From Candidatus Hydrogenedentales bacterium (GTDB taxonomy: Bacteria > Hydrogenedentota > Hydrogenedentia > Hydrogenedentales > JAEUWI01): a stretch of 64,000 bases of DNA. The position numbers were made by a program, and so were the translations under genes. Location: positions 5,402,198-5,466,197 of the forward strand of contig OW818658.1 of assembly GCA_942492815.1 (NCBI GenBank). Reading direction: 5' to 3'. The notes under the pieces are model-generated. The model was not told the origin of the DNA. It was given only the letters and a program-made list of their open reading frames with translations, and did not search any database. This document shows positions 1 through 64,000 of this stretch, piece by piece; within the stretch, counting starts at the first letter, position 1; each line of letters begins with the position of its first letter.

Positions 1-1
1 T

Positions 2-268
2 GGCGCGGGCGGCCTCCATATTGCCGTGTCTGCCGACTGGCCCTGGGCCGGCAAGATCCACTTCGACGTTCCGCGACACGCGGAGTATTTCAAGATGCCT
101 ACGGACTACCCCCGGCTCAATCAGTTCCCCGAATGGTTCACCGTGAAACCGGAGGCACAGTTCACCGTGGACGGCGCCGCGACTTCCGGCGAAACCCTCC
201 GCGCAGGACTGCCGGTGAAGGTTGATGGAAAGACCGTGGCGCACCTGGAGCTACGCCGCGCGCCCTGA
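2..268 (+). CDS. C-terminal part of a conserved hypothetical protein (5' partial, runs off window start)
   Basis: Frame is open from nt 2 (GAGGLHIAVSADW...) to the stop at 268. Protein-like motif YPRLNQFPEWFTV. Confidence 0.6.
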   Translation, partial: GAGGLHIAVSADWPWAGKIHFDVPRHAEYFKMPTDYPRLNQFPEWFTVKPEAQFTVDGAATSGETLRAGLPVKVDGKTVAHLELRRAP

Positions 269-327
269 ATGATGATACTAAAGGACATCAAAGATATGAA
301 CGACGGGGAATTCGCATCTTCCTCCGC

Positions 328-2574
328 CTACTTTTCCACTGCGAAATAAAAGCCCCAGCCGCCCGCGATTTGATCGATCTTGAGGAGCACGGAGTTCTTC
401 CCCTTCTTCAGGGGCAAGGTTACCTGCTCATCCCCGGGCCGGGCTACGCGACTCGCCTTCGATGACAACAGCAACGCGCCATTGAGCCACAGCTTCACGC
501 CGTCGTTACTGCCCAGCGCCACCTTCAGCTCGGTGTCCTCCTTCACCTCAAACTCCCGCCAGGCATAGGATACGCCGCCCTCGGCGGGCTTCATGATCTT
601 CGCAAAATCCACATAGCCCGTTCGGCCCGGATCCGTGGCGTTCCAGCGCACCGGCGCGCCGCCCAAACCGGTGTATTCCCCCGCGAGATCGATCTCCTTC
701 TCGGGCGCATAGGCCGTGTCGAAGCCTGCACGGCCCTGATTGTCGAAGGGGCCGATGACCTGCCAGTCGGTGACATAGCTCGGGGCCTTCTCCACCTCGG
801 CTACAAAGGCCGCGATCGCGTCTTCACCCAACTGCTCGCCGAATTGCTTGATCTGATGTTCCGCCATGATCCGCTTGAAGCTGTCCAGCACCGGGGGCAG
901 CGCCTCCTTGCTCAGATAGGCCGAGCCGCCGACGGCGTAGAACTGGAGGCGCGCATAAAGGATGGGCAGGTGGGCCAGCTCCACACGCTTCAGCAGCGCC
1001 GGATCGTCTTTCGCGGCGGCCAGCGCCTTCTCGAAATGCCCGTCCGCCCGATCGAGGAACGCCGGTGTCAGATAGGCCATCTGATCCAGACTGGCGAAGA
1101 TGCTGAAGCGCAGATCCTTCGACTGCACCGCCGCCTCCGCCTCGCGAATGTAGGCCGCGATATGGGGCGCCGCGGGACCGTAGACGTTCGCCACAAACTC
1201 ATCGATCAGCGCGCGACCATCCTGGTACGGATCCCACATGAGCTGGGCAAAGACCCACGCCCGCAGGGCCGAGAACTCACCGCCGCCGTGTTCCCGCACG
1301 TTGTTGCCCTGGGCAAAGAGGCCGATGCAGTTGCGCTCGGCGTAGAAGCGCGGGTGCGCAATGACCGACGTCAGATTGGGGTAGGGCATGAGGTAGTGGC
1401 GGAAGTTGGTGTAATAATCCCAGATCGTGATGGAATCCGTAATCTTGCTCCAGGCCTCCAGCCGCTCCACGAAAACCTGATGGTCGTCGCACTCGCCTAT
1501 AGCATGGGCCTCGCAGTACTCATAGTGGCACATGCGAATGGTCACGTTGGGCCGCGGCCGGATCGTCTTCGGCGGCACCTCGGAATAAACATAGGCCAGC
1601 GTCTGCAGGCGCACCCCCGGATGCTTCACCGCCACCACATCGGCGATCTGATTCACGAAGTTCAGCAGCGTCCCCGAATGGCTGCCCTCGGCCTCGTCCA
1701 GCGCGGCGCAATTCGCGCACTCGCAGTAGCCGTAGCCGTCGTTTTGATCAATCGAGAAGACGTCCGCCTCGGGATGCTCTGCAATCCACCGAAGGGTGGT
1801 CTCCGTCGCGATGCGCAGCACCTCCGGATTCGTCAGGCAGAGCTGCACGCGATTGCCCTCGCGCTGCCGCACACCCTCCACGAGCGAGAAGTACTCGGGG
1901 TGCGCGTCGAAGTACTCCTCCGGCGGCACGAGCTGGTTGAAGGTGTGGACAAAGGGGAACACGACAAAGCGTCCGCCTTTTTCATCCGGGATGGGCACCA
2001 TGGACGGATTGACGCGATTGAACACGGAAAAATCGATGTCGTGGACCTCCCGATACCACGGCTCCCGATTGGCAAAGGCCGGCGCCTGGCGATCCGGCAG
2101 ACCGTCCAGCCGCAAAGTGTTCGATTTCGGCACCTTCGTCACTTCGCGGGTGTACCGCCGACACCCGAAGTGATCCCGTAGCAGCCCGATAACGCCATAC
2201 AGCGTGCCCCGGGGCGCCCCGCCCGCAATCAGCAGGTCATCGCCCGCCTGCTGAATGATGTACTCCTCCTTCCCGAAGGACGCTGGGTCAAGATCACCAA
2301 TCACCGCCGCGGGTGCATCCTGAAAGCCCACGTATATCAGGCTCGCGCTCTCGTCCAGCTTCGACACAATGGGCAGCGTGCAACCACTGATCCGCGTAAT
2401 ATAATCCTGCAGCACCGACGCCGCGTAGTGCTCCGCCGCCGTGGCGGAAGGCGAGGAATAGATGCGGTAGTCGCTCTTCCCCTGCTCCACCAGAGGTACG
2501 GCCAGCACCGAAGCCGCCGCCAACAGGCAAGACACGATCAAACCGTTCAGGACCAATCCTCCGCATATCTTCAT
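328..2574 (-). CDS. DUF4838 domain secreted protein with a C-terminal beta-sandwich (PA14-like) module
   Basis: 748-aa ORF with signal peptide. Motifs RGTLYGVIG and HTF..LVPPEEYFDAHPEYF...QLCLTNP. C-terminal WQVIGPFDN...GSNDG..LWLNG. Confidence 0.8.
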   Translation of the reverse strand: MKICGGLVLNGLIVSCLLAAASVLAVPLVEQGKSDYRIYSSPSATAAEHYAASVLQDYITRISGCTLPIVSKLDESASLIYVGFQDAPAAVIGDLDPASFGKEEYIIQQAGDDLLIAGGAPRGTLYGVIGLLRDHFGCRRYTREVTKVPKSNTLRLDGLPDRQAPAFANREPWYREVHDIDFSVFNRVNPSMVPIPDEKGGRFVVFPFVHTFNQLVPPEEYFDAHPEYFSLVEGVRQREGNRVQLCLTNPEVLRIATETTLRWIAEHPEADVFSIDQNDGYGYCECANCAALDEAEGSHSGTLLNFVNQIADVVAVKHPGVRLQTLAYVYSEVPPKTIRPRPNVTIRMCHYEYCEAHAIGECDDHQVFVERLEAWSKITDSITIWDYYTNFRHYLMPYPNLTSVIAHPRFYAERNCIGLFAQGNNVREHGGGEFSALRAWVFAQLMWDPYQDGRALIDEFVANVYGPAAPHIAAYIREAEAAVQSKDLRFSIFASLDQMAYLTPAFLDRADGHFEKALAAAKDDPALLKRVELAHLPILYARLQFYAVGGSAYLSKEALPPVLDSFKRIMAEHQIKQFGEQLGEDAIAAFVAEVEKAPSYVTDWQVIGPFDNQGRAGFDTAYAPEKEIDLAGEYTGLGGAPVRWNATDPGRTGYVDFAKIMKPAEGGVSYAWREFEVKEDTELKVALGSNDGVKLWLNGALLLSSKASRVARPGDEQVTLPLKKGKNSVLLKIDQIAGGWGFYFAVEK

Positions 2575-2666
2575 GCGTTCAAACTCCTATTTCTGTAAGA
2601 CATTAGCCGAATGAATTAAGTGCGCTCCTAGGACTCTTCTCGCACCAAGCAGGAAGCCGATCTTGC

Positions 2667-2918
2667 GGGGCTCAGACATTCCTGTCTGAGGCAAGACCCA
2701 CCTTGGTCACCGAAGGCCACCGGGGTGTGTCGCGTCGCCACAACGAGAAATGTCATTCCCACGAAAGTGGGAATCCAGTGCGCGGGTGCAGTGCACTCCG
2801 TGAATTCTCTGGATCCCCACCTTCGTGGGGATGACGAGACCATTGATTCCTTTACAAGTTCACAGTGCCATTTGGCCGCTCCAATGGGCTTTGCCTCAGA
2901 CAGGAATGTCTGAGGCCC
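2667..2918. repeat. Outer REP-like inverted pair (CTCAGACATTCCTGTCTGAGGCAA family)
   Basis: 2667-2694 and 2891-2918 are reverse complements (27/28). Confidence 0.85.
2752..2835. repeat. Inner dRS3/RPE-like inverted pair GTCATTCCCACGAAAGTGGGAATCCAG
   Basis: 2752-2778 vs reverse complement of 2809-2835, 24/27. Each arm is itself a hairpin (ATTCCC-N8-GGGAAT type). Confidence 0.85.
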
Positions 2919-3064
2919 TTTGAAGGCGATTCACTTGATGTTGGATACTTTGATGGAGCGTGATTGCCATTCCGTATCATTCCTCTGAAGTGCCACAAAC
3001 TTTCAATGTTGTCGACCTGTCATCGCTTCACATTCTTCGCGCCTTTGCGTGCAAAAAAACTTCC

Positions 3065-5737
3065 CTACTTCGCCTTCGAATAAATCACCACCGCCGCACC
3101 CGGCTTCTCCTTCAACTCAATCGCCACTCCCTCCTCCATCAGGGCCTTCCCAGTCATGCGTATGGCGCCTTCCGCGTCCACATTCCGCACGTCGTACTCC
3201 GCATCCGCTTCGAGACCGCGCAGGGGGAAGGTTGCGCCGAAGAACTGGCTTTCGTTCCGGCGGAAGGCCTGCACAAAGCCCGTGCCCTCTTCGGGGCGAT
3301 GGTATTGCCATGCGATCCAATTCCCCTGCGAGACGCTCCAGGGGGTCAGGGGATAGTAGTCGCCGTAGTAGTTCGGACCGACCTCCAGCCACTCCTTATA
3401 GAGCTTCATGATCAGCGCGTCGTCCACCGCCACGCGGAAGTCGAAGCAGCCGATATTGGCGGGGCACATGTTGCTCCGGCGCATGTAAGGATGGTAGGAC
3501 GAGCCGCCCGTGCCTTCGCCCCAGCCCACGGTATTGGAGGGGTTGTAGCCCGTGCCGAAGATCGGCAGCCACAGGGACAGGCCGTAGGTGTGGCCCTGCT
3601 GGCCCGCGGGCTCGAAGAGGTAGTCGCTCCGCAGCAGGGGAATGGCCCGGCGCATGGTCTCCAGATCGTTGCGACGTCCGCCCGAAGCGCAGGAGTCGAT
3701 CAACATTCCCGGATGCCGCCGCAGGAGCTCGTCCCAGTAGGCGAGGTAGCCCATGACGTACTTATTCTCCGTCATGCCCTGGCGCTCTACCGTGTCGTTC
3801 TCGCGCCAGAATTTGAGCGGGTCGATGTTGTAGTCCTGGCGGTACAGGTCGATACCTTCGTCGGTGATGATCTGGTCGATGTGGTTCACGAGCCAGTTCC
3901 AGGCTTCGGAATTGCCCAGGTTCAGCAGCCCGCCCTTGTCCCCGCCGAAGATCCACTCGGGGTGCTCCGTGGCCAACCAAGTGCCCCCCGCCACGCGCTC
4001 GGGCTCAAACCACACGATGGTTTTCACGCCCTTGCTGCGCCCATGATCGCTCACCGCGCGCAGGCCGTTGGGAAAGCGGTTCGGGCTGCGATCCACTTCC
4101 CAAGTGCCGGTCCAGGGCCAGTTGTTCTCCGCCGCGCCCACATACCAGCCCGCGTCCATCCACCAGTAATCGATCTTCAGCCCCTTGGCGAGGTAGCTGT
4201 CGAGAAAATCCTTCTGATTCTGCTCGTTCGCCTTGGTCATCTCCGCGAACTGGTGGGAGCTGCACGCCGCGAAGAAGGGCAGTTTGATTCGCTCGCCGTG
4301 GGGCTTAGGAATGTTGTACTGGATCATCCAGCGACGCCAGATGTTCTGCGCGTCGATCCAGTCGTTGTTTTGCGTGAACTGCACCACCACCAGCGGCGTG
4401 CGGATCTCTTCGCCCGGCTCCAGCCGAAGGTGGGTCAGTTCCTGGCCCGCCTGGACCTGAATTCCAGAGCCGACGTCCCGCTTGAAGTCCGCCGCCCACT
4501 GGCCCGGCCAGCCGATGGTCACAATCGCGCCTTCGTCACCGGAGCGCAGGTTGAAATAGGGATAGGCGAAGTTCGTGCCCCGGCCGCCTTCTGGCACTCT
4601 GTGGAACGATTCCCCCGCGCCCAGCGGTGTCACCAGGGGCTGATAGGCCGTTGCCGAAAGATTGTCGCCGTTGTTGTGATGGAGCACAAAATCATCGCCC
4701 GCGTCGTGCTGGAAGGTCGTGTCGATGCCCTGAACCTTCTCCAGCAACGGTGTTGTCTCGGAGGACGTGTTCTTCAGGTAGACCGTCCACTCCACCGTCT
4801 TGAAATCGCGGTACTCCAGGCCCTGCCAACGGACCTCCAGGCCCGTCTCCGGATCCTTCCACGTGATCGTGTGGGCCGTGCGCTGTCCATCCAGCGCGGT
4901 GCTTTCATCCGTGCGCGCGCTCCGCGCCAGCACCGCGTCGGAAGCCACCCCGCCATATACGAAGGAGAATGGCGCGCTCACCGGACCATCACCCAGGGCC
5001 GCCTTCCACGCCGCGCGTCGGTCCGGACCGCCCAGGGTCATGTCCGCCTGCGTGCCCAGCCAGTGCAGCAGCGCCGGTGGCGCGGGCTCATATTTCTCCA
5101 CCTGCAGCGTAAACTGGCCCACGAAATCCGGCGTGCCGCTCGCGCCCGTGGCATGGGCGCCCACCAGGTCCAGATTGTCCGCCACGGCCGGCGGTGCAAA
5201 GTGAAAATCCGTCAGCGTCGCCTTCAGTCGCTTGCCCGGCTCCGTAAACACCCACAGCCCCGCCGGATTGTCCCCATGGGTCAGCGTGCCCGCCGCAGCG
5301 ATGTCGGCAATGGGCAGACCCATGGTCACCTTCGCGCCGTTCGCCTTCAACGCTGGCGCGGCAGCACCCGCTTTCGCCATCTGCGTTATTGCGGAGAGCC
5401 CCGCCTTGTCCTGCGCGCCGTCGAAAAACAGATTCAGCCCCGTGTGCTTCCACGTTTCGCCAAACTCCGCGTGAAAGGTGTACGTGTGCGTACCCGGCGT
5501 CAGGGGAATGCGAATCGTGTTGTCCCCCGCGCCGTTCAGCCACTGCGGCGCGGCGGCGGCCTCCCCCGAATACACAAAAAGGTCCCACGCGGCATCCACC
5601 GGCCCCGCGTTGTAGCGATGCCGGGGATTCACGGTACCCTGTTCGTCGGTTTCAAAGAGGGCGATGCCGGTAAGGTCCAGGGCGGATGCGGACCAAGGCG
5701 CGGCGGCCAGCATTATGAGCGATAAATACTTCATCAT
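3065..5737 (-). CDS. Alpha-galactosidase-like glycoside hydrolase (GH36/clan D) with a long N-terminal extension
   Basis: Signal peptide MMKYLSL... (start moved from 5896 to 5737). Motifs WWMDAGWY, WFEPERV, YRQDYN, IDSCASGGRRNDLE, LLRSD. Confidence 0.8.
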   Translation of the reverse strand: MMKYLSLIMLAAAPWSASALDLTGIALFETDEQGTVNPRHRYNAGPVDAAWDLFVYSGEAAAAPQWLNGAGDNTIRIPLTPGTHTYTFHAEFGETWKHTGLNLFFDGAQDKAGLSAITQMAKAGAAAPALKANGAKVTMGLPIADIAAAGTLTHGDNPAGLWVFTEPGKRLKATLTDFHFAPPAVADNLDLVGAHATGASGTPDFVGQFTLQVEKYEPAPPALLHWLGTQADMTLGGPDRRAAWKAALGDGPVSAPFSFVYGGVASDAVLARSARTDESTALDGQRTAHTITWKDPETGLEVRWQGLEYRDFKTVEWTVYLKNTSSETTPLLEKVQGIDTTFQHDAGDDFVLHHNNGDNLSATAYQPLVTPLGAGESFHRVPEGGRGTNFAYPYFNLRSGDEGAIVTIGWPGQWAADFKRDVGSGIQVQAGQELTHLRLEPGEEIRTPLVVVQFTQNNDWIDAQNIWRRWMIQYNIPKPHGERIKLPFFAACSSHQFAEMTKANEQNQKDFLDSYLAKGLKIDYWWMDAGWYVGAAENNWPWTGTWEVDRSPNRFPNGLRAVSDHGRSKGVKTIVWFEPERVAGGTWLATEHPEWIFGGDKGGLLNLGNSEAWNWLVNHIDQIITDEGIDLYRQDYNIDPLKFWRENDTVERQGMTENKYVMGYLAYWDELLRRHPGMLIDSCASGGRRNDLETMRRAIPLLRSDYLFEPAGQQGHTYGLSLWLPIFGTGYNPSNTVGWGEGTGGSSYHPYMRRSNMCPANIGCFDFRVAVDDALIMKLYKEWLEVGPNYYGDYYPLTPWSVSQGNWIAWQYHRPEEGTGFVQAFRRNESQFFGATFPLRGLEADAEYDVRNVDAEGAIRMTGKALMEEGVAIELKEKPGAAVVIYSKAK

Positions 5738-5771
5738 GGGGTAATTCCTTAATCCAGACTTGCCATTGGGC

Positions 5772-6152
5772 TTATGCACGAACCCTGAAGAACTCGATTT
5801 GAATACCTGGCTCGATGCGAATGCGCGCACCGTAAGGTATGGGCGCGTCGCCGTCATATCGACCGCCAAACAGACATCCGCCACCAATTTCGACATAGTT
5901 GCCCCGGGAATCGTTCACCCACCGCGCGGCATCGCTTTCTGCAATCCGACAGTCCACAATCGCCAGGGCACAGCCATCACGAAACAATGCAATGTCTACG
6001 TCCCCATCGAACTGGCGCACCTTCACCACGAGACGCATCTCATCCTTCATAACGGTAAAGGTGTGGCTGATGTCGTACTCTTCCACTTCTGGAACGACGC
6101 CCAGACATTGGATAAAGTCTACTGAACTCCACTTAAGCAGTGGCACCGGCAT
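5772..6152 (-). CDS. Hypothetical protein (126 aa)
   Basis: ORF with plausible globular composition. ATG 6152 is preceded by a G-rich RBS-like sequence. Confidence 0.55.
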   Translation of the reverse strand: MPVPLLKWSSVDFIQCLGVVPEVEEYDISHTFTVMKDEMRLVVKVRQFDGDVDIALFRDGCALAIVDCRIAESDAARWVNDSRGNYVEIGGGCLFGGRYDGDAPIPYGARIRIEPGIQIEFFRVRA

Positions 6153-6258
6153 TCCCCACTTTGTCGGCCGCAAATGGCACGGCCATCACCGTGATCTCAC
6201 ACAAGATTGGCACGGCATCTTCCGTGCGCTCGCTCGTTCCTCGTTCCCAGGCTCTGCC

Positions 6259-7764
6259 CTTGTCATTACCCATAAGTTTTCTGTCCTAGTGCGATTAGAT
6301 ACCCTTCAAGTAGGAGCATGAGTTGGAGCCAACCTCGCCAGATACTGAGCCAGCCGGGTGGGCCGTCGTTTTTTCTCCCGACGTAGCCGCCCATCCGGGC
6401 GATGGCGCGCATGGCGGATGCGTTGGTCCACCCGCACTTGGGACGGCCGATGGTTTTTTCGAGGATGTCCAGCGCTTCGGGCCGCAGCAGGCCGGGGCTG
6501 ACGGCCTCGTCGGGCAGATTATTGGCGAGGAGCTTGAGTTGGAGCAGATCCGCAGCGATGGGCGCATGAATGGCGAGCAGGGCTTCGATCCGCTTGGCGC
6601 TGGACAACTGGCTGTCTTCGATATGGGTGCCCGTCTTGAGAGCTTTGTGATACTCCTCGATCAGCCAGCGGCACGCATAGGCGCCAATCACGCGCCGGGT
6701 CTGGATGAAGTGCTCGCATGGCCAACTGGTCAGCAAGACCCAGTGGATAGGCTCCTTTACATCCGCCGGCGGATCGATCTCGCGCACTTCCACCACGCTA
6801 GTCGACTGGGGGGCATGGCGTCCTGGCAAGTCGCGCGGCGGCACGATCTCGGTTTTCACCGCCCGTACTTCTACCCGCGCTTTTCGTGCGGCAACATCGG
6901 GACGGGCGCGCAAATCCAGCGTGTACCGCCCCTGCACGGGAGCATGGGCCACCGTCGCGAATACACTGCCAGCCTCCGATGTGGTGCGTCGAGCCTGCGC
7001 AGCGCGGATCACCCAATCCTGGCTTATAGGCCGCGTTACATTGTTCAAGCACCTCGAAGATATCGGACTCCCGATCCGACACCAACGTCCAACGTGCCCC
7101 TTCGGGCGGTGCTCCGGCTTCTGCCATGGCCCGGCCCCAGCGCCAGGACTCACCCGTTTTGCCTTTCGTGCGCTTTTCGATCCGTTTTACGCGCTTGCGT
7201 TCAGCCCGGGTGCCCTCGGGTTCCGTACGGGCCCAAGCCTGTTGTCCAAAGACTCCCACGAGCACCACTTGCGGTTCGTGTTCGTTACCCCATTGCGTGA
7301 TGCGTGCCGCCAGATTGGTATGAACCAGGAGCCCTTGGCTGGTATCGCATGTGAGCGGCCCCATTCCCGGAATCGCTCCTCGCTGCGTAAAGGACAGCGC
7401 TGTCGTGTCCTCGATCAACAAGTATTCGCCCGGCTCTCGGCACTGTTCGCGTGTCGCGCTTACATGTGGCTTCAATATACCTTCGTGCGTCACCTTCGGA
7501 TTACCCAACAGCCGATAAGCGGCTTTCAGCGCCATTCCATCGTTAATGGCCTGTGGAAGCGTACCACGAGGATTCCTGCGAATACACGAGGCCACCTCCA
7601 CAAGACGACGGAGCAAGCGAAGGTCACCCAACGCCGCGCCCCAAAAGTGCCGATGAGCCCACGTCGATGTATCCATAACCATACTCCCAGCAATAGCTTA
7701 GCAAGAAAATACTATATATGGTATGGATATTAAATATAAACAACAATATATGGGTAATGACAAG
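6259..7764 (-). mobile_element. IS4-family (IS50/Tn5-like) insertion sequence, 1506 bp
   Basis: Perfect 16-bp TIRs CTTGTCATTACCCATA (6259-6274) / TATGGGTAATGACAAG (7749-7764). 9-bp direct repeat GGCTCTGCC at 6250-6258 and 7765-7773. Confidence 0.95.
6266..7682 (-). pseudogene. IS4-family DDE transposase, frameshifted near 7025
   Basis: ORF 6798-7682 has the Tn5-like N-terminus (ALGDLR, LLIEDTT, SDRESD). ORF 6266-7153 has DWVIRA, YACRWLIEEYHKALK (YREK) and PPGWLSIWRGW. The two join by a 1-nt shift. Confidence 0.9.
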
Positions 7765-7831
7765 GGCTCTGCCTGGGAATGCAGTCCCCGGAGCTACGCT
7801 CCGAAGTCCACCCTCCATGATGGCCGATGCA

Positions 7832-8206
7832 TCACCTCACATACAAGCACCCGTGTGCTGTGCTTGGAAACACGCTCGGCTCCCGGTGTGCTACGCTATT
7901 CGGCAACGCCGATTCGTTGCCCGCCTTGCGCAGGCCGTGGAAGATGTCCGCCATTTCCTGTGTGATGATGTCTTCGAGCTTGAGTCGGCGAAGGATGTCG
8001 CTGAAATCGTCCTCGGGGAGCAGGCGCATACCGTCGTAGGCCGCCGCGTCCTCCGCCAGGGCTTCGGCGAGCTGGCGTAACTTGATCAGGGTGGTATTTG
8101 GGTCATCCAGGACATAGCGCTCCGCCCGCGCCGCGTATTCCAGGAGCTGGGGATCGTGATCGGCGAGGAAATTGAAGTTGGGCGATTTCAGGGCAGGTGC
8201 TGTCAT
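7832..8206 (-). pseudogene. Truncated DUF4145 (HsdR N-terminal, HEPN-like) paralogue: 98 homologous codons plus a 26-aa unrelated tail
   Basis: MTAPALKSPNF...LRKAGNE is 95/98 identical to the N-terminus of CDS 41103-42323. Homology ends at 7913. Confidence 0.8.
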
Positions 8207-8317
8207 GGGTGCTCTCTTTCGGTGGAGGTAGTTATACCGCAAGAGCGATGGCGGGATGCAAGGAAGAATGATTGGCCGGGAAAGGACGTAAAGAGTAACG
8301 CCCGGAATTTCGGAATG

Positions 8318-8499
8318 AAGGATCTTGGACATTCTTGTCCGAGGCAAAAGGCGTTACGGCATGGAGGCACTTTCTCCGCGTGCAGGTCGCCTGTGAATCC
8401 TGAGTCACAACTTCGGCGACACACGATCACGGAGCATGTTCGACGGGTCCTTCCGCGTTGGCGCGCGCCTTGCCTCGGACAGGAATGTCCAAGATCCTT
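8318..8499. repeat. REP-like inverted pair, same family as 2667-2918
   Basis: 8318-8347 vs reverse complement of 8470-8499, 29/30. Core TTGCCTCrGACAGGAATGTC. Confidence 0.85.
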
Positions 8500-8557
8500 T
8501 ATGCGGCAATGTCGGGTGAACCTTCGAACTTCGCCCCGCGCCAAAAGGCTATGCTCT

Positions 8558-11500
8558 CTATTCTTTATCTTGGCCTATCGGCTGGAGTGCGATGGTGATA
8601 ACTTCGCCCAGTCGCGCGCCGTTGACCGGTTCCGATGTGGCGGTGACGTAGCCTTGGGCCGATACTCGGGCGGCGAATTCCGTCTGGCGGTCCGCCATCA
8701 GCCAGCATCGTGGCAAGATGGTGAAGTCGCCCGCGTCGGGGCCGCGGGTTATCTTCACCGTTTCGGTGCTGATCCAATTAAATTCACTGCCGACCATTCC
8801 CAGGCCGATCTCAACTTCTGGCACTGGGACCGAAAGGCCTGAGTTGGCGTCCACGACACGCCCGCGAAAGGGTTTCTTGAGAATCAAGTTGGCACGGAGC
8901 GGCTCATTGAAACTTGGTTCTACCTGGATGGACGCATCGAAATAGTCGCTATGGGCAAAGGTAAAGAGGATTCTACATTGCTGTGGCGTGTGGGGCATTT
9001 CAAAGTGCCCATCGGCACCGGTGCGAGTCTGCCGGAGCACGGCAGGAGGCCTGACAGAGTGCCAACCTCCAGCCGCATTGCCCTCAAGGTCGGCTAACCA
9101 TCCCTTGAAAGTGACGGTGACACCCTCCACGGGCGCACCCCCCGCATCGATAACCTCACCGCGCAGCACGGCGCCCTCGCTCAGGGTGATAGATATAGAC
9201 GATTTCCATGAATCCGCTAGCAGGGTGATCGCTTCCGGTGCGTGAACGTCGTTGAGCACGGTCATCGTCTGATCCTGCGTGTCGTCCACGTGGTGAATCG
9301 TGAACTTTCCGTTCTCGTCCGTGCGTGCGCTGGCAGTCTGTTCTTCCGAGCGCAGCTCGCGTATGTCACGACAAATCGTGGCCCCTGCGACTGGATTTCC
9401 CTCGCTATCCCGCACGGCACCTGATAGCGAAACGCCAGCCTTCACGACAAGCTCCGCCGTGTGATCGCGTAACTGAGATTCGGGTGGGGTTACGCGGCTT
9501 TCCAGCGAGAAATCGCTTACATATTCGTCGGTGCTCAGCGCGACCTTCAGGCGGTTCCAACCGGTTGGCATTCTAACCTCCCAGTGCCCGTCGCTCGCGG
9601 TGATGCCTCTATCGCCCATCGGCACGGTGTCTTCGTACTCACCTATCAACCCCACGCTCACGTTCGGTGCGGGTTCGCCGCTTTCGTTTACCACGCGGCC
9701 GCCCAGCGTGATCATCTGGTGTTCCGCATCCGGCGCGGCGGTGTAGTCCACGTCTATAGACGCGAGCCCGGGCAGCGCCGCGAGGAACTCTTTGTAACCT
9801 TCGGTGATCCGGGTTTTCTTCAAGGACAGGACAGCGAGTTTTTCATAAGGGTAAATATAGCGCAAGTCCTCGTTGGCAATTGGGGCGGCTTCCAGATCGA
9901 GCGCCAGAAGCCCGGTGAGAGCAGCGAGATCATCAAGCTGTTCGCCCGAGATTCCCGTAAAGGAGAGATCGAGGGATTGGAGTCGGTCCAGCTCGGCCAC
10001 GCACTGGAGGGGGCTTCGATTCAGACTCGGGACCGTAATATTGAGCGCGCCGAGTTGCGGGAGGGCCGTCGCGGCACGATTTGAAAGTTCCACGCCCCTC
10101 AGGCTGAGATGGCGCAATTGCTTCAGGACGACAAGGGGCGTGAGATCGCGGGTTTGGAGTACTGCGTCCTCCAGGTCTAGCCAGCGCAGGTTCGCCAGGG
10201 GCCTCAAGTGTTTCAGCTCCACATCGGGCACCCTGCAACGCCGGAGGCTGAGGGCTTCCAGGTCGGTCCACCCGGCGATGTGGCGCAGCGTGCCGCCGGA
10301 GACCCCTATGCCTCGAAGATTGAGGTACTGGATACCATCCGCGGGCAGGCTCGAAAAGGCTGGGGTTATTCCTAAAACGGCCACGTCCAGGCGGACCATT
10401 TTTCCCGCCGGAATCTCCACGTTGCCCTTTGCCTCGCCGATCAGTTCCCAGCCTTCTTCCGAGTGCATCGACGTTTTGGCCTCGGAAGTATAGGTATAGT
10501 CCATCGGATCATGGAGGTAGAGGGTGCCGAGGGAACTATCCGCCGGAAAGGAGAGCGTGCGCGCGGAAAGCACTTCCGCGCCCTTGCCTTTGTCACCTTC
10601 TTCTTGCTTCACGACTTCGCGGACCAAGGCCTTTCGGATCTTAAAGGTGTGGTTATCGTAGGTCAGCAGGTAGAACGATTCATCCTCCTCGACGGCGTCC
10701 GCAGGCTGGCTGTGCCCGCTGCGCAGGTGGACCATGTACGGCCGCTCTTTCACGGTCGGGCCCGTTGATTTCTCCAGTGAAAACCGGCGTGATCGCGTCG
10801 TGGGCAATTCCTGACTTTCGTCTTCCGGTGTCGTGAGTGTCACCGTCTCACCATCGATGACGACCGTTTTCTCCCGGACAGAGGTTTCTATGCCATAGGC
10901 TTGGGCAATCACGGCACGCGCTATCTCCGCAGCTCCCGTGCCGCCGTGCATACCGTGCTCCAGGAGTACGCTAACGGAAATCTTCGGCTCGCGATCCATC
11001 ACGCCCGCGACAAACCAGGCGTGGTCCCGCATCTCGTAGGGAATCTCCTCATCCGACGCGTATTTCGACCACTTTGTGGCGCTCATGATCTGCGCGCTTC
11101 CGGTTTTTCCAAGCACCTGAACGCCGTCGACTCCCGCGCGCCAGCCGGTGCCGGCGGGGTAGTCGGGCGGGGCCTTTTCCACGGTCTTGCGGAGTGCCGC
11201 GTGAAGGACTTCCAGTGTGGCGTCGCTGAGCATTCGTTCGCTGCGATCAGGAGGCAACTCCGCGTTCATACGGGGTGCGACCCGGAAGCCGCCGTTCACG
11301 ATGGCCGCCATCATCACGGCGTTCTGCAGGGGCGTGATGGCTGCGCTGCCCTGGCCGATGCTGAGATTGACGGTGTCGCCGGGATACCATTTCTGCTCGC
11401 TGACCGTTTTGTCGGCGTAGTTCTGCTTTTTCCAGTCCTGGCTGGGGATGAGGCCGCTGATTTCGCGGGGTAGATCGATGCCCGTGGAAATTCCCAGGCC

Positions 11501-13120
11501 AAACTTGCCGGCCCACTTGTTGATCTTGTCCACGCCCAGGGAGAGGCCCACGTTGTAGAAAAACACGTCGCAGGAATAGACCAGCGCGTCCGTCACATTA
11601 ACCCCGTCATGCCCGTCGCGCTTCCAGCAGCCCCACGCCCGGCCTCCCCCGTTGATTCGATAGGAACCGCCGCAGTAGTGCGTGGTGTCCGGCGTGATGA
11701 CGCCCTCCTCCAGCGCGGCGGCGGCGAGGAGGATCTTGAAGGTCGATCCCGGCGGATACTGTTCCTGGTAGGCCCGCGTGTAGGCGGGCCGGATCGGAGA
11801 TGCGTTGCCCGAGGCCTTCTGACCTTCGATCACCTCTTTCATCGTGCCAAAGGGCGCGCTGGCCATGGCGAGCACCGCGCCGGTATCGGCGTTCAGCACG
11901 ACGATGGCACCCGCCTGGCCTTCGAGCAGGGACTCACATTTTGCCTGCAATGCAGGAGCCTGCGGGCTTGGCAGTGATTGCTCGGTTTCCTCAGCCGCGG
12001 TTTCTTCCTTTGCTTCTTCACGATCGGCAATCGCACCACCCACGGCAAACACGGTGCCGGCGAACAGGATGAGGGATAGCACCGCCGCGATGCCGAGGCG
12101 CGCCGGGGTATTCAGGGAATTGCCGAGCAATGCGGCGATGCGCGTGTTGATCTGCGTGCGCGTGGCGAAGAGGCCGGTGGCCATGGTGCGCTGACGCTGT
12201 TGGCGGGCCTGGACGAGGATGGCGTAGAGCTGTTCCGCGTAGGCGGTGACGTCGTCGTCGGTGCGGACGACGGCGCGGTCACAGGCGAGCTCCACGGCGG
12301 CCTCCCAGCGTCGGCTGGCCCACCAGGTGACGGGGTGGAAGAAGAAGAGGATCTGGGCGAGGCGTCGCAGGGCATTGGCGATGGGATCGCGGTGTTTTAG
12401 GTGGGTCAGTTCGTGGCGCAGTGCCCAGGCGAGTGCGGTTTCATTCTCGGGCGCGTTGAGCCATTGTGGGATGACGATGGTGGAGCGGAACCAGCCCACC
12501 ACGGCGGGCGATTCGAGCTCCGCAGTCACGCGCAGGGGCGGAACGGTGCGCAACTGGAGCGAGGCCGCGCCTTGGGCGAGCGCCGTGGTGGCGTGGGTCG
12601 ACGGAGAGGTTGTGCGCGCGATAAAACGGCGCAGGCGGATGCGATCGAGCAGCGTGGAGCCAAGGAGGAGCACGACGCCCGCGAGCCAGAGGGACGCGAG
12701 GATGCGCGGTGTGAGTACGTTCCAGTTGATCGGTGTTCGCACGGGGATGGCGGTTGCGGCCGGCTTGGCGGGGGTGGCCGGAAGCGGTGCAGGCGGGAGT
12801 TCAAGGGCAGACATCTGCGGCATGGCCTCGCTGCGAACCGGCGGCGCTTCGGGCAATGGGGCTGCCGTGATGATCGGTTCGGGCGGCGCGAGGCGCAACA
12901 CGGGAACCACCGCGCCGAAAGTGAGCGTGACAATGGGTTTGGCCAATACGATGAGCCAGAGCATGGCGCAGGCGCGTGGCGAACGGATGCGAAAGACCGT
13001 GATGGCGAGCGCGACCGCGACGGCGAGTACGGCCAGCTCCGCGCTGGCGAAGAAGAGGCGCTCGAGGAGGGGGTGCGCGTCCATGGCGGCGAGAAAGGTG
13101 TTGAGCGTATCGGTGTTCAT
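8558..13120 (-). CDS. BlaR1-like M56 peptidase fused to a PBP2-type transpeptidase, leucine-rich repeats and carboxypeptidase-regulatory-like Ig repeats (1520 aa)
   Basis: ATG 13120 overlaps the blaI stop (ATGA). TM helices, HELTH at 12401-12415 with ELACD. STFK 11735-11746, SCD 11567-11575, KTG 11099-11107. LxxLxL LRRs about 9760-10330. Confidence 0.85.
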   Translation of the reverse strand: MNTDTLNTFLAAMDAHPLLERLFFASAELAVLAVAVALAITVFRIRSPRACAMLWLIVLAKPIVTLTFGAVVPVLRLAPPEPIITAAPLPEAPPVRSEAMPQMSALELPPAPLPATPAKPAATAIPVRTPINWNVLTPRILASLWLAGVVLLLGSTLLDRIRLRRFIARTTSPSTHATTALAQGAASLQLRTVPPLRVTAELESPAVVGWFRSTIVIPQWLNAPENETALAWALRHELTHLKHRDPIANALRRLAQILFFFHPVTWWASRRWEAAVELACDRAVVRTDDDVTAYAEQLYAILVQARQQRQRTMATGLFATRTQINTRIAALLGNSLNTPARLGIAAVLSLILFAGTVFAVGGAIADREEAKEETAAEETEQSLPSPQAPALQAKCESLLEGQAGAIVVLNADTGAVLAMASAPFGTMKEVIEGQKASGNASPIRPAYTRAYQEQYPPGSTFKILLAAAALEEGVITPDTTHYCGGSYRINGGGRAWGCWKRDGHDGVNVTDALVYSCDVFFYNVGLSLGVDKINKWAGKFGLGISTGIDLPREISGLIPSQDWKKQNYADKTVSEQKWYPGDTVNLSIGQGSAAITPLQNAVMMAAIVNGGFRVAPRMNAELPPDRSERMLSDATLEVLHAALRKTVEKAPPDYPAGTGWRAGVDGVQVLGKTGSAQIMSATKWSKYASDEEIPYEMRDHAWFVAGVMDREPKISVSVLLEHGMHGGTGAAEIARAVIAQAYGIETSVREKTVVIDGETVTLTTPEDESQELPTTRSRRFSLEKSTGPTVKERPYMVHLRSGHSQPADAVEEDESFYLLTYDNHTFKIRKALVREVVKQEEGDKGKGAEVLSARTLSFPADSSLGTLYLHDPMDYTYTSEAKTSMHSEEGWELIGEAKGNVEIPAGKMVRLDVAVLGITPAFSSLPADGIQYLNLRGIGVSGGTLRHIAGWTDLEALSLRRCRVPDVELKHLRPLANLRWLDLEDAVLQTRDLTPLVVLKQLRHLSLRGVELSNRAATALPQLGALNITVPSLNRSPLQCVAELDRLQSLDLSFTGISGEQLDDLAALTGLLALDLEAAPIANEDLRYIYPYEKLAVLSLKKTRITEGYKEFLAALPGLASIDVDYTAAPDAEHQMITLGGRVVNESGEPAPNVSVGLIGEYEDTVPMGDRGITASDGHWEVRMPTGWNRLKVALSTDEYVSDFSLESRVTPPESQLRDHTAELVVKAGVSLSGAVRDSEGNPVAGATICRDIRELRSEEQTASARTDENGKFTIHHVDDTQDQTMTVLNDVHAPEAITLLADSWKSSISITLSEGAVLRGEVIDAGGAPVEGVTVTFKGWLADLEGNAAGGWHSVRPPAVLRQTRTGADGHFEMPHTPQQCRILFTFAHSDYFDASIQVEPSFNEPLRANLILKKPFRGRVVDANSGLSVPVPEVEIGLGMVGSEFNWISTETVKITRGPDAGDFTILPRCWLMADRQTEFAARVSAQGYVTATSEPVNGARLGEVITIALQPIGQDKE

Positions 13121-13533
13121 GATTGGTTGCCCCTTTTTTTGCGTTCTTTGATCAGGGCCTGAATGGCCTCCAGGTCGGCCTCGTCGATGTCGTGATCGTT
13201 GATCAGACAGGCGATGGCGCGCCTCGGACTGCCATCGAGGAGGCGCCGGGTAATCTGCCGCAGCGTGCGCGCTGCAAAGTCGTTGCGCGAGACCGTGGCC
13301 CGGAGGCGGAAGCCCCGCTCCGTGGTGGCCACGGGCTCCAGGTAACCCTTCTCGCGAAGATTCGCCAAGACTGTTCGGATGGTGGTCTTGGCGAGCGGTT
13401 CGTTGGCATCGTTGTAGGCGTCGATGACCTCGGCTGAGCTGCATTCGCCCAAGCGCCACACGGTGGCCATCACGTCCTCTTCCAGGCGGGTGAGGTCATT
13501 GGGACGCTTTTCGTCGTTCTTTTTACGGACCAT
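13117..13533 (-). CDS. BlaI/MecI/CopY family transcriptional repressor
   Basis: LTRLEEDVMATVW...SSAEV...TTIRTVLANLREKGYL winged helix. Directly upstream of the M56 gene. Confidence 0.9.
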   Translation of the reverse strand: MVRKKNDEKRPNDLTRLEEDVMATVWRLGECSSAEVIDAYNDANEPLAKTTIRTVLANLREKGYLEPVATTERGFRLRATVSRNDFAARTLRQITRRLLDGSPRRAIACLINDHDIDEADLEAIQALIKERKKRGNQS

Positions 13534-13557
13534 GATGGAGCGCTCCGGGTAGTTGCG

Positions 13558-13613
13558 ACTATAAAATTGAGGCTGTAACTATAAAAATAGTCCATCGTGG
13601 TCCGATTTGTCAA
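13558..13613 (-). promoter_or_regulatory. Putative blaI promoter (TTGACA-N18-TATTTT) overlapped by the palindromic operator ACTAT-AAAA-ATAGT plus a degenerate second box
   Basis: TTGACA at 13613-13608 (minus strand). Perfect 14-bp dyad 13578-13591. Half-match ACTATAAAAT 13558-13567. Confidence 0.65.
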
Positions 13614-13643
13614 TCACTATTTTGCAGCGGACATGGGCCGGGT

Positions 13644-13678
13644 AAAAAAAAGCCGCGGATGTCGCCATCCGCGGCTTT
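13644..13678 (-). terminator. Rho-independent terminator of the FG-GAP gene
   Basis: 12-bp stem AAAGCCGCGGAT/ATCCGCGGCTTT followed by a T-run on the minus strand. Confidence 0.8.
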
Positions 13679-13691
13679 GCTTTCGTGCCGC

Positions 13692-16600
13692 CTATCGATG
13701 AAGGAGGATTGATATATTGCTTGCGCCACTGTTGCCGGCAGCGATATCGGGCAAGCCATCCTCGTTGAAGTCGCCGGTGACGATGCCACTCGTAAAGGGA
13801 TCGGCCAGATTGTAGCTGCTCATACCCGAGAAGAAGCCCGTGCCATCGCCGACGAGGATGCCGACCGCCTCGATCCCGGGTTCTTCAGTGAAGAGGATGT
13901 CCGGTGTGCTGTCCAGATTCACGTCGGCAATGAACAAGTGGCTGTAGCTGGCGTCGTAGGGGCGATTCGGGATCTCGAAGGGGACGGAACTGTTGAAGCT
14001 GCCATCGCCCCGACCAAGGCTTACATAGATGGTGCTATCGTTAAAGTTGGTTCCGATGACATCGGGATCGCCGTCGCCATTCACGTCGCCCACGGCGATG
14101 GCGTACTGCCCGTTCCCGGCCGAGGAGGGTGCCTGGAATGATCCATCTCCGTTGCCAAGGTAGACCCGCGCCCCCCCCCCGGCGTCGGCGGTAACCAGAT
14201 CGGGATTGTTGTCCCCGTTGATGTTGGCGACTCTGACGACTTGCGGGGAGCTGCCGCCCGAGACGTCAAAGGAATTCTGAAAAGTGCCGTCGCCTATCCC
14301 GAGGAGGATCGCGACCCCGTTGCTCGGCGAAGGCACGGCGGCCACGTCCGTGGCTCCATCTCGGTCAAAGTCGCCGAGGGCAACGCTCGCGACGCGGTCC
14401 CCGGAGGTGATGAACGTAGGTGCTTCAAAAGCGCCTTCGCCGCTTCCCAGCAGTATCCCGATCCGGCCGGGCGATGCGTGGGCGGAGATCGCATCGGGCA
14501 ACGTGTCGTTGTTAACGCGGCCGACGACCAGGTCATTGATTCCGGTGGCGAGGGGCGAGGCGATGGGGGACGCGAAGGTGGCATCCCCATTGCCTGGAAG
14601 CACCAGCACCTGTCCGTCGGAGGTACGAACGGTGACCAGGTCCAGGTGATCGTCTCCATCCATGTGGGTCGCATTGAGCGAGCGGTTGCCGAAATCGCCC
14701 GTCTGGACGATGAGCTGGGTGTCGAATTCGCCACCGCCCAGACCGCGCAGCACGACGATTTCGCCATAGCCCGAACCCGTAATGGGGAGCAGATCGGGGA
14801 TCGCGTCGCCGTCCGCGTCCAGATTGGTGATGCACGGGGAGAATCGCGACGAGCCGACAAGCCGACTGTCCGCGAAACCGCCGTCGCCGTCGTTGAAGAA
14901 GACGTTGATGGCGCCCGAGTTGATCACCGAATTCGCCGTGGCCAGATCGATGCTGCCATTCCCGTCGAGATCGCCCGCCGTGAGGCAGCGGGCGCTTCCG
15001 GTGATGGGATAGGTAACCTGCGCACCGAAAGTTCCATCCGCGGCTCCGAGCAACACACCCAGCGGCGCTTCCTGTCCCGTGAAGGCAACGTCCAGCGAAT
15101 CATCGCCGTTGAAATCGGCCAACACGAGATGGTCGGGGGCAAAGACCGTATCGTAGCTGATCGGATCCTGGAAGGTTGCGTCTCCGTTGCCCAGCCGTAT
15201 CTCGAACTTTGAAAGCCCGCGATTCAGCACGTACAGATCGAGATTGTCATCGCTATTGGCGCGTGCCAGGCCGAGATCGAGCACATTGTTTCCGGGGATT
15301 TGCAGGGTGGTGGGCGCTTGCAGGGTTCCGTCGCCGTTTCCGAGGAAGAAGTTCATGAACCCGGAGTTGCTGCTGCTGGCGACCACGTCGGGGACGTCGT
15401 CGTTGTTGATGTCGCCGATGGCTAAATCGCCGGTGCTTTCTGCGGTCGCGGCGAAGCCGACGGGTTCGCCGAAGGTACCATCCCCGTTGCCCAGCGCGAT
15501 GAAGACGCTGTCATCGATGAATCCAGCGAACACGGCATCAAGGTTCGTGTCGTCGTTCATGTCCTTCAGCGTCACGTCCGCCGGGAGTGCGCCGATGGCA
15601 ATCGAGTTCGGCGAGTTGAAGGTGCCGTCTCCGCGGTTCAGGATAGATACCAGCGCGGCGGTTGTGACGTTGTTCAGGGAGTCGTTGGTCACCACGACGA
15701 TATCCGGCAGGTCGTCGCCGTTAATGTCGCCCGTGGCGATATCCTGGGCCGTTCCTCCGTAGGGGAATCGTGCGCCGGGATAGAGCAGGGCGATGGTTTC
15801 CTGAATCGTGATCGCACCCGCATTGGTGACGCCATCGGGCACGATGGTCAGTCCCGTGACCTGTCCGGAGAGGGTCGTCTCTTCGGTCGTGAGGCGCGCC
15901 GTAACATCGAGGAGGGGCAGACCGCCGGACGGCACATTGCCTTGGAGCACGAAGGAGAAAGCGCCGCTGGCATTGGTGAGGCCCTGGCCGCCGAGGCTGG
16001 TGAAGACGGCCGCGCCTTCGACGGGCGATTCGTCTTCGCGTTGCACGGTGCCGCTTACCGTCGTGGAGAAGAGCACCAACCGGGGTGCCAGGATGCCCGC
16101 GTCGGTGATTCCGTCCGCCACGACGGGAATGAGGCCGGAGTCGAGCTCGTCTTCACCGACCGTTGTGACGAGCGTGACGAAGTTGGTCGTAGAGGGCAGC
16201 GTGAGGACCAGAGTGAAGAAGCCATTGGCGTCGGTGGTGGCGGTGCCGCCAAAGGCCGTTGTGGTTACGACGACCCCGGCCACGGGGTTGCCTTCCGCGT
16301 CCCGCACGAAGCCCTCAATGGTCGTGGAAATCGTATCTGAGGCGATGGTGACGCGTTTTGCCGAGGTGACGCCCTGATTGGACGCGGTCACGACGGCGAC
16401 GCCGTTTTGGAGTGCCGTGAGGACGCCTGCTTCGTCCACCGTGATGAAATCGGTACTGCTCACGCGGTAGGTCGTTCCCGCAGCCACGGGGGTGACGTCA
16501 TTCTCCGTGTCGTCGAACTGGATGGCCGTCGCGGCGAGTTGGGTGGTGGCTTCGGGCTGCAATACCGAGGCGGCGGCGTCCAGGTCAAGCTTTTTCGGGA

Positions 16601-19600
16601 AGAGCGGGGGCGTGTCGGACAGCGTGAAGCTGTTTACGATGGCGACGCCATTGTTCAGCACGCGGAAACTCCCGCTGGTGGCATATTTCATCTGCCCGTC
16701 GATGTTGGCCACGCCCACCACGCTGATCACGTCGTCGGCCACGAAATCCGGCCTCGATCCGGGGCCGCCGGTTCCAAATTGATCGGGCGCGGTAATATTG
16801 GGAATGACGAAGAGGCCATCGTCGTCGACGCGGAAGGCCTGGCCATTGGCGAAGAGGGTATAGCGGCTGTCGAGGAGTACGGGCGGATCATCGCCCTGCT
16901 TGGGTGGTGTTGGCAGATCGAGGGCTACAACGACTTCCTGGCGGACACGGTCCTGGAATGCCGTACTCTCGATGATCGATTTGTGATCGGTTCCCGGCAC
17001 TTCAATCACGCTGTCGCCCTCGACCCGGAAGCCGCGCAGGCATTCGATGTCGCCGAAGTTGTCCACGCCGATGTTGGAACAGTTCGCCCGTTCAACATCG
17101 GTCAGCCCGTCGGGGGTGACAAAATTGATGACACCACCCACGCCGGGCAGCACCTGATCGCGCTGGTAGAAGGGGACACCGGGGAAATCCTGCAACACGA
17201 GATCGCGGCTGATACCGTCGGCAATGATGGCGACATCGGGGTTGAGATCCCCCGAGAGGCGCACGGTGTCGCCGCCCAGGCTGTGGCCCACGAGGATGAG
17301 GAAGGGGCGGGGGCATTCGGCGGAGCCGGGCACATTTTCCCGGGCTTCTTCTGTGAGGCGATCGAGCCACTGGTTTACGGCGAAGAGCTGTGACGCGGCC
17401 GAATTGGCGGCGGGGAAGACTTTTGCCGTAACGCGATAGGGCTCAATTTCCCGCAGGCTGTCCGCCAGTGGGCCGAAAGCGGCGGAGAAGTCACCCGCGC
17501 TCCATTCTTCGGGGCAGAGCCCGGGGAAGGCCTGTGGGCATCTCGGTCCTCCTTCGAGGAAGGCCACGGCGACCTCAAAACAGTTGCGCACGACACCGGT
17601 GACGGCGTAGGGCGGGCAATTGCCGCCCCAGCCGGCCACATAGAGGCCGGAGCCGGGATCGGAAACGATCTCGCTCGCGTCGTCGCTCACCCGGCCCGAA
17701 GCTGCGATCTCAAAGGCGTTGGTGCCATGCTCGAAGCTGAGGAAGTAGGCCGCGGCCCCGGCGGGCAGGCCGGACATGTTGGGGTAGGTAATTTCCACGG
17801 GCGGGTCGAAGCGGGCCTGGGAGGGTTGCAGCGTCCAGGCGAACTGCGTCGCCACGCCGCCGGGCAGGGCCATGGGCACGTCGTCGTAGTGCACCTGGGT
17901 GAGGGACAGGGTGGCGGGATTCGACGGGGAAGGAATGGTGCCGTCGGAGTTCGTCATGGAACCTGCCTTGACCACCATTTTCAGCCCTTCAACACCCACG
18001 ACGCGCAGCTCCACGTCCTGGGTGCCGTCGTACTGCACCTCGTTCGCGGGGTCGAGCTGTGGTAGGAATACCGGTCGCGGCAGCGTGTTGGCGGCGTTCG
18101 CGATAATGGTGGTCTCGAAGGGCAGCCGGGGGAAGCCACCGCCGGTGATGGGTTCTCCGCCGAGGGTTGTGGCGGTGCGCCCGTCGAAGCGACCTCGGGC
18201 GGGGCCATCGGGAATGCCGGTAAACAGAAAGCGACCTTCCTCATCGGTGATGGCCGGTTCCAGGAAGACGCCATTGACCGAGATGTCCACCTCCACACCG
18301 CCGACGGGCGAGCTCGCGTTGTCGAGCACAACCCCGGAGAAGGTCGTGGGCTGCCCCTCGGTGCGCTGAACCCCTTCAATCGTGAAGGTGGCGGGCAGGC
18401 CCGTGTTGCCTTCGAAATTCGCTTCGATGATGTTCTTTCCGGGTGTCTCCCCCGCAGTGAAGTAGGTCCGCGCATTCCCGGTGATATCCGTATCGATGGT
18501 GATCTCCGGGGTCCCGTCCGGTTCGAATCCGCCATCGCCGGACACGACCCGGAAGGTCACGGGGACGCCGCCCACGGAATTGCCGCCGTCACTCACCCAG
18601 GCAATCAGACGCTCCGGTGCCGGGGCACCCGTTTCCGCGCGCTGATCATTGCCCATCATGATGTTGATCTGGGCAGGCGGCCCGGCCAGGGCCGAAGCGC
18701 AGAAGAAGGTGGTCCCCGCGATATCCTCGCTGGTAACGCTGATCCGGTTATTGCCCTGGCCCGCGTCGGAGCCCAGCGTCCAGAAAACCGTAGCCAATCC
18801 CTCGGAATCCGTCCTTGTCTGCAGGGTCATCTCACCGGTGTCCGCACCCGACGCCGTGGCGAGGCGCCCGTCGCTTCGGGTGACGTGGAAGTTCACGGTC
18901 TTCCCGGCGAAGGGCGAGCCGTCTTCGTTGGCCACCTTCACGACGACCGGGTTCGCGAGTTCGGCGCGAATCTCCCCGCTCTGGTCATTACCGGAGACGA
19001 TGGTCATGCGCGGGCCCGTCGCGGCCACGCGGGTGACGGTCACCGTGGCGGTCGTGCTGTTGCCGGCCGCATCGACGCCCGTGGCGGTGATGACATTGGC
19101 ACCGAGGGCGAGGGGCACCGCCTGGCGTTCGAAGGAGCCATTGGTGCCGATGCCGGGGAATACCTCGGCCACGCCGCCGTTGACCTGGACTTCCAGGCCC
19201 AGGAAGCCGCTGAGCACATCGCTGATGCGCCCGGCGACCTGAACGGATTCATTGGTAAGCTCGGCGCCGTCTTCCGGGAAGTCGATGGCCACCATGGGCG
19301 CCTGTGCGTCCTGAGTGATCTCCACCGGGGCCGGGGCGCTGCGGAGGCCGAGGGCATTCTCCGCGATGACCGAGAGGCGATTGCGCTGGCCGGCCAGGAG
19401 CGTTACATCCACGGAGAAGGCGCCGGATTCATCCGCGACGGTCGTAAAAGTCATGTTCGTGGTTACGATGACATGAATGGTCGTGTTAGGGTCCGCCGAG
19501 CCGGAAATGGTTGCGGCGGTTCCGGTGAGGGGCGTCAGGGGGAATACAAGGTTGGCCGGCGTGCTGGGCGGCGCATCGGGGTCCCGGACTTCGATCAGGT

Positions 19601-19934
19601 CGGTTTCCGTCGCGGTGTCGATTTCCTCGCCCAGCGTCACCGTCAGCGAGACGGTATAAACACCAATGTCTTCGTAGGTATGGGAGGGGGACTGGCTTGT
19701 GCTGGTGCTGCCGTCGCCGAAGTCCCAGAGCCAGCTTTCCGGGGTGCCGCCGCTGGAAGTCGTGGACGCGTCGGTGAATTGAACCAGCAGCGGTGCGGGA
19801 CCGGTCGCTGGGGAGGCCGTAAACGCCGCACTTGGAACGTCGGGCTCCGGCGGCGTACATGCCGTAGAGAGCAGGCCAATGGCGGCAATGATCGCGACCG
19901 AGCAAAGGAGGGGCAAACCGAAAAGCGACTTCAT
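13692..19934 (-). CDS. Giant surface lipoprotein: PKD, Ig-like/invasin-like and carboxypeptidase-regulatory-like domains, internal alpha/beta-hydrolase-like module, C-terminal FG-GAP/VCBS repeats (2080 aa)
   Basis: Lipobox LSTAC after MKSLFG (start moved from 19997). PKD motif SWLWDFGDG..STSQSPSHTY. Many DxNxDxxxD / LGNGDGTF repeats. GHSLG at 17274-17288. Confidence 0.85.
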   Translation of the reverse strand: MKSLFGLPLLCSVAIIAAIGLLSTACTPPEPDVPSAAFTASPATGPAPLLVQFTDASTTSSGGTPESWLWDFGDGSTSTSQSPSHTYEDIGVYTVSLTVTLGEEIDTATETDLIEVRDPDAPPSTPANLVFPLTPLTGTAATISGSADPNTTIHVIVTTNMTFTTVADESGAFSVDVTLLAGQRNRLSVIAENALGLRSAPAPVEITQDAQAPMVAIDFPEDGAELTNESVQVAGRISDVLSGFLGLEVQVNGGVAEVFPGIGTNGSFERQAVPLALGANVITATGVDAAGNSTTATVTVTRVAATGPRMTIVSGNDQSGEIRAELANPVVVKVANEDGSPFAGKTVNFHVTRSDGRLATASGADTGEMTLQTRTDSEGLATVFWTLGSDAGQGNNRISVTSEDIAGTTFFCASALAGPPAQINIMMGNDQRAETGAPAPERLIAWVSDGGNSVGGVPVTFRVVSGDGGFEPDGTPEITIDTDITGNARTYFTAGETPGKNIIEANFEGNTGLPATFTIEGVQRTEGQPTTFSGVVLDNASSPVGGVEVDISVNGVFLEPAITDEEGRFLFTGIPDGPARGRFDGRTATTLGGEPITGGGFPRLPFETTIIANAANTLPRPVFLPQLDPANEVQYDGTQDVELRVVGVEGLKMVVKAGSMTNSDGTIPSPSNPATLSLTQVHYDDVPMALPGGVATQFAWTLQPSQARFDPPVEITYPNMSGLPAGAAAYFLSFEHGTNAFEIAASGRVSDDASEIVSDPGSGLYVAGWGGNCPPYAVTGVVRNCFEVAVAFLEGGPRCPQAFPGLCPEEWSAGDFSAAFGPLADSLREIEPYRVTAKVFPAANSAASQLFAVNQWLDRLTEEARENVPGSAECPRPFLILVGHSLGGDTVRLSGDLNPDVAIIADGISRDLVLQDFPGVPFYQRDQVLPGVGGVINFVTPDGLTDVERANCSNIGVDNFGDIECLRGFRVEGDSVIEVPGTDHKSIIESTAFQDRVRQEVVVALDLPTPPKQGDDPPVLLDSRYTLFANGQAFRVDDDGLFVIPNITAPDQFGTGGPGSRPDFVADDVISVVGVANIDGQMKYATSGSFRVLNNGVAIVNSFTLSDTPPLFPKKLDLDAAASVLQPEATTQLAATAIQFDDTENDVTPVAAGTTYRVSSTDFITVDEAGVLTALQNGVAVVTASNQGVTSAKRVTIASDTISTTIEGFVRDAEGNPVAGVVVTTTAFGGTATTDANGFFTLVLTLPSTTNFVTLVTTVGEDELDSGLIPVVADGITDAGILAPRLVLFSTTVSGTVQREDESPVEGAAVFTSLGGQGLTNASGAFSFVLQGNVPSGGLPLLDVTARLTTEETTLSGQVTGLTIVPDGVTNAGAITIQETIALLYPGARFPYGGTAQDIATGDINGDDLPDIVVVTNDSLNNVTTAALVSILNRGDGTFNSPNSIAIGALPADVTLKDMNDDTNLDAVFAGFIDDSVFIALGNGDGTFGEPVGFAATAESTGDLAIGDINNDDVPDVVASSSNSGFMNFFLGNGDGTLQAPTTLQIPGNNVLDLGLARANSDDNLDLYVLNRGLSKFEIRLGNGDATFQDPISYDTVFAPDHLVLADFNGDDSLDVAFTGQEAPLGVLLGAADGTFGAQVTYPITGSARCLTAGDLDGNGSIDLATANSVINSGAINVFFNDGDGGFADSRLVGSSRFSPCITNLDADGDAIPDLLPITGSGYGEIVVLRGLGGGEFDTQLIVQTGDFGNRSLNATHMDGDDHLDLVTVRTSDGQVLVLPGNGDATFASPIASPLATGINDLVVGRVNNDTLPDAISAHASPGRIGILLGSGEGAFEAPTFITSGDRVASVALGDFDRDGATDVAAVPSPSNGVAILLGIGDGTFQNSFDVSGGSSPQVVRVANINGDNNPDLVTADAGGGARVYLGNGDGSFQAPSSAGNGQYAIAVGDVNGDGDPDVIGTNFNDSTIYVSLGRGDGSFNSSVPFEIPNRPYDASYSHLFIADVNLDSTPDILFTEEPGIEAVGILVGDGTGFFSGMSSYNLADPFTSGIVTGDFNEDGLPDIAAGNSGASNISILLHR

Positions 19935-20083
19935 CCTGTGGATCTCCCGTGATGTTGAAGCACCATAATACAATATGAGGCGAGTTCTGGGAAGCACGTT
20001 CTTCTGAAGGCCGAAGTCTGCGCGTGGGCGCTCGCTTCCGGTGGGTGTGTGTTGCCCGTCCTATCGTGCGCGCCGGAAAACAG

Positions 20084-20114
20084 AAAAGGGCCCGCGCGGA
20101 TTGCGCGGGCCCTT
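20084..20114 (-). terminator. Rho-independent terminator
   Basis: Stem AAGGGCCCGCGC/GCGCGGGCCCTT with an A-run on the left, downstream of the minus-strand gene ending at 20140. Confidence 0.75.
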
Positions 20115-20139
20115 AGCTTGTGTGCCGTTTTGTACCAAT

Positions 20140-22632
20140 CTACTCCGGGGCTTTGTCCAGATACTGGACGGTATAGCCGTAGTCGAAGCTTTCGCCGCTT
20201 TTCAGCTCCTGGGAGCGGGTGTAGAGCTCCAGATTGATCTGGGAGCGGTTGGGGCGCCAGTAGAGGTCGAGGCGCTCGATCTCGTCGCGGTTGTAGGTCT
20301 GGACGACGCCGTAGCCCGCTTCGCGGTTGAAGAAGGCGATCTTGTTTCCGGGTGCCTTGCGGAGGGTTTCCTCGTTGGGTCCGCCGCCGAATTTGTCATC
20401 TTCGACGAGGGCTTTCCATCCGTCGTATTCTACGTAGCCGGTGACGGCCTTTTCGTTGGCCGCGGTGGTGTTGGTGTCGTATTCCGGGTGAATCCAGACC
20501 TGGTAGTTGGCGGGTTCGGCGCCGTGGTGGGTGAGGGTGGTGTGGAAGCGCACCCGGCCCGGATCGGCGGGATCGAAATCGATGCGGCGCACGACGGTGA
20601 GGCGGTCGCCGAGCTTGCCGGTCAGGGTGACTCCGTTGTCGATCACCTCGGCGCTGAAGTCCAGCAGGTCCTTATCGGTGAATCCGGCGACGCCCCATTC
20701 TTCCATGGCGCGATGGCGCGTGAACATGCGGCCGCGCGGGAAGACCATGTCGCGGCCGGTGGGCTTGTAGATCATGGAGGCGAGCTTGCCGTTCTGGGTG
20801 GGCAGCACGGTGATCTGCCAGACGTCATTTTCAATGCGCGTGGCGGGGAAGCCTCCGCTCATGCTTTTCAGGCTGGTGTAATACTCTTCGGCGGTCTGGG
20901 TTTCCCGGGCCATGGTGAGGCCGGCCTTGCGCCCGAGGGCGATGTAAGTTTGGACGAGGTTTTCGTAGCCTTTGGGAAGGTCGAGGTAGCACGTGCCGTT
21001 TTCATAGTGGGTGCCGCCGCTGGTTTCAACGAGGCCCTTCCAGGCGCAGAGGCTGGCCTTCTCCACGCGGTCCTTCGTGACTTGATCGGGGGCGAGTTCG
21101 AGGGCCTGCTGGAAGAAGGCGACGGCCTTGATGGCGAAGTCGCGGTCGAGGCCGACTTCTATGGCGGTGGGGAAGCAGTCCGGGTGGAGCTTCAGGGATT
21201 CCGCCCGGTCGTGGAAGTCTTTGAGGTATTCCAGGATGGGTCCGGCGGCGGGGCCGTAGTGGAGCTTGCAGAATTCCTCGACGCGCGGCCAGCCGCCCTC
21301 CTGGGGATTCCAGATGGTGTGGCTGATGACGTAGTTGCGGAGGTCGCTCATTTCGCCGCCGAGGCAGTTGCCGGAAGCCTGCATGAAGAGGCCGTGGACA
21401 TTATTATCCAGGAAGTATTTTACATTGGGCTCTATGCTGCGGAGGTTGGGGAAGGGGAGGTCATAGCTGGCGAAGTTGGTGTTGTAGTTCCAGACCCAGA
21501 TGTCCTCGGAGATGGCCTTCCAGTTGGCGAGGTCGTCGCAGAACTCCTTATTCTTCGCGCACGCGGGGTCGTTGATGGCGTGGAGGGTGCAGCATTCGAT
21601 GCTGCATAACTGGATCTGGACATTGTGGCGCGGGCGGATGGTTTTCGGGGCCTTGCGCGTGTGCCAGTAGGCGAGGGTGCCGATCTTCGTGTTGGGGAAT
21701 TTTGGCTCGACCCGCTCCGCCACGGCGTTGACGAAGGCGAGGTAGGTGCCCATGGGCGTGCCTTCGCGCTGGTTGATGGCCTCGCAGTCCGCGCAGCGGC
21801 AGTAGGCGTCGTTGTCATTCTGGCTGACGCTGATGTTGCGCAGGTGGGGGCTCTTCTCGAGATCGGCCAGGACCGACGCGGTCACGACATCGAGCACATC
21901 GGGGTTGGTGAGGCAGAGTTCGGGGCCGCCGCCGTGCATTTCGAGCTTGCGTTCGCCGCCGACGAGGGCGAAATACTCGGGGTGCTCCTTGCCGTAGGTT
22001 TCGGACGGGCAGTGGTGGTAGAAGGAGTGGCTGATGAGATTCTGGGGCGTGACACCGCCGAACTTTTCGTCGGTCGCCACGGTGTTGACGCGCATGCGCG
22101 TGGCAAAGGCGGGGTTGTAGTTGTTCTCGCCGTAGTAGCTCCAGCGGAAGGCAAAGGGCGGCGTATAGCGGTATTCGCCATTCTTCAGTTCGCGGGTGGC
22201 GGCGTCTTCTGGGAACCAGGTGTGGTCCGTGGTGAGGAAACGGGCGCCGATGTAGCGTTCGAAGAACTCGTAGACGCCGTAGAGGGTGCCGCGCGGCTGG
22301 CCACCGGTGATGACAAGGGCGTTTGGGGCGACCCGGATCCGGAGACCCTCTTCGCCGAGATCATTGTTGTTCACGCCCGCCTGGCTCGCCATGCCGGGGC
22401 CGATAACAATGTAGTTCTTGCCGGTCTCGCCAACATTGCTGATGGGGAGGGTGACGCCGCTGCAAGTCTGCCAGAGCGTCTGGAATTCCTGGGCGGCGAA
22501 TTGATCGCTGGGGATGGCGTCGGGCGCGACAAGGATGCTCCATTGGGAGAGATCCTTTGCGGGGAGTGCGAAGGCGGCGAAGGACGCGGCCAGCGCGATG
22601 CAGGTGCTTAGCAGGCGTGTGGTGGTGGACAT
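20140..22632 (-). CDS. DUF4838 domain secreted protein (830 aa)
   Basis: Signal peptide. Motifs RGTLYGVYEFFE and HSF...HPEYFAL...LCLTNP. Paralogue of 328-2574. Confidence 0.8.
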   Translation of the reverse strand: MSTTTRLLSTCIALAASFAAFALPAKDLSQWSILVAPDAIPSDQFAAQEFQTLWQTCSGVTLPISNVGETGKNYIVIGPGMASQAGVNNNDLGEEGLRIRVAPNALVITGGQPRGTLYGVYEFFERYIGARFLTTDHTWFPEDAATRELKNGEYRYTPPFAFRWSYYGENNYNPAFATRMRVNTVATDEKFGGVTPQNLISHSFYHHCPSETYGKEHPEYFALVGGERKLEMHGGGPELCLTNPDVLDVVTASVLADLEKSPHLRNISVSQNDNDAYCRCADCEAINQREGTPMGTYLAFVNAVAERVEPKFPNTKIGTLAYWHTRKAPKTIRPRHNVQIQLCSIECCTLHAINDPACAKNKEFCDDLANWKAISEDIWVWNYNTNFASYDLPFPNLRSIEPNVKYFLDNNVHGLFMQASGNCLGGEMSDLRNYVISHTIWNPQEGGWPRVEEFCKLHYGPAAGPILEYLKDFHDRAESLKLHPDCFPTAIEVGLDRDFAIKAVAFFQQALELAPDQVTKDRVEKASLCAWKGLVETSGGTHYENGTCYLDLPKGYENLVQTYIALGRKAGLTMARETQTAEEYYTSLKSMSGGFPATRIENDVWQITVLPTQNGKLASMIYKPTGRDMVFPRGRMFTRHRAMEEWGVAGFTDKDLLDFSAEVIDNGVTLTGKLGDRLTVVRRIDFDPADPGRVRFHTTLTHHGAEPANYQVWIHPEYDTNTTAANEKAVTGYVEYDGWKALVEDDKFGGGPNEETLRKAPGNKIAFFNREAGYGVVQTYNRDEIERLDLYWRPNRSQINLELYTRSQELKSGESFDYGYTVQYLDKAPE

Positions 22633-22918
22633 GGGAAATGGGCTCCTTTAGATGGTTACCCCCGAATATTGCTCTCGAAGAATGGTAGCGCATGGGCACG
22701 GGGGATCACAAAAGAGAGTGAAGAGATTTGACCACGGAAAGGCACGGAATTTCACGGAAGGGAGATACAACAGGGACGACGGGGCATTTCTTTCCTGCTC
22801 TCTCTGTTGTCTCTGCTGTCCCTGCAACCATGTGATACGTTGGCAATGCGCGCGCGGGGCGGTGTAATGTCTGGGGAAAATTCAGTCACCGAAAGTTCGA
22901 TTGCGAAGGAGATTTGTC

Positions 22919-23278
22919 GTGCCGATTAAAGTGTATGCCTATAAGAATTGTGATACCTGCCGAAAGGCGGTAAAGTGGCTGGGCAAACAGGGCGTGGCCT
23001 TCAAGGAAATGCCCATTCGCGAGACGCCACCGACGGTTGCGGAGCTGAAGAAAATGCTGAAGGCGATGGGGGGAGATGTGCGGAAGCTGTTCAACACCTC
23101 GGGCGTGGATTACAAGGCGCTGAACCTGAAAGACAAGCTGCCGGGAATGAGCGAGGCGGAGGCGCTGGCGTTGCTGGCATCGAATGGGAATCTGGTGAAG
23201 CGACCCTTCGTGATGGGGGATGGCGTGGCTACGGTGGGATTTAAGGAGGAGACGTGGGTGGACATTTTTGGGAAATAG
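22919..23278 (+). CDS. ArsC/Spx family thioredoxin-fold protein
   Basis: GTG start after AAGGAGA. Motifs CDTCRKA and NGNLVKRPF. Confidence 0.85.
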   Translation: MPIKVYAYKNCDTCRKAVKWLGKQGVAFKEMPIRETPPTVAELKKMLKAMGGDVRKLFNTSGVDYKALNLKDKLPGMSEAEALALLASNGNLVKRPFVMGDGVATVGFKEETWVDIFGK

Positions 23279-23309
23279 AGAATTTTGAATAGTGAATGTT
23301 GGGCCCTGC

Positions 23310-23612
23310 GGGTGCCACCCTCAAAGGGAGGAGCGAAGCGGGGGAACTTTGTGGGTGACGGGACTTACACCTGGCAAAGCCCGCTCAACATGCATCCATG
23401 ACTTACTACAGCATGAAGCCCGAGCCCGGCGGTTTCATTTACGCCCTCCGCCCAAAGCGGTCGCGACCTCTGGTGGGGTGGGTTCAGAAGCATAGCACTT
23501 GGAAAGTTGCTGTAGGTCAGTTTTCACTGGCCTTGAGGTGGATTCTGCTCGTGTGAAGTCTCATCACCCACAAGCTCCCGCAGCGAAGCTGCCCCGCTTG
23601 AGGGTGGCACCC
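23310..23612. repeat. 303-bp element with about 60-bp imperfect inverted arms (GGGTGCCACCCTCAA termini)
   Basis: 23310-23370 vs reverse complement of 23551-23612. The terminal 15 bp are perfect. Confidence 0.75.
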
Positions 23613-23640
23613 ATGGTTCCCTTTTTTCGCGTCAGTCCCC

Positions 23641-25143
23641 TCAGGCCAGCCCGTAGAGGTGTAGGTATTTCTTTTCGAGGTACTTCATGAAGGGCTCGGC
23701 GGAGGGGGCCTTGCCGGTGACGTGGGTGATGAGTTCGGCGGCAGTCATGCGGCGGCCGACCTGGTGGATGTTGGTCCGGAGCCAGGCGAGGAGGGGGGCG
23801 AAGCGTCCGGCTTCGATGTCGCTCCACAGCTCAGGCAGCGCTACCTCGATGGCTTCGAGGAACTGGGTGCCGTAGAGATTGCCCAAAGCGTAGGTGGGGA
23901 AGTAGCCGATGCTGCCGTGGGACCAGTGGATGTCCTGGAGGCAGCCCATGGCGTCGCTGGGCACGTCGAGGCCGAGGTACTGCTTCACTTTCGCATTCCA
24001 CGCCTCGGGTACCTCGGAAACCTTCATCTGGCCTTCGATCAGGGCGCGCTCGATCTCGTAGCGCAGGATCACGTGGAGGTTGTAGGTGCATTCGTCGGCC
24101 TCGACCCGGATGAAGCTGGGCTGGACGCGGTTGACGGCGCGGTAGAGGTCTTCCGGCGTTTTGCCGTCGAGCTGGCCGGGGTAGGCCTTGATCAGGCGGG
24201 CGGTCTGGCGCTTCCAGAAGGGGAGGCTCTGACCGACGATGTTTTCCCACGTCAACGACTGGGATTCGTGGATGCCGAGGGATATGGCCTGGCCCAGGGG
24301 CGTGCGGCGGTCGCTCTCGCGAAGGCCCTGCTCGTAGAGGGCGTGGCCCCCTTCGTGCATCGAACCCATGAGGCCGGAGAATAGGTCGCGCGGATTGATC
24401 CGCGTGGTGATGCGCACGTCGGTAATGTCGAAATTGGTGCTGAAGGGGTGGACCGATTTGTCCTGGCGTCCGGCATCGAAGTCGTAGCCCATTTCCTTGA
24501 GGATCTTGACGCTGAGCTTCCACTGGGCGTCGGGATTCCACTCCTGATCCAGCCAGGCGAGATCGGGCTGATTCGGCGCGTTGGCGATGCGCTCCACCAG
24601 CGCGCTCTGGCGCGGTGCGAGATCGCCGAAGAGCCCAGCGAGGTAGTCGGCGGTCATGCCGCGTTCGTACTCGTCCAGCAGCGCATCGTAGGGCGAATTT
24701 TCATAGCCGAGGTGTTCGGCCTTTTCCAGCATGAGATCGACCATGCCTTGGAGGTGGGGCTGAAAATCGGCGAAGCACGAAGCCTCGCGAGCCTTCACCC
24801 AGGCTTCGTAGGCGCGGCTCTGGGCAATGGCGAGCTTCTGAACAAAGGCCTCGGGAAGTTTCGTGGCCACGGTGTAGTCGTGGAGCCCCTCCGAAACCAT
24901 CTTGGCATCATCCCCCGTCAGGGTGTCGCCCTCGTGGAGATCGCGGAGCAGGCCGCCGATTTCGGGCGACGTAAAGAGGCGATGGGCGAGTCCGGAGAGT
25001 GTGGCGAGTTGTTGTCCGCGACCCGGCGCGGCCTTGGGCGGCATCATAACTTCCTGATCCCAGTGGAGGAGGGAGATGGCGCTGTGGATATCGCTGACTT
25101 CGCCCAAGCGGGCCTTGAGGGTTTCCAACTTCTCCGAGGACAT
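23641..25143 (-). CDS. Carboxypeptidase Taq (peptidase family M32)
   Basis: Motifs HPF, HEGGHALYEQ, IHESQS, IRVEADE, GCLQDIHW, YFPTYALG. Confidence 0.95.
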   Translation of the reverse strand: MSSEKLETLKARLGEVSDIHSAISLLHWDQEVMMPPKAAPGRGQQLATLSGLAHRLFTSPEIGGLLRDLHEGDTLTGDDAKMVSEGLHDYTVATKLPEAFVQKLAIAQSRAYEAWVKAREASCFADFQPHLQGMVDLMLEKAEHLGYENSPYDALLDEYERGMTADYLAGLFGDLAPRQSALVERIANAPNQPDLAWLDQEWNPDAQWKLSVKILKEMGYDFDAGRQDKSVHPFSTNFDITDVRITTRINPRDLFSGLMGSMHEGGHALYEQGLRESDRRTPLGQAISLGIHESQSLTWENIVGQSLPFWKRQTARLIKAYPGQLDGKTPEDLYRAVNRVQPSFIRVEADECTYNLHVILRYEIERALIEGQMKVSEVPEAWNAKVKQYLGLDVPSDAMGCLQDIHWSHGSIGYFPTYALGNLYGTQFLEAIEVALPELWSDIEAGRFAPLLAWLRTNIHQVGRRMTAAELITHVTGKAPSAEPFMKYLEKKYLHLYGLA

Positions 25144-25472
25144 GGGGAGGCTCCTGATGTTATTGGGATTCTGCTATACTGCGCCGTCGATCGTAAATGG
25201 CGATCCTAGCATCTGGCGGCTTCGGGCCGCCAGCCGATAAAGAACGCGCGCCGCCCGGGCGCGCTGGAGCAGTACATGCAGATTTTGCTGGTGGTCTATT
25301 TGCTGGTGCGGGATACGCTTTTCTTCGTGTTGAATTTTGTTACCGAGGGGATATCGGCGCTGAGCCTGCTGCTGGGCAGCCTGCTGTAGGGGGCACAGGG
25401 GCCATGGGTCCTATGGGTCATGTGATGTTTGAAACCACAAAGTCATAAGTCCCATACGACCCATTTTTTGCC

Positions 25473-26297
25473 CTACACGTGTTTCAGGTACGCATTTTTG
25501 ATCCGCTTGAGCAGGCGCTCCTGATCCATCGCCCAGAGGTCGTCGGAGAAGATCTCCACCTCGATGAAGCCCTTGAAGCCCGCTTTCTCCACCCAGCCTC
25601 GAATCTCATTGATGCGGATGCAGCCGTCCCCCATCATGGCGCGATCGGTAAGCAGATTGCGCGTGGGCACGCGCCAGTCGCACACGTGGAACGCGAAGAT
25701 GGTGCCCGTGGCGCGCTCGATCTCGGCCTTGAGGAAGTGGTCCCACCAGACGTGGTACACATCGACGGCCAGGCCCACCTGCTCGCTGCCAAGCATGAGG
25801 ATCATGTTGTTGGCCTGGTCCATGGTGCTGACGGCGGAGCGATCGGCGGCGTACATGGGGTGGAGGGGCTCGATGGCGAGGCGCACGCCGGCGGCCTTGG
25901 CGTGGGGCACGATGGCGTGGATGCCTTCGGCGATTTGCTGGCGCTGGGTCTGAAGATCGAGATCGGGGATCGCCCCGCAGACCAACACCACGAGGGGCGC
26001 GCCGATCTCGGCGGCCTCGTCGATGATTTTCCGGTTGTCCGTCCGGGCCTGCTCGCGCGCCATGCCGGCGGTCGCGGGGAAGAAACCGCCCCGGCAGAGG
26101 CTGACCACATCCAGCCCGGAATCGCGCAGCATTTTCCCGGCTTCCTTCGCGCCGTAGGGCTCGATGTGATCGCGCCACACGGTGATGCCCTTCACACCGG
26201 CGGCCTCATAGGCCGGGAGGGCCTCCTTGAGGGAGAGGGGCTTCGTGGTCATGGTGTGAACGCAGAGGCGCGAGGTGTCGGTAAGCTGGTCGGGCAT
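25473..26297 (-). CDS. Sugar phosphate isomerase/epimerase (xylose-isomerase-like TIM barrel)
   Basis: Motifs LAIEPLHP, AVDVYHVWW, FHVCDW, MMGDGCI, IEVEIFS. Confidence 0.85.
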   Translation of the reverse strand: MPDQLTDTSRLCVHTMTTKPLSLKEALPAYEAAGVKGITVWRDHIEPYGAKEAGKMLRDSGLDVVSLCRGGFFPATAGMAREQARTDNRKIIDEAAEIGAPLVVLVCGAIPDLDLQTQRQQIAEGIHAIVPHAKAAGVRLAIEPLHPMYAADRSAVSTMDQANNMILMLGSEQVGLAVDVYHVWWDHFLKAEIERATGTIFAFHVCDWRVPTRNLLTDRAMMGDGCIRINEIRGWVEKAGFKGFIEVEIFSDDLWAMDQERLLKRIKNAYLKHV

Positions 26298-26381
26298 GAG
26301 AATTCCTTTGCGGGATAGGATATGCAATGTGAACGGGCGTGATTATAGCAGGTGGCGACCGTTTGCATCATACCGGTAGTG

Positions 26382-26795
26382 TCAGGCTTCTCCGAAGGCA
26401 GCCTTCACAGAGGGGCGGGACAGTACGATGATTGTGAGGATGCCCAGAATGGTGCCCAGAGGAGTGTTGGTGCAGGAAATGCAGGCGACGACAAAGCTGA
26501 AGGTATAGCCCGTGCGCCGATTGAGGTGCTTTCCGGTAATGACCATGCAGATCGACAACGCTTCGCTGATCGCAATGACCAGGAGCCCCACGGCCACGAA
26601 GATCCAGCCCGACGCTGGGGGCGCATCGAATTCAATGGCGCCAGAGACAATACCGATGCCCACGGCGACCGGGATCAGGAAAAAGAGGCCGAGCAACGCA
26701 TTCAATCCGCCAACAATGTAGTAGGCCAGGGCCAGGCTATTGAGCTGGCTGATGTCCTCGTTGGTGAGTTGCGGCGTGTCGATTTTGTTTTGCAT
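26382..26795 (-). CDS. Small integral membrane protein
   Basis: 3-4 hydrophobic helices. C-terminal PLGTILGILTIIVLSRPSVKAAF. Confidence 0.7.
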   Translation of the reverse strand: MQNKIDTPQLTNEDISQLNSLALAYYIVGGLNALLGLFFLIPVAVGIGIVSGAIEFDAPPASGWIFVAVGLLVIAISEALSICMVITGKHLNRRTGYTFSFVVACISCTNTPLGTILGILTIIVLSRPSVKAAFGEA

Positions 26796-26835
26796 GGATT
26801 GCTCCCCTTGGTTTGAGAAAATGTTCATAAGCGGA

Positions 26836-27516
26836 CTATCCGGCGGGATAGCGTTCCGCGATGGTTTTGTTGTGCAGTAGATTGCGTCGCATCCAATACC
26901 ACCAAGTGCTTCGGATCTGCCAAAAGGGCAACGAGCGTATATATTTCACCTGGCTGCGAACAGACTCTGCAATGAGCCGATCCGCCGACTTGGCGAGGTG
27001 GATCGGTGAAAGGTGTCTGGAATTGCGAAGATGCTCAAGGCCCTGATTGTGACGTTGAAACAGATCATCAAGTTGAAGGCGGTTGAAAGCCTGCACGTAC
27101 CGCTGGGGTGCGGTTGGCAGCATCATGGCCAACTTCGTGTTGGATGTGGTCAGATCCGAGTCCTCGCCCAATGTCGTGACAAATTCCGTGTATGTTAGCG
27201 CCGGGGCTTTGACGTTGCACAGAAAGTCATGCCCACTCTGACTTCTCCAAACAGCGAATACCGTAGCCTTGCCACCTAACTCGCACCGGAAATGGATCAG
27301 CATTTCCGGCGAGAATTCATGATCTTGCGCCCAGTGCCGCACCGCATCATAATGGCCCCCCGCAGACATGACCGCAGGACCATTTTCCACGACCTCTATG
27401 AGTTTCTCGGGTTCCGAGAGCCTGCGCAGAGTGAGGATTATCAGCGGATTAACGACAACGAACATGATGCCAAAATACATGGCGGCAAATATCAGCAAGC
27501 CATAGACCAAAGCCAA
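26836..27516 (-). CDS. Hypothetical protein with an N-terminal membrane anchor
   Basis: 226-aa ORF co-oriented with its neighbours. Visibly more AT-rich. Confidence 0.6.
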   Translation of the reverse strand: MALVYGLLIFAAMYFGIMFVVVNPLIILTLRRLSEPEKLIEVVENGPAVMSAGGHYDAVRHWAQDHEFSPEMLIHFRCELGGKATVFAVWRSQSGHDFLCNVKAPALTYTEFVTTLGEDSDLTTSNTKLAMMLPTAPQRYVQAFNRLQLDDLFQRHNQGLEHLRNSRHLSPIHLAKSADRLIAESVRSQVKYIRSLPFWQIRSTWWYWMRRNLLHNKTIAERYPAG

Positions 27517-27564
27517 ATGTTTACCCTCCAGTTGTAGCGCCGAGTATTGGCCGTCCGATGGAGG

Positions 27565-27972
27565 TCAACCTGCCGAGCTCAGCCGCGCGATGAGCGCTTC
27601 CACGGTGGCCTTCCAGAAGGGGAAATCCGCCTCGTTCTCCGCCCAGAGTTCGCGCAATTCGGAATTGGTGCCCAGGGCGGCGCGGACGTGGGCCAGGGCG
27701 GCTTCGCGGTAGGGTCGCGCATCCAACCCGCGGTGCTCGGCGATCCAGCGCGCCACGTCGACGGGCAGGTCGCTGGCGGGGTGACCCAGAAGTGCGGCCA
27801 CGACTTCGGCGGCGGCCAGGGCCTCGCAGGCCTCGGGGGCTTCCAGGTACTCGCCGTTGCAGGGCGCGCGGAGCACCCGCTCCACTGGGCCCAGCCCGGA
27901 ACCTTCACCCAGATCGAAGACCCAGTCCAAGGCATCGTCGTTTTCAAAGGTGCCGGTGCCCCAGCTTCCCAT
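27565..27972 (-). CDS. DUF4259 family protein
   Basis: N-terminal MGSWGTGTFENDDALDW and C-terminal SELRELW motifs. Confidence 0.85.
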   Translation of the reverse strand: MGSWGTGTFENDDALDWVFDLGEGSGLGPVERVLRAPCNGEYLEAPEACEALAAAEVVAALLGHPASDLPVDVARWIAEHRGLDARPYREAALAHVRAALGTNSELRELWAENEADFPFWKATVEALIARLSSAG

Positions 27973-28145
27973 GGTTCTCTCCTTGCTTGCCATCCAACAG
28001 CGCTGCGATCCTAGCGCCGTGGGCGGGGCAAAGGCAAGCGGTCGTTGGCCGGTCCAAACAGGATATTGTCATGGGTCCCCGCAGGTTGTAGACTAAAGGG
28101 GAGTCTGGAAATTTCACCCCGCAGTGTATTGTGAGAGCATCAGTC

Positions 28146-31100
28146 ATGCATCGACGTCGTTCAACCTGGGTTTCGGGATTGGTGGCGGCCATAATGGCCC
28201 TCTCCGCGCCCGCCGAAGAACCCCTCCAGTATAACCGGGACATCCGCCCCATCCTCTCGAAGCATTGCTTCGCCTGCCACGGGCCCGATTCCGCCGCGCG
28301 CAAGGGGGAATTGCGGCTGGACCGGGCTGCGGATGCCCTGGCGGCAAAGGCGATTCTTCCCGGCGACGTTGCGGGCAGCGAGGCCATCGCGCGCATCTTC
28401 GCGAGCGACGCCGACGACCTGATGCCGCCGCCGAAAGCGAAGCTGGAACTCTCCGATGCGCAGAGGGAAACCCTGAAGCGCTGGGTCGCCGAGGGCGCGC
28501 AGTACGAGAAGCACTGGGCCTTCATCTCGCCGACGCAACACCCTGTGCCCGCCGTGGCCGATGCGCCCACGCCTGAGGATGCTTTCATCCGCGCGCGGTT
28601 GGTGGCGGAGGGCCTCTCGCCCGCGCCCGAAGCAAGCAAGGAGACCCTGATTCGCCGCGTGGCCTTCGACCTCACGGGCCTGCCGCCGACGCTCCCGGAG
28701 ATCGACGCCTTCCTGGCCGACTCGTCGCCCGTGGCCTATGAGACGATGGTGGACCATTTCCTGAATGGCCCGAACTACGCGGAGCACATGACGAACCAGT
28801 GGCTGGACGTGGCGCGCTACGCGGACACTTTCGGCTACCAGGCGGACCGTGACAGCACGGTATGGCCCTGGCGTGACTGGGTTATCCGCGCCTTCGATCA
28901 GAACATGCCCTACGACGAGTTCATCCGCGCCCAGATAGCGGGGGACCTGCTGCCGAACGCCACGCAGGACCAGCGCCTGGCCACGGCATTCAATCGTCTC
29001 CACCGACAGACGAACGAGGGCGGGAGCGTGCTAGAGGAGTTTCGTGTCAACTATGTGGCGGATCGCGCCGAAACCTTTGCCACGGCCTTTCTCGGCCTGA
29101 CGGTGGGCTGCGCGCGCTGTCACGATCACAAGTTCGATCCGGTCACGCAGGAGAATTACTTCCAGCTTTTCGCGTACTTCAACAATATCGACGAATCGGG
29201 CATGTATTCCCACTTCACGTCGCCCATTCCGTCGCCCAGCATGTTTGTTTATGGCGAAGGAGAAAAGGAGCGTCACGAAGCGCTCCGCGCCGCGATTTCA
29301 GGCAATGAAGGGGAAGTCGATCACGTGCGCACCGAAGCAACCGGGCGCTTCGAGGCGTGGCGGACCGATCCCAATCGCACGGCGCCATCGTCAGTGCCCG
29401 TGGTGGCTCTGCCACTGGACGCACAGGCCGAAGGCAAGACACGCAACATCGCGGCGGAGGGCAGCGAGGCCACCCTTTCCCGCGCACCCGAGAGCGTGCC
29501 GGGCCCCGAGGGCGGGGCGTTGCAGTTCAACGGCGACAACGGCCTGGATCTTCTGTCTGCGGCGGCGGCCTTCGACCGCCACCAGCCCTTCAGTTTCTCA
29601 CTGTGGCTGCGCACGCCGGATCTTGCCGCACGCTACGTGATCTTTCACAAGAGCATGGCGGCGGAAGACGCGGCCAATCGAGGCTACGAATTCTTACTGT
29701 TGGAAGGAAAGCCCACCTTCAGCCTCTGCCACTTCTGGCCCGGCAACGCGATCCAGGTGCAGGCCCCCGCGATTCCCGCGAACACGTGGACCCACTGCAC
29801 GATCACCTACGACGGCAGTTCCCGCGCCGACGGCGTCTCCATTTACATCGATGGCGCACCGGCCCCGCTGACCATCGTTCGCGACGGGCTTAAGAAGTCC
29901 ATCCTTTACGAATCCGAAGCGGACCCGGCCAAACCGCCACTGCAACTGGCCATGCGCTTCCGCGATGCCGGCTTCCAGGGCGGGCGCATCGACAGCTTCA
30001 AGGTTTTCAATCGGCGTCTGACCGAGTTGGAAGCGCTCACTCTGGCGGGCAAGACCAACCTGGCGGCGGAAGTGGATCGTCTGGCGGCGCTGTCCCAGCC
30101 CGACGAACGCCTTGTCGCCTACTACGCCGAAACATCGGATGAACCGCTCCGCGCGCAGTTGGCGGCCCTGGAGACGGCCCGGAAGGAAGAGGCGGATTTC
30201 GTCAACGGTGTGCGCGAGATCATGACGATGGAGGAGATGGCCGAGGTGCGCCCGGCCTACCGCCTGGAGCGCGGCGAGTACAACCACCGCGCCGAGGAGG
30301 TGCTGCCCGGCGTACCGGACGAGATCCTGCCCATGGATCCCGCGCTACCGCGCAACCGCCTGGGACTCGCGCAGTGGCTCACCGATCCCCGCAATCCCCT
30401 CACCGCGCGCGTGGCCGTGAACCGGCTCTGGCAGGATGTCTTCGGCCAGGGGCTCCTGAAGACCCAGGAAGATTTTGGCACGCGAAGTGTCCCGCCGACC
30501 TATCCGGAGTTGCTCGACAATCTCGCACTGGATTTTGTGGAATCCGGCTGGGACGTGAAGGCCCTGCTGAAAAAAATAGTGATGACGGCGGCCTATCGTC
30601 AGGATTCTACCGCGAGTCCGGCCCTGCTGGAGCGCGATCCCGACAATGCCCTGCTGGCGCGGGGTCCCAGCCACCGCATGAGCGCCGAGCAGATCCGCGA
30701 CAACGCCCTGGCGAGTGCGGGGCTGCTGGTGCTGAAGCAGGGCGGGCCCAGCGTGAAGCCTTATCAGCCCGAGGGCCTGTGGAAAGACGGGCCGACCTCG
30801 TCCTACAAGCCCGACACCGGCGAAGGGCTCTACCGGCGCAGTCTCTACACGTTTATCAAGCGCACCATGCCGCCCCCATCCCTGCTTACCTTCAACGCCA
30901 CGGGCCGGGAATACTGCATCGTGCGGCGTGAATCCACCATGACCCCGCTCCAGGCGCTGGTGCTGTTGAACGACCCGCAATACATCGAGGCCGCCCGCGT
31001 GCTCGCGACGGAAGCCCTGGCCGCGGACGGCGAAGGCTGGATCACCACCGTGTTTCGTCGCCTCACGAGCCGCGCGCCCGATGGTGAAGAGTTGCGCATC

Positions 31101-31280
31101 CTGTCGGAGGCATTCGACGAACAACGCAGTCATTTCGCGGGCGATCCCGAAAGCGCGAAGACCTATCTCGCCATCGGCGAAAAGCCCATGCCCGAAGGGG
31201 CCGATCCCGTCCAACTCGCGGCGGCCACGGCCCTGGCCCAGGCGATCATGAACCACGAGGAGTTTCAGGTAAAACAATGA
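28146..31280 (+). CDS. Planctomycete cytochrome c / DUF1549 / LamG / DUF1553 protein
   Basis: CFACH and CARCH heme-type motifs. Motifs LIRRVAFDLTGLPP, WLDVARYADT, NRLWQ..FG.GL, TPLQAL.LLND. Confidence 0.9.
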   Translation: MHRRRSTWVSGLVAAIMALSAPAEEPLQYNRDIRPILSKHCFACHGPDSAARKGELRLDRAADALAAKAILPGDVAGSEAIARIFASDADDLMPPPKAKLELSDAQRETLKRWVAEGAQYEKHWAFISPTQHPVPAVADAPTPEDAFIRARLVAEGLSPAPEASKETLIRRVAFDLTGLPPTLPEIDAFLADSSPVAYETMVDHFLNGPNYAEHMTNQWLDVARYADTFGYQADRDSTVWPWRDWVIRAFDQNMPYDEFIRAQIAGDLLPNATQDQRLATAFNRLHRQTNEGGSVLEEFRVNYVADRAETFATAFLGLTVGCARCHDHKFDPVTQENYFQLFAYFNNIDESGMYSHFTSPIPSPSMFVYGEGEKERHEALRAAISGNEGEVDHVRTEATGRFEAWRTDPNRTAPSSVPVVALPLDAQAEGKTRNIAAEGSEATLSRAPESVPGPEGGALQFNGDNGLDLLSAAAAFDRHQPFSFSLWLRTPDLAARYVIFHKSMAAEDAANRGYEFLLLEGKPTFSLCHFWPGNAIQVQAPAIPANTWTHCTITYDGSSRADGVSIYIDGAPAPLTIVRDGLKKSILYESEADPAKPPLQLAMRFRDAGFQGGRIDSFKVFNRRLTELEALTLAGKTNLAAEVDRLAALSQPDERLVAYYAETSDEPLRAQLAALETARKEEADFVNGVREIMTMEEMAEVRPAYRLERGEYNHRAEEVLPGVPDEILPMDPALPRNRLGLAQWLTDPRNPLTARVAVNRLWQDVFGQGLLKTQEDFGTRSVPPTYPELLDNLALDFVESGWDVKALLKKIVMTAAYRQDSTASPALLERDPDNALLARGPSHRMSAEQIRDNALASAGLLVLKQGGPSVKPYQPEGLWKDGPTSSYKPDTGEGLYRRSLYTFIKRTMPPPSLLTFNATGREYCIVRRESTMTPLQALVLLNDPQYIEAARVLATEALAADGEGWITTVFRRLTSRAPDGEELRILSEAFDEQRSHFAGDPESAKTYLAIGEKPMPEGADPVQLAAATALAQAIMNHEEFQVKQ

Positions 31281-32741
31281 ACACGCCCAACCCCCTCTGC
31301 ACCGGCTCCATCCCGCTTCTGGGCATGACGCGCCGCGAGTGCCTCAGCAAAGTCGGCATGGGCCTCGGTGCCCTCGCGCTTGGTCAACTGCTTCACACCG
31401 ACGCGGCCCGCGCGGCCGTGGCGGAAAACGCGCCCTCGCTGGCCTCGCCCCACTTCGCGCCCAAGGCCAAGCGGGTGATCTATTTGTTCCAGAGCGGTGG
31501 CCCCTCGCAATTGGAAACTTTCGACTACAAGCCCAGCCTCGTGAAGCACAACGGCGAGCAACTGCCCGACTCCGTGCGCGCGGGTCAGCGCCTTACGGGC
31601 ATGTCGGCGAATCAGGCCAGCCTGCCCATGGCGGGATCGATCTTCAACTTCGCCCAGCACGGCCAGAGCGGCGCGTGGTTGAGCGAACTGCTGCCCCACA
31701 CGGCGAAGGTGGCGGACGAGTTGTGCATCATTCGCTCCATGTACACCGAGGCGATCAACCACGATCCCGCGATCACCTTTTTGCAGACCGGATCGCAGCT
31801 TTCCGGACGGCCCTGCATCGGCTCGTGGCTAAGCTACGGCCTGGGTTCGGAGAACGACAACCTGCCCTCCTTCGTGGTATTGGTGACGAAGGACATGGGC
31901 GGCCAGCCGCTTTATTCGCGCCTCTGGGGCAATGGCTTCCTGCCCGGCGGCCCACCAGGGCGTGCGCTTTCGCTCGGGGAAGGACGCGGTGCTCTACCTG
32001 GAGAATCCCGAAGGCGTAAGCCGGGAAAGTCGCCGCAAGCTGCTGGACACGGTCAACGAATTGCACCTCCACAAGCAAGCCCAGCACAGCGACCCCGCAC
32101 TGGAGGCGCGCATTGCCCAGTATGAGATGGCCTTCCGCATGCAGGAGTCCGTGCCGGATGCGACGGACTTCTCCGACGAGCCGGAGCATATATTTGAGCT
32201 CTATGGCGAGGACGCACGGAACCCCGGTACCTATGCGGCGAATTGCTTGCTGGCGCGGCGGCTGGCCGAGCGTGGCGTGCGCTTCATCCAGCTTTATCAC
32301 CAGGACTGGGATCATCATGGCAACATTCCCGACGGCATGCGCAATATGACGAAGCTCACGGACCAGGGATCGGCGGCGCTAATCACGGATCTGAAGCAGC
32401 GCGGCATGCTCGACGACACGCTGGTGATCTGGGGCGGCGAGTTCGGGCGCACGAACTACTCTCAGGGCGAGCTGACGGCCACGAATTATGGTCGCGATCA
32501 CCATCCGCGCTGTTTCTCCATGTGGATGGCCGGCGGCGGCGCAAAGCCGGGCACGACCTACGGCGCGACGGACGAACTGGGCTACAACGTGGCGGAGAAC
32601 GGCGTACACGTCCACGACTTCCACGCAACGCTGCTGCACTTGCTGGGCATCGATCACAAACGGCTGACGTACGATTTTCAGGGGCGGGCCTTTAGATTGA
32701 CGGATGTGTTCGGGAATGTGGTGAAGGATGTGATCGCGTAG
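31277..32741 (+). pseudogene. DUF1501 (Tat-exported sulfatase-like) protein, frameshifted at about 31946
   Basis: Tat motif TRRECL and KRVIYLFQSGGPSQLE in the first frame. CLLARRLAERGVRF and GGEFGRT in the second frame. One extra base joins them. Confidence 0.85.
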
Positions 32742-32754
32742 GGAAGAGGAAGGA

Positions 32755-32897
32755 GATTGACCACGGAAGGGCACGGAATTTCACGGAAAATGGAAAATGG
32801 GAGTCTGCCCGTTAATGCAGTACCCATGGTCATTTTCCGATTCGCCTTCTTTTTTCCTCTTCCTTCCGTGAAATTCCGTGCCTTTCCGTGGTCAATC
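32755..32897. repeat. Inverted pair with 10-nt internal periodicity (CACGGAA x3)
   Basis: 32755-32788 vs reverse complement of 32864-32897, 33/34. A lone arm also occurs at 22730-22759. Confidence 0.85.
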
Positions 32898-32902
32898 CAC
32901 TT

Positions 32903-34135
32903 CTATTTTCCCAGCCACCAGGCGTCGATGCTCTTTGTTAATGCCTCCACGCGCTCGGGCTGCATTCCGGCCAGGTTTTCCTTCTCCCACGGATCGGCGG
33001 TGATGTTGTACAGTTCCGCCGTCTCCCCCGCTCGCGCGGGCAGGATCAGCTTCCAATCCCCGGCCACGGTCCAGCGATAGAACAAGCTTGCGGCGGGATT
33101 GTCGATATCCGCCAGGTCGTGACTGTAGATCTCGCCGAAGACCTGATCGCGACCCGCAGGCGGGCCCTGGAGCAGGCTCACGCCGGGCAATTCCGTTACC
33201 GGCGCAATCCCGCAGGCTTCCAGGATCGTGGGCACGATGTCGATGCTGCTCACGAGGGCGGTGTCATTGCGTGACGGCGCGATCTTCCCCGGCCAGTGGA
33301 AGATGATCGGGGTGCGGACGCCGCCGTCGTAAGGCGAGCGCTTGCTCTTGGGGGCGAAGCCGCGCTCGTTCTCATTCTGAATCCAGCCATTGTCCGTGAC
33401 GTAGACGACCAACGTGTTCTCCGCGACACCGCGCTGCTCCAGCAGGGTCATGAGTTCGCCGATGGTCTCGTCGAACCACTCGCACATGGCCCAATACTTC
33501 GCCACATACTCCGAGCGTCCCTCGACGCGGTATTTTGCCAGCAGGCGCTCCGGTGGCGTGTGGGGCTCGTGGGGCATGAACGGCGCATACCACAGGAAGA
33601 AAGGCTTCCCCGCCGTTTCGTCCAAGAAATTCGCGATGGGTGCCAGGCCTTCCCGACCGATCTTCAGGCCGTCGTCGCCATGGCGACCACCCCGGGCGAC
33701 GTCCCCGTGGGTCATGCCGTGGGTGAAGCCACCGCGGCTGGGCGCACCCTCCCACCATTTGCCGGACTGGTGGGAGACATAGCCGACCTCGCCCAATCGA
33801 TCCATCAATGTGGTGGCTGCATCGATATGCTTGAGCATGAGGTTGCGATCCACGCCCTTTACGGGGTCGTTCCCCGTGACCTTGTGTTGATGGGGGTAGC
33901 GCCCCGTGGCGAAGGTCATCAGGCTCGGTCGACACAGGCTGGTGGGCACATAACCCCGGGTGTACGTCATGCCTTCGGCGGCGAGCTTGTCGATGTGAGG
34001 CGTCTGGATGGCTTCATGGCCCATGAAGCTGTAGTCGCCCCAGGCCTGATCGTCGCTGAGGATGAGGACGACATTGGGCGGCGCGGCGAAGGAGAGTGCG
34101 GGTAGGAGGAGGAGGGCGAGGGCTAAGAGTCGCAT
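32903..34135 (-). CDS. Secreted sulfatase (S1 family) with variant signature CRPSL
   Basis: Signal peptide. Motifs NVVLILSDD, TPHIDKLA, GKWW, VYVTDNG, YDGGVRTP, DIVPT. Confidence 0.9.
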   Translation of the reverse strand: MRLLALALLLLPALSFAAPPNVVLILSDDQAWGDYSFMGHEAIQTPHIDKLAAEGMTYTRGYVPTSLCRPSLMTFATGRYPHQHKVTGNDPVKGVDRNLMLKHIDAATTLMDRLGEVGYVSHQSGKWWEGAPSRGGFTHGMTHGDVARGGRHGDDGLKIGREGLAPIANFLDETAGKPFFLWYAPFMPHEPHTPPERLLAKYRVEGRSEYVAKYWAMCEWFDETIGELMTLLEQRGVAENTLVVYVTDNGWIQNENERGFAPKSKRSPYDGGVRTPIIFHWPGKIAPSRNDTALVSSIDIVPTILEACGIAPVTELPGVSLLQGPPAGRDQVFGEIYSHDLADIDNPAASLFYRWTVAGDWKLILPARAGETAELYNITADPWEKENLAGMQPERVEALTKSIDAWWLGK

Positions 34136-34180
34136 GGGGTTTCCTTTCGTGTGCCGGGTGAACCTGCATGATAGCGGATG

Positions 34181-34317
34181 AATGGACAATTGACAATGGA
34201 CAATGGACAACTGGGAAAGACAGCAAAGACAAGATCGATCGTGTCCAGAGAAACCTCACCTGTCGGTTTTATACGCCCGGCTATCCGTTGTCCATTGTCA
34301 ATTGTCCATTGTCAATT
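34181..34317. repeat. Inverted pair of heptamer tandem arrays (AATGGAC/AATTGAC)
   Basis: 34181-34210 and the reverse-complement array at 34288-34317. Confidence 0.85.
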
Positions 34318-34395
34318 ACCACCTGCTACACTATCCTCCGGCCGGCGGGATGCCGGTGGGAATGATCCAACTTGCCTTAGAAAGTGTTTTCCACG

Positions 34396-35679
34396 ATGAA
34401 TCACACCAAATCCAAAGCGTTGTTTGCGGCGGCGAATCAGACCCTGGTGGGCGGGGTGAACAGCCCCGTCCGCGCGTTCAAGGGCGTGGGGGGCGAGCCC
34501 TTCTTTGTAAAATCGGGCAAGGGCGCCACGATCACGGACGTGGACAACAACGAATATATCGACTATGTGCTCTCCTGGGGCCCGCTGGTGCTGGGCCATG
34601 CGAGCGAAGTAATCGAGTCGGCGGTGCGCGATGCGCTTTCGCGCGGCGCGAGCTTCGGCATTCCCACGGAGGCGGAGATCCGCCTGGCGGAAAAGGTGGC
34701 GTCCATCGTGCCCTGCGTGCAGAAGCTGCGCCTTGTGAACAGCGGCACGGAGGCGACCATGAGTGCGATCCGTCTGGCGCGGGGCTACACGGGCCGCGAT
34801 CTGGTGGTGAAAATTGAAGGTTGCTATCACGGCCATGTGGACAGCCTGCTGGTGAAGGCGGGCAGCGGCCTCACGACACTGGGCGTGCCCACGAGTCCGG
34901 GCGTCCCCAAGGCCTATGCCGCGACGACGCTCACGATTCCCTACAACGATCTGGAGGCGGTGCGCACGGTGTTCGAAGAGCACGGCGAGCACATCGCCTG
35001 CCTTATTGTGGAGCCTGTAGCGGGCAATATGGGTGTGGTGCTGCCCGAGCCAGGTTATCTCGCCGGCTTGAAATCCTTCACGGAGCAATATGGTTCCCTG
35101 CTGATTTTCGACGAAGTGATGACGGGCTTTCGCGTGGCGCTGGGCGGCGCGCAGGAGCGCTATGGCGTCACCCCGGATCTTTGCGCGCTTGGCAAGGTCA
35201 TCGGCGGCGGATTGCCCGTGGGGGCTTATGGCGGTCCGGCGGAGATTATGGATAACCTGTCGCCCGTGGGTCCGGTGTATCAGGCGGGCACCCTTTCCGG
35301 GAATCCCCTGGCCACGGCGGCGGGTCTGGCGGCCCTGGGCGCGCTGTCGCAGCCCGGCGTGATCGACGGACTCGAAGCCCAGTTGACGCGCCTGAGCGAA
35401 GGCTTCGGCCAGATCGCGAAGGAGGCGGGCATCCCGATTTTCCAGACCCAGGCGGGCTCGATGGCGTGCATGTTCTTCCACGAAGGTCCCATCCGCAACT
35501 ACGAAGAGGCGACGAAATCCGACACCGCGCGTTACGCGAAGTTTTTCTGGGGCATGCTGGAGCGGGGTGTCTATTTCGCGCCGTCCCAGTATGAGGCGTG
35601 CTTCATGAGCACGGCCCACGAAGAAAGCCACATCGACCGGACGCTGGAAGCAGCCCGGGAAGTGTTCAAGGAACTGTAA
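34396..35679 (+). CDS. hemL: Glutamate-1-semialdehyde 2,1-aminomutase
   Basis: Motifs GGVNSPVRAF, VNSGTEATMSA, GCYHGH, FDEVMTGFR, GKVIGGGLP, YQAGTLSGNP. Confidence 0.97.
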   Translation: MNHTKSKALFAAANQTLVGGVNSPVRAFKGVGGEPFFVKSGKGATITDVDNNEYIDYVLSWGPLVLGHASEVIESAVRDALSRGASFGIPTEAEIRLAEKVASIVPCVQKLRLVNSGTEATMSAIRLARGYTGRDLVVKIEGCYHGHVDSLLVKAGSGLTTLGVPTSPGVPKAYAATTLTIPYNDLEAVRTVFEEHGEHIACLIVEPVAGNMGVVLPEPGYLAGLKSFTEQYGSLLIFDEVMTGFRVALGGAQERYGVTPDLCALGKVIGGGLPVGAYGGPAEIMDNLSPVGPVYQAGTLSGNPLATAAGLAALGALSQPGVIDGLEAQLTRLSEGFGQIAKEAGIPIFQTQAGSMACMFFHEGPIRNYEEATKSDTARYAKFFWGMLERGVYFAPSQYEACFMSTAHEESHIDRTLEAAREVFKEL

Positions 35680-35831
35680 GCAACGAAGGACCTAAAGGAC
35701 AAGAGGGACTTAAAGGACTTGATGGGCGATCGGTGGATGCGCTGCGAGCCCATTGGTCCCATAAGACCCATAAGACCCATCCGGGCCTGCCGCGAGCGCG
35801 CAGGCCCCGGTTTCAAAAGGAGAGTGCAATC

Positions 35832-37526
35832 ATGTCGTGGTGGACCAGTCTTGCAATCGTCGTTTTCGGCGCGGCCTCGGCCGTGGCCCAGTTGCCCGAA
35901 AAAACGGTGGTACTGACCTTTGATGATGCGGTGAAGTCCCATGTGGACTTTGTGGCACCTGCTCTGAAAGAACGTGGATTCGGGGCGACTTTCTTCATAT
36001 CCCAGCTCTGGATGAATGATACGGCCAATTTCCTTTCCTGGGACGACGTGGCGGCGATCAACGCCATGGGCTTCGAAATCGGCAACCACACCTGGACCCA
36101 CCTGGGCGTGGCGGGTCCGAAGTCAGCCGCCCTGCTGGAGGGCGAGCTCGCGCTGGTGGAGTATGCCTTGAAGAAGGTGGGCGTGCCCAAGCCGATTTCC
36201 TTTGCATGGCCGGGGAATTCGTACAGCATCGAGGGCGTGCAGGTGCTGGAAAAATGCGGCTACAAGATCGCGCGCCGGGGCATGCAGCCGGAAATGCCCT
36301 ATGGCCGGATCGAACTCGGCCCGCGTTATGAGCCCGACCGGCACCACCGCCTGCTCATCCCCACGACGGGCGACGCCTATCCCGATTGGACGCTGGAGCA
36401 CTTCAAGACTCTGGTGCATACCGGGAAACCGGGCCAACCGGTGATTCTCCAGTTTCACGGCGTGCCCGATGTAGCTCACCCCTGGGTGCACACGGACCCG
36501 GCGCGGTTTATCGAGTTCATGGACTATCTTAAGTCGGAAAACTTCAACGTGATTGCGCTGCGGGATCTCATTCCCTTGGCCGATGCCAATCCCGAGGCGA
36601 AAGGCATGCCCGCCGATCGCTATCCGCTTCCCAAAGACGGAATGCTCGCTCAGTCGCCGGAGGTGGCCGCAACCCGCGCCGATCTGCGCTACTGGCTGGA
36701 AAACATGCTGGTTCATCATGGCTACTCCTTTGAGGAGGCGGCCCAGGTGACCGGGTGGGATGTGGAGACCGTGACCCAGATTGCCGAGGCCGCGGCCTTC
36801 GGGCGTGAAACGCTGGAAGGGGCGCGCAAACCCGGCCTGAAGATCCTGCCCTACCCAGGCGGACGCCATCCGCGAATCGGATTTCTCGAAGGGGCCGTCG
36901 CGCCGCAGCGGGGCACCAAGGCCAGCATCTTCGCGCCGTGGGAGGGCGGCGGCTATGCCGTGCTCGATGTGCCGGAGGCCATCTGGCACCAGAAAGACCT
37001 GATCTATCTTGCCCACACCCACATCCCCACCTACTGGGACGCACAGAACGAGCGCATAGAAAACATCGACTGGACCCGCACGGAGACGGGCCTGTCACTG
37101 TCGCGCACGCTACCGAACAAGGTGTCCTTCGGGGTGAACCTCAGCGCAGCGGATACCACCGTCGATATCGAAATGTGGATCGAAAACGGGACCGATGCCG
37201 CGCTGACCGATCTGCGCGCCCAGGTCTGCCTGATGCTGAAGGACCTCGTGGGTTTTGAGGCCCAGACCAACGATAACAAGACCTTCGCCGACCCGGTCAC
37301 CACCGTGGGCAACGCCGACGGGACCCGCTGGTTGCTCATCGCCTTTGACCCGGTGGACCGCTGCTGGGGCAATGCGAAATGCCCCTGCGCCCACGTGGAT
37401 CCGCAGTTTCCGGACGCGGCGTCGGGCGAGCGGCAAGTGGTTCGTGGCCGTATCTGGTTTTATGAAGGGAAGCTGATCGAGACGCAGCAGAAAGCCGCCG
37501 AGTCGTGGGCCGCGGGTGCGCGCTGA
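35832..37526 (+). CDS. Secreted polysaccharide deacetylase-family protein with an additional C-terminal domain
   Basis: Signal peptide. Motifs VLTFDD, EIGNHTWTH, SFAWP, ILQFHGVPD. About 300 further residues unassigned. Confidence 0.75.
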   Translation: MSWWTSLAIVVFGAASAVAQLPEKTVVLTFDDAVKSHVDFVAPALKERGFGATFFISQLWMNDTANFLSWDDVAAINAMGFEIGNHTWTHLGVAGPKSAALLEGELALVEYALKKVGVPKPISFAWPGNSYSIEGVQVLEKCGYKIARRGMQPEMPYGRIELGPRYEPDRHHRLLIPTTGDAYPDWTLEHFKTLVHTGKPGQPVILQFHGVPDVAHPWVHTDPARFIEFMDYLKSENFNVIALRDLIPLADANPEAKGMPADRYPLPKDGMLAQSPEVAATRADLRYWLENMLVHHGYSFEEAAQVTGWDVETVTQIAEAAAFGRETLEGARKPGLKILPYPGGRHPRIGFLEGAVAPQRGTKASIFAPWEGGGYAVLDVPEAIWHQKDLIYLAHTHIPTYWDAQNERIENIDWTRTETGLSLSRTLPNKVSFGVNLSAADTTVDIEMWIENGTDAALTDLRAQVCLMLKDLVGFEAQTNDNKTFADPVTTVGNADGTRWLLIAFDPVDRCWGNAKCPCAHVDPQFPDAASGERQVVRGRIWFYEGKLIETQQKAAESWAAGAR

Positions 37527-37591
37527 GCCTGGGACAACAAGAATAGCGCGACAGCCTTGGAGCGTATTCCTTCAGAATTTTCGAGCGATAT

Positions 37592-37702
37592 GGTGGGGCT
37601 TTTCAGCCCCCGAGTTGTGGCAAGTTGCGCGGCAAGATTTGGTATTTCCTTCATGCGGCGGTGTCGCACGAAAAAGGGGGGGGCTGGAAAGCCCCCCTCC
37701 AC
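37592..37702. repeat. REP-like inverted pair (GGGGCTTTyCAGCCCCC hairpins)
   Basis: Hairpins at 37592-37611 and 37676-37702 in opposite orientation between convergent genes. Confidence 0.55.
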
Positions 37703-37756
37703 AATTGAGGCAACTCGGTAGCGAGTCATAAACTGGATTGTTGTTTACTACACCAT

Positions 37757-38542
37757 TCAGGCTGCGGAGTCGCGGAGGAAATCCTGGCTATACAAATCGG
37801 CCACGGAGTTGACCACGAGGTCGGGCCGATAGCCGTAGTGTTTCAGATCCTCCTCGCGGGTGCCGCCGGAGAGCACCAGGATCGTGCGATAGCCCATGTT
37901 CACGCCGCCGAGGATGTCGGTCTCCATGGTGTCGCCGATCATGGTGGTTTCGTCCGCGCTGAGGCCCAGGACCTTGCGGGCGGCGCGCATCATGATGGGG
38001 CTGGGCTTGCCCACACTGAAGGCCTTCACGCCCGTGGCCGCTTCCAGCATGGCGATGGTGGCGCCGCAGCCGGGGCGGATGCCGTTGGGCGTGGGGCAGC
38101 TCGGGTCCAGGTTGGTGGCGATGAGTTTCGCGCCGCCCTGGATAAAGTTGACCGCCGACTCAATGAGTTCCAGATTCAGCGTCCGCCCTTCGCCCACCAC
38201 CACGTAGTCCGGGTCGTGATCCACGATGGAATAGCCGTGATCGTGGAGGGCATTGAGGAGCCCGCCTTCGCCAATGACATAGGCCGTGCCATTTGGCTTC
38301 TGGTGCGCTAGAAACTGGGCCGTGGCCATGGCGCAGGTGAAGATGTGCTTCTCTTCCACGTCGAAGTCCCGGCGCTGGAGCTTGGTGGCCATGTCGCGGC
38401 GGGTGCGCTGGCTGTTGTTGGTCAGAAAGAGGAAGGGGATTTTCCGGGCGCGCAGGGCGGCGACGAATTCGACCGCGCCCTGGATCATTTCATTGCCGCG
38501 GTAGATCACGCCGTCCATGTCGATGAGAAAGCCTTGTTTCAT
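37757..38542 (-). CDS. HAD-IIA family hydrolase (NagD-like)
   Basis: Motifs DMDGV, LTNNS, GKPSP, IGDTMETDI, VLSG. Confidence 0.92.
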   Translation of the reverse strand: MKQGFLIDMDGVIYRGNEMIQGAVEFVAALRARKIPFLFLTNNSQRTRRDMATKLQRRDFDVEEKHIFTCAMATAQFLAHQKPNGTAYVIGEGGLLNALHDHGYSIVDHDPDYVVVGEGRTLNLELIESAVNFIQGGAKLIATNLDPSCPTPNGIRPGCGATIAMLEAATGVKAFSVGKPSPIMMRAARKVLGLSADETTMIGDTMETDILGGVNMGYRTILVLSGGTREEDLKHYGYRPDLVVNSVADLYSQDFLRDSAA

Positions 38543-38808
38543 GGGGGTATTCCTTTCTTGCGCGGGCGGATACTACGTGGCCCGCGCGTTGGCGGCCGAG
38601 TAGGTTCGGGTGGGCCGCCGTGCTTTGGTTGTCGTTTTACGTTCTTTAGTTGGCGGAATGATACCGGGTGAATGTACGGCAATTGTTAGAGAAGGGTTAA
38701 TTTTCAGGAGATAGGACGGATTCGACCGATAGGACGGATTCTGGCAGTCGGTCCTATCGGTCGAATCGGTCCTGTTTCTCCGTTATACTTGGCACCGAAA
38801 GGCACCTC

Positions 38809-39675
38809 GTGACTCCAGGCAAACTCTACATCGGAACGGCAGGCTGGTCCTACGCGGACTGGAACGGCGTCGTGTATCCCGAGGCCCGCAGCAAGGGCTT
38901 TCATCCGTTGCGCTGGCTGGCCCAGTGGTTCAACTGCGTGGAGATCAATTCGAGCTTCTACCATCCGCCCCAGGCGAAGCATGCGGCGTCATGGGCAAAG
39001 CTGGTGGACGATATCGAGGATTTTCAGTTCGCCGCGAAGCTGTGGGAGCGCTTCACGCACCACCGGGACTCGTGGCCCACGTCGCACGAGATCGCGCAAT
39101 ATAAGGACGGAATCGCACCGCTGGTCGAGGCCGGGCGGCTGGGTGCCCTGCTGGTGCAGTTTCCCTGGAGTTTCCGCCGCACGCCGGAGAACCGGGTGTG
39201 GCTAGGGCGAATCGCGGAGTGCTTCGAGGGCTATCCGCTGGTGGTGGAAGTGCGCCACGAGACGTGGAACACGCCGGAGGTCTTCGACGGCCTGCGCGCC
39301 CGGGAGATCGCCTTCTGCAATATCGATCAGTCGCTGTTTGACGATTCCATCGCCCCATCGGACCACGTCACCGCGCCGCTGGCTTACGTGCGCTTTCACG
39401 GGCGCAACAAGGCGAACTGGTTCAAGGAGGGCGTGAGCCAGAACGAGCGTTACGACTACCTCTACAGCGAGGAAGAACTCAAGCCGTGGCTGGGGTTGAT
39501 CAAGAACATGCAGGGCAAGGCGAAGAACGTCTATGTGGTGACCAACAACCACTTCCATGGCCAGGCCGTGGCGAATGCCCTGGAAATACAGGCCACGCTG
39601 GGGGGAGCGCGCTTTCAACTGCCCGAGCACCTGCTGGCGGCTTATCCGAGGTTGCGGGGGATTTCATCGGACTGA
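38809..39675 (+). CDS. DUF72 family protein
   Basis: Motifs IGTAGWSY, VEINSSFY, LVQFP, VEVRH, YVRFHGRN, YDYLYS, NNH..GQA. Confidence 0.92.
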   Translation: MTPGKLYIGTAGWSYADWNGVVYPEARSKGFHPLRWLAQWFNCVEINSSFYHPPQAKHAASWAKLVDDIEDFQFAAKLWERFTHHRDSWPTSHEIAQYKDGIAPLVEAGRLGALLVQFPWSFRRTPENRVWLGRIAECFEGYPLVVEVRHETWNTPEVFDGLRAREIAFCNIDQSLFDDSIAPSDHVTAPLAYVRFHGRNKANWFKEGVSQNERYDYLYSEEELKPWLGLIKNMQGKAKNVYVVTNNHFHGQAVANALEIQATLGGARFQLPEHLLAAYPRLRGISSD

Positions 39676-39743
39676 TCAGACCGATCGGACCGATCAGATA
39701 GGTCAGATCGGTCTGATCCGTCCGATCCGTCCGATCTCTTGTC

Positions 39744-40664
39744 TCAAATTCGCGCGATCAACCACGGCACCGCCACGCCCACATAGTCGCCCGGCAGCTT
39801 ATGGCCGCTTTCGAAGAGTTCGAGCCTGGTGTTGGGTCCTTCGAGGTGTTTATAGAGCTCCAAGGCCTGAGCTTCGTTGCAGAGTTCGTCGGTCTTGCCC
39901 TGGACTATCATGAAAGGGCGCTCGCCGATGCCGCGCAGGTAGTTCGCGGGGTCGAGAATGGGGTCGTCGCGCCAGGTGACGGGCACCACGCAACCGACGG
40001 AGGCTTTGATGCGGGGCTCCACCGCCGTCAGCGACACCGCGTGGAAGCCGCCCATGCTGTAGCCCATGGCGCCGATGCGGGCCATGTCCACGTCGCCCCG
40101 CGTGGCGAGGTAGTCGATGCCCCGGCGGTAGTCGAGCACCGTCTGGGTGATGACATCCCGGAGGGTGAAGTAGTTCTTGCGTGGCGGCGCGCCGGGCTCT
40201 TCGAAGAGATTCACCACGTGATAGTCGTTTTCCGCTATGCGGTCGCCGTGGCCCTGGGCGTCCAGCGCGAAGACGGCAAAGCCCGCCTCAAGCAGGGCCT
40301 TGCGCACTTCGCCGCCGTGGATGTAACCGCCGTCTTCCCACCAGTTCTTCTTGCCGCCCGACCAGCCGTGCATGAGCACCACGCAGGGGTACGGGGCTTT
40401 GGCCGTTTCGGAGACTTCGAAGTAGCCGGGCACCATGAAGCTGCGGGTGCTGCGGAAGACCACCTTGTCGCGGACGGTGCCTTCTTTCTTTTCGCGCTCC
40501 ACCACGCGGGCTTCAAGGGGGATCGTCGCGTCGTAGTCGTACATCCGAACGAGGAGTTTGTGGGCTTCCTCGCCAATAACCGGGGGCGCGGCGGGGGCCT
40601 CGGCGAAGGTCGGGCGGAGTGTCGCGGAAAGCAGCAGCAGGGATAGGGCAATGAAGCGGTTCAT
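39744..40664 (-). CDS. Secreted alpha/beta hydrolase (esterase-like)
   Basis: Signal peptide MNRFIAL. GYSMG nucleophile, QGKTDE, SGH. Confidence 0.85.
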   Translation of the reverse strand: MNRFIALSLLLLSATLRPTFAEAPAAPPVIGEEAHKLLVRMYDYDATIPLEARVVEREKKEGTVRDKVVFRSTRSFMVPGYFEVSETAKAPYPCVVLMHGWSGGKKNWWEDGGYIHGGEVRKALLEAGFAVFALDAQGHGDRIAENDYHVVNLFEEPGAPPRKNYFTLRDVITQTVLDYRRGIDYLATRGDVDMARIGAMGYSMGGFHAVSLTAVEPRIKASVGCVVPVTWRDDPILDPANYLRGIGERPFMIVQGKTDELCNEAQALELYKHLEGPNTRLELFESGHKLPGDYVGVAVPWLIARI

Positions 40665-40869
40665 GGGCGTGCTCCTGGGGTTGATCATGTTGGGGCTACG
40701 ATACCAGTGGCGACTTGAGGGGTCAAGTGGGATTGGAAACGTGCCACGCGATCGGGCAACGCCGGTTCGTGTGCCAGTCTCGTGGTGGAATTGACACGAC
40801 CACAGAAGCGCCGGGACGAGCGGTGTCCAACACATGAGCCCTCTTGATAGTTGCACGCTGCATAGCCAT

Positions 40870-40993
40870 TCACGGGGTCATAGGGACAGCGTCGCCCCGC
40901 GTCCTGAAGTGGCGAAGATCGCTACGGTCCATGGTCCTGGCGGGGTCGAGCGAAGTTCGCTTCAACAGGCGGGGCTGTCCTATGACAATGTGA
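40870..40993. repeat. About 124-bp element with imperfect terminal inverted repeats (GTCATAGGGACAGC / GCTGTCCTATGAC)
   Basis: Arms read directly. The interior motif GTCGAGCGAAG recurs at 45295-45305. Confidence 0.55.
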
Positions 40994-41102
40994 ATTTTTG
41001 CCCGATGCCTTTGTGCTCTTTGCGTTCTTTTGCGGCCAATCATCTTCCTTGCATCCCGCCATCGCTCTTGCGGTATAACTATCCCACCGAAAGAGAGCGC
41101 CC

Positions 41103-42323
41103 ATGACCCCACCTGCCCTGAAATCGCCCAACTTCCATTTCCTCGCCGATCACGATCCCCAGCTTCTGGAGTATGCGGCGCGGGCGGAGCGCTATGTCCT
41201 CGACGACCCGAACACCACCCTGATTAAATTGCGCCAACTCGCCGAGGCCCTGGCGGAGGACGCGGCGGCCTACGACGGCATGCGCCTCCTTCCCGAAGAC
41301 GATTTCAGCGACATCCTCCGTCGCCTCAAGCGCGAGGACATCATCACGCAGGAAATGGCGGACATCTTTCATGGCCTGCGCAAGGCGGGCAATGAAGCGG
41401 CGCACGAGGGCGGCGGCACGCGGCAAGACGCCGTGTCGCAATTGAAACTGGCCCACCGCCTCGCGGTGTGGTTTCACCGGGCCTTTCGCAATCCGGCATT
41501 CAAGCCGAAGCCCTTCCTGCTGCCGCCCGCGCCGGACGGTGGTTCCCCGGAGCTGAAGGAGGAGCTGGAGCGTCTGCGCAAGGCCCGCTGGGAAGCGGAG
41601 CGCGAGGCCGACGAAACGGAAGAGGCCCTGGAAGTAGCCGAGCGCAAGCGCGCGGCGGCGGAAGCGAAGGCGGCGGAGCTCTACGCCGACCTGGAAGCCG
41701 CCCTGGCCCTCGTACACGATAGCGACCCGCGCCACGAACGCATCGCGCGGCGGCATGAAGAGACGGTGGAGCAACTCCGCGCCGAAGCCCACGCGGCCAG
41801 CCACGAGGAGCGCGCCGCGCGCCAGCATCAGGCCCGCAGCGCCGCGCGCGCCTTCGACCTTTCGGAGGAAGAAGCCCGCGACCTGATCGACGCCCAACTC
41901 CGCGCGAGAGGCTGGGAGGCGGACGCCGTCGTGTTCACCTGGGCCCACAGCGCGCGCCCCGAGGCCGGCCGCAACATGGCCATCGCGGCCGTCCCCACCA
42001 GCGCCGGCCCCGCCGACTACATCCTCTATTGCGGACTGCGCGCCGCCGCCGTCATCGAGGCCAAGCGAAGCAACACCGATCTCCGCGCCGCTCTGGATGA
42101 CGCCGCACGCTACGGCAAGGCCTATCAGATCCTTGCGGACGAGACCATTGCCGAAGACTCCAAAACGGGCCACGCCATCCCCCTCCTCTTCGCCAGCAAT
42201 GGAAAGCCCTTCACCAGCGAATCCGATCCCCTCAGCGGCATCTGGATGCGGGATATTCGCAACGGCAAAACCCTGGCCCTGAAAGATTGGCCAACTCCGG
42301 AAGAATTGGAAAGTTCGCTGTAG
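41103..42323 (+). CDS. DUF4145 (HEPN-like) + coiled coil + HsdR_N PD-(D/E)XK nuclease; no helicase/motor domain
   Basis: EcoKI-HsdR-like N-terminus (SPNFHFL, KLRQLAE, LRKAGNEAAH). Charged helical linker. LIDAQLRARGW...GPADY...VIEAKR, then stop at codon 407. Confidence 0.85.
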   Translation: MTPPALKSPNFHFLADHDPQLLEYAARAERYVLDDPNTTLIKLRQLAEALAEDAAAYDGMRLLPEDDFSDILRRLKREDIITQEMADIFHGLRKAGNEAAHEGGGTRQDAVSQLKLAHRLAVWFHRAFRNPAFKPKPFLLPPAPDGGSPELKEELERLRKARWEAEREADETEEALEVAERKRAAAEAKAAELYADLEAALALVHDSDPRHERIARRHEETVEQLRAEAHAASHEERAARQHQARSAARAFDLSEEEARDLIDAQLRARGWEADAVVFTWAHSARPEAGRNMAIAAVPTSAGPADYILYCGLRAAAVIEAKRSNTDLRAALDDAARYGKAYQILADETIAEDSKTGHAIPLLFASNGKPFTSESDPLSGIWMRDIRNGKTLALKDWPTPEELESSL

Positions 42324-42391
42324 AAATCCCGCCGTGCCCGTCTCCGTTACGACTCTGAATCACGACGCGAATGAAACGCCTGCACCTCTGC

Positions 42392-43291
42392 TCAATCGCC
42401 GGAAGCCCCGCCACCAAATAACCCAGCAAATTCGCACCGATCAAACACGTCCAGCGCAGTGTGGGCGCTCGCGTTAATCACCCGCCGCCCGTCGGCTTCG
42501 AAAGCCTCGCGCGCCGCCCCATAGGCCGCCTCCTGCATGGCCACATCGGGCACGCCGATCTGATCACCCACCTGGTAGTACTGGTTGCTGAAGTGCAGCC
42601 CCCGAATGAGCTCGATGTTCTCTTCGGTGATCGTAATCTTCCCCGGTGGGAACAACTTCGGCAATTCGCCGTAGTCGTGATCGAGTCCGACGATATACAC
42701 GGGATCGCAGCCGAGATGATAGGCGAGCTGCAGCATGATGTAGGTCACCGTACTGCCCAAGTGCACGACCGACGCGAAGTCCGTGGAAAACTGAGGATAC
42801 AAATCTCGCCAGTAATAGAGCTGCCCGCGCATCCGGGGCGCGTTGAAGAATATCGTTCGCTTATCCGCCTTGAAGGCGTAGGCGTTGTACAGCGCGGCCA
42901 TCTTGATCGGCCCCTGAACCCGCCCCACGTCGTGACGCCGCAATTCCAGTTGCTCGATATCCTCAAAGAGCAAGTAGGTCGTGTGGAAGCCCCATTCCGG
43001 AAAGGCGCGGTAGATGCCGTTGCAGCCGAGGGTCACTTCCTTGCGCAGCTTCGTCATATCGAGCTGTTTCAAGCTCGGGCCATTCGCAATGATGAAACAG
43101 CGCTGGCCCCTGCACTTGTCCCGCATCATGGCGATGCGCTGTTGGCTCCCGGCCACGTGGGTGAAGCGCGGGAGGCCCCAGGGTCCGATCCGCAGCCCCA
43201 CGCGATCAAAATACCCGTGCCGAGCCCGCAGCAAGCGCCAGTACGCCAGCGGAAGGGCCGACTTCGGAAATTTGGGCGTCCAGGCAATCAT
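42392..43291 (-). CDS. MptE-like / DUF115 (Maf-type) glycan-related protein
   Basis: Motifs CFIIANGPSL, LGCNG, TVTYIMLQLAYHLGCDPVYIVGLDH, HFSNQY. Confidence 0.7.
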   Translation of the reverse strand: MIAWTPKFPKSALPLAYWRLLRARHGYFDRVGLRIGPWGLPRFTHVAGSQQRIAMMRDKCRGQRCFIIANGPSLKQLDMTKLRKEVTLGCNGIYRAFPEWGFHTTYLLFEDIEQLELRRHDVGRVQGPIKMAALYNAYAFKADKRTIFFNAPRMRGQLYYWRDLYPQFSTDFASVVHLGSTVTYIMLQLAYHLGCDPVYIVGLDHDYGELPKLFPPGKITITEENIELIRGLHFSNQYYQVGDQIGVPDVAMQEAAYGAAREAFEADGRRVINASAHTALDVFDRCEFAGLFGGGASGD

Positions 43292-43460
43292 CAGGCGGCC
43301 ACGCTGGGAGGATCAATTGCACACGCGGATTTCCGTGTGCGGATTGCAGGGACAACAGCGACGACAGGGACATCAGGAACAAAGAGAGGAACCAATCCTG
43401 CCGTCCCTGTCGTCGCTGCCGTCCCTGTAAGACTCCACAGAGGTCCGCGCCGCCCAGCCA

Positions 43461-43955
43461 TCATCCTTCCGGCAACTCCAGCGCCTTCTCCGAGACCAGC
43501 AATCCATCCTCATCGGCATACACATAGTGTCCGGGGATAAAATCCACGCCCGCAAAACGCACCGGCACATTGTGGCTTCCCGCATCCAGCTTCTCCGTCT
43601 TCAATGGGTGCGTGCCCAGCGCCTTTACACCGATCTCCATTTCGGCGATGTCCGCCGAATCGCGGATGCAGCCGTTGATCACGATTCCGGCCCAGCCGTT
43701 TTTCACAGCCTTCGCCGCAAGCTGATCGCCCAGCATGGCGCAGCGCATCGATCCGCCACCATCCACCACCAGCACCTTCCCCTTCCCTGGCGAATCCACG
43801 CATTCCCGCACTTTGCTGTTGTCCTCGAAAGCCTTCACGGTCTCGATCACCCCGCTGAAAGCGCCCAATCCACCAAAATCACCCATCTGCTCCTCGGCAA
43901 TCTGGACGATATCGGAAAAGTGGTCACAAAGGTCGGCGGTCTTGAAACTCATCAT
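43461..43955 (-). CDS. rraA: RraA family protein (RNase E regulator / HMG aldolase fold)
   Basis: Motifs TADLCD, FEDNSKV, VLVVDGGGS, GCIRDS, YADEDG. Confidence 0.9.
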   Translation of the reverse strand: MMSFKTADLCDHFSDIVQIAEEQMGDFGGLGAFSGVIETVKAFEDNSKVRECVDSPGKGKVLVVDGGGSMRCAMLGDQLAAKAVKNGWAGIVINGCIRDSADIAEMEIGVKALGTHPLKTEKLDAGSHNVPVRFAGVDFIPGHYVYADEDGLLVSEKALELPEG

Positions 43956-43971
43956 CGTTCTCCTTTAAAAA

Positions 43972-45129
43972 GTGCCTTCCCGAAGTTTAGCAGGGACCCC
44001 GCAGGTGGTACAATGCGCCGCAGTTCGCCAGCGCAAGCACCAGCACCCCGGCAGCGGGTACGTGGCAGTCCCGAGGAGCAGTACCATCAAGATCACCGAG
44101 AACGAGACCCTCGCCGAGCGCAAGCAGGCGATTCTTGCGCACCTGAACCAGTTCCCCTTCCGCCCCGCGTGGTGGTTGCGCAATTGCCACGCCCAGACCA
44201 TCTGGGGACCCGTGTTCCGCCGCCCACCGGCCATGGACTACCACAAGGAAGTGTGGGACACGCCCGATGGCGACGAGCTCGCCCTCTATTTCTTTCCCGG
44301 CGACGCGGACAAGCCCTGGGTGCTGCTGTTGCACGGTCTCGAAGGCCACATCAATTCCTTTTATCTGCCCGGCTTCAACCAGGCCTTCCACGCCCTCGGC
44401 TGGAATGTGGTCACCCTGATCTTTCGGTCCTGCGACGGCGGCATCAACAAGGCGAAGCGCGTCTACCACATGGGCGAAACCTCCGACCTCGATTTCGCCG
44501 TGCGTCAGCTTCGCGAAGAGCGCGGCGTGGACAAGCTCTACATCGCGGGCATGTCCCTTGGCGCAAACGTCCTCTGCAAGTGGCTCGGCGAACTCGGCGA
44601 CAACGTGCCGGAGTACGTGGCCGGTACGGCCGCCCTTTCCCCGCCCTTTCGCCCAGAGATCTCCGTCAGCCTCTTCGAGAAGGCCTTCTTCGGCATCTAC
44701 AACCGCCGCTTCCTCGGCACCCTCATCCCCAAGGCGCTGGAGAAAGAGCGCCAATTCCCCGGCTGCATCGACGTGGAGAAAGTGCGCAACTGCAAAAGCT
44801 TCCACGTCTACGACACCGAAGTCACCGCCCGCCTCCACGGCTACCGCGACGCCGTGGACTACTGGGAACAAGTCGGCTGCCACCAGTTCCTCGCGGACAT
44901 CCGCGTGCCCACCCTCCTCAACACCTCCGCCGACGACGCATTCAATCCCGCCGACACCATCCCCCGCGAAATCGCCGACGCCTCGGACTACCTCTATCCC
45001 CTCTGGACCACCCACGGCGGCCACGCGGGCTTTGTCTACGGTGCCTGGCCCTGGAAGGCAAAGTACTGGCAGGAAGAACAATTGGTGCGCTTTTTTGTGG
45101 CGCTCGACGACCCAACGGGACCGTCCTGA
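43972..45129 (+). CDS. YheT-family alpha/beta hydrolase (start uncertain, possibly GTG 44062)
   Basis: Motifs HAQTIW, WDTPDGD, LHGLEG, GMSLG, SADD, GGHAGF. Confidence 0.88.
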   Translation: MPSRSLAGTPQVVQCAAVRQRKHQHPGSGYVAVPRSSTIKITENETLAERKQAILAHLNQFPFRPAWWLRNCHAQTIWGPVFRRPPAMDYHKEVWDTPDGDELALYFFPGDADKPWVLLLHGLEGHINSFYLPGFNQAFHALGWNVVTLIFRSCDGGINKAKRVYHMGETSDLDFAVRQLREERGVDKLYIAGMSLGANVLCKWLGELGDNVPEYVAGTAALSPPFRPEISVSLFEKAFFGIYNRRFLGTLIPKALEKERQFPGCIDVEKVRNCKSFHVYDTEVTARLHGYRDAVDYWEQVGCHQFLADIRVPTLLNTSADDAFNPADTIPREIADASDYLYPLWTTHGGHAGFVYGAWPWKAKYWQEEQLVRFFVALDDPTGPS

Positions 45130-45423
45130 ACGCCAGGCCCCTCAACAAAGAGGCGTGATCGAAGACCAAATCACTCCACCCAGACCGATCAAGCCCCACT
45201 GCGCGTTCGGGACCGTCCCGCGCTTTTGAGGGACGTACCGCCGCACAGGCCCCCTGAGCACCAATGTAACCCCCACACCCTCGCCCCGACCCCAGTCGAG
45301 CGAAGCCTGCTCCAAAGCGGCGGCATGTCCCCGTGGATGTTAAATCCCGACGCGGGGCAATCCAATCCGCCTCATCGTTCTGAACGAGTGCTGGAGCCTC
45401 CCGCGCAGTGTTGATCTCTCTGG

Positions 45424-45467
45424 TTGACGGTTGGTCGATATTCGGCGACAATAGCGAGACAAGGAGG
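45424..45467 (+). promoter_or_regulatory. Putative sigma70 promoter TTGACG-N17-GACAAT and RBS AAGGAGG
   Basis: -35 at 45424-45429, -10 at 45447-45452, RBS at 45461-45467. Confidence 0.5.
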
Positions 45468-45473
45468 CAAACC

Positions 45474-45662
45474 ATGGAAAAGAGAGACGAGTTCAAACCC
45501 TTAATTGAATGGCCCACCCATGGGGAACATAAGCGCTGTCAAGAATCAACGGCGCTCTTGAATATACTCGCCATAGATCGAAAAGAGATCGAGACCGGAG
45601 AATACCAGCTCGCATCCGAGTTTTTTGATGAGTTGCGCAGAGAGAGGCAGGCCAATCCATGA
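45474..45662 (+). CDS. Small protein (62 aa) resembling the C-terminal half of Phd/YefM-type antitoxins
   Basis: Strong RBS. QESTALLNILAIDRKEIETG..ASEFFDELRR resembles antitoxin C-terminal helices (recognition only). Confidence 0.45.
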   Translation: MEKRDEFKPLIEWPTHGEHKRCQESTALLNILAIDRKEIETGEYQLASEFFDELRRERQANP

Positions 45663-45853
45663 ACTGGGAATACAAGACCATCAAGATCGGTGCAACGGGC
45701 TTCATGGGGGGCAAAGTGGACGAGATAGAACTTGACACGCTAATGAATCGACTCGGTTCGCAGGGGTGGGAACTGACCACGGCTTTCGACACGAATCAAT
45801 CATACGGACAAACCCGAGACGTCGTGGTGATCTTCAAGCGGCCCAGAGGATAG
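45659..45853 (+). CDS. DUF4177 family small protein
   Basis: WEYKTI...LDTLMNRLGSQGWEL...IFKRP. ATGA-coupled to the upstream ORF. Confidence 0.85.
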   Translation: MNWEYKTIKIGATGFMGGKVDEIELDTLMNRLGSQGWELTTAFDTNQSYGQTRDVVVIFKRPRG

Positions 45854-45861
45854 CGCGGCGT

Positions 45862-45949
45862 GGGGACTGCCTCCCGCCGCAACAGAACCTCCGCCGCGCA
45901 AGCGCTCCAGCACCTTCCATCGGCGGGTGGCTGTACACAGGAGAAACGG
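45862..45949 (+). repeat. Half copy of the 185-bp element found at 51690-52059
   Basis: GGGGACTGCCTCCC.CCGCA ... CGCCGCG.AAGCG ... CGGCGGGTGGCTGTAC....GAGAAACGG is collinear with the reverse complement of 51970-52059. Confidence 0.7.
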
Positions 45950-46360
45950 TAATACGGGGGACGGTCCCCGCACGCCTGGCGGCCCTTCCTCCACGAAGTC
46001 ATCCCGGATTGGTCAGGTAAATTTCGAAAGGCCAGGCGGCCTTTCGTGCAGGACGGTCCCCGCGAGCCGACGGGACCGTCCTGAACGCAAGGGCACTCGA
46101 CAACGGGTCGTGAACCTGTGCCAAACACGCAAGCCCGAACAAAGTAAAGCCTGCCAGGCGTTCGGGACCGTCCCGTGAAGTTTTACTACGGGGGACGGTC
46201 CCGCACGCCTGGAAGCCCGCCCTCAACAGAGGCGTCTTTAATTGGTCGAGTGAATCCCTTGCGCTCCAAGGGGCCTTTCGTTCGGGACGGTCCCCTTGGG
46301 GTGAATCCTACTGTCGGATTGCAGCGTCTAACCCATTAACGCAACCCAAAGGACACCGCC

Positions 46361-47668
46361 ATGCCTACCAAGAACCTCATAATCCTCGTGTTTGCCCTGA
46401 CCTCCCTGCTGTCCCTGCCCGCCACCGCCGAGACCTTCAAAGCGGGCTTCGCCAAGGCCGATATCACCCCGACGGCCCCCATGCCCATGTGGGGCTATGG
46501 CGCGCGGCACGATGTCCTGTCCCAAGGCGTGCGCGATCCGCTTTTTGCCAAGGCCGTGGTCGTGGAGGCCGGGGACCAGAAAGTGGCCCTTGTGGGGCTG
46601 GATCTGGGCCGCTCGCCCGATGCCGCCATGATGGACCGCATCCGCGCCGCCGTGAAGGCCACCTCGGGCGTGACCTTCGTCATGCTGTCGGGCTCCCACA
46701 CCCACCACGGGCCGGTGCTGGAGATGCAGGACAAGGAGGGGATGGGCAAGGGCAAGTTCGACGACGCCGTGGCCTATGTGAAGACCCTGGAAGAAAAACT
46801 CATCGCTGTGATCAACGACGCGGCCGCCTCCGCGCAGGATGCGCGCATCGGCTGGGGCTCGGCCATGGTGGATCGCAACCGAAACCGCCACAAGAAATTC
46901 GACCCAAAACCCACCGACCCTGAATTGAGCGTGCTTCGCTTTGACGACCTCGCGGGTAAGCCCATCGCGCTGATGATCAACTTCGCGGCCCACCCGACCA
47001 TGCTGCCGGGCGAGGATCTGCGTTTCTCCGCGGAGTGGCCGGGCCAGATGATGTACACGGTGGAAGAGGGCCTGGGCACGAACGCGGGCTTCCTCCAGGG
47101 CGCGGCGGGCGACATGTCCTGCAAGCCGACGGATACCACGAAGGACATCGAATCCTTCGGAAAGGCCATCGGCGCGGAAGTGATCGAGATCGCTAAAGCC
47201 ATTGAAACCAAAGTGCCCGAAAATCCCCGCATTCAGGGCATGGATGAAGACTTCGATTTCAAGACCCGCATCCCGCTGGACAATCCCATGACCCTGGGAG
47301 TGCTCTCCACCGCCTTCTTCCCCGAGCTCGCCGCTGCCGCCGTCGACGCGATGAAGGGCGACCGCATTACGCCCCACCTCACTACGATTCTCATCAATCA
47401 GGAGCTCGCGCTGGTGGGCGGCTCGGGCGAGTTCTTCTGCGATCATTCCAATCGCCTGAAAGAGCGCGCCTGGGGCCTGAAGACGATCTTCGTGGGCTAT
47501 TGCAATGGCCACCACATGTACTTCCCCACCATAGAAGGCGCGTCCGTCGGCGGTTATGGCGCGGATGCCACCGTGAGCTGGGTCCCCGTCGGCGCGGGCG
47601 AGCAGATGATGGACAAGGCCCTCATCAACCTCTACACGATGCTGGGAAAATACGTGTTAAAGCTGTAG
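46361..47668 (+). CDS. Neutral/alkaline ceramidase-like secreted amidohydrolase
   Basis: Motifs AGFAKADITP, DPLFAKA, SHTHHGP, NFAAHPT, FLQGAAGD, GEFF, GYCNG..YFPT. Confidence 0.8.
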   Translation: MPTKNLIILVFALTSLLSLPATAETFKAGFAKADITPTAPMPMWGYGARHDVLSQGVRDPLFAKAVVVEAGDQKVALVGLDLGRSPDAAMMDRIRAAVKATSGVTFVMLSGSHTHHGPVLEMQDKEGMGKGKFDDAVAYVKTLEEKLIAVINDAAASAQDARIGWGSAMVDRNRNRHKKFDPKPTDPELSVLRFDDLAGKPIALMINFAAHPTMLPGEDLRFSAEWPGQMMYTVEEGLGTNAGFLQGAAGDMSCKPTDTTKDIESFGKAIGAEVIEIAKAIETKVPENPRIQGMDEDFDFKTRIPLDNPMTLGVLSTAFFPELAAAAVDAMKGDRITPHLTTILINQELALVGGSGEFFCDHSNRLKERAWGLKTIFVGYCNGHHMYFPTIEGASVGGYGADATVSWVPVGAGEQMMDKALINLYTMLGKYVLKL

Positions 47669-47687
47669 CAATCCGATTTTGAAAGAC

Positions 47688-47718
47688 AAAGGCGCGGGGA
47701 AATACTCCCGCGCCTTTT
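47688..47718. terminator. Bidirectional terminator between convergent genes
   Basis: Stem AAAGGCGCGGG/CCCGCGCCTTT. Confidence 0.8.
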
Positions 47719-47739
47719 GTGTGTCAATTCAAAATCGAT

Positions 47740-48828
47740 TTACGCCGCCTTCGCGGGCTTGTGGCGGAACTCGTAGATCGCCGTGCCCAGGATCAGCAGG
47801 GCCACAACGGGCAGTACGCCGAGTCCCACGACCTTCGAATAGGTCGGCAGGGAGGACGAAGATCCCGCGTGGAGCACCAGGTAGACGGTATAAAGAATGT
47901 AGAGCCCGAAGAAGACCGCGCCTTCCCACCGGAGGATAAGCAGGCCGGTGAAGAAGATGGGCAAACAGATGATGGCGACGCCGATCATGACGGGCAGATC
48001 GAGCTGAATGGCCGAGGCCTGGACGTTGATCGGCGACACGATGGCGGTAAAACCCAGCACCGAGAGGATGTTGAAGATGTTGCTACCCACCACATTGCCG
48101 ATGGCGATGTCCCGCTCGCCGCGGATGGTGGCGACGACTGAAGTGGCCACTTCGGGGAGGGAGGTGCCCGCCGCCACAATGGTAAGCCCGATGACCAACT
48201 GGCTCACGCCCATGGCCTCGGCAACGGTAATGGCCGAATCTACGAACATGCGCGCGCCGGTCACCAGCAGCACCAGACCGATCAGCAGCAGGAGAAAATT
48301 CCACGCAACCGTTTTCGGGCTGTGCTCCTGGACAACCGCATACTCCTGATCGAATTCCGCCTTGATCGCCTTGGTCTCCCGCCGGCTCTTGATCACGGTG
48401 AAAGCCGTATATCCGATGGCGCCCGAGGCCAGGATCAGGCCGTCCACGCGCCCGATGCTCCCATCCAGGCAGAGCACGAATCCCAGAATGGACACGCCAA
48501 TCATGATGGGCACATCCATGCGCACCAACTGGCTGTCCACTTTGAGCGGCAAGATCATCGCGCAAATGCCGAGAATGAACAGTACGTTGAATATGTTGCT
48601 CCCGATGACATTGCCCAGAGCAATATCGCTCTGGCCGGCGAGAGCGCTCTTCATGCTCACTGCAAATTCCGGGGCACTGGTGCCATAGGCCACCACCGTC
48701 AACCCGATCACCAGCGAGGACACGCCCGCCAGGGCCGCGAGCCGGGATGCCCCGCGCACGAGGAACTCCGCACCCACCGTAAGGATCGTGAGACCCACCA
48801 GAAGGGTCAGAAAAATCATCGGTGTCAT
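47740..48828 (-). CDS. Calcium/sodium:proton antiporter (CaCA, YrbG-like)
   Basis: Two alpha repeats GTSAPE...GNVIGSNIFN and GTSLPE...GNVVGSNIFN. Confidence 0.93.
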   Translation of the reverse strand: MTPMIFLTLLVGLTILTVGAEFLVRGASRLAALAGVSSLVIGLTVVAYGTSAPEFAVSMKSALAGQSDIALGNVIGSNIFNVLFILGICAMILPLKVDSQLVRMDVPIMIGVSILGFVLCLDGSIGRVDGLILASGAIGYTAFTVIKSRRETKAIKAEFDQEYAVVQEHSPKTVAWNFLLLLIGLVLLVTGARMFVDSAITVAEAMGVSQLVIGLTIVAAGTSLPEVATSVVATIRGERDIAIGNVVGSNIFNILSVLGFTAIVSPINVQASAIQLDLPVMIGVAIICLPIFFTGLLILRWEGAVFFGLYILYTVYLVLHAGSSSSLPTYSKVVGLGVLPVVALLILGTAIYEFRHKPAKAA

Positions 48829-49125
48829 GGAATAGGGGGTCTCCTGGGGCTGCTACCGGCTCTCTCGGTAAAAAAGGGAAAATTCTATGGATTGGAAACG
48901 GCAAGACGCGGCCCACCGCAGCAAAAGGGTACTTTATGCCGCTTGGCGATGCAACCTTTCCGCCGTGGTGTGGGTCCTTGCAGGTATAATGGCGGGTGTC
49001 TGCAGGCCCGAGCCCGCCTCCCCGAAATATGCATGGCGGGGTGCAGTGCAAGAGGCAGTCTTCACCCGGCCCGCCCCGTTTGTTGAGTCCCGAAACCACC
49101 CACATCCCAGGTAAGCCCCCAATCG

Positions 49126-50046
49126 ATGTCCACCCTCTTAAAGTGCCCCGCTATCCTCATGGGTGCCTCCGCCTACATCCTCTGGGGCATCTTCCCCCTT
49201 TACTTCTACTACCTGACCTCCGTCGGCAGTTGGGAGGTCCTCTCCCACCGCATCGTCTGGTCCGTCATCGCCCTCGTCGTCCTGCTCTGGTGGAAGGGAC
49301 GCCACGCCGCCGCCCTCCAGGCCCTTCGCTCCCCACGGCTGGTCGGACTGCTCGCCATCACCTCCGGCCTCATCACCACCAACTGGATTGTCTACATCCA
49401 CGCCGTCGCCACCCACCGCACCATCGAGGCCAGCCTGGGCTATTTCATCAATCCCATTATCCTCATCCTGCTCGGCCTCCTCGTATTTAAGGAGCGGCTC
49501 AACCCCTACCAGAGGATCTGTATCTCGCTGGCGGCCGCTGGCGTCATCTACCAGATCGCCATGCTCGGTTCCGTCTCCTGGATCTCCCTGATTCTCCCCG
49601 CCTCCTTCGGGCTCTACGGCATGATGAAGAAGCACATACCGCTGGACTCCATCTCCAGCCTCTTCATCGAGACTCTGATCTCCGCGCCCATCGCGGCGAT
49701 CTACCTCGCCGTGCTCGCGGCCCAGGGCAAGCTCGGTCTTTTCAATGGGCCGGCCCATGTTCAGGTGCTCCTCCTCCTCGCGGGCCTCGTCACCTGCATC
49801 CCCCTGATCCTTTTCGCCGAAGGCGCGCAGCGTCTCCCCCTCAACACCATGGGCTTCCTCCAATACATCACCCCCAGCCTCCAGTTCTCCATCGGACTCT
49901 TCGTCTTCGGGGAACCCATGAACACCCACAAACTCATCGGCTTCATCTTCGTCTGGTCGGGACTCGCCATCCTCGCCATCGGTCAGATGCACGGCTACCG
50001 CGCTCGGCGAGAACTCATGCCCGCCCCGGTCCCCGAGGCGGAGTGA
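49126..50046 (+). CDS. rarD: EamA-family transporter RarD
   Basis: Motifs AYILWG.FPLYF, HRIVWS, EASLGYFINP, SFGLYG, GFLQYITPSLQF. Confidence 0.9.
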   Translation: MSTLLKCPAILMGASAYILWGIFPLYFYYLTSVGSWEVLSHRIVWSVIALVVLLWWKGRHAAALQALRSPRLVGLLAITSGLITTNWIVYIHAVATHRTIEASLGYFINPIILILLGLLVFKERLNPYQRICISLAAAGVIYQIAMLGSVSWISLILPASFGLYGMMKKHIPLDSISSLFIETLISAPIAAIYLAVLAAQGKLGLFNGPAHVQVLLLLAGLVTCIPLILFAEGAQRLPLNTMGFLQYITPSLQFSIGLFVFGEPMNTHKLIGFIFVWSGLAILAIGQMHGYRARRELMPAPVPEAE

Positions 50047-50138
50047 GGGGACTACCAACAAGCCGTCAACGCCTATTGCCTGCACTTACGAAAATCATCG
50101 TATATACGAAAAGTGTGTTTTGAGATATTATTGCAGCC

Positions 50139-50179
50139 ATCATTGAAATCTCGGAGCGTCACTCCGAGATTTCAATGAT
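50139..50179. terminator. Perfect 18-bp-stem hairpin between convergent genes
   Basis: ATCATTGAAATCTCGGAG-CGTCA-CTCCGAGATTTCAATGAT. Confidence 0.55.
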
Positions 50180-50188
50180 AAACTAGCT

Positions 50189-50869
50189 TCAAGTCCGCAC
50201 TCTGCAACCTCCCAACTCATCAGGAAAGAACGCCTGATAGCTCCCATTCCCGATATCAAGGATGCCAAAGGCACCAGACCGGCCGCTCTGACTTTTGCTT
50301 TTTACGCTGCCTACCCCGCCCGGCAGGATGAAATACCGCGTATTCCCATCCAGTGAAATCACCCCACCGGGCACAATTGGGATCGTTCCAGTCTCGGCAA
50401 TCACGCCGGGTGGGCAGGAATGGCCCACGCAACAAATACCGCCGCTCCGCCCTTCCGGGAAGGCCCCGTACTCCCGAAGCAGCTCCACGAAACCGATTGG
50501 CTCACGGGGGCCCCTTGGGCTGCCCGGAAACACCTCGAATGTTTCGAAATGGAGCCCAATGGGCAGGCCCCGCAACCACGCCGAGCTTTCATCCGTCAGG
50601 ACTTCCCGCGTCCACAGCACACTTGCCAGCGCCTCACGCGAAAAACCCCAGGGGTCGGCCAGGCCGCAGGCCACGGAATCGTGGGAACCACGTATTGCCA
50701 GGACGCCTCGGCCCCGAAGGATCGCGATGCATTCGTTGGGCTGACCGCCATACCCCACGATGTTGCCGAGGCATACGACCTGATCCGCGCCCTCGGCCTC
50801 GATAGATTCAAGTATTTGACGCAGCGAGGGTTCGTCGGCGTAAATATCGGCAATGATGGCGTAGCGCAT
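50189..50869 (-). CDS. Calcineurin-like metallophosphoesterase fold with degenerate metal ligands
   Basis: Motif positions are recognisable: IIADIY, CLGNIVGYG, RGSHD, PGSP, VGHS, PGGVG. Confidence 0.7.
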   Translation of the reverse strand: MRYAIIADIYADEPSLRQILESIEAEGADQVVCLGNIVGYGGQPNECIAILRGRGVLAIRGSHDSVACGLADPWGFSREALASVLWTREVLTDESSAWLRGLPIGLHFETFEVFPGSPRGPREPIGFVELLREYGAFPEGRSGGICCVGHSCPPGVIAETGTIPIVPGGVISLDGNTRYFILPGGVGSVKSKSQSGRSGAFGILDIGNGSYQAFFPDELGGCRVRT

Positions 50870-51006
50870 GACTGACGTCCTTTCTCCATCCAGAGTACCA
50901 CGCGAAACGCTCCCTATCTCCCGCTTGTAAGAGGCGTTTCAACCTCTTCTTGAACAACTACCGAGTTCTTCAAAGGTATACCCATGGTCAAACTTACCAG
51001 CCCCGA

Positions 51007-51600
51007 TCAACCCTTCTCCACAGGAATATCCGAGATACTGCTGTATATCCACACGTTCTGGGCAGCACCGGGACCGTCGTAGTAGGTAGCCTCCACCACC
51101 TCACTGCCCGAATATAACTGAATTGTCGTGTTCCCGATCTTTCTTCCCTGAAATACCCCGTTGTCCCAGCGAACGCCGACGGGAGCCTTGCTGCGTTCGG
51201 CCATTTCCGCGAGCGCGCTCACCAGCTTGGAAACTATCGTTCCGCCTTCGGGGCTTTCAAAGCGTCCAAGGGTGCGAATAACACGTGTCAACACACCATG
51301 TTCGAAGTGCAATGATCCAATATGCTCCTTGTTACCTTCGCGCTTGTGAATCGTGTAGAACGAGATCTCGGGCTGGTCGATATCGGGTTGGCTCATACTA
51401 ACCAGAAACTCCCTCTGAAATGATTCGAGCACCTCGACCTCTTTCTGCCCCAATGCATACACACAGTCGCCAAAGCGGTAGACCTCGCCCACCTTGTCCG
51501 TTTCCGCCCGCACCCCATCGAATTGGGTTAACCTTCCCAGGCAGAAACTCGCGGCACACAGCAACACAACCCATCCCCACCTCAAGCTTTTGCGTTTCAT
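51007..51600 (-). CDS. Hypothetical exported protein (197 aa)
   Basis: Signal-like N-terminus MKRKSLRWGWVVLLCAASF. AT-richer than the flanks. Confidence 0.6.
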   Translation of the reverse strand: MKRKSLRWGWVVLLCAASFCLGRLTQFDGVRAETDKVGEVYRFGDCVYALGQKEVEVLESFQREFLVSMSQPDIDQPEISFYTIHKREGNKEHIGSLHFEHGVLTRVIRTLGRFESPEGGTIVSKLVSALAEMAERSKAPVGVRWDNGVFQGRKIGNTTIQLYSGSEVVEATYYDGPGAAQNVWIYSSISDIPVEKG

Positions 51601-51689
51601 AACGGGCCTCCTCAAATTGTTTTCAGACAATGATATAACGATTTTGAACCCAGGATCTGTGAATCTCATTATGGGCGGCGTCTTTTCAG

Positions 51690-52059
51690 GGGGACTGCAT
51701 CCGTCTGCCACACGATGGGAAGCACGGAGCCACGTCGCCGCCGCAGATCGAGGCTGTCCCCCCAAAGAATCGTCCGCGTCGATGCCGTTTCTCCAAGGGT
51801 ACAGCCACCCACCGCTCAAAGTCGCCTCCACCGCTTCCGCAGCCAAGATCGTATTGCGGCGGGATGCAGTCCCCGGGGACTGCATCCGTCTGCCACGCGA
51901 CGAGAAGCACGGAGCCACGTCCCCGCCGCAGATGGTGGCTGTCCCCCCAAAGAATCGTCCGCGTCGATGCCGTTTCTCCAAGGGTACAGCCACCCGCCGC
52001 TTATCGACTCTCGAACCGCTTACGCGGCGAAGCCAACCCTGCGGTGGGAGGCAGTCCCC
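51690..52059. mobile_element. Two head-to-tail 185-bp MITE/REPIN-like elements with GGGGACTGCATCC terminal inverted repeats
   Basis: Units at 51690-51874 and 51875-52059. Internal inverted pair GGTGGCTGTCCCC/GGGTACAGCCACC. Confidence 0.75.
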
Positions 52060-52139
52060 ATTGAAGTCCCCCGCCGTGTGCCTTAAACTATACCCCGACA
52101 GCCCATACCCCCAAATCCCCGGAGCAACCCGTCCCCGCC

Positions 52140-52982
52140 ATGACCCTGCAGCACTTTGAAGGCACCGACCAGTATTACCTCGACCCCGAGCTCAAGGCCA
52201 TCGTCAATATTGCCCTGACGATGGAAAAACCCCTGCTGCTCACGGGTGAGGCGGGCACGGGCAAGACCCAGCTCGCCATGGAAGTGGCGCGCTCCCTGGG
52301 CATGGACACGGAAATCCTCCGCTGCAAGTCCACCATCAAAGGCGAGGAAGCCTGCTACACTCAGGACACGGTCCTGCGCCTGAACGACGCCCGCTTCGGC
52401 GGCGGCAACTCGGGCCGCAATGTGGAGAGCTTCTACGATTACGTTATCTGGGGACCCATCGGTCGAGCCTTCCGCACGGACAAGAAAGTGGTGCTGTTGC
52501 TGGACGAGGTGGATAAGACCGAGTCGGACGTGCAGGACAACCTCCTGGACATCCTGGAAGACTGCCAGTTCACCATCCGGGAAGTGAATGACACGATCAA
52601 AGCCAAAATCCGCCCGGCGATCTTTATCACGTCCAATGCCAAGCGCGAGCTTTCCGATCCCTTTCTCCGCCGCTGCTATTGCCACCACATCGCCTTTCCT
52701 TCGCGCGATGACATGAAGCAGATCGTGAACCTTCACTATCCCCAGACCAGCCCGAAGCTGCTGGAAGCGGCCATCAACATTTTTTACGAACTCCGCGAAC
52801 GCGGCTTTGAAAAGCCCCCGGCGACGAGCGAACTCCTCGACTGGATCGGCGCGCTGGAGGCCACGGGGCAGATGCCCACGCGGGAAATGCCGCCCCTTAC
52901 CGGTGCGCTGCTGAAGCGCGCGGGCGATATCCTCCGTTATCGCGGCGGCGGCGCGGGCAAGACCCGAGGCTCGAACTACTGA
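52140..52982 (+). CDS. MoxR-family AAA+ ATPase
   Basis: Walker A GEAGTGKT, Walker B LLDEVDK, ITSNAKRELSDPFLRRC. Confidence 0.92.
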   Translation: MTLQHFEGTDQYYLDPELKAIVNIALTMEKPLLLTGEAGTGKTQLAMEVARSLGMDTEILRCKSTIKGEEACYTQDTVLRLNDARFGGGNSGRNVESFYDYVIWGPIGRAFRTDKKVVLLLDEVDKTESDVQDNLLDILEDCQFTIREVNDTIKAKIRPAIFITSNAKRELSDPFLRRCYCHHIAFPSRDDMKQIVNLHYPQTSPKLLEAAINIFYELRERGFEKPPATSELLDWIGALEATGQMPTREMPPLTGALLKRAGDILRYRGGGAGKTRGSNY

Positions 52983-54205
52983 TGCTCACGGTCTCGCCGG
53001 ACTACAGCAACGTCCTCTTCATGGACTTCGTCTACCGCCTCCGCGAGTATGGCGTGCCCGTCAGCCCGAAGGACCTGCTGGAGCTGAACGCGGGCCTGGA
53101 GAAAGGGCTGGTCAAGGATCTCGACGACCTCTTTGTATTCGCGCGCCTCGTTTTCGTGCGCAAGGTGGAGTACATGGACGCCTTCGAGCGGGCCTTCTGC
53201 TTCTATTTCTACGGCATCGATATCCCCCCCGTGGCCGAGGGCGACTTTGCCCTCTTCAACACCAAGCAATTCAAGGAATGGCTCCGGCAGCAGATCGAAG
53301 ACGGCAAGATCCCGAAGAAGGCCGTCTGGCACTACGACCCCGACGAGCTCATGGCGAAATTCTGGGAGACGGTGCGCGAACAGATGGAGGCCCACGCGGG
53401 CGGCAGCAAGTGGGTCGGCCAGCGGGGCAACTCCCCCTTCGGCCACAGCGGCAACTCCGAGCGGGGCATCCGCGTGGAGGGTGAATCGCGCAACCGCAGC
53501 GCGCTGAAGGCCATCGGCGATCGCCGCTACGTGGAATACGCCGACACCCAGCAACTGCGCGCGGAAAACCTGCGCCAGGCCCTCGAATCCATGAAGCACA
53601 TGAAAAACGAAGGCCCCCGCGACCGCCTGAACCTGGACGACACCATCCGCAACACGGCGCGCAACGGCGGCGACATCGACCTCTGCTTCGAGCGCGATCT
53701 CCGCGACAAGATCAGCGTAGTACTCCTCATCGACAACGGCGGCTACTCCATGACGCCCTTCGTGGAGATCACGCGCCTCCTCTTCACCAAGCTCCACGAG
53801 CGCTTCGAAGACCTGCAGGTCTACTACTTTCACAACACCGTCTACGAAAACGTCTGGACCGACTTCCGCCGCCTCCGCGCCCACCCCACGGAGCTGCTAC
53901 TTCAACGCCGCAACGACACCCGCGTGGTCATCTTCGGCGATGCCTCCATGGCCCCGGAGGAGCTCGTGTCCCACGGCGGATCCATCACCAACTACGGCGG
54001 CGGCGACCAGCGCCCCAGCCTCTACTGGCTCAACCGCTTCGCCGAGCGCTTCCCCCACACCTGCTGGCTCAACCCAATCTCGAAAGAGCTCTGGAAAGAC
54101 ACCTACGGCTACTACACCCTCAACCAGATTCGAAACATCTTCCACATGGAAGACATGACCCTCGGCGGCATCAAGCGCATGGTCGATTTTCTGAGCGAGA
54201 AGTAA
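52982..54205 (+). CDS. VWA-domain (CoxE-like) partner of MoxR
   Basis: Motifs KWVGQRGNSPFGHSG, LDDTIRNTA, LLIDNGGYSM, YYFHN, GDASMAP. TGATG-coupled to the ATPase. Confidence 0.85.
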   Translation: MLTVSPDYSNVLFMDFVYRLREYGVPVSPKDLLELNAGLEKGLVKDLDDLFVFARLVFVRKVEYMDAFERAFCFYFYGIDIPPVAEGDFALFNTKQFKEWLRQQIEDGKIPKKAVWHYDPDELMAKFWETVREQMEAHAGGSKWVGQRGNSPFGHSGNSERGIRVEGESRNRSALKAIGDRRYVEYADTQQLRAENLRQALESMKHMKNEGPRDRLNLDDTIRNTARNGGDIDLCFERDLRDKISVVLLIDNGGYSMTPFVEITRLLFTKLHERFEDLQVYYFHNTVYENVWTDFRRLRAHPTELLLQRRNDTRVVIFGDASMAPEELVSHGGSITNYGGGDQRPSLYWLNRFAERFPHTCWLNPISKELWKDTYGYYTLNQIRNIFHMEDMTLGGIKRMVDFLSEK

Positions 54206-54209
54206 GGAC

Positions 54210-54280
54210 GGGGACAGTTGCCGATTGGCACGTGACCCCACCACAAAGTCAGGTCGTCGCCCCAATCGGAAACTGTCCCC
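54210..54280. repeat. REP-like inverted pair GGGGACAGTT(G/T)CCGATTGG
   Basis: 54210-54228 vs reverse complement of 54262-54280, 18/19. Confidence 0.8.
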
Positions 54281-54351
54281 CTGAAGAAACGCTCACGCAG
54301 AATGCGTTTTCACTTCAAACGCTATCCACTGGAAGCATCAACAATACTGAC

Positions 54352-54520
54352 TGAACCACGAATGGACACGAATTCACACGAATAAGAAAAACGGCAAACC
54401 ACAAAGAACGCACAGGCCCCTCCTTTGTGCTCTTTGCGTTCTTTGTGGTTTGATCTCAAACCTGCTTTTGGAACGATGTTCAATTCTTATTCGTGTGAAT
54501 TCGAGTCCATTCGTGGTTCA
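54352..54520. repeat. Nested inverted pairs: outer 37-bp arms (CACGAAT x3), inner 18-bp arms (CAAACCACAAAGAACGCA)
   Basis: Outer 54352-54388 / 54484-54520, 36/37. Inner 54395-54412 / 54435-54452, 18/18. Confidence 0.85.
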
Positions 54521-54719
54521 GCTCCTTTGAGGATTTACACCGTCGGGGCTCTGGACCATTGACGAGGACCATGGAATACGTTGATGTATCCCGCGCACCT
54601 CCCTGACGACGGGACGGCCACACGCGCTGACGTGCCTGCCGCTACCACCAATCTAGTTTAGGCCTTGGGTCTGCGCCGCCAGTTACGAGTGCGCCTGCGT
54701 GCGTCAGTCCCTATGTGAA

Positions 54720-55721
54720 CTAAAATCCACTCAATACAATCTTCCCCCGCGACTTACCGCTCTCCAGCAGGGCGTGGGCCTTGAGCAGATTCGCGGCGTT
54801 GATCGTGCCGAAGTTCTCGGCGACGGTGGTTTTGATATCGCCACTGTCAACAAGCTCCGAGACGCGGTTGAGCATCTCGTGTTGTTTGATCATATCCTCG
54901 GTCTGAAACAACGACCGCGTGAACATCAGTTCCCAGTGCCACGAAACGCTCTTCCGCTTGAAGGGCATGATGTCGATGGCGACCGGATCATCAATCACCG
55001 CAATCTTCCCTTGCGGCGCTATCAACGCCGCATACTGGTCCAGGTAATCCCCCGTGTTGGTCAGGCTCGCGATGTAGTTCACGGTGACGCCAATACGCTC
55101 CAGTTGCTCGACCATCGGCTTGCTATGATCAATCACATGATCCGCGCCCAGCGACTTCACCCAATCCACCGTCTCTTCCCGCGACGCGGTCGCGACGACC
55201 GTCAGCCACGTGAGCTGTTTCGCAAGCTGCATCAGGATGGAGCCCACGCCGCCGCCCGCGCCAACGACCAGAATCGCGCCAAGGTGATACTCCGAAATCT
55301 CAAACCGATCGAACAGAATCTCCCACGCGGTCACCGTCGTAAGCGGCAACGCCGCAGCTTCAACAAAACTCAGCGACGACGGCTTCCGCCCCACGAGCCG
55401 CTCGTCAACCAGGTGAAACTCCGAGTTACAGCCCTGGCGCATCAACTCGCCGGCGTACCACACCTCATCGCCGACCTTGAAGAGCGTTACGCCATCGCCC
55501 ACCGCCTCCACGACCCCCACCGCATCCCAGCCCAGGATCTTCGGCTCGTCCCCCTCCGGCTGCGCACGTTTCCGCACCTTGGCGTCGACGGGATTCACCG
55601 AAATCGCCTCGACGCGTACGAGGATATCCCGCCCCGACGCCGTGGGCCTGGGCAACTCAAAATCGAACAATGCCATAGGGGCATCGACAGGCAGGGACTC
55701 TTTGTAACCGATGGCTTTCAT
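54720..55721 (-). CDS. Zinc-binding alcohol dehydrogenase-like MDR oxidoreductase (quinone reductase-like subfamily)
   Basis: Motifs SVNPVDAK, ILGWDAVG, AALPLT..TAWE, GAGGGVG, WELMFTRS, GKIVL. Confidence 0.92.
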   Translation of the reverse strand: MKAIGYKESLPVDAPMALFDFELPRPTASGRDILVRVEAISVNPVDAKVRKRAQPEGDEPKILGWDAVGVVEAVGDGVTLFKVGDEVWYAGELMRQGCNSEFHLVDERLVGRKPSSLSFVEAAALPLTTVTAWEILFDRFEISEYHLGAILVVGAGGGVGSILMQLAKQLTWLTVVATASREETVDWVKSLGADHVIDHSKPMVEQLERIGVTVNYIASLTNTGDYLDQYAALIAPQGKIAVIDDPVAIDIMPFKRKSVSWHWELMFTRSLFQTEDMIKQHEMLNRVSELVDSGDIKTTVAENFGTINAANLLKAHALLESGKSRGKIVLSGF

Positions 55722-56042
55722 AGGATGCTCCTGAATTCTTTTGGTTCTCAATCAACGGGGTTCCGGCGAGCATTGTAACCGAAGCGAACGCGACCACGGC
55801 AGATAGCTGGCTCCTCCGTGACGGGCCCCCTAGATGCACCTCGCGCCTGACCGGTGCTATTCCCCGCGCCGACCGGCTTAACCCATTCTCCTGAGTACGC
55901 TCAATAGCCCCCCAAGGATACCGCGCGCTGCGGTTGTATTCCCTTCACAGGCTCCGGTAGTCTTGCGGAGTTGGTAATCGGGCTGCGCGAAGTGCAATTC
56001 GGGGGCGTGCCGCCCGGCAGATCGCGCATTCTGGAGAGTGGT

Positions 56043-57443
56043 ATGTGGAAGAGTCGGCGGTTTTGGGTGAAGCTCTGCGCGGCGCTGGTGGGAACAGTTC
56101 TGCTCGGGGTGATCTGGTTCTCTCTTACCGCGCTTCCCGTTCTGACGGGCTACAAAGCGAAGGTGCTGGCCTCGGGTGTTTTCGTGGCGCGACGCTCCTT
56201 TGAATCGGTCATCGAGCAGGACGTGGATCTCCTGGCGCGCAAGCTCACCTGGTCTATTGATCAGGAGAAGCGCTCCGTCACGGTCTCCTTGTGGGGCGTT
56301 GCATCACGGACGGCAATCTTCCACGAGGGCCTTGGCGCGACGCTCCTGCCCCCGGACCGGAAAGACGTTTCCTTCGATCCGGGTTACACCCTGCTTCCGG
56401 TGCCGAAGCCCGATCTGGACGCCTACTGGCCGCTGGGCGATGACACCTCGCAACGGGATATGAAGCCAGGCAAGCGCACGGCCCTCGATGCAACGGTGGA
56501 GTGGGCCTTCACTGATCCCGAGCCGGACGAATCATGGGGAACGCGGGCGATTATTGTGGCCCAGGGTGGCCATGTCCTCTCGGAGCGTTACAGCCGTGGC
56601 TTTGGCCTGAGTACGCCGCTCCACGGGTGGTCCATGTCCAAGAGCGTCGTGAACGCCTTGATCGGCGTTCTGGTGATGGAGGGCAAACTGGACATTCAGG
56701 TGCCCGCGCCGGTGCCGGAGTGGAGCAAGTCGGGGGATCCCCGCGCGGCGATTTCGGTGAACCAGCTCCTCCAGATGAGTAGTGGCCTCTCCTTCAGCGA
56801 GGCCTACCTGAACCCCTATGGCGACGTGCTGCACATGCTCTTCCTGGAGGGAGATTACGCCGGTTATGCGGCAAAGCAGCCCCTGACGGCGGAACCGGGT
56901 ACGGTGTGGTCCTATTCCAGTGGGACGACAAATCTACTCTGCCGCATCATCCGCCAGCGGGTGGGCGGCACAGACAGCGACTACTTCAACTTCCCCCGGA
57001 CCGCGCTGTTTGGAAAACTGGGCATGACCAGCGCCATCCTGGAGCCCGACGCGTCGGGCACCTTCGCTGGATCGTCCTATGCTTATGCCACGGCGCGGGA
57101 CTGGGCGCGCTTCGGGCAATTCTACCTGCAGGATGGTGTGTGGAACGGGGAGCGGCTGCTGCCGGAGGGCTGGGTGAAGTACTCCACCACCCCGGCACCC
57201 GGTGCGCCTCAGGGCCGCTATGGGGCCCACTGGTGGCTCAATGCGGGCGAGCCGGAAAATCAAGACAACCGGCCCTTTCCAAGCCTGCCGCCCGACTTGT
57301 ACTACGCGTCGGGCCATGAGGGGCAGTTCGTCGTGATCGTTCCATCGCGCAGGGCGGTCATCGTACGCCTGGGCGTAACGCGCGGGCGGGATTTTGACCT
57401 GGAAACCTTTGTCCGGCAGATTCTGGATACACTGGAAGGATGA
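56043..57443 (+). CDS. Serine hydrolase of the beta-lactamase/class C-like family, N-terminally anchored
   Basis: WSMSKS (SxxK), LLQMSSGL, YSSG, DWARFGQ.YL.DG, GHEGQ. Confidence 0.88.
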   Translation: MWKSRRFWVKLCAALVGTVLLGVIWFSLTALPVLTGYKAKVLASGVFVARRSFESVIEQDVDLLARKLTWSIDQEKRSVTVSLWGVASRTAIFHEGLGATLLPPDRKDVSFDPGYTLLPVPKPDLDAYWPLGDDTSQRDMKPGKRTALDATVEWAFTDPEPDESWGTRAIIVAQGGHVLSERYSRGFGLSTPLHGWSMSKSVVNALIGVLVMEGKLDIQVPAPVPEWSKSGDPRAAISVNQLLQMSSGLSFSEAYLNPYGDVLHMLFLEGDYAGYAAKQPLTAEPGTVWSYSSGTTNLLCRIIRQRVGGTDSDYFNFPRTALFGKLGMTSAILEPDASGTFAGSSYAYATARDWARFGQFYLQDGVWNGERLLPEGWVKYSTTPAPGAPQGRYGAHWWLNAGEPENQDNRPFPSLPPDLYYASGHEGQFVVIVPSRRAVIVRLGVTRGRDFDLETFVRQILDTLEG

Positions 57444-57458
57444 ATCTCGACATTGTAT

Positions 57459-57540
57459 AGTTGACAGTTGACAGTTGGCAGCCTACAGCCTACAGCCTAC
57501 AGCCTACAGCCTACAGCCTATAGCCTATAGCCTATAGCCT
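57459..57540 (+). repeat. Heptamer tandem repeat: AGTTGAC x2, AGTTGGC, AGCCTAC x5, AGCCTAT x3, AGCCT
   Basis: Read directly. Ends 6 nt before the GAGGAG RBS of the next gene. Confidence 0.95.
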
Positions 57541-57557
57541 TCACATGAGGAGACTCC

Positions 57558-58871
57558 ATGCATCACTCTGTATCACGCCGCAGTTTCATGGTGGGCGGTG
57601 CGGCCGCATCGCTGGGTCTGGCGACGGCGCTGTCTTCGGGCCGTGCCGCCGGTGCAAACGAGCGCGTCCGCCTCGGCTTTATCGGCATTGCCAATCGGGG
57701 CAGCCAGCTTATCGAGGCGACCCTCCCCCATGCCGACGCCGACATCGTGGCGCTCTGCGACATCGACGAGAACGCGATCAATCTCTGGAAGGGCAATCCG
57801 AAACTTCCCCTGACGCCCCAGATCTACAAGGACCACCGGGAACTGCTGGCGCGCCAGGATATCGACGCGGTGGTAATCGCCACGCCCGATCACTGGCACG
57901 CCATCCAGACGATGGAGGCCTGCGACGCGGGCAAGGACGTCTACATTGAAAAGCCCCTGGCCATGACCGTCTACGAAGGTCGGCGCATGGTGGAAAAAGC
58001 ACGGCAGACAAATCGCGTGGTCCAAGTGGGGCTGCACCGCCGCTCGTCTAAGCTGCTGCTGGAACTGCGCGATCTCGTGCGCTCGGGCAAGCTTGGCAAG
58101 ATCACCATGGGTCGCTCCTACCGCCTGAGCAACATGTACCCCAACGGTATCGGCAAGATGGCCCCGGGCGATCCGCCGCCCACGCTGGATTGGGACCGCT
58201 GGCTCGGGCCCCGAGCCTTCCGGCAATTCCAGGGCAACATCGCCCCCTATAAATTCCGCTGGTGGCTGCCCTACAGTTCCCAACTGGGCAACTGGGGCGT
58301 TCACTACTTCGACCTCATCCGCTGGATGCTCGACGAGGATGCCCCCGCATCGGTTTCCTCCCATGGCGGCCGCTTCGCCATCGACGATGATCGCACCATC
58401 CCCGATACGCTGGAGACCATCTTCGAGTTTGCTTCGGGACGTCTCATGCTCTTCGGCCAACTGGAGGCCAGTGGCGCGCCCATGCTGGATTATGGTGCCG
58501 AGTTTGAATTGCGGGGCACCCAGGGCATCGTCCATGGACACGCGAGCCGCTGCAAGATCCTTGGCGAGACGGGCGGTCAGTTCCAGGATGCTGCACTGCG
58601 GATGGAAGAGATGGAACTGACGACGGACGAGGGCGATCTGACGGAGGCCCACATGCGGAATTTCCTGGACTGCATCAAGAGCCGCGCGACACCGAACTGC
58701 GACGTGGAGGAGGGCCATAAATCAACGATCTTCGCCCACCTGGGCAACATGGCCCTGGCGTCGGAGGCCCGGATCAAATGGGATGCCGCGGGCGAGCGGG
58801 TTATCAGCCCGGAGTCGGTCAATGAGATGCTCCATTATGAATACCGGGCACCTTGGAAACTACCGGAGTAA
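57558..58871 (+). CDS. Tat-exported Gfo/Idh/MocA oxidoreductase
   Basis: Motifs SRRSFM, GFIG..NRG, IATPDHWH, YIEKPLA, NWGVHYFD. Confidence 0.92.
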   Translation: MHHSVSRRSFMVGGAAASLGLATALSSGRAAGANERVRLGFIGIANRGSQLIEATLPHADADIVALCDIDENAINLWKGNPKLPLTPQIYKDHRELLARQDIDAVVIATPDHWHAIQTMEACDAGKDVYIEKPLAMTVYEGRRMVEKARQTNRVVQVGLHRRSSKLLLELRDLVRSGKLGKITMGRSYRLSNMYPNGIGKMAPGDPPPTLDWDRWLGPRAFRQFQGNIAPYKFRWWLPYSSQLGNWGVHYFDLIRWMLDEDAPASVSSHGGRFAIDDDRTIPDTLETIFEFASGRLMLFGQLEASGAPMLDYGAEFELRGTQGIVHGHASRCKILGETGGQFQDAALRMEEMELTTDEGDLTEAHMRNFLDCIKSRATPNCDVEEGHKSTIFAHLGNMALASEARIKWDAAGERVISPESVNEMLHYEYRAPWKLPE

Positions 58872-59006
58872 AGAAAAAGAATGTGGCACAGCTCAGGGAC
58901 GCGACTGGGCGGGAGTCCCGGCTGTGGTTTTTCGCCGATAGGCGCTCCACTATTCGGGGGCTGGTCTTAGACGCGCCTGGGCGGGAATGACCCCGCTCCC
59001 CAATAA

Positions 59007-59041
59007 GAAAAACCCCGCGAAGCCTGGGCCTCGCGGGGTTT
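59007..59041 (-). terminator. Rho-independent terminator of the OmpA gene
   Basis: Stem AAACCCCGCGA/TCGCGGGGTTT with an A-run on the left. Confidence 0.75.
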
Positions 59042-59056
59042 GTGGTTTGTTCTGGC

Positions 59057-60103
59057 TTACTTAGCGACGGAAAGCTCGACGCGACGATTCTTTGTGCGGC
59101 CCTCGCGCGTGCTGTTATCCGCAGCGGGCGACTCTTCACCGTAGTACTTCATCTCCAGGCTGCCCTCGCCTACGCCCTGGGCGCGGAGCGCGGCGGCTAC
59201 GGCTTCGGCACGGCGCTTGGAAAGGGCCATGTTGTAGCCGTTGGAAGCGGTGTAGTCGGTGTGTCCCTGAACCCGCACCACCATCCCCGGCGTCGACTTA
59301 ATCGTGGCGGCGACATCATTCAGCATGTCGAAGTACTCGCTGTTCACGACCGACTTATCGATATCGAAGTAGACGATGCCCAGGATATTCCGGGTGCCGT
59401 CGGCGGAGACGGTCTCAAGCACCGCGAGGTCCTGGAAGAAGACTTCGCGGATGAAAGCATCCATCCCCGTGTCGGTGGCGATGCTGTCGCCATGGCGGTA
59501 GGTGCCGCAGGGGGTGACGGTGGCCAGATCGGCCAGGAGTTTGCCACCCGCCGCATCGTCGTTCACCTGGATGGTGTGGATGCAGAGGTTGCCGCCGTAG
59601 GCCATCTTCACGGCCGTGTCGAGCACCGGCTGGGGATCGGTCTTGCCGTCGGAGATGATGATCAGGGCGCGGTTGGCGGAGGTATTGAAATACTTCTTGC
59701 CCACGTAATCAATGGCTTCGTTCAGGGGCGTGGAGCCGGTGAGGAAACGCAGGTCGTCCGCGGATTTCTCCAGCGTCGGGCGGTTCAGCGGCACAAGGGG
59801 GTGATCGATCCACTGGAAGGTCCACTCGCCGCCGTAGGACAGAAGCCCGGCCTTATAGTTGCCGTCGGGGAAGGCCTTGACCATGGATTGGGTCAGGGCC
59901 TTGGCATAGGTAAAGGAAGTCCCGGGGTACATGGAGCCGGACGCGTCCACGACCACCATCACTTCATGAAGGCTGACGTATTCTCCGGGGCCCGGCACGG
60001 TGACCGAAGCGGGCACGACGGTCTTATTCCCCATCGTGGTACAACCGGCCAGGGCCGCGCCCAGAGCGATCAGGGCTACCGCCCACGAATATTTTACATG
60101 CAT
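59057..60103 (-). CDS. Lipoprotein with a VWA domain and a C-terminal OmpA-like peptidoglycan-binding domain
   Basis: Lipobox LAGC. MIDAS DASGS, STPL, ISDG. VYFD..KS, GHTD, LSKRRAEAV, NRRVE. Confidence 0.9.
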   Translation of the reverse strand: MHVKYSWAVALIALGAALAGCTTMGNKTVVPASVTVPGPGEYVSLHEVMVVVDASGSMYPGTSFTYAKALTQSMVKAFPDGNYKAGLLSYGGEWTFQWIDHPLVPLNRPTLEKSADDLRFLTGSTPLNEAIDYVGKKYFNTSANRALIIISDGKTDPQPVLDTAVKMAYGGNLCIHTIQVNDDAAGGKLLADLATVTPCGTYRHGDSIATDTGMDAFIREVFFQDLAVLETVSADGTRNILGIVYFDIDKSVVNSEYFDMLNDVAATIKSTPGMVVRVQGHTDYTASNGYNMALSKRRAEAVAAALRAQGVGEGSLEMKYYGEESPAADNSTREGRTKNRRVELSVAK

Positions 60104-60221
60104 GGTTTGCTCCTTATTTCAACAGACAACGGTTGCCGGGTACCCCAGCGGTTTCTCTCGTGACATTCATAGTACGGTTCCGCCCGGCGCGTGTCAACTG
60201 TTTTCCCGGATGATAAAGTAC

Positions 60222-61088
60222 CTACCAGGCCAGTTCCGCCGGGAAGTAGCGCCGAATGAGGTCCTCATACCAGGGGCGGAGTGCCTCCACTTCGGGCGGA
60301 GCGTCGCTCTTGGTGTAGAGGTCGTAGGGATTGAAGGCGCGCACCCACTGAAAGAGGGCCTGATCGTGATCATTCATCAGGTGGTCGTAGGCCCGCTCGC
60401 GATGGGCGGCGTAGAAGGAGTGGTAGCGGATCATGTAGAGGGCTTCTTCGGGCAGATAGTCCTTTACGACCTGGTAAAGGTACTCGTCGTGGCCCCAGCT
60501 CAGGTGAACCTGGTCCAGGCCACAACCGGGTGCGTAGATGCCGCATTTCGTGGTCAAGTCGGGACGGTGGATATCGGGGTTGGCCGAAAAAAACTCGGGA
60601 TAAACCACCTTGTCGGAAAAGGCGCAGCCCACCGGAAAGGTGTCGCCCACCACGGCCCATTGGGGCTCGCCGTGGAGGCAGAGGACCTTGCCGAGGTCGT
60701 GAATGAGCCCAGTGAGCACAAACCAGTCGGGATGGCCGTCTTTCCGGATGCCTTCGGCGGTCTGGAGAAGGTGCTGAATCTGGGACATCTCCGTGTCGGG
60801 ATCTGAGTCATCCACCAGCGTGTTCAGAAACTCCATGGATTCCCAGATGCTCCGTCGGCCATGGAGACCGGGCCGGTACTCGGCCTTTTTTCCCAGGACA
60901 AAGTCCAAGGTTTGACCCTCGTGGTTGACGCGGTAGAACTCGCGGACCGAGTCGCGCCCCGGGTCGTCGTAATTGCGAAACGCTTCTTTCTCCTTGCCGT
61001 TGGGGTCGTAGTCGGTTTCGGGATAACGACGCTTCAGGTCTTCTTCCCAGGCTTCTTCGAGGGCGAGATCATAGGGGGTGTGACTCAT
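60222..61088 (-). CDS. Myo-inositol oxygenase family (HD-fold di-iron) protein
   Basis: Motifs [63 protein letters not shown]. Confidence 0.9.
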
Positions 61089-61307
61089 GCTGCTGCTCCG
61101 GTTGCTGGCGATAGTTTAGCATGGGTTGGGCGAATGCAGAAAAGCTATAGGACAAATCGGACCGATAGGACGGATTTGATCAATCGGTCCTATCGGTCGT
61201 ATCCGTCGTACCGACGCGCCACACTTGCTACTAACTGTTGCATTTCTAACAATCACATGGTAGGATGGCTGTGAGCAACAGCAGTGACGGAAAAAGGAAC
61301 GACCACA

Positions 61308-63191
61308 ATGCATTCCATGGGACTACTTCGGCAGCGGCGTTTTGCGCCCTTGTTCTGGATCCAGGCGCTGGGCGCGTTCAACGACAACGTGTTCAAGAAT
61401 GCCCTGATCATCCTGGTAACCTTCAAGTCCATGGGCATTGCCGGGCTCGCTCCGTCGCAAGTGGTGCCCCTGTGTGCGGGACTCTTTATCCTTCCTTTCT
61501 TCCTCTTTTCCGCCGTGGCGGGTCAGATGGCGGACCGCTGGCCGAAGACGCGAATCATCCCTTGGATCAAATTTGCCGAAATCCTGATCATGCTCCTGGC
61601 GACCGTGGGGCTGTTCAAGGAGCACCTCGGCCTGTTGCTGATCGTGCTCTTTCTGATGGGCGTCCATTCGGCCTTTTTCGGCCCGATTAAATTTGGCATC
61701 CTGCCGGAAATCCTGGCCGAAGAAGATCTCGTGGGCGGCAACGCGCTGGTGGAGATGGCGACCTTTCTGGCGATCCTCCTGGGCACGTTGACCGGCGGCA
61801 TATTGATCGCGCTGCCGGGGGGCGCGTGGTGGGTGAGTGCCGCGGTGTTGGTCGTCGCGATTGTGGGCTGGCTCGCGACCTTTCTCCTCCTCCCTACGCC
61901 TTCCAACAATCCAGGCAAAAAGATCAATATCAATCCTCTGTCCGCCGCTTTCCACATTCTCCGGGGCGTAAGCCAGACCCGGGGGATCTACCTGCCCATC
62001 CTGGGCATTTCGTGGTTCTGGTTTTTCGGGGGGAGTATGTTGACCTTGTTCCCCGTTTTCTCCAAAGACGTGCTCCACGGCACGGAGCATCTGGTTACCT
62101 TCTTTCTCGCGGTTTTTTCCATCGGCGTGGGCATCGGTTCCATCCTGTGCGAGCGCCTTTCCAAGGGCCGACTGGAACTTGGACTCGTGCCTATTGGCTC
62201 CGTCGGCCTGACGATATTCGCCCTGGATCTTTTCCTCGCGGGGACGCCCACGCTCGCGGGAGAATTCACCCTGCGCGCTTTTCTATCCGATTGGACGGGC
62301 CTGCGCATCACGGCGGACATCCTCCTGCTCAGCATTTTCGGCGGCTGCTATATCGTTCCGCTGAACACGATGATCCAGCAGCGCTCCGAAGCGTCCCAGC
62401 GGGCCTCGGTGATCGCGGGCAACAATATCGTCAACGCCCTGTTCATGGTGGCCTCCGCTGTGTTGCTGATCCTGTTTGAGTGGGCCGGGCTCGATACATC
62501 TCATATTTTCCTGGTGCTGGCGCTGATGAACGCGGCCATCGCCGTGTACATTTACCTGCTTATCCCCGAGTTCATGTATCGCCTTTGCTGCTGGATGCTG
62601 GCAAACGTGCTCTACCGGCTGAAGATTACCGGCGAGGAGCACATCCCCAAAGAGGGCCCCGCGGTGCTGGCGAGCAACCATGTGACCTTCGTGGACTGGC
62701 TGCTCATCGCCGGGGCCTGCCATCGCCCCGCGCGCTTTGTGATGCACCACAGCTTCATGAAGATCCCCGTGGCCAAGTGGTTCTTCAAGGGCGCCCGGGT
62801 GATCCCCATTGCGTCGGCGAAGGAATCGTCCACCGTGTTGAAGCAGGCCTTCGAAGAAATTTCACAGGCCCTGGAGAATGGAGAAGTCGTGTGCATTTTT
62901 CCCGAAGGCCAGATCACGCGGGACGGCAATTTCAACGAGTTCAAGGCGGGCATCGAACGGATCGTGGAGCGGAATCCCGCACCCGTGGTGCCGATTGCGT
63001 TGCATGGCCTATGGGGCAGTTGGTTCAGCCGCAAAGAGGGACGGGCCTTGAAGGGGAATCCGCTGCGCTGGCTATGGGCGCGGGTGGAGCTGAGGATTGG
63101 CGCTGCGATCCCCGCTGCGGAGGTGAAGGCGGAAGTGGTGAGGGAGCGGGTGGCGGAATTGTACGGCGGCGAGATGAAGACGGGGGAGTAG
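61308..63191 (+). CDS. MFS transporter (LplT-like) fused to a PlsC-type acyltransferase
   Basis: QALGAFNDN.FK, multiple TMs, NHVTFVD, FPEG.ITRDG. Confidence 0.9.
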   Translation: MHSMGLLRQRRFAPLFWIQALGAFNDNVFKNALIILVTFKSMGIAGLAPSQVVPLCAGLFILPFFLFSAVAGQMADRWPKTRIIPWIKFAEILIMLLATVGLFKEHLGLLLIVLFLMGVHSAFFGPIKFGILPEILAEEDLVGGNALVEMATFLAILLGTLTGGILIALPGGAWWVSAAVLVVAIVGWLATFLLLPTPSNNPGKKININPLSAAFHILRGVSQTRGIYLPILGISWFWFFGGSMLTLFPVFSKDVLHGTEHLVTFFLAVFSIGVGIGSILCERLSKGRLELGLVPIGSVGLTIFALDLFLAGTPTLAGEFTLRAFLSDWTGLRITADILLLSIFGGCYIVPLNTMIQQRSEASQRASVIAGNNIVNALFMVASAVLLILFEWAGLDTSHIFLVLALMNAAIAVYIYLLIPEFMYRLCCWMLANVLYRLKITGEEHIPKEGPAVLASNHVTFVDWLLIAGACHRPARFVMHHSFMKIPVAKWFFKGARVIPIASAKESSTVLKQAFEEISQALENGEVVCIFPEGQITRDGNFNEFKAGIERIVERNPAPVVPIALHGLWGSWFSRKEGRALKGNPLRWLWARVELRIGAAIPAAEVKAEVVRERVAELYGGEMKTGE

Positions 63192-63304
63192 CCTGCCTCG
63201 GTTTCAGGGACGGCAAGGACATCAGAGACGACAGGTTAATCTGTTTTCTGATGTCCCTGCTGTCCCAGTTGTCCCTGTGATCAGGTAAGGTCTCTGCCGA
63301 TGAA

Positions 63305-64000
63305 TCACATCCCGTTTAGCACCAAGCCGCCCAACAGCAACACCGCCAGGGGCTCGATCAGCCCGATGAGTATCCGCAGCCTGAATACCGCACTGTCGTA
63401 GAGCGACCCCGACAACTTCTCAAACGCCACGTCCAGCTTGCCGGTGTGCTCGCCCGTGTTGATGTAGACCAGGTTTTTCTTCGGAAAGAACTTCGACTGG
63501 ATCAGGGCCTCTTCCAGCGTGAAACCCGCCTGCAGGAGCGGAGCGAGCTTTTCAAAGTCCGCCGCGATGCGCCTCGCACCGGTCACTTCGCCCGACATCC
63601 GCACGGCGTGGTGCAGGGGGAGTCCGGCGCGGGTGAAGACCATCATGGCCCAGGCGAAGCGGGAGAGCAGGAGGGTCCGCACGATTCCGGCGAAAGGCCA
63701 GCAGTGCATGAGGATGGACTCGCGGGTGGCGAGCGAAAGGGTGAGTCGGGCGATGACGACCACGGCGAGCAAGGTCCCACCCACGGTAAGGCCTAGGTTC
63801 GACACCAACCAGAAGAGCTGAATTTCAAAAGGCTCCTTGGCGATTCCCGCGACATCGGAAAGGAACGCTTTGAGGATGGGAATGCCCACGAACATGGCCA
63901 CCAGCACCGAAGCGGGATAGGCCACTTGCCGAATGACGGCGTTGTACATCGCGCGGAGGTCTTCGTAGTACTTCGTGAGCTGGGGCAGGACAACGGCGAG
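63305..64000 (-). CDS. Type II secretion/type IV pilus F-family (PilC/GspF) protein, 5' partial
   Basis: Frame is open to the window end. Motifs GLPLHHAV, GEHTGKLD, IEPL. Confidence 0.8.
   Translation of the reverse strand, partial: LAVVLPQLTKYYEDLRAMYNAVIRQVAYPASVLVAMFVGIPILKAFLSDVAGIAKEPFEIQLFWLVSNLGLTVGGTLLAVVVIARLTLSLATRESILMHCWPFAGIVRTLLLSRFAWAMMVFTRAGLPLHHAVRMSGEVTGARRIAADFEKLAPLLQAGFTLEEALIQSKFFPKKNLVYINTGEHTGKLDVAFEKLSGSLYDSAVFRLRILIGLIEPLAVLLLGGLVLNGM

What the first reader, a model, noticed from the sequence alone, without database searches (positions are those of the whole stretch)
7832..8296. Second copy of the same promoter + first 98 codons, synonymously diverged and cut just before the HEPN histidine
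Seen: 7913-8296 (minus) aligns to about 41014-41396. A hand count gives about 25 synonymous and 3 non-synonymous codon differences in 98 codons, while about 65 bp of upstream non-coding DNA is nearly identical. The short copy reads LRKAGNE-SALPN, losing the AAH histidine. The junction is a mini-hairpin, TCGGC-AAC-GCCGA. Inference: both copies were under purifying selection. A co-regulated, catalytically dead HEPN half could poison HEPN dimers (antitoxin-like), or this is a recently truncated second hsdR-like allele.
Basis: partly seen in the sequence, partly recalled or inferred. Interest (0 to 1): 0.7.

Follow-up and report, generated by a model that had tools for sequence, protein, structure and literature searches.

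The report
Gene stump at an inversion breakpoint
The short copy is the promoter and first ~100 codons of a nuclease-like gene, left behind where a 33-kb chromosome segment was flipped, and it is most likely a dead remnant rather than a regulator of the intact copy.

Summary
Window 7907-8324 (minus) and 40985-41402 (plus) are inverted copies. In 98 codons there are 25 synonymous and 3 non-synonymous codon differences (dN/dS 0.03). The short ORF ends its homology just before His101 of the DUF4145/HEPN R-x7-H motif.

The interpretation needs changing. The 406-aa protein belongs to a conserved, single-copy, stand-alone family in Hydrogenedentota (HEPN, coiled coil, PD-(D/E)xK nuclease). Relatives carry the full-length gene exactly where the short copy sits, downstream of a BlaI/BlaR1-like pair. 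The ~33 kb between the two copies is inverted relative to relatives and has the opposite GC skew to both flanks. The gene is joined at codons 96-100 to a foreign intergenic region, through a 15-nt microhomology.

The neighbouring IS is a clean, independent insertion with a 9-bp target duplication. It did not cut the gene.

The low dN/dS and the near-identical upstream DNA reflect family-wide constraint. A 31-nt core is 100% identical across species. Neither shows selection on the fragment. No related genome has a long/short pair.

Verdict: an ordinary gene remnant. The antitoxin-like reading is not excluded but is unlikely.

The parts
7907..8206 (-). Gene-derived part of the short copy: codons 1 to ~100 of the DUF4145/HEPN-nuclease gene. 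Codons 96-100 (7907-7921) are of ambiguous origin (microhomology).
   Evidence: 91% identical to 41103-41402. 89-92% identical to the 5' end of the full-length genes in L001, L006, L007 and L019. Pfam DUF4145 at 32.8 bits against a cut-off of 23.1.
7832..7906 (-). Read-through tail of the 124-aa ORF (24 codons plus stop), translated from intergenic DNA.
   Evidence: 7780-7862 is 95-98% identical to the GH36-to-hydrolase intergenic region of L027 and L028. 7863-7906 resembles 40740-40775.
7907..7921 (.). Junction microhomology CGCCGATTCGTTGCC. It is shared by gene codons 96-100 and by the intergenic element also seen at 40755-40775.
8207..8324 (-). Conserved upstream region of the short copy, continuous with the ancestral BlaR-side intergenic DNA. 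The 31-nt core lies at 8231-8261.
   Evidence: Core TTGCATCCCGCCATCGCTCTTGCGGTATAAC is identical in both window copies and in 9 loci of relatives. Aligns with the L019 intergenic region.
8301..8516 (.). Palindromic element between the BlaR1-like gene and the short copy's promoter. Arms are 8301-8347 and 8470-8516.
   Evidence: The arms are conserved in the L019 intergenic region. The element is absent upstream of the long copy.
8558..13120 (-). BlaR1-like M56 peptidase + transpeptidase + LRR/CarboxypepD_reg gene (1520 aa), the ancestral upstream neighbour. A BlaI-like gene lies just upstream, at about 13117-13533.
   Evidence: Pfam. Same gene order in L001, L004 and L019. Ancestry break at ~10.45 kb.
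6259..7764 (-). IS4/Tn5-family insertion sequence, 1506 bp, with perfect 16-bp inverted repeats and a transposase split by a frameshift near 7030. A bystander.
   Evidence: NCBIfam transpos_IS4_3 split over two ORFs. 9-bp target duplication GGCTCTGCC at 6250-6258 and 7765-7773. The target palindrome is uninterrupted in L027 and L028.
7907..41015 (.). ~33-kb block (gene 5' end, BlaR, 2101-aa gene, DUF4838 ... HAD, DUF72, alpha/beta hydrolase) that is inverted relative to relatives.
   Evidence: L027 and L028 join window ~6205 (same orientation) to window ~40681 (opposite orientation). On the L006 contig the hydrolase and the full-length gene lie on the same strand, 32 kb apart. GC skew is +0.071 in the block against -0.08 and -0.11 in the flanks, while relatives are uniformly negative.
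40985..41102 (+). Upstream region of the long copy. Homology to relatives and to the short copy starts at about -95 to -118. The core lies at 41049-41079.
41103..42323 (+). Intact 406-aa gene: DUF4145/HEPN (residues 1-128, R93-x7-H101), coiled coil (149-268) and a PD-(D/E)xK HSDR_N-like nuclease (D305, E319-A-K321).
   Evidence: Pfam and NCBIfam. Family alignment. AF2 model with pLDDT 82. Foldseek hits to HEPN proteins and to HsdR 3h1t. PDB profile hit to 3h1t.
40740..40775 (.). Intergenic element upstream of the hydrolase promoter, similar (30/35) to 7887-7921. Probably the partner arm of an old palindrome split by the inversion.

Best explanation
The short copy is a gene stump. It is the native promoter and the first ~96-100 codons of the resident copy of a conserved ~406-aa gene (HEPN/DUF4145, coiled coil, PD-(D/E)xK nuclease), still sitting at the ancestral locus downstream of blaI/blaR1-like genes.

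Shown: a rearrangement that inverted the ~33-kb block from this gene to an alpha/beta-hydrolase gene joined the gene, at a 15-nt microhomology in codons 96-100, to the intergenic DNA that in relatives lies between a GH36 gene and the hydrolase.

Shown: the stump lacks the catalytic His101, the last 22-residue core helix of the HEPN bundle, the coiled coil and the nuclease domain.

Inferred: because the upstream element is intact, the stump is probably still transcribed, and a 124-aa peptide may be made. The peptide most likely does not fold stably and has no selected function.

The function of the gene is supplied by the intact copy at 41103-42323, which sits at the other end of the inverted block in a non-ancestral context.

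The low dN/dS between the copies and the identical promoter core record constraint on intact genes. The two sequences are as diverged as alleles of different species. The adjacent DNA shows a sharp ancestry break, so allelic or xenologous replacement in this neighbourhood is the likeliest source of the divergence (inferred).

The IS nearby is an unrelated later or earlier insertion.
For: Synteny: a full-length gene lies directly after BlaI plus an M56/transpeptidase gene in L001, L004 and L019, and after the 2085-aa PKD/FG-GAP gene in L006 and L007. Window 10497-23284 is collinear with these loci. The L019 intergenic region aligns continuously with the window from 8501 to codon ~100 and then stops.

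Inversion: L027 and L028 show GH36 followed by the hydrolase in the opposite relative orientation. On the L006 contig the hydrolase and the gene are on one strand, 32 kb apart. The GC skew changes sign at ~8 kb and ~41 kb only in the window.

Junction: 7780-7862 is the native intergenic DNA of L027 and L028, and the junction carries a 15-nt microhomology.

IS: it has a 9-bp target duplication and the empty site is present in relatives.

Loss of essential parts: helices span 19-31, 36-57, 68-77, 83-101 and 107-128. R93 and H101 have the same spacing as the catalytic R146 and H154 of the DUF4145 RNase RAZR (PMC13017515). H101, W123 and most of helix 107-128 are invariant or nearly invariant in the family.

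No conserved short form: 9 genomes carry one copy each, even though both search peptides lie in the first 100 residues. The only other stump (L025) breaks at codon 54.

Constraint is family-wide: the 31-nt core is identical in 9 loci of relatives, and dN/dS is 0.01-0.08 for every pair in this region.

The copies are not recent duplicates: dS between short and long is 0.49 +/- 0.11, against 0.22-0.45 between species in neighbouring genes. They share only 1 exclusive derived site.

Recombination next door: between window and L019, dS in the BlaR gene jumps from ~0.3 to saturation at ~10.45 kb.
Against: - The stump's ORF, start codon and upstream core are all intact.
- Of its 11 lineage-specific substitutions, 9 are at third codon positions. 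That departs from neutral decay (p ~0.001-0.01).
- An inversion that duplicates its breakpoint region would explain the two inverted 5' copies in a single step. The copies would then have started identical, and their present dS ~0.5 with dN ~0.01 would mean the fragment itself was under long-term purifying selection.
- I could not date the inversion. The GC skew of the block shows no amelioration, but the substitution-spectrum test had no power.
- The origin of the intact copy's position is unresolved. It has novel junctions at about -95/-118 and at the stop codon.
- No expression data could be obtained.
Confidence: 0.77

Rival explanations
1. Functional fragment. The promoter plus HEPN fragment arose as an inverted duplication at the inversion breakpoint. 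It has since been kept by selection as a co-regulated, catalytically dead partner that caps or poisons HEPN dimers of the 406-aa protein, in the manner of an antitoxin or dominant negative.
For: - A duplicating inversion explains the structure in one event: two inverted copies exactly at the ends of the inverted block.
- dN/dS is 0.03.
- 9 of the stump's 11 own changes are at third codon positions.
- The 31-nt upstream core is unchanged.
- The ORF is open.
- HEPN domains act as dimers with a composite R/H active site (PMC13017515).
Against: - The fragment lacks a whole core helix (107-128), not only the histidine, so a folded partner is doubtful.
- The copies share only 1 exclusive derived site. 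The short copy is no closer to the long copy than to other species' genes.
- Its branch is about 2.6 times longer than the long copy's (21 against 8 changes, p = 0.02).
- It carries R77L at a position that is R/K/Q in all other members. If it is gene-derived, A99S falls at an invariant position.
- No pair exists in 9 related genomes.
- The other stump, L025, has a different breakpoint.
- There is a sharp ancestry break 2.5 kb away.
Confidence: 0.08
2. The short copy is a partial duplicate made from the long copy (segmental or retro-like duplication). On this reading the long copy is the original at its native site.
For: The long copy's distances to relatives (dS 0.22-0.36 at the 5' end, 0.44-0.53 for the rest) are normal for a vertically inherited gene.
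Against: - The short copy, not the long one, is contiguous with the ancestral upstream DNA: BlaR, the palindromic element and the intergenic region.
- The long copy's flanks (K'' region, MptE-like gene) are not next to this gene in any relative. The hydrolase and MptE neighbours in L016-L018 and L026-L028 lack the gene.
- The copies are 9.5% apart.
Confidence: 0.05
3. An invertible switch. The two inverted 5' copies are recombination sites that flip the 33-kb block and swap which promoter and N-terminus drives the gene body.
For: Inverted repeats of ~420 bp bracket the block. The block is inverted relative to relatives.
Against: - Only 91% identity, and the longest identical run is ~38 nt.
- Both states would encode almost the same N-terminus behind the same promoter core, so nothing would switch.
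- No recombinase gene lies nearby.
- There is no mosaic pattern along the repeats.
- The GC skew shows one stable orientation.
Confidence: 0.02
4. Assembly artefact: a chimeric join or collapsed repeat created the truncated copy.
For: The junction 24-mer was not found in public metagenome contigs.
Against: - The window's proteins are recorded from one 7.93-Mb contig.
- The copies differ at 29 of 300 positions, so they would not be collapsed.
- The junction has microhomology and lies in otherwise native DNA.
- The GC skew flips independently at both ends.
Confidence: 0.02

Closest known systems
Gene remnants (pseudogene stumps) at inversion or illegitimate-recombination breakpoints in bacterial chromosomes
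   Same: - A full-length orthologue sits at the same site in relatives.
- There is an abrupt loss of homology at a short microhomology.
- The block has the opposite orientation and opposite GC skew to its flanks.
- Catalytic parts are lost.
   Different: - A second, intact and 9.5% divergent copy of the same gene sits exactly at the other end of the inverted block.
- The stump still has an untouched promoter and an open frame.
DUF4145 (PF13643) HEPN domains, e.g. the RNase domain of RAZR / PD-T7-4, and the N-terminal domain of PRK11448-type HsdR
   Same: - Pfam match for both copies.
- R-x7-H spacing as in RAZR R146/H154.
- Helical-bundle fold similar to solved HEPN proteins (long copy).
   Different: - The short copy lacks the His and the last helix.
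- No zinc finger and no MNT partner.
- RNase activity is untested for this family.
Type I restriction endonuclease subunit HsdR with an N-terminal DUF4145 (NCBIfam NF008521 / PRK11448, 1123 positions)
   Same: The 406-aa protein aligns to positions 3-390: HEPN, coiled coil and the PD-(D/E)xK nuclease with its D...EAK motif.
   Different: - The helicase motor and C-terminal domains are absent in the whole Hydrogenedentota family, whose members all end at the same point (WPTPEEL..).
- No hsdM or hsdS lies nearby.
- The gene is single-copy and syntenic among housekeeping and glycan-use genes.
HEPN-MNT type II/VII toxin-antitoxin pairs, and dominant-negative truncated toxins
   Same: HEPN proteins dimerise, so a dead partner could in principle block the composite active site.
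   Different: - Known antitoxins are MNT nucleotidyltransferases, not HEPN fragments.
- There is no adjacent partner gene.
- The fragment is 33 kb from the full-length gene.
- The pairing is not conserved.
IS4/Tn5-family insertion sequences
   Same: DDE transposase with a Tnp_DNA_bind N-terminus and a Tn5 dimerisation C-terminus. Terminal inverted repeats. 9-bp target duplication.
   Different: The transposase reading frame is broken near 7030. The IS has no role in the truncation.

Membership tests
DUF4145 / HEPN superfamily | Profile match above the curated cut-off | tested here: met
   PF13643 scores 42.2 bits (long copy) and 32.8 bits (short copy) against a cut-off of 23.1.
DUF4145 / HEPN superfamily | Complete alpha-helical bundle fold | tested here: not met
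   For the short copy, homology ends at residue ~100. The model of the long copy has a further core helix at 107-128. The long copy itself matches HEPN structures (2hsb, TM 0.76 normalised to the target).
DUF4145 / HEPN superfamily | Catalytic Arg...His motif (R-x4-7-H) | tested here: not met
   The short copy keeps R93 but has L at position 101. The long copy and all 24 aligned relatives have R93 and H101. The spacing equals that of RAZR R146/H154.
Type I restriction enzyme HsdR (PRK11448 type) | PD-(D/E)xK nuclease domain | tested here: met
   Long copy only: D305, E319-A-K321 are invariant. HSDR_N and 3h1t hits. The short copy has no such domain.
Type I restriction enzyme HsdR (PRK11448 type) | SF2 helicase/translocase motor and full length of ~1000-1100 aa | tested here: not met
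   NF008521 scores 336.8 bits against a cut-off of 729 and covers only positions 3-390 of 1123. Twenty-two relatives end at 397-427 aa at the same point.
Type I restriction enzyme HsdR (PRK11448 type) | Genomic association with hsdM and hsdS | tested here: not met
   No methylase or specificity genes flank either window copy or the genes in L001, L006, L019, L021 and L023.
Toxin-antitoxin pair (HEPN toxin with cognate antitoxin) | Adjacent, co-transcribed partner gene conserved across genomes | tested here: not met
   The copies are 33 kb apart and divergent in orientation. There is one copy per genome in 9 related genomes. No MNT gene was seen.
Toxin-antitoxin pair (HEPN toxin with cognate antitoxin) | Physical neutralisation of the toxin by the partner | not testable with these tools
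   Needs co-expression and pull-down experiments.
Pseudogene / gene remnant | Full-length orthologue at the same syntenic site in relatives | tested here: met
   L001, L004, L006, L007, L008 and L019.
Pseudogene / gene remnant | Signs of relaxed constraint since truncation | tested here: inconclusive
   The stump has R77L and possibly A99S at conserved positions, and its branch is longer (21 against 8 changes, p = 0.02). However, 9 of its 11 own changes are at third codon positions and the promoter core is unchanged.
IS4/Tn5-family IS | Transposase, terminal inverted repeats and a 9-bp target duplication | tested here: met
   transpos_IS4_3 match split over two frames. 16-bp perfect inverted repeats and the GGCTCTGCC duplication. 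The empty site is present in L027 and L028.

The most novel reading that the evidence does not exclude
The stump is not dead. An inversion that duplicated its own breakpoint created a promoter-bearing, catalytically inert HEPN fragment. It has been kept under purifying selection (dN/dS ~0.03 since the duplication) because it modulates the full-length HEPN-nuclease, for example by forming inactive heterodimers. That would be a new, self-derived kind of antitoxin.
Probability: 0.07. Interest if true: 0.65.

Novelty: already known. Interest (0 to 1): 0.2.

Why it matters
If the stump is a remnant, the case matters mainly as a caution. A low dN/dS between a truncated copy and its intact relative, together with identical promoters, can be entirely inherited from the time when both sequences belonged to intact genes. 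Synteny in relatives is the test that decides.

The locus is also a clean example of an inversion visible three ways: gene order in relatives, a microhomology junction, and a GC-skew flip.

The more interesting object is the intact gene. It belongs to a conserved, single-copy, stand-alone 'first third of HsdR' (HEPN + coiled coil + PD-(D/E)xK) in Hydrogenedentota. It has no restriction-modification partners, and its upstream element is ultra-conserved. Its function is unknown.

Tried and rejected
- **IS-mediated deletion.** I first concluded there was no target duplication, because I took the target palindrome for part of the inverted repeats. Comparison with the empty site in L027 and L028 showed a normal 9-bp duplication. 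Rejected.
- **The 406-aa protein as a truncated hsdR pseudogene.** Rejected, because more than 20 relatives have the same length and the same C-terminal end.
- **The 127 nt between the gene and the IS as unknown 'junk'.** There were no matches at first. The stretch was later identified as native intergenic DNA of relatives.
- **A 13-nt match between the IS flank and the 3' flank of the gene in L019 and L007**. It did not extend in the alignment and is treated as chance.
- **The long copy as a clear xenologue.** Its distances to relatives are normal for vertical descent once neighbouring housekeeping genes are used as the yardstick. Left open.
- **Dating the inversion from lineage-specific substitution asymmetry.** No lineage showed significant asymmetry, so the test had no power.
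- **Search for the exact junction in metagenome contigs.** No hit.
- **Exact look-ups of both window proteins among encoding contigs.** Not on record.
- **Rfam scan of the whole window.** No hit.
- **Sigma-70 consensus scan.** It found no canonical promoter upstream of the short copy. 'Promoter' therefore rests on conservation only.

Full report
**1. Observation.**
The two copies are real. The repeat finder reports inverted arms 7907-8225 and 41084-41402: 319 nt, 91% complementary. A MAFFT alignment carries the homology upstream to about -95/-118 of each ATG, with two one-base indels.

The short ORF is 7832-8206 on the minus strand (124 aa). The long ORF is 41103-42323 on the plus strand (406 aa).

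In 98 codons there are 25 synonymous and 3 non-synonymous codon differences. Nei-Gojobori gives dS 0.50, dN 0.013 and dN/dS 0.027. Fisher's test gives p = 7e-15.

The proximal 57-65 nt upstream are 91-93% identical counting gaps. That is far more conserved than synonymous sites (p = 2e-5). The short product keeps R93 and N97 and loses H101.

**2. What the gene is.**
Pfam finds DUF4145 in both copies and a weak HSDR_N match in the long one. NCBIfam aligns the long protein to positions 3-390 of the 1123-position PRK11448 HsdR model, far below that model's cut-off.

This is not a broken hsdR. A database search returns more than 20 proteins of 397-427 aa, 53-91% identical, all ending at the same point (WPTPEEL..). 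They come from Hydrogenedentota MAGs, with one copy per genome. They sit among glycan-utilisation and housekeeping genes, with no hsdM, hsdS or helicase nearby.

An AlphaFold model (pLDDT 82) shows three parts:
- an N-terminal helical bundle (helices 19-31, 36-57, 68-77, 83-101, 107-128);
- a coiled coil (149-268);
- an alpha/beta nuclease domain.

Foldseek's best hits are solved HEPN proteins, followed by the HsdR fragment 3h1t. A profile search of PDB sequences also hits 3h1t, across the D...EAK motif.

DUF4145 is a HEPN family often fused to restriction nucleases (PMC3710099). In the DUF4145 RNase RAZR, R146 and H154 are required for defence (PMC13017515). R93 and H101 here have the same spacing and are invariant in the family. 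So 'cut just before the HEPN histidine' is correct. The cut also removes the last core helix, the coiled coil and the nuclease domain.

**3. The short copy sits at the ancestral site.**
In L001, L004 and L008 the full-length gene follows a BlaI-like gene and an M56/transpeptidase gene. In L006 and L007 it follows a 2085-aa PKD/FG-GAP gene. Window 10497-23284 is collinear with these loci, at 84-88% nucleotide identity.

The closest architecture is L019 (GCA_047514455.1). It carries BlaI, a 1509-aa M56/transpeptidase/LRR gene, a full 408-aa gene and then GFO_IDH_MocA. Its intergenic region, including a palindromic element, aligns continuously with window 8501 down to codon ~100, where the homology stops.

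**4. What cut the gene.**
It was not the IS. In L027 and L028 the sequence CCTCG-TTCCCAGGCTCTGCCTGGGAA-TGCAGTCCCC... is uninterrupted. In the window a 1506-bp IS4/Tn5-family element (6259-7764) lies inside it. The element has perfect 16-bp inverted repeats and is flanked by a 9-bp duplication, GGCTCTGCC. Its transposase is split by a frameshift near 7030.

The DNA between the IS and the gene (7780-7862) is 95-98% identical to the intergenic region that, in L027 and L028, links a GH36 gene to an alpha/beta-hydrolase gene.

In those relatives, window ~6205 is followed within ~200 nt by window ~40681 in the opposite orientation. On the L006 contig the hydrolase and the full-length gene lie on the same strand, 32 kb apart. 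So the ~33-kb block between the two copies is inverted in the window.

GC skew confirms this independently. It is -0.08 left of 8 kb, +0.071 across the block and -0.11 to the right. The same genes in relatives show uniformly negative skew across both junctions.

The left junction lies in 15 nt (7907-7921, CGCCGATTCGTTGCC) that match both gene codons 96-100 and an intergenic element also present at 40755-40775. This is a microhomology joint.

**5. The long copy.**
It is a complete unit, from about -95/-118 to the stop codon, placed at the other end of the inverted block. Its homology to relatives ends at the stop codon. The GFO_IDH_MocA cluster that follows the gene in every relative is absent from the window. 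An MptE-like gene follows instead. Relatives of that MptE-like gene and of the hydrolase have no DUF4145 gene next to them. How the intact copy came to be there is unresolved.

**6. What the substitution pattern does and does not show.**
Every pair of sequences in this 5' region has dN/dS of 0.01-0.08. A 31-nt upstream core is 100% identical in both window copies and in nine loci of relatives.

The two window copies are not close relatives of each other:
- dS between short and long is 0.49 +/- 0.11. Neighbouring housekeeping genes give 0.22-0.45 between the window and L027 or L028.
- The copies share one exclusive derived site. The short copy and L006 share three.
- The short copy is roughly equidistant from everything (27-33 differences in 300 nt). 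The long copy groups with relatives (17-23 differences).

Next door, comparison of the BlaR1-like gene with L019 shows dS ~0.3 for the first ~870 codons. From ~10.45 kb onwards dS is saturated and amino-acid identity falls to 31-45%. This neighbourhood has therefore been replaced by deeply divergent alleles.

The simplest reading is that most of the short-long divergence accumulated while both sequences belonged to intact genes.

The alternative would explain the structure in one step: an inversion that duplicated its breakpoint, followed by in-place divergence. It would then require long-term selection on the fragment. In its favour, 9 of the stump's 11 own changes are at third codon positions, and the ORF and the upstream core are intact. 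Against it:
- the fragment lacks a core helix;
- the stump's branch is longer (21 against 8 changes, p = 0.02);
- it carries R77L at a position that is otherwise R/K/Q;
- no long/short pair exists in nine related genomes, although both search peptides lie in the first 100 residues;
- the only other stump found (L025) has a different breakpoint, at codon 54.

I could not date the inversion, and no expression data were available.

**7. Verdict.**
The finding is a gene stump at an inversion / illegitimate-recombination junction, with its conserved upstream element still attached. It is most likely non-functional (confidence ~0.77). The antitoxin-like reading keeps a probability of about 0.07-0.08.

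The phenomenon is ordinary. The intact stand-alone HEPN-nuclease family, and the clean triple signature of the inversion, are the parts worth remembering.

Noticed in passing
41103-42323 and relatives L001-L012, L019-L023: A ~400-aa stand-alone 'first third of HsdR' (DUF4145/HEPN + coiled coil + PD-(D/E)xK) is conserved across Hydrogenedentota MAGs (53-91% aa identity). It is single-copy and syntenic, with no R-M partners. Its N-terminal 130 residues are its most conserved part. Function unknown.
   Followed up: partly
8231-8261 and 41049-41079: The 31-nt upstream core TTGCATCCCGCCATCGCTCTTGCGGTATAAC is 100% identical in both window copies and in 9 loci of relatives whose synonymous sites differ by dS 0.2-0.6. 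It does not fit the sigma-70 spacing of the scan tool (19-nt spacer). It may be a promoter or operator of unknown type.
   Followed up: partly
about 8000, 41000 and 56000: GC skew changes sign at ~8 kb and ~41 kb, which are the ends of the inverted block. It changes sign again near 56 kb. The third flip was not examined.
   Followed up: partly
8558-13120 (break at ~10450): In the BlaR1-like M56 + transpeptidase gene, compared with L019, the first ~870 codons have dS ~0.3 and ~90% aa identity. The C-terminal LRR/CarboxypepD_reg extension has saturated dS and 31-45% identity. The extension is absent in L001, and the whole gene is absent in L006 and L007. It behaves as a hypervariable, recombining module.
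   Followed up: partly
6259-7764: IS4/Tn5-family IS inserted into the centre of a 21-nt palindrome (TTCCCAGGCTCTGCCTGGGAA). The transposase is broken by a frameshift near 7030, at a site with no homopolymer run.
   Followed up: yes
L025:1373-1620: Another metagenome contig has the promoter and only the first 54 codons of the gene, right after a DUF4838 gene, followed by unrelated DNA. This is either a second, independent stump or a chimeric assembly.
   Followed up: partly
8301-8347 / 8470-8516: Palindromic element (47-nt arms, 85% complementary, 122-nt spacer) between the BlaR1-like gene and the stump's promoter. The arms are conserved in L019. It may be a terminator or a REP-like element.
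   Followed up: no
41008-41030 and 54422-54444; 23310-23612; 22720-22765, 32749-32903; 38711-38771, 61147-61216: Several dispersed short repeats and REP-like inverted pairs in intergenic DNA. Some also occur in the L019 and L007 intergenic regions.
   Followed up: no
5772-6173 (minus): 133-aa ORF with lower GC (0.545) and no Pfam or PADLOC match. Its DNA is conserved in L027 (89%) next to the GH36 gene.
   Followed up: no
L024:6001-8462: A more distant 438-aa relative (45% identity) is followed directly by an IS3-type transposase pair. This looks like a true hsdR truncated by an IS, unlike the Hydrogenedentota family.
   Followed up: no

Follow-up and report, generated by a model that had tools for sequence, protein, structure and literature searches.

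What does a BlaR-like membrane protease sense when its extracytoplasmic domain resembles the transpeptidase of a penicillin-binding protein? Switches of this kind, built from a repressor and a membrane protease, turn on penicillin resistance in staphylococci. In a 64-kb window of a Hydrogenedentota genome (the whole stretch of DNA analysed, 64,000 nucleotides) we identified a blaI-blaR pair which, judged from its sequence, is most likely a BlaR-type membrane-protease switch with a sensor rebuilt from the organism's own PBP2. We found no description of such a sensor in the literature and regard it as a rare variant.

Gene layout, M56 protease and linked repressor

The blaR-like gene (8558..13120; minus strand, as are all features below except the palindrome, to which no strand is assigned) is a real ORF of 1520 codons plus stop, and its product of 1520 aa is P0001 of the public protein collection. 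A four-helix M56 zinc protease is followed by the transpeptidase (TPase) domain, a linker of ~105 aa, leucine-rich repeats (LRRs) and Ig-like repeats, so that 775 aa (linker, LRR and Ig) lie C-terminal of the sensor domain. Pfam assigns residues 29-331 to Peptidase_M56 (E 1.6e-34) and residues 404-738 to Transpeptidase PF00905 (E 3.9e-59), and matches CarboxypepD_reg PF13620 in three stretches (E 2.6e-18). Together with the translation these matches agree with the layout given in the first-pass annotation (an M56 HExxH protease, a domain with STFK, SCD and KTG, a linker and about eight LRRs); its count of about three carboxypeptidase-regulatory-like repeats fits the Pfam stretches but becomes four when a recurring start motif is used.

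The M56 signal-transducer module comprises residues 1-365 (12026..13120) and was delimited by PF05569, NF000326 blaR1_generic (positions 104-300) and hydropathy. It has the topology of BlaR1, with four hydrophobic helices. An outer loop rich in Pro and Ala (EL1; residues 78-135, 12716..12889) connects TM2 to TM3, and the gluzincin domain carrying HExxH lies on the cytoplasmic side between TM3 and TM4 (residues 341-363, 12032..12100). The zinc-binding and catalytic motif HELTH (residues 236-240, 12401..12415; H236, E237, H240) aligns with H201-E-x-x-H205 of S. aureus BlaR1, and ELACD (residues 277-281, 12278..12292), an ExxxD which supplies the third zinc ligand E277 and D281, aligns with E242xxxD246. 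The residues reported to be critical in S. aureus BlaR1 are H201, E202, H205, D210, E242, D246, Y261 and R294 (PMC9834060), and all are identical here in the alignment, in order H236, E237, H240, D245, E277, D281, Y294 and R327. AF2 modelled most of residues 130-300 at pLDDT 80-96, while a low-confidence loop at 311-318 aligns with the autocleavage loop of BlaR1. The model, with a pTM of 0.53 and pLDDT below 50 over most of residues 71-126, gave no sign of the outer loop docking in the TPase groove, unlike EL1 in BlaR1. An acidic tether (residues 366-389, 11954..12025; low pLDDT at 361-381) joins TM4 to the TPase domain, and the A-I-A|D preceding it is, by analogy with BlaR1 (PMC9834060), a possible signal-peptidase site.

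Immediately upstream lies a gene of 138 aa (13117..13533) for a winged-helix repressor of the BlaI/MecI/CopY family (Pfam Penicillinase_R, E 4e-24; BLASTP to S. aureus BlaI, E 8e-7), whose scores against the NCBIfam CopY/MecI/BlaI models are sub-threshold. Its stop overlaps the blaR-like start by 4 nt (ATGA). A sigma-70-like promoter, TTGACA-18-TATTTT, precedes it (13584..13613; 10 of 12 consensus matches), in which TTGACA is invariant in all four aligned upstream regions. Overlapping the -10 hexamer, ~45 nt 5′ of the blaI start codon ATG, is a candidate BlaI operator, the palindrome ACTAT-N4-ATAGT (13578..13591). This is the sole exact copy in the window, where 0.2 matches with at most one mismatch would be expected by chance. 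The palindrome occurs once in each of eight loci (L001, L003, L004, L005, L006, L080, L081 and L085) and is absent from the other 80 of 88; wherever a locus includes upstream sequence the palindrome is present, and its positions fit a site just 5′ of the blaI homologue. An intrinsic-terminator-like hairpin with a T-run (13649..13678; 13-bp stem, 8 GC pairs), its stem conserved in L001, L080 and L081, ends the upstream gene, which encodes a 2101-aa FG-GAP/PKD protein, and leaves blaI and blaR as a separate transcription unit.

Downstream, a conserved DUF4145 gene has been truncated by an IS element. Its first 100 codons remain (7907..8206; Pfam DUF4145), with 97 % identity by tblastn to residues 1-100 of the 406-aa homologue in L001. 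The operon has no linked beta-lactamase or resistant PBP, and a scan of 19 other ORFs in the window showed none; neither rodA nor any peptidoglycan-related gene adjoins the blaR-like gene. With the terminator 5′ of blaI and the DUF4145 remnant 3′ of the blaR-like gene, the earlier statement that the operon lacks a beta-lactamase was correct.

Descent and possible role of the transpeptidase domain

The TPase domain (residues 390-745, 10886..11953) carries in its translation STFK (SxxK; residues 459-462, 11735..11746) with the putatively acylated serine S459, SCD (residues 516-518, 11567..11575), an SxD typical of PBP2, and KTG followed by SAQ (residues 672-677; KTG at 11099..11107). It is of MrdA/PBP2 type and not a class-D-like BlaR1 sensor, as the first-pass annotation had held. 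NCBIfam TIGR03423 (pbp2_mrdA) matches it with 337 bits over model positions 236-591 of 593 (cut-off 455), the blaR1_generic match being confined to the M56 half, and its best PDB matches by sequence and by fold are all PBP2/MrdA. Using the domain as query, phmmer gave 426 bits to Hydrogenedentota MrdA and 15 bits to OXA-10, and S. aureus BlaR1 was unmatched. In an NJ tree, with BlaR1 and OXA-10 as saturated outgroups, the five fusion proteins group together (100 % bootstrap) within a 96 %-supported MrdA clade whose named members are Hydrogenedentota; the domain groups with MrdA, not with BlaR1.

A search for the combined M56 and Transpeptidase architecture showed it to be rare. When 1.84 billion representatives at 50 % identity were ranked by score, the top 150 held one cluster that spans both domains; two further blaI-linked singletons do so as well, and each of these M56 proteins acquired its MrdA-type TPase separately. 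Translational coupling of the fusion gene to a BlaI repressor is common to all three independent lineages. The papers that we found treat all M56 proteins with PF00905 as BlaR1-like (PMC12516126, PMC13081940).

SxxK, SxD and KTG do not vary among the fusions and 38 sequences of MrdA (43-sequence alignment A3), and the domain evolves at a dN/dS of 0.18-0.25, similar to that of the M56 module (0.15-0.21); it is under purifying selection. The intact motifs would suit an alternative PBP2 that is active as a peptidoglycan transpeptidase and for which the M56 module is merely a membrane anchor, and one of the fusions (P0064) is annotated as 'penicillin-binding protein 2' in NCBI. Such an enzyme is improbable, given the partial, below-cut-off match to TIGR03423, the fully conserved M56 active site, the coupling to BlaI in three lineages and the lack of an adjacent rodA. 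The domain also has neither a PBP_dimer pedestal nor the native TM helix for MrdA pairing with RodA and MreC. The N-terminal TM anchor and pedestal of MrdA make its contacts to RodA and MreC, and the window protein is thus without those parts.

We consider the best explanation, at a probability of about one half, to be a BlaI/BlaR-type regulated-proteolysis switch whose periplasmic receptor would be a copy of the cell's own MrdA TPase domain, acylated by beta-lactam. A beta-lactam would acylate S459, giving an acyl-enzyme that is long-lived, as is typical of class B PBPs, and TM4 and the outer loop would relay the change to the cytoplasmic gluzincin (H236-E-x-x-H240, E277). The protease would then cut the BlaI-like repressor, which would leave the operator overlapping the -10 of the blaI-blaR promoter, so derepressing the operon and any operator-bearing genes elsewhere in the genome. 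Ligand, transmembrane signalling, BlaI cleavage and regulon are here what we infer. Some observations were counted against a beta-lactam switch, namely unresponsive non-canonical M56 proteins, no linked resistance gene and no predicted EL1 docking. About 94 % of M56 proteins are without a TP domain, and those non-canonical members that have been characterised show no beta-lactam response (PMC13081940; bioRxiv 10.64898/2026.08.03.742534).

The same switch might instead use the TPase domain to monitor the integrity of the cell's own wall, with D-Ala-D-Ala-terminated stem peptides (uncross-linked glycan strands, lipid II or released muropeptides) binding or transiently acylating it in place of an antibiotic, a reading which we hold tentatively. 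The domain differs very little from an MrdA TPase, and its donor-site motifs are intact. Eleven positions otherwise at least 90 % conserved in the alignment with MrdA are altered in the fusions, none of them within a catalytic motif; four of these clade-specific substitutions fall at residues 425-446, and the changes together with a 6-residue deletion relative to MrdA cluster at 423-446, distant from the catalytic motifs. The missing resistance gene also fits a wall sensor, as does the regulation of envelope genes by non-canonical BlaIR systems such as CenIR of C. difficile (PMC13081940). However, acyl-enzymes formed with natural donors are short-lived, and we count the lack of an adjacent peptidoglycan-related gene against this reading. 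Class B PBPs are also poorly active without the pedestal and SEDS or MreC partners, which weighs in the same direction.

Ectodomain replacement at the orthologous locus

The locus, with blaI, the M56 gene and DUF4145, is orthologous across relatives, and its ectodomain varies: some alleles carry the TPase alone, some TPase, LRR and Ig, and some LRR, Ig and thioredoxin without TPase. The ectodomain has therefore been replaced at an orthologous position. As the thioredoxin type occupies the same locus, this is not a site reserved for beta-lactam sensing. Short alleles of 860 aa in four assemblies keep M56, TPase and linker without LRR and Ig, which marks the TPase as the conserved ectodomain.

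The linker (residues 746-850, 10571..10885) is beta-rich in the model, with a low-confidence fold (AF2 10-residue block means 32-70), and matches no family in Pfam or NCBIfam; it is missing from L079/P0003 and kept in the short forms. A pre-LRR segment and about eight LRRs follow (residues 851-1130, 9731..10570). Matches to LRR_8, LRR_4 and LRR_14 at residues 954-1100 fall under the Pfam curated cut-offs, and 7-8 repeats of ~24 residues can be counted by eye between 931 and 1125. The four CarboxypepD_reg-like Ig/beta-sandwich repeats (residues 1131-1520, 8561..9730) begin near 1136, 1231, 1317 and 1417. This tail is probably an accessory module for protein or envelope binding. Were the TPase instead a scaffold or vestige, incidentally inserted, the LRR and Ig tail could be the real sensing surface, as in the thioredoxin-type alleles that lack a TPase; LRR and Ig modules are frequent on M56 proteins of Hydrogenedentota and Planctomycetota. 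We think this doubtful, given the short alleles without LRR/Ig, the faster evolution of the tail (78 % identity among long forms against ~90 % for the TPase), and purifying selection on a TPase that equals that on M56 and has kept every catalytic residue.

The M56-TPase junction recurs in seven other assemblies; in L001, L002, L079, L080, L081 and L085, from different samples and assemblers, nucleotide identity is 84-91 %. An assembly artefact or pseudogene is accordingly a highly improbable source of the fusion: independent recurrence of the junction rules out a chimera, and uninterrupted reading frames with dN/dS well below 1 effectively rule out a pseudogene. Clustering of the TPase with BlaR1, a common architecture and a chimeric assembly had been named beforehand as grounds for rejecting the first-pass proposal, and none of the three was found.

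Modular assembly had also been suggested from base composition. The two 60-nt GC values cited, 0.75 and 0.483, are exact; 60-nt lines across the window have a mean of 0.614 (sd 0.072), so these are spot values at about ±2 sd and the argument is weak alone. Ectodomain replacement at the locus demonstrates modularity much more clearly. GC ranges from 0.55 to 0.71 within the gene (300-nt windows), and GC3 values of 0.83 for M56, 0.79 for TPase, 0.71 for linker and LRR and 0.67 for the Ig repeats, with 0.78-0.84 in neighbouring genes, lend mild support.

Comparison with known systems

The proposed beta-lactam switch draws on features computed here: domain order, topology, intact motifs, blaI coupling, the conserved palindrome, purifying selection, MrdA origin and ectodomain swapping. 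Like BlaR1/MecR1 with BlaI/MecI of S. aureus and B. licheniformis, it consists of two genes, for a winged-helix repressor and an M56 membrane gluzincin. Common to both are four TM helices with a cytoplasmic HExxH...ExxxD between TM3 and TM4 (PMC9834060), equivalents of D210, Y261 and R294 of BlaR1, and an extracytoplasmic domain of penicilloyl-serine-transferase fold after TM4 with SxxK and KTG. The sensor here, however, is ~355 aa and MrdA-type with SxD, theirs ~250 aa and class-D-like; here blaI precedes blaR on the same strand, a divergent blaZ or mecA is missing, and the Hydrogenedentota host is presumed diderm.

Relative to MrdA/PBP2 (TIGR03423), the TPase shows 54-63 % identity to MrdA of Hydrogenedentota and 27-33 % to PBP2s of solved structure, with the same fold and SxxK, SxD and KTG(S/T)AQ kept, but the window protein retains only the C-terminal half, fused to a protease and repressor-linked. 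It likewise belongs to the large group of M56 proteins whose C-terminal modules have been exchanged and whose genes adjoin a BlaI-like gene, a group that includes CenR (C. difficile), PvmS (P. aeruginosa), Rv1845c (M. tuberculosis), M56-TonB_C and M56-CarbopepD_reg. M56 proteins comprise 254 InterPro architectures and ~96 % have a BlaI homologue no more than 5 genes away (PMC13081940). Those non-canonical sensors are without a penicillin-binding domain, whereas the window protein has regained one from a different superfamily branch.

Further counterparts are the Hydrogenedentota M56-LRR-Ig-thioredoxin proteins P0006, P0007 and P0008 (loci L084, L003 and L004), which occupy the same chromosomal locus and have the same operator palindrome. 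They lack the TPase and linker and end in a redoxin/thioredoxin domain. Their cytoplasmic M56 part is 88 % (P0006) or 74-77 % (P0007, P0008) identical to that of P0001; their collinear LRR/Ig region is only 36-40 % identical to that of the window protein, and the three proteins are 53-54 % identical to one another over nearly the whole length, so that the histories of head and tail disagree. PASTA-domain Ser/Thr kinases (PknB/Stk1) likewise have a PBP-derived extracellular module that feeds a cytoplasmic signalling enzyme. There a non-catalytic PASTA repeat acts on a kinase, whereas in the window protein a catalytic TPase would act on a protease.

Architecture of the sensor gene and its operon

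The longest open reading frame (ORF) at the locus extends over 8558..13459 on the minus strand; the start was placed at the ATG at 13120, where homologues and the public gene call begin, giving a blaR-like gene (8558..13120) that encodes 1520 amino acids. This ATG overlaps by 4 nt, within the sequence ATGA, the stop codon of a gene upstream (13117..13533, minus strand) whose 138-amino acid product belongs to the BlaI/MecI/CopY family (Penicillinase_R PF03965, Pfam, E 4e-24). The domain order proposed by the first-pass annotation, an M56 protease followed by a transpeptidase (TPase) with STFK, SCD and KTG motifs, a linker, LRRs and Ig-like modules, was borne out by Pfam, translation and hydropathy. 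Encoded on the minus strand are Peptidase_M56 (PF05569, residues 29-331, Pfam E 1.6e-34), Transpeptidase (PF00905, residues 404-738, Pfam E 3.9e-59), an LRR region (residues 954-1100, sub-threshold in Pfam but with 7-8 repeats of ~24 residues by eye) and CarboxypepD_reg Ig-like repeats, three stretches by Pfam and four repeats by eye. Translating the coordinates confirmed the motifs HELTH (236), ELACD (277), STFK (459), SCD (516) and KTGSAQ (672).

Hydropathy analysis indicates four hydrophobic helices, in the order TM1, TM2, an outer loop (EL1, residues 78-135), TM3, the cytoplasmic protease and TM4 (residues 341-363), with the M56 gluzincin (HExxH...ExxxD) on the cytoplasmic side between TM3 and TM4. 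Everything beyond residue 365 is accordingly placed on the extracytoplasmic side, as in the topology of BlaR1; an A-I-A/D stretch after TM4 could, by analogy, be a signal-peptidase site like that proposed for BlaR1. The M56 assignment rests on Pfam, on NCBIfam, in which the model NF000326 (blaR1_generic) matches the M56 half only (model positions 104-300), and on direct BLASTP to S. aureus BlaR1 (E 9e-10), while phmmer of this half against PDB sequences gave no match at E ≤ 0.01. The M56 core and the TPase were confidently modelled by AF2. In a model of residues 1-760 (pTM 0.53) EL1 had pLDDT mostly below 50, which gave no placement of this loop relative to the TPase groove, and in a model of residues 364-935 only the TPase was confident, the 10-residue block means of the linker being 32-70 and no fold being assignable to the linker and pre-LRR segment.

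The gene upstream of blaI closes with a strong terminator-like hairpin (13649..13678), which is followed downstream by a promoter-like site TTGACA-18-TATTTT (13584..13613), the -10 of which is overlapped by the palindrome ACTAT-N4-ATAGT (13578..13591). The candidate operator stretch for the BlaI-like protein is ACTATTTTTATAGT. A search of the 64-kb window for other operator targets returned no second exact copy of the palindrome, which is present there once; a site with one mismatch lies inside the blaR-like gene at 10487..10500. Among 88 loci the palindrome occurs exactly once in each of the eight related ones that have sequence upstream of blaI and nowhere else, its positions fitting a site immediately ahead of that gene, and in two of the eight the M56 proteins are only 41% identical to that of the window. 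The palindrome is a well-supported candidate for the BlaI operator, and this placement at the blaI promoter would imply autoregulation.

The operon is bounded by the terminator upstream and a DUF4145 remnant downstream. It contains no beta-lactamase, as the first-pass annotation had noted, and no linked beta-lactamase or PBP2a gene was present among the other ORFs of the window, scanned up to 40.9 kb, which encode glycoside hydrolases, a sulfatase, PSCyt/PSD1 proteins and similar. The conserved DUF4145 gene, whose homologues are 406-434 amino acids long, is interrupted after codon 100 by an IS element of ~1.5 kb (6244..7779) with 31-nt terminal inverted repeats that are 90% complementary. Two overlapping ORFs (6798..7682, Tnp_DNA_bind; 6266..7153, Dimer_Tnp_Tn5) each encode part of its IS4/Tn5-like transposase, which is therefore probably frameshifted. 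Between the end of the blaR-like gene and the beginning of DUF4145 lies a 47-nt inverted repeat (8301..8347 and 8470..8516, 85% complementary, 122 nt between arms), which could be MITE-like or a large hairpin and may be specific to this genome, since homology to related loci resumes only at ~8263-8295.

Upstream, a gene at 13692..19997 (minus strand) encodes a secreted giant protein of 2101 amino acids with PKD, Big_6, glucodextranase-B-like and CarboxypepD_reg domains and at least nine FG-GAP/VCBS repeats; its position beside the blaI-M56 pair is conserved in two related loci, L001 and L080. The region is flanked by paralogous DUF4838 + GH67-N-like genes (328..2574 and 20140..22632, both minus strand), and the neighbourhood also includes a GH36 melibiase-like gene, a sulfatase, PSCyt1/PSCyt2/PSD1 and DUF1501 genes and a polysaccharide deacetylase, consistent with a glycan-degrading, PVC-like repertoire of Hydrogenedentota. 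One DUF1501 gene (31277..32741) is apparently split into an ORF at 31277..32125, covering profile positions 1-133 of 390, and an overlapping ORF in another frame at 31932..32741, and may represent a frameshift or a pseudogene.

Origin of the transpeptidase domain

The textbook receptors for beta-lactams, BlaR1 and MecR1, have a sensor assumed to be related to class D beta-lactamases. PF00905 also takes in the BlaR1 sensor and OXA enzymes, so a match to this family is by itself indecisive as to the kind of transpeptidase, and to our knowledge databases label every protein combining M56 with PF00905 as BlaR1-type. The NCBIfam model TIGR03423 (pbp2_mrdA) matched the domain with 336.7 bits (E 2.7e-100) over model positions 236-591 of 593, whereas the sensor half of NF000326 was left unmatched (98 bits against a cut-off of 400). 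Among PDB sequences phmmer placed PBP2/MrdA chains first (E 3e-54 to 2e-46), followed by other class B PBPs, with no BlaR1, MecR1 or OXA chain among the 60 matches listed; Foldseek with the AF2 model gave the same ranking, PBP2/MrdA ahead, again with none of these chains among the top 50 fold matches. Against reference sequences of S. aureus BlaR1 and OXA-10 taken from annotated plasmids, the domain scored 15 bits to OXA-10, compared with 426 bits to a Hydrogenedentota MrdA, and had no match to BlaR1 by phmmer. In whole-protein BLASTP with BlaR1 the M56 halves align and the alignment ends just past SxxK.

The closest database relatives of the domain (54-63% identical) are ordinary PBP_dimer+Transpeptidase proteins of ~650 amino acids, the named ones being 'penicillin-binding protein 2' of Candidatus Hydrogenedentota. 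In a tree of 122 TPase domains five fusion proteins form one clade with 100% bootstrap, nested in a 96%-supported clade of 40 MrdA whose named members are from Hydrogenedentota; BlaR1 and OXA-10 are saturated outgroups in this tree, which was built by neighbour joining (NJ) on Kimura distances with 50 bootstraps rather than by maximum likelihood and whose deep nodes are without support. The domain thus falls inside MrdA and not with BlaR1 in the phylogeny that the first-pass annotation had proposed, and its assignment of a PBP2/MrdA-type rather than class-D-like transpeptidase is upheld by the profile, sequence, fold and tree comparisons alike.

The MrdA-derived stretch begins at about residue 390, at 'ALQAKCESLL', which corresponds to the end of the MrdA pedestal. 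The sensor has no PBP_dimer domain (PF03717) by Pfam, positions 1-235 of TIGR03423 are unmatched, the whole-protein score of 336.7 bits lies below the model's cut-off of 455, and no FtsW/RodA gene adjoins the sensor gene in the window, L001, L079 or L080. A purely enzymatic role, in which the domain would serve as a transpeptidase and nothing else, is very improbable because the pedestal and the RodA-pairing parts are missing.

Exchange of ectodomains at one locus

Comparison of related contigs with the window (blastn) revealed a conserved frame of a giant FG-GAP gene, blaI, the M56 gene, DUF4145 and GFO/IDH/MocA genes. The locus is orthologous across relatives, and the M56 protein varies among them in its extracytoplasmic part: TPase and linker in the short, 860-amino acid alleles of L001, L080, L081 and L002; TPase, linker, LRR and Ig in the window and L085 (1520 and 1515 amino acids); TPase, LRR and Ig without the linker in L079 (1452 amino acids); and LRR, Ig and thioredoxin/redoxin without a TPase in L084 (1484 amino acids). 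Between L084 and the window nucleotide identity is 90% in blaI and 82% in M56; the homology stops at 12024, the end of TM4, and picks up at ~8295, in intergenic sequence. L003 and L004, which are more distant (71-76% nucleotide identity), likewise have the thioredoxin type at the syntenic position, and its presence in close as well as remote relatives makes the TPase type the probable derived state at this locus. The C-terminal domain of these thioredoxin-type relatives (L084 353..4807; M56 gene of L003 and L004 from 8001) is TlpA-like, which points to a switch of BlaI/BlaR type that takes a redox-type input from the periplasm. In L079 an additional gene (4642..7776) between the sensor gene and DUF4145 encodes a 1044-amino acid ECF sigma factor (Sigma70_r2, r4_2) fused to CarboxypepD_reg/Big_1 repeats.

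Judged by sequence identity, the histories of the head and tail of the window sensor disagree. Its M56 part is 76% identical overall, and 88% in the cytoplasmic part, to P0006, the thioredoxin-type protein of L084, while for its LRR and Ig tail the identity to P0006 and the counterparts from L003 and L004 (P0007 and P0008) is no more than 36-40%; these three proteins are mutually 53-54% identical over nearly their whole length. Either recombination brought the tail in, or its evolution sped up greatly once the TPase was in place. GC3 is 0.83 in M56, 0.79 in the TPase, 0.71 in the linker and LRR and 0.67 in the Ig part, as against 0.78-0.84 in neighbouring genes, a trend that fits a host origin for the TPase and, more loosely, for the tail. 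Modular assembly had been proposed in the first pass from a drop between two 60-nt GC counts. Modularity itself stands on the exchange of ectodomains, but the counts, although exact, lie within ~2 sd of 60-nt local noise and were discarded as its ground, leaving the mild fall in GC3 toward the 3′ modules. EL1, a Pro/Ala-rich loop, is 33% identical between the TPase-type and the thioredoxin-type protein, compared with 88-90% in the flanking TM1-TM2 and cytoplasmic M56 segments, and is the fastest segment among TPase-type proteins too (66-78% versus 86-97%). The excess divergence is roughly proportional, and we make no claim that EL1 co-varies with ectodomain type as if docking in the sensor.

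The blaR-like gene with the same M56-TPase junction was found at 84-91% nucleotide identity in further assemblies, namely JGI metagenomes 3300046028 and 3300009870, Logan assemblies of SRR13608731, SRR22388190 and ERR15459718, and a Lake Mendota Hydrogenedentales MAG. This recurrence in independent assemblies rules out an assembly chimera, the artefact against which the first-pass annotation had cautioned. The architecture is not a common one: in an exhaustive HMMER search of 1.84 billion 50%-identity representatives, one cluster spanning M56 and TPase and two other such proteins, P0056 and P0064, were among the best 150 matches.

P0056 (MCC6696669.1; L086 5001..10064) is a Hydrogenedentota protein of 1687 amino acids with M56, a long spacer, an STN domain and a TPase at the far C-terminus, its second motif being NCD as against SCD in the window protein. 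P0064 (MBN1905310.1; L087 5001..7433), 810 amino acids from a 'Deltaproteobacteria' MAG and annotated 'penicillin-binding protein 2', retains a short pedestal remnant; it is a singleton rather than a populous family and is to be taken with caution, as its two assembly sources possibly share raw data. The M56 half of P0064 matches a protein with another ectodomain at 83% identity, and the TPase half matches a local MrdA at 74%. P0056 and P0064 are both preceded by a blaI-like gene, and their TPases group with different MrdA (P0057, 74% bootstrap, and P0146, 100%, respectively), and are thus separate recruitments. P0047 (1002 amino acids) is another class B PBP TPase joined to a signalling enzyme, combining a Ser/Thr kinase (PF00069/PF07714), a PBPA-type dimerisation domain (PF21922) and a PF00905 TPase.

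Selection on the TPase within the window's family, measured as dN/dS (0.18-0.25), is the same as on the M56 module (0.15-0.21). No catalytic residue varies among the fusions and 38 MrdA sequences, and only 11 positions otherwise conserved at ≥90% are changed in the fusions, four of them, together with a 6-residue deletion, at 423-446, outside the catalytic motifs. A vestigial TPase, with sensing left to the LRR and Ig parts, is quite improbable, being contradicted by this purifying selection and by the short alleles.

A putative proteolytic switch and its relation to known systems

Residues critical in S. aureus BlaR1 (PMC9834060) all align to identical residues in the window protein: H201, E202, H205 and D210 to H236, E237, H240 and D245, and E242, D246, Y261 and R294 to E277, D281, Y294 and R327. 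The BlaR1 autocleavage loop (S283/F284) aligns with G316/L317, in a low-confidence loop of the AF2 model, and the BlaI cleavage site (N101/F102) with C110/L111 of the BlaI-like protein, which is suggestive only. Given the retained critical residues, we regard the two proteins as a working BlaI/BlaR proteolytic switch.

With beta-lactams, transpeptidases of class B PBPs give long-lived acyl-enzymes, and a tethered MrdA TPase would therefore make a natural covalent receptor. In the best-supported reading, to which we give a probability of roughly one half, acylation of S459 would switch on the M56 protease, which would in turn remove the BlaI-like repressor. The main rival, possible but rather unlikely, is that the TPase reads endogenous D-Ala-D-Ala substrates and so reports cell-wall status, in which case the protein would give a direct read-out of peptidoglycan cross-linking via regulated proteolysis. 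Were beta-lactam sensing by S459 acylation correct, antibiotic sensing would have evolved convergently in environmental, non-clinical phyla, receptor specificity should mirror the drug target itself, and the protein might provide a biosensor scaffold.

A wider reading combining these observations is speculative and unlikely to hold in full. The M56/BlaI switches of Hydrogenedentota would form a plug-and-play chassis on which ectodomain cassettes (PBP2 TPase, LRR and Ig, thioredoxin) are swapped at one orthologous locus, the elongasome TPase having become a receptor on three or more separate occasions. In that case the PBP2-type would represent a pathway of diderms, not recognised before, that senses cell-wall status or beta-lactams and arose independently of, and in convergence with, staphylococcal BlaR1, with a PBP2-like ligand spectrum (amidinopenicillins and carbapenems, or pentapeptide donors).

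Independently of that wider reading, the locus shows the BlaR1 signalling chassis fitted with a cell-elongation PBP transpeptidase. Such a fitting has taken place at least three times, from locally related MrdA donors and with a BlaI gene adjoining every time. The allelic series (TPase only; TPase, LRR and Ig; LRR, Ig and thioredoxin) offers a clean natural experiment in input-domain swapping on M56. The finding concerns a narrow clade of essentially uncultured organisms, although the combination recurs convergently and the cassette-like locus is informative. Overall, the observation made in the first pass is confirmed, and its interpretation is supported.

Non-canonical bPBPs have been surveyed, with 'TPase-Peptidase_M56' as one class equated with BlaR1 (PMC12516126), and in the open-access literature we found no paper setting apart an MrdA-derived sensor or mentioning one in Hydrogenedentota. 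The window protein shares with BlaR1/MecR1 the polytopic M56 gluzincin module and an adjoining BlaI/MecI-family repressor. Its sensor, however, is not a homologue of class D (OXA) beta-lactamases, and among the ORFs scanned up to 40.9 kb no resistance gene accompanies its operon; it would work like BlaR1/MecR1 but departs from them in two defining features, sensor class and linked resistance gene. With MrdA/PBP2 (TIGR03423) it has SxxK, SxD and KTG(S/T) in common, but it is not an MrdA equivalog because it lacks the TM anchor and pedestal and scores below the cut-off. InterPro lists 254 M56 sensor architectures, ~6% of the proteins being of the TP-type (PMC13081940), and with its M56 module, BlaI-like neighbour and C-terminal extracytoplasmic module the window protein fits this broad pool of M56 sensors with variable ectodomains. 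The MrdA-derived sensor on an M56/BlaI chassis is a variant of the known M56 switch, of apparently narrow distribution.

Follow-up and report, generated by a model that had tools for sequence, protein, structure and literature searches.

Type I restriction enzymes are textbook systems, in which the C-terminal region of HsdR docks this subunit onto the methyltransferase core. DUF4145 falls within the HEPN superfamily and occurs fused to REase/helicase proteins of restriction-modification (R-M) systems (PMC3710099), and for HEPN domains fused to R-M enzymes an analogy with PrrC has been proposed (PMC3710099). In the PrrC/EcoprrI system, a type Ic R-M enzyme guards PrrC, a HEPN anticodon nuclease that stays latent (PMC3710099). 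This hypothesis of a PrrC-like hidden RNase dates from 2013, and no test of it was found in the literature searched. Stand-alone proteins joining HEPN to an REase fold, and monogenic DUF4145 defence proteins, have already been described (PMC3710099; PMC10799925; PMC13017515; bioRxiv 10.64898/2026.07.06.735840). Among them, RAZR is an abortive-infection protein with a zinc finger and a DUF4145 HEPN domain, a latent RNase that has no antitoxin and is activated by assembly on phage rings; its DUF4145 domain is the one tested biochemically, and R146 and H154 are required for both defence and RNA cleavage (PMC13017515). BxaP is a BREX-associated single protein with DUF4145 and HEAT-like parts that acts in phage defence (PMC10799925), and Ishtar1 and Ishtar2 are monogenic anti-plasmid proteins in which a HEPN domain of the DUF4145 or DUF3644 type at the N-terminus is joined to an alpha/beta domain at the C-terminus (bioRxiv 10.64898/2026.07.06.735840). 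The EC042_2821 HEPN+REase family was defined computationally, and its C-terminal domain was classed as REase-fold (PMC3710099).

In this work, we analyzed a gene from Candidatus Hydrogenedentales bacterium that combines such elements in one protein. The window, that is, the whole stretch of DNA analyzed, comprises 64,000 nt (GCA_942492815.1, OW818658.1, positions 5,402,198-5,466,197, forward strand). On its forward strand, at 41103..42323, it carries a CDS with an ATG start for a motor-less HsdR-head protein of 406 aa, conserved from M1 among orthologues; we call this gene copy B, to tell it apart from a broken second copy (copy A) in the same window. The protein matches NCBIfam NF008521 (EcoKI-type HsdR, PRK11448) with an E-value of 3e-100 over model positions 3-390 of 1123, and the PADLOC REase_I model over positions 5-335 of 1170. 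It is 38-45% identical to full-length relatives of ~1130 aa encoded in hsdR-hsdM-hsdS operons.

The DUF4145/HEPN-fold helical domain spans aa 12-128 (41136..41486, forward strand), and the Pfam DUF4145 match (PF13643, aa 27-110; E 8.4e-11) scores 42.2 bits against a cut-off of 23.1, above threshold. Its helices are predicted by AlphaFold2 with pLDDT 77-92. Foldseek matched them to the HEPN structures 2hsb (TM 0.64), 2q00 (TM 0.75, rmsd 2.7), HepT 6m6u/5yep, 7ae8 and Csm6 6tug, with probabilities up to 1.0 but weak whole-model E-values (at least 0.04). The model thus points to an all-alpha HEPN fold for this domain, in line with the literature placement of DUF4145 in the HEPN superfamily and its fusions to R-M proteins (PMC3710099), both of which the preliminary description of this ORF had taken as established. 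There is no solved structure of this head, and a family profile found nothing in the PDB at E<=0.01; phmmer matches to FEN1/XPG were located in the coil and were rejected as chance. The HEPN motif R93-K-A-G-N97-E-A-A-H101 (aa 93-101; 41379..41405, forward strand) has R-x7-H spacing, which exceeds the canonical Rx4-6H and is identical to that of RAZR (PMC13017515). All of the 20 orthologues keep R93, N97 and H101, which are conserved also in 59 full-length HsdRs, so that the motif described earlier as intact proved to be so. It is reasonable to read R93-x7-H101 as the putative catalytic site; its equivalence to R146/H154 of RAZR is drawn from the shared Pfam family and identical spacing, not from a direct alignment.

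A Pro-rich linker (aa 129-148) precedes a predicted antiparallel coiled-coil hairpin (aa 149-250; 41547..41852, forward strand), which AlphaFold2 builds from helices at aa 149-168, 173-202, 209-231 and 234-250, that is, from long helices 149-202 and 209-250 (monomer pTM 0.57; coil pLDDT 50-66 over aa 140-210). This segment consists of 25% Ala, 22% Glu and 15% Arg. In an alignment of the short-form clade with full-length HsdRs, the sequence RLRKARWEAER (aa 157-167; 41571..41603, forward strand) stands out as a clade-specific motif: every member of the short clade has K160, R162, W163, E166 and R167, which are unconserved in the 59 full-length HsdRs, and the short clade has thus gained RLRKARWxAER. 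An internal resemblance of the HEPN and coil motifs over 45 nt (76% identity) was set aside as most likely chance in Ala/Glu/Arg-rich sequence.

The HsdR-type PD-(D/E)xK nuclease domain (aa 255-406; 41865..42320, forward strand) is backed by the NF008521 alignment and by Foldseek, which matched the HsdR fragment 3h1t with a probability of 1.00, and its predicted catalytic residues are D305 (42015-42017) and E319-A-K321 (42057-42065). Pfam HSDR_N (PF04313) matches aa 303-368 with 20.6 bits, under its cut-off of 25.1; despite this sub-threshold score, the alignment to NF008521 and the structural match of the model make the PD-(D/E)xK homology clear, and REase_I agrees, bearing out the nuclease assignment made earlier. 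D305, Y306, E319, K321, N366 and G367 are invariant. In the equivalent of the RecB-type QxxxY motif, DAARY (42099-42113, forward strand), Q is replaced: Q333 is present in 88% of the full-length relatives and is E or D in all members of the short clade, where Y337 is Y or H. Other residues conserved in the full-length proteins are changed in the short clade as well, namely E296/W297 (the EW motif of AIAEWPT), W354 and F361. EcoR124I needs the QxxxY glutamine for normal DNA cleavage (PMC2475608), and with this glutamine replaced, the DNase activity of the short forms may be altered or weak.

The protein ends in DWPTPEELESSL, followed directly by the stop codon, whereas the full-length relatives read WYTPEGLFQLLQQD... 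at the same point and continue for ~25 more residues to the helicase Q-motif 'LRDYQ'. No ResIII/DEAD Pfam match was found in the copy B protein, and only 68 nt separate its stop codon from the end of a convergent MptE-like gene. The preliminary description had seen here the layout of the first third of an EcoKI-type HsdR, with RKAGNEAAH, D305 and E-A-K at the positions given above, a coiled coil, a clean stop ahead of the motor, and no hsdM, hsdS or helicase remnant; each of these observations held, by the NF008521 alignment, the long AlphaFold2 helices, the distance to the Q-motif and the tblastn searches described below.

More than 20 relatives of 53-91% identity are equal in length, none of them having lost any of the six catalytic residues, and those with a named source all come from Hydrogenedentota MAGs. 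In an alignment of 20 orthologues (53-91% identity, 397-427 aa), R93, N97, H101, D305, E319 and K321 are invariant, and all 20 short forms end 8-30 aa past WPTPEEL with differing tails. Scanning species-representative genomes with patterns invariant in the short-form family returned six carriers, all Hydrogenedentota MAGs, in which the short form closes with a true TAG or TGA stop. For pairs with unsaturated dS (0.38-0.77), overall dN/dS is 0.145-0.20, and by part it is 0.02-0.09 (HEPN domain), 0.12-0.20 (coil) and 0.22-0.38 (nuclease domain); purifying selection therefore acts on all three parts, most strongly on the HEPN domain, and the frame has stayed open across lineages with dS >1.5. In a neighbor-joining tree, built without support values, the short clade is monophyletic with a long stem and nested inside the ~1130-aa full-length HsdRs, and in an exhaustive search the family forms one 50%-identity cluster at 706 bits, the next match scoring 415 bits. 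These sequence comparisons indicate a single origin of the short clade within full-length HsdRs. It had been suggested beforehand that copy B is a functional gene and not debris, a view that the purifying selection, the real stops and the common boundary sustain; the close homologues all end at this boundary, none of them is a full-length HsdR, and they occur without hsdRMS. We are therefore highly confident that copy B is a selected, functional, motor-less gene.

Short forms also occur outside this clade. Three other clean ones keep R..N...H but lose E-x-K (P0080, L/Q; P0153, F/T; P0119, K to H), indicating that some lineages can do without the nuclease site. Neither P0088 nor P0040 has close relatives, each being a singleton: no motor adjoins P0088, and P0040 is a sister short form from Acidobacteriota that shares the strand of lexA and lies 72 nt downstream of it. 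The same tree without support values may suggest several independent origins of short forms. Genuine pseudogenes exist for contrast, P0043 and P0063 being frameshifted and P0043 still having hsdM/S downstream, and P0024 is directly followed by an IS3-type transposase that apparently cuts it. Among mobile elements, Foldseek against the viral structures of BFVD gave nothing significant; in PHROGs only the uncharacterised phrog_16694 (a 1010-position profile) matched, over the coil and nuclease part; a phage collection yielded two weak HsdR-like matches; and 56 plasmid records matched, none covering at least 80% of the query, most of the best 15 of the 56 being annotated as hsdR.

Copy B appears to be transcribed on its own. 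A conserved upstream region (41018..41102, forward strand) travels with it, and nucleotide homology to the orthologue loci sets in at 41018 and ceases exactly at the copy B stop codon. This region contains a promoter-like element, TTGCAT and TATAAC separated by a 19-nt spacer (41049-41054 / 41074-41079, forward strand), and the RBS GAAAGAGAG (41089-41097, forward strand); the TTGCA...GGTATAAC block is conserved in seven orthologue loci with differing neighbours. A simple sigma-70 and terminator scan called neither a promoter nor a terminator for copy B, the promoter-like element being missed because of its 19-nt spacer. Judged by these elements, copy B is predicted to be monocistronic, with its own promoter-like element, and its transcription to begin ~25 nt upstream of the ATG. 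Regulation by the SOS response was considered and rejected, as no known type of LexA box was seen by eye in the promoter region and adjacency to lexA is limited to P0040.

Copy A (7907..8295, reverse strand), recovered by blastn and tblastn, lies at the ancestral syntenic site: its upstream neighbours (BlaR1-like M56, PenR, a PKD giant protein and DUF4838) are in the same order as in the orthologue loci. It retains codons 1-100 with the ATG at 8206 and ends exactly before the His101 codon; the RBS and the same promoter are also kept (-35 at 8261-8256, -10 at 8236-8231). It is 90.5% identical to 41016-41402 over 389 nt (blastn) and 96% identical to aa 1-100 (tblastn), and the dS between the two copies is 0.48. 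An insertion sequence of the IS4/Tn5 family with a frameshifted transposase (6244..7779, reverse strand; Pfam Tnp_DNA_bind and Dimer_Tnp_Tn5), bounded by 31-nt terminal inverted repeats (6244-6274 / 7749-7779, 90% complementary), is located 127 nt beyond the break. With the broken copy at the ancestral site, copy B is therefore probably a relocated promoter-plus-ORF unit. An exact 23-nt repeat crosses the left edge of this unit (41008..41030, forward strand), and its only other copy (54422-54444) lies within a 171-nt nested palindrome. A broken resident copy beside an IS, together with an intact, diverged copy elsewhere, fits the turnover often seen in accessory genes. The dS contrast by which copy B would be a xenologue of L009-like origin (0.23 vs 0.45-0.48 over 100 codons, roughly estimated at ~1.8 standard errors) is suggestive only, and no clean empty site was found, the relatives of the downstream MptE-like gene (L026, L027) having other neighbours on both sides.

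Taken together, we consider there to be about an even chance that copy B, an apparently independently transcribed gene derived from the HsdR head, encodes a one-protein immune effector targeting nucleic acids. The head of an EcoKI-type HsdR would have been freed by the loss of the helicase motor and of the C-terminal assembly region, an event that would have happened once, in the ancestor of a Hydrogenedentota clade. A motor-less protein would not translocate DNA and, without the C-terminal region, would not dock onto HsdM2S; it would therefore have no type I enzyme function and no need of a methylase. The HEPN domain, probably dimeric, would provide the main activity as a metal-independent RNase, while the PD-(D/E)xK domain might cut DNA or merely bind it, and the stalk with RLRKARWxAER might serve oligomerisation or trigger sensing, the RNase being held latent. 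In this respect the HEPN domain would be an "unleashed" version of the PrrC-like back-up RNase proposed by Anantharaman et al., and RAZR, BxaP and Ishtar, as single-gene DUF4145 immunity proteins, would offer a parallel. More tentatively, it is possible that a classical HsdR head was turned into an autonomous protein with two nucleases that depends on neither methylase nor motor and that one lineage has long kept.

The genomic context leaves room for a different role. Copy B is surrounded by genes for hydrolases, oxidoreductases and glycan metabolism and does not lie in a defence island; no antitoxin-like partner or conserved neighbour was found among the loci compared, and PADLOC gave no match to RAZR (PD-T7-4) or any other Abi model, only to REase_I and the candidate PDC-M16A. 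Of the uncoupled effector proposed in the preliminary description, the uncoupling from type I R-M stood, since no hsdRMS was found in the window or at the 18 short-form loci, whereas the abortive-infection or toxin role gained no backing from a defence island or an antitoxin. The comparison of neighbourhoods that had been called for gave the same picture of housekeeping- and glycan-type neighbours, partial synteny and an absent hsdRMS locus. The short-form gene is found at differing sites among loci, and the orthologue neighbourhoods show partial synteny across a clade spanning ~50% protein divergence; such clade-wide conservation with partial synteny is unusual for defence genes. An HsdR head exapted as a lineage-specific housekeeping enzyme, for RNA processing or turnover or for DNA repair or recombination, and unrelated to immunity, would account for this. 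Such neighbours, clade-wide synteny and a slowly evolving HEPN domain fit a housekeeping function no less well than an arms-race gene. Partial synteny extends to orthologues of as little as 60% identity, e.g. with PSCyt/PSD1-DUF1501-GFO_IDH, and also with BlaR1-like M56 or PKD/DUF4838; the neighbours are non-defence everywhere, with no partner or antitoxin; the position of P0040 relative to lexA hints at an SOS link; and certain HEPN proteins, e.g. Las1, are housekeeping RNases. Nevertheless, we regard this reading as rather unlikely, because the DUF4145 proteins studied experimentally all act in defence (PMC13017515; PMC10799925; bioRxiv 10.64898/2026.07.06.735840), only the six species-representative genomes were positive despite search patterns invariant in the family, this genome shows gain and loss, one copy being destroyed while another occupies a new site, and linkage to lexA was observed only once, for a singleton protein.

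Compared with the immune-effector proposal, a catalytically silent sensor or regulator, in which one or both sites are kept for binding nucleic acid, e.g. as a regulator or decoy, appears improbable. The loss of E-x-K in P0080, P0153 and P0119, which keep R..N...H, and the loss of the QxxxY glutamine in the short clade would agree with it, but the invariance of D305, E319, K321, R93, N97 and H101 over dS >1.5 is hard to explain without catalysis.

A split type I enzyme, with the head encoded here and a motor/C-terminal fragment and HsdM-HsdS elsewhere in the genome, is more improbable still. Like that of a split gene, the break coincides exactly with a domain boundary, and the view covered 64 kb here and at most 10 kb on each side of the orthologues. 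Against this, tblastn with motor, HsdM and HsdS sequences from full-length relatives found nothing at E<=0.01 in 294 kb, i.e. the window plus 18 short-form loci, and in the control loci L023 and L024 the full-length relatives are followed by hsdM and hsdS. Besides, E296/W297, Q333, W354 and F361 are changed, the pattern expected once the interplay of nuclease and motor is lost, and the gene, which carries a promoter of its own, moves by itself.

That copy B is what decay has left of a full-length hsdR, a pseudogene whose frame is open by accident, can be dismissed: truncated HsdR fragments of similar length exist (P0043, P0063, P0024) and copy A in the same window is itself broken, but for copy B the selection analysis already refutes this reading (dN/dS 0.145-0.20, frame open beyond dS 1.5), in addition to the invariant catalytic residues, the conserved promoter, the differing tails past the common boundary and the lack of remnant DNA downstream.

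Returning to the one-protein immune effector, the short clade constitutes a natural experiment in which the motor, the methylase and the specificity subunit are gone while the HEPN-coil-nuclease head is strongly selected under its own promoter. If the HEPN domain alone is an active RNase, the N-terminal DUF4145 domain of EcoKI-type HsdRs would suffice as an effector by itself, and, if this is true, a PrrC-like RNase would be hidden in ordinary type I R-M enzymes and provide them with a second defence line. The naturally minimised copy B protein would be the simplest system for this hypothesis: its compact 406 aa give direct access to whether the HEPN domain of HsdR is an RNase, and also to HEPN-DNase crosstalk within one polypeptide. 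It further bears on whether R-M parts can be reused for methylation-independent immunity or as housekeeping nucleases. Should the defence role be true, it would be an HsdR-derived addition to the single-protein HEPN defence factors RAZR, BxaP and Ishtar.

With EcoKI-type HsdR (NF008521/PRK11448), the copy B protein shares the order of DUF4145-HEPN, coiled coil and PD-(D/E)xK, and R..N...H and D...E-x-K are conserved in both. It differs in having neither the SF2 motor nor the C-terminal region nor hsdM/hsdS partners, in scoring 336.8 bits against a family cut-off of 729 for NF008521, in the loss of EW and of the QxxxY glutamine and the gain of the invariant coil motif by the short clade, and in being monocistronic with its own promoter. 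PrrC/EcoprrI shares the concept of a type I-linked HEPN RNase that is inactive until restriction fails; PrrC, however, is a separate ABC-ATPase-HEPN protein of another HEPN family and depends on R-M, whereas copy B has no R-M complex. By its sequence, copy B resembles the monogenic DUF4145-HEPN systems in being a single gene with no obligatory partner and with the R/H motif. RAZR (PD-T7-4) is likewise a single gene with the same R-x7-H spacing (R146/H154) in DUF4145 (PMC13017515), but it has an N-terminal zinc ribbon and lacks both the coiled coil and PD-(D/E)xK. BxaP is also one protein with an N-terminal DUF4145 domain; it differs by its HEAT-like C-terminus and its BREX association, a related arrangement being seen only at the distant locus L014. 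Ishtar and the EC042_2821 family, as likened by description, have the same stand-alone two-domain logic of an N-terminal HEPN and a C-terminal alpha/beta domain. The Ishtar genes, in contrast, are patchy and often located near defence genes or in integrons, and the copy B protein is set apart from both Ishtar and EC042_2821 by its long coiled coil, its derivation from HsdR and its housekeeping neighbourhood.

The gene at 41103-42323 on the forward strand (hereafter copy B) begins with ATG and encodes a 406-residue protein resembling the head of HsdR, the R subunit of EcoKI-type restriction enzymes. On re-reading the sequence, the HEPN motif RKAGNEAAH (residues 93-101, 41379-41405) and the nuclease residues D305 (42015) and E319-A-K321 (42057-42065) lie exactly where the preliminary description had put them, and its proposed layout of DUF4145, coil and PD-(D/E)XK domain was recovered by Pfam, NCBIfam, PADLOC, AlphaFold2 and Foldseek. 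Pfam detected DUF4145 over threshold at residues 27-110 (E 8.4e-11) and HSDR_N, under threshold, at 303-368. The NCBIfam model of EcoKI-type HsdR, NF008521 (1123 positions, cut-off 729 bits), aligned through positions 3-390 (E 3e-100) with a score of 337 bits, a partial and below-cut-off match that is expected for a protein consisting only of the first third of HsdR; PADLOC agrees, positions 5-335 of the 1170 in REase_I being matched. In an AlphaFold2 model built from 20 orthologues (mean pLDDT 78.8), a helical domain (residues 12-128) is joined by a Pro-rich linker to two long helix pairs (149-250), and an alpha/beta domain (255-406) follows. In Foldseek comparisons the first domain resembles the HEPN proteins 2hsb and 2q00 (TM 0.75), HepT toxins and Csm6, and the last the HsdR fragment 3h1t.

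This short form is very probably a functional, selected, motor-less gene. The initial search for homologues gave 22 proteins of 53-91% identity, all 397-427 residues long save for three shorter fragments; a single one carried an organism name, that of a Candidatus Hydrogenedentes MAG. The form ends in genuine TAG or TGA stops in six species-representative Hydrogenedentota genomes, and all 20 members of our alignment stop 8-30 residues past a common WPTPEEL boundary, with tails that are all different. By the Nei-Gojobori method, restricted to pairs with unsaturated dS (0.38-0.77), dN/dS was 0.145-0.20 for the whole gene, 0.02-0.09 for the HEPN domain, 0.12-0.20 for the coiled coil and 0.22-0.38 for the nuclease domain.

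Nucleotide homology between copy B and its orthologues extends from 41018, 85 nt upstream of the ATG, exactly to the stop codon. The upstream block, which contains a conserved TTGCAT-N19-TATAAC element and the ribosome-binding site GAAAGAGAG, is kept even at loci with different neighbouring genes. Copy B lies among genes for an alpha/beta hydrolase, DUF72, a HAD hydrolase, an MptE-like protein and RraA, and the orthologues among those for a BlaR1-like M56 protein, a giant PKD protein, DUF4838, GFO_IDH oxidoreductases, DUF1501/PSD1 and AXE1; across the window and the orthologue loci we found no neighbour common to all and no defence or antitoxin-like genes. Stretches of shared gene order point to mainly vertical descent. 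The DUF72 gene (38809-39675) is flanked by two imperfect palindromes (38708-38778 and 39666-39726) made of GATCGGTC/GACCGATC-like repeats, a hairpin with 35-nt arms separates the MptE-like and RraA genes (43344-43430), and about eight copies of a GGGACCGTCCC-type palindromic element, REP-like hairpins that include two repeat units spaced by 234 nt, lie in intergenic sequence (45117-46295) surrounding a small DUF4177 gene (45659-45853).

Copy B has two catalytic motifs that are intact, under selection and set in recognisable folds, together with its own transcription signals, and motor and partners are absent from the 294 kb searched; we infer that its product would act as an autonomous effector. 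The HEPN domain, as the most constrained part of the protein, would be the main catalytic unit, probably as a dimer. DNA would be cut or bound by the PD-(D/E)XK domain, whose properties the loss of the QxxxY glutamine would have altered, and the stalk with its new motif might mediate oligomerisation or trigger sensing, keeping the enzyme latent. Whether this effector serves immunity we regard as evenly balanced. The main rival, a lineage-specific housekeeping RNase or DNase, is favoured by synteny, slow evolution and unremarkable neighbouring genes, and perhaps by the position of one homologue (P0040) just downstream of lexA; we consider it unlikely, though it deserves to be kept in mind. A catalytically silent binder is improbable, R93, N97, H101, D305, E319 and K321 being invariant in all 20 aligned members.

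Still less credit is given to a split enzyme. Full-length relatives run about 25 residues beyond the end of the copy B protein to the LRDYQ helicase Q-motif, and queries with motor, HsdM and HsdS gave zero tblastn matches at E<=0.01 in 294 kb comprising the window and 18 short-form loci, in keeping with the clean stop without motor, hsdM or hsdS reported earlier. As a positive control, canonical hsdM and hsdS follow the full-length genes of a Myxococcales (L023, 1129 aa) and an Acidobacteria (L024, 1118 aa) locus. The preliminary description had conceded that copy B would be a decayed remnant if all homologues were full-length HsdR and close relatives had an intact hsdRMS locus at this place; the same-length homologues, their common boundary and the low dN/dS speak against this, and a pseudogene is a very remote prospect, since low dN/dS with a frame open across lineages at dS above 1.5 is not pseudogene behaviour. 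True decayed HsdRs of similar length do occur in databases and look different from the short clade: P0043 and P0063 bear frameshifted nonsense tails, and P0043, with EcoEI_R_C, hsdM and hsdS still present downstream, is a clear example. Its frameshifted hsdR head is carried by a mobilisable element with relaxase, MobC and an ArdC-like protein (L013, 10001-16360). P0024 reaches 28 residues deeper into the linker; an IS3-type transposase directly follows and apparently cut it.

A profile search run exhaustively over 1.84 billion representatives yielded 3823 relatives, and most strong matches are HsdRs of about 1130 aa. At 50% identity the short family falls into a single cluster, which scores 706 bits; the match after it scores 415 bits. 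Neighbour joining on the head region places all Hydrogenedentota short forms in one long-stemmed clade within the full-length proteins, with P0040, the single Acidobacteriota short form, as sister. The best matches of P0040 are Hydrogenedentota short-form proteins, and by eye it shares with them the C-terminal end, the change of EW to DV and that of Q333 to E; its sister position, best matches and these three derived characters fit a single truncation and a subsequent inter-phylum transfer. P0040 (385 aa, both motifs intact; MAG GCA_039184055.1, L008 9213-11158) is the sole member of the short clade outside Hydrogenedentota, a singleton without close relatives; its gene lies 72 nt downstream of lexA on the same strand, and an SOS link is possible. 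Relative to 59 full-length heads, the short clade retains the two catalytic motifs but has changed E296/W297 of AIAEWPT, Q333 (the glutamine of the RecB-type QxxxY motif), W354 and F361, all conserved in full-length proteins, whereas coil residues K160, R162, W163, E166 and R167 are newly invariant, giving the motif RLRKARWxAER. The changed and gained residues are, as read from this alignment, the signature of a protein adapted to life without a motor. The HEPN motif and this clade-specific coil motif are the protein's two most invariant; their DNA, LRKAGNEAAHEGGGT (41376-41420) and LRKARWEAEREADET (41574-41618), is 76% identical over 45 nt, which may be chance in Ala/Glu/Arg-rich sequence. 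Other apparently clean short forms occur elsewhere in the HsdR tree (P0088, P0080, P0119 and P0153): all four stop at the same W-P-(T/S)-P boundary as the clade and retain R..N...H, while E-x-K is gone in P0080 and P0153 and its K is H in P0119. P0088 is a singleton with intact motifs; its flanking genes lack Pfam matches, and no motor gene lies beside it in locus L025.

When orthologue loci were compared with the whole window, their upstream neighbours (DUF4838, the giant PKD protein, PenR and BlaR1-like M56) mapped, in conserved order, to 8.5-23 kb, as did the start of the gene. A second copy (copy A, 7907-8295, reverse strand) consists of the same promoter as in copy B, the RBS and codons 1-100, is 90.5% identical to 41016-41402 in nucleotides (96% in protein), and breaks off exactly ahead of the His101 codon; the window holds no further pieces of the gene. 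Between the break and an IS4/Tn5-family element (6244-7779, 31-nt inverted repeats, frameshifted transposase) lie 127 nt of unrelated sequence, and the break is therefore not a simple insertion. Copy A is thus the genome's resident copy, at the ancestral syntenic site, and has been destroyed; copy B is a unit of promoter and ORF located elsewhere. In loci L026 and L027, which carry relatives of the MptE-like neighbour of copy B, the flanking genes differ on either side, and neither offers a clean empty site for copy B. Across codons 1-100, dS is 0.48 between copies A and B (25 synonymous and 4 non-synonymous differences), too high for recent duplicates, 0.23 between copy B and its L009 orthologue (14 and 3) and 0.45 between copy A and that orthologue (24 and 3), a short comparison that is suggestive of copy B having been derived from a related lineage. 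The left edge of the copy B unit falls within an exact 23-mer repeat, CCTTTGTGCTCTTTGCGTTCTTT (41008-41030). Its sole other copy in the window forms the inner hairpin's 3' arm in a nested palindrome of 171 nt (54351-54521; outer arms 38 nt, 97% complementary; inner arms 21 nt, 95%; dG -32.6 kcal/mol, z -5.7), which looks like a MITE or terminator and is absent from every fetched locus. Near copy A, 8558-13459 (reverse strand) encodes a very large BlaR1-like protein, 1633 aa by ORF and preceded by a PenR-like repressor, with Peptidase_M56 sensor, penicillin-binding transpeptidase, LRR and CarboxypepD_reg domains; shorter versions adjoin the orthologues in L009 and L005.

In line with the preliminary description, published work places DUF4145 among the HEPN families and finds it often joined to type I REase/helicase proteins (PMC3710099, PMC3632139), and HEPN domains fused to R-M enzymes have been proposed to be PrrC-like latent RNases freed on restriction failure (PMC3710099). 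The copy B protein differs from HsdR in having neither motor nor partners and in its low model score, and the literature searches turned up no account of a motor-less HsdR head kept as a conserved form. In general, a HEPN domain and a nuclease encoded by one gene have ceased to be a surprise, a stand-alone family of HEPN and REase fold, EC042_2821, having been described already (PMC3710099). The copy B protein is a sound candidate open to testing, and it provides a minimal setting for the hypothesis that EcoKI-type HsdRs contain a working RNase. RAZR has a DUF4145 domain that cuts ssRNA and depends on R146 and H154 (PMC13017515), whose R-x7-H spacing equals that of R93 and H101, and no PADLOC sequence model ties the two proteins. 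BxaP (PMC10799925) and Ishtar (bioRxiv 10.64898/2026.07.06.735840) are single-gene DUF4145 defence proteins, likened to copy B by description. Reminiscent of the BREX-associated BxaP is the locus of P0056 (398 aa, L014 949-4219), a DUF4145 and coiled-coil head on an unrelated C-terminal domain, directly followed by a 679-aa DUF4145 protein, both a short way upstream of a BREX cluster (BrxE, BrxA, BrxB, BrxC, PglX-like). By analogy with these systems, the copy B protein may work like a monogenic immunity protein of HEPN plus a second domain, an HsdR by descent, with an immune role as likely to hold as to fail.
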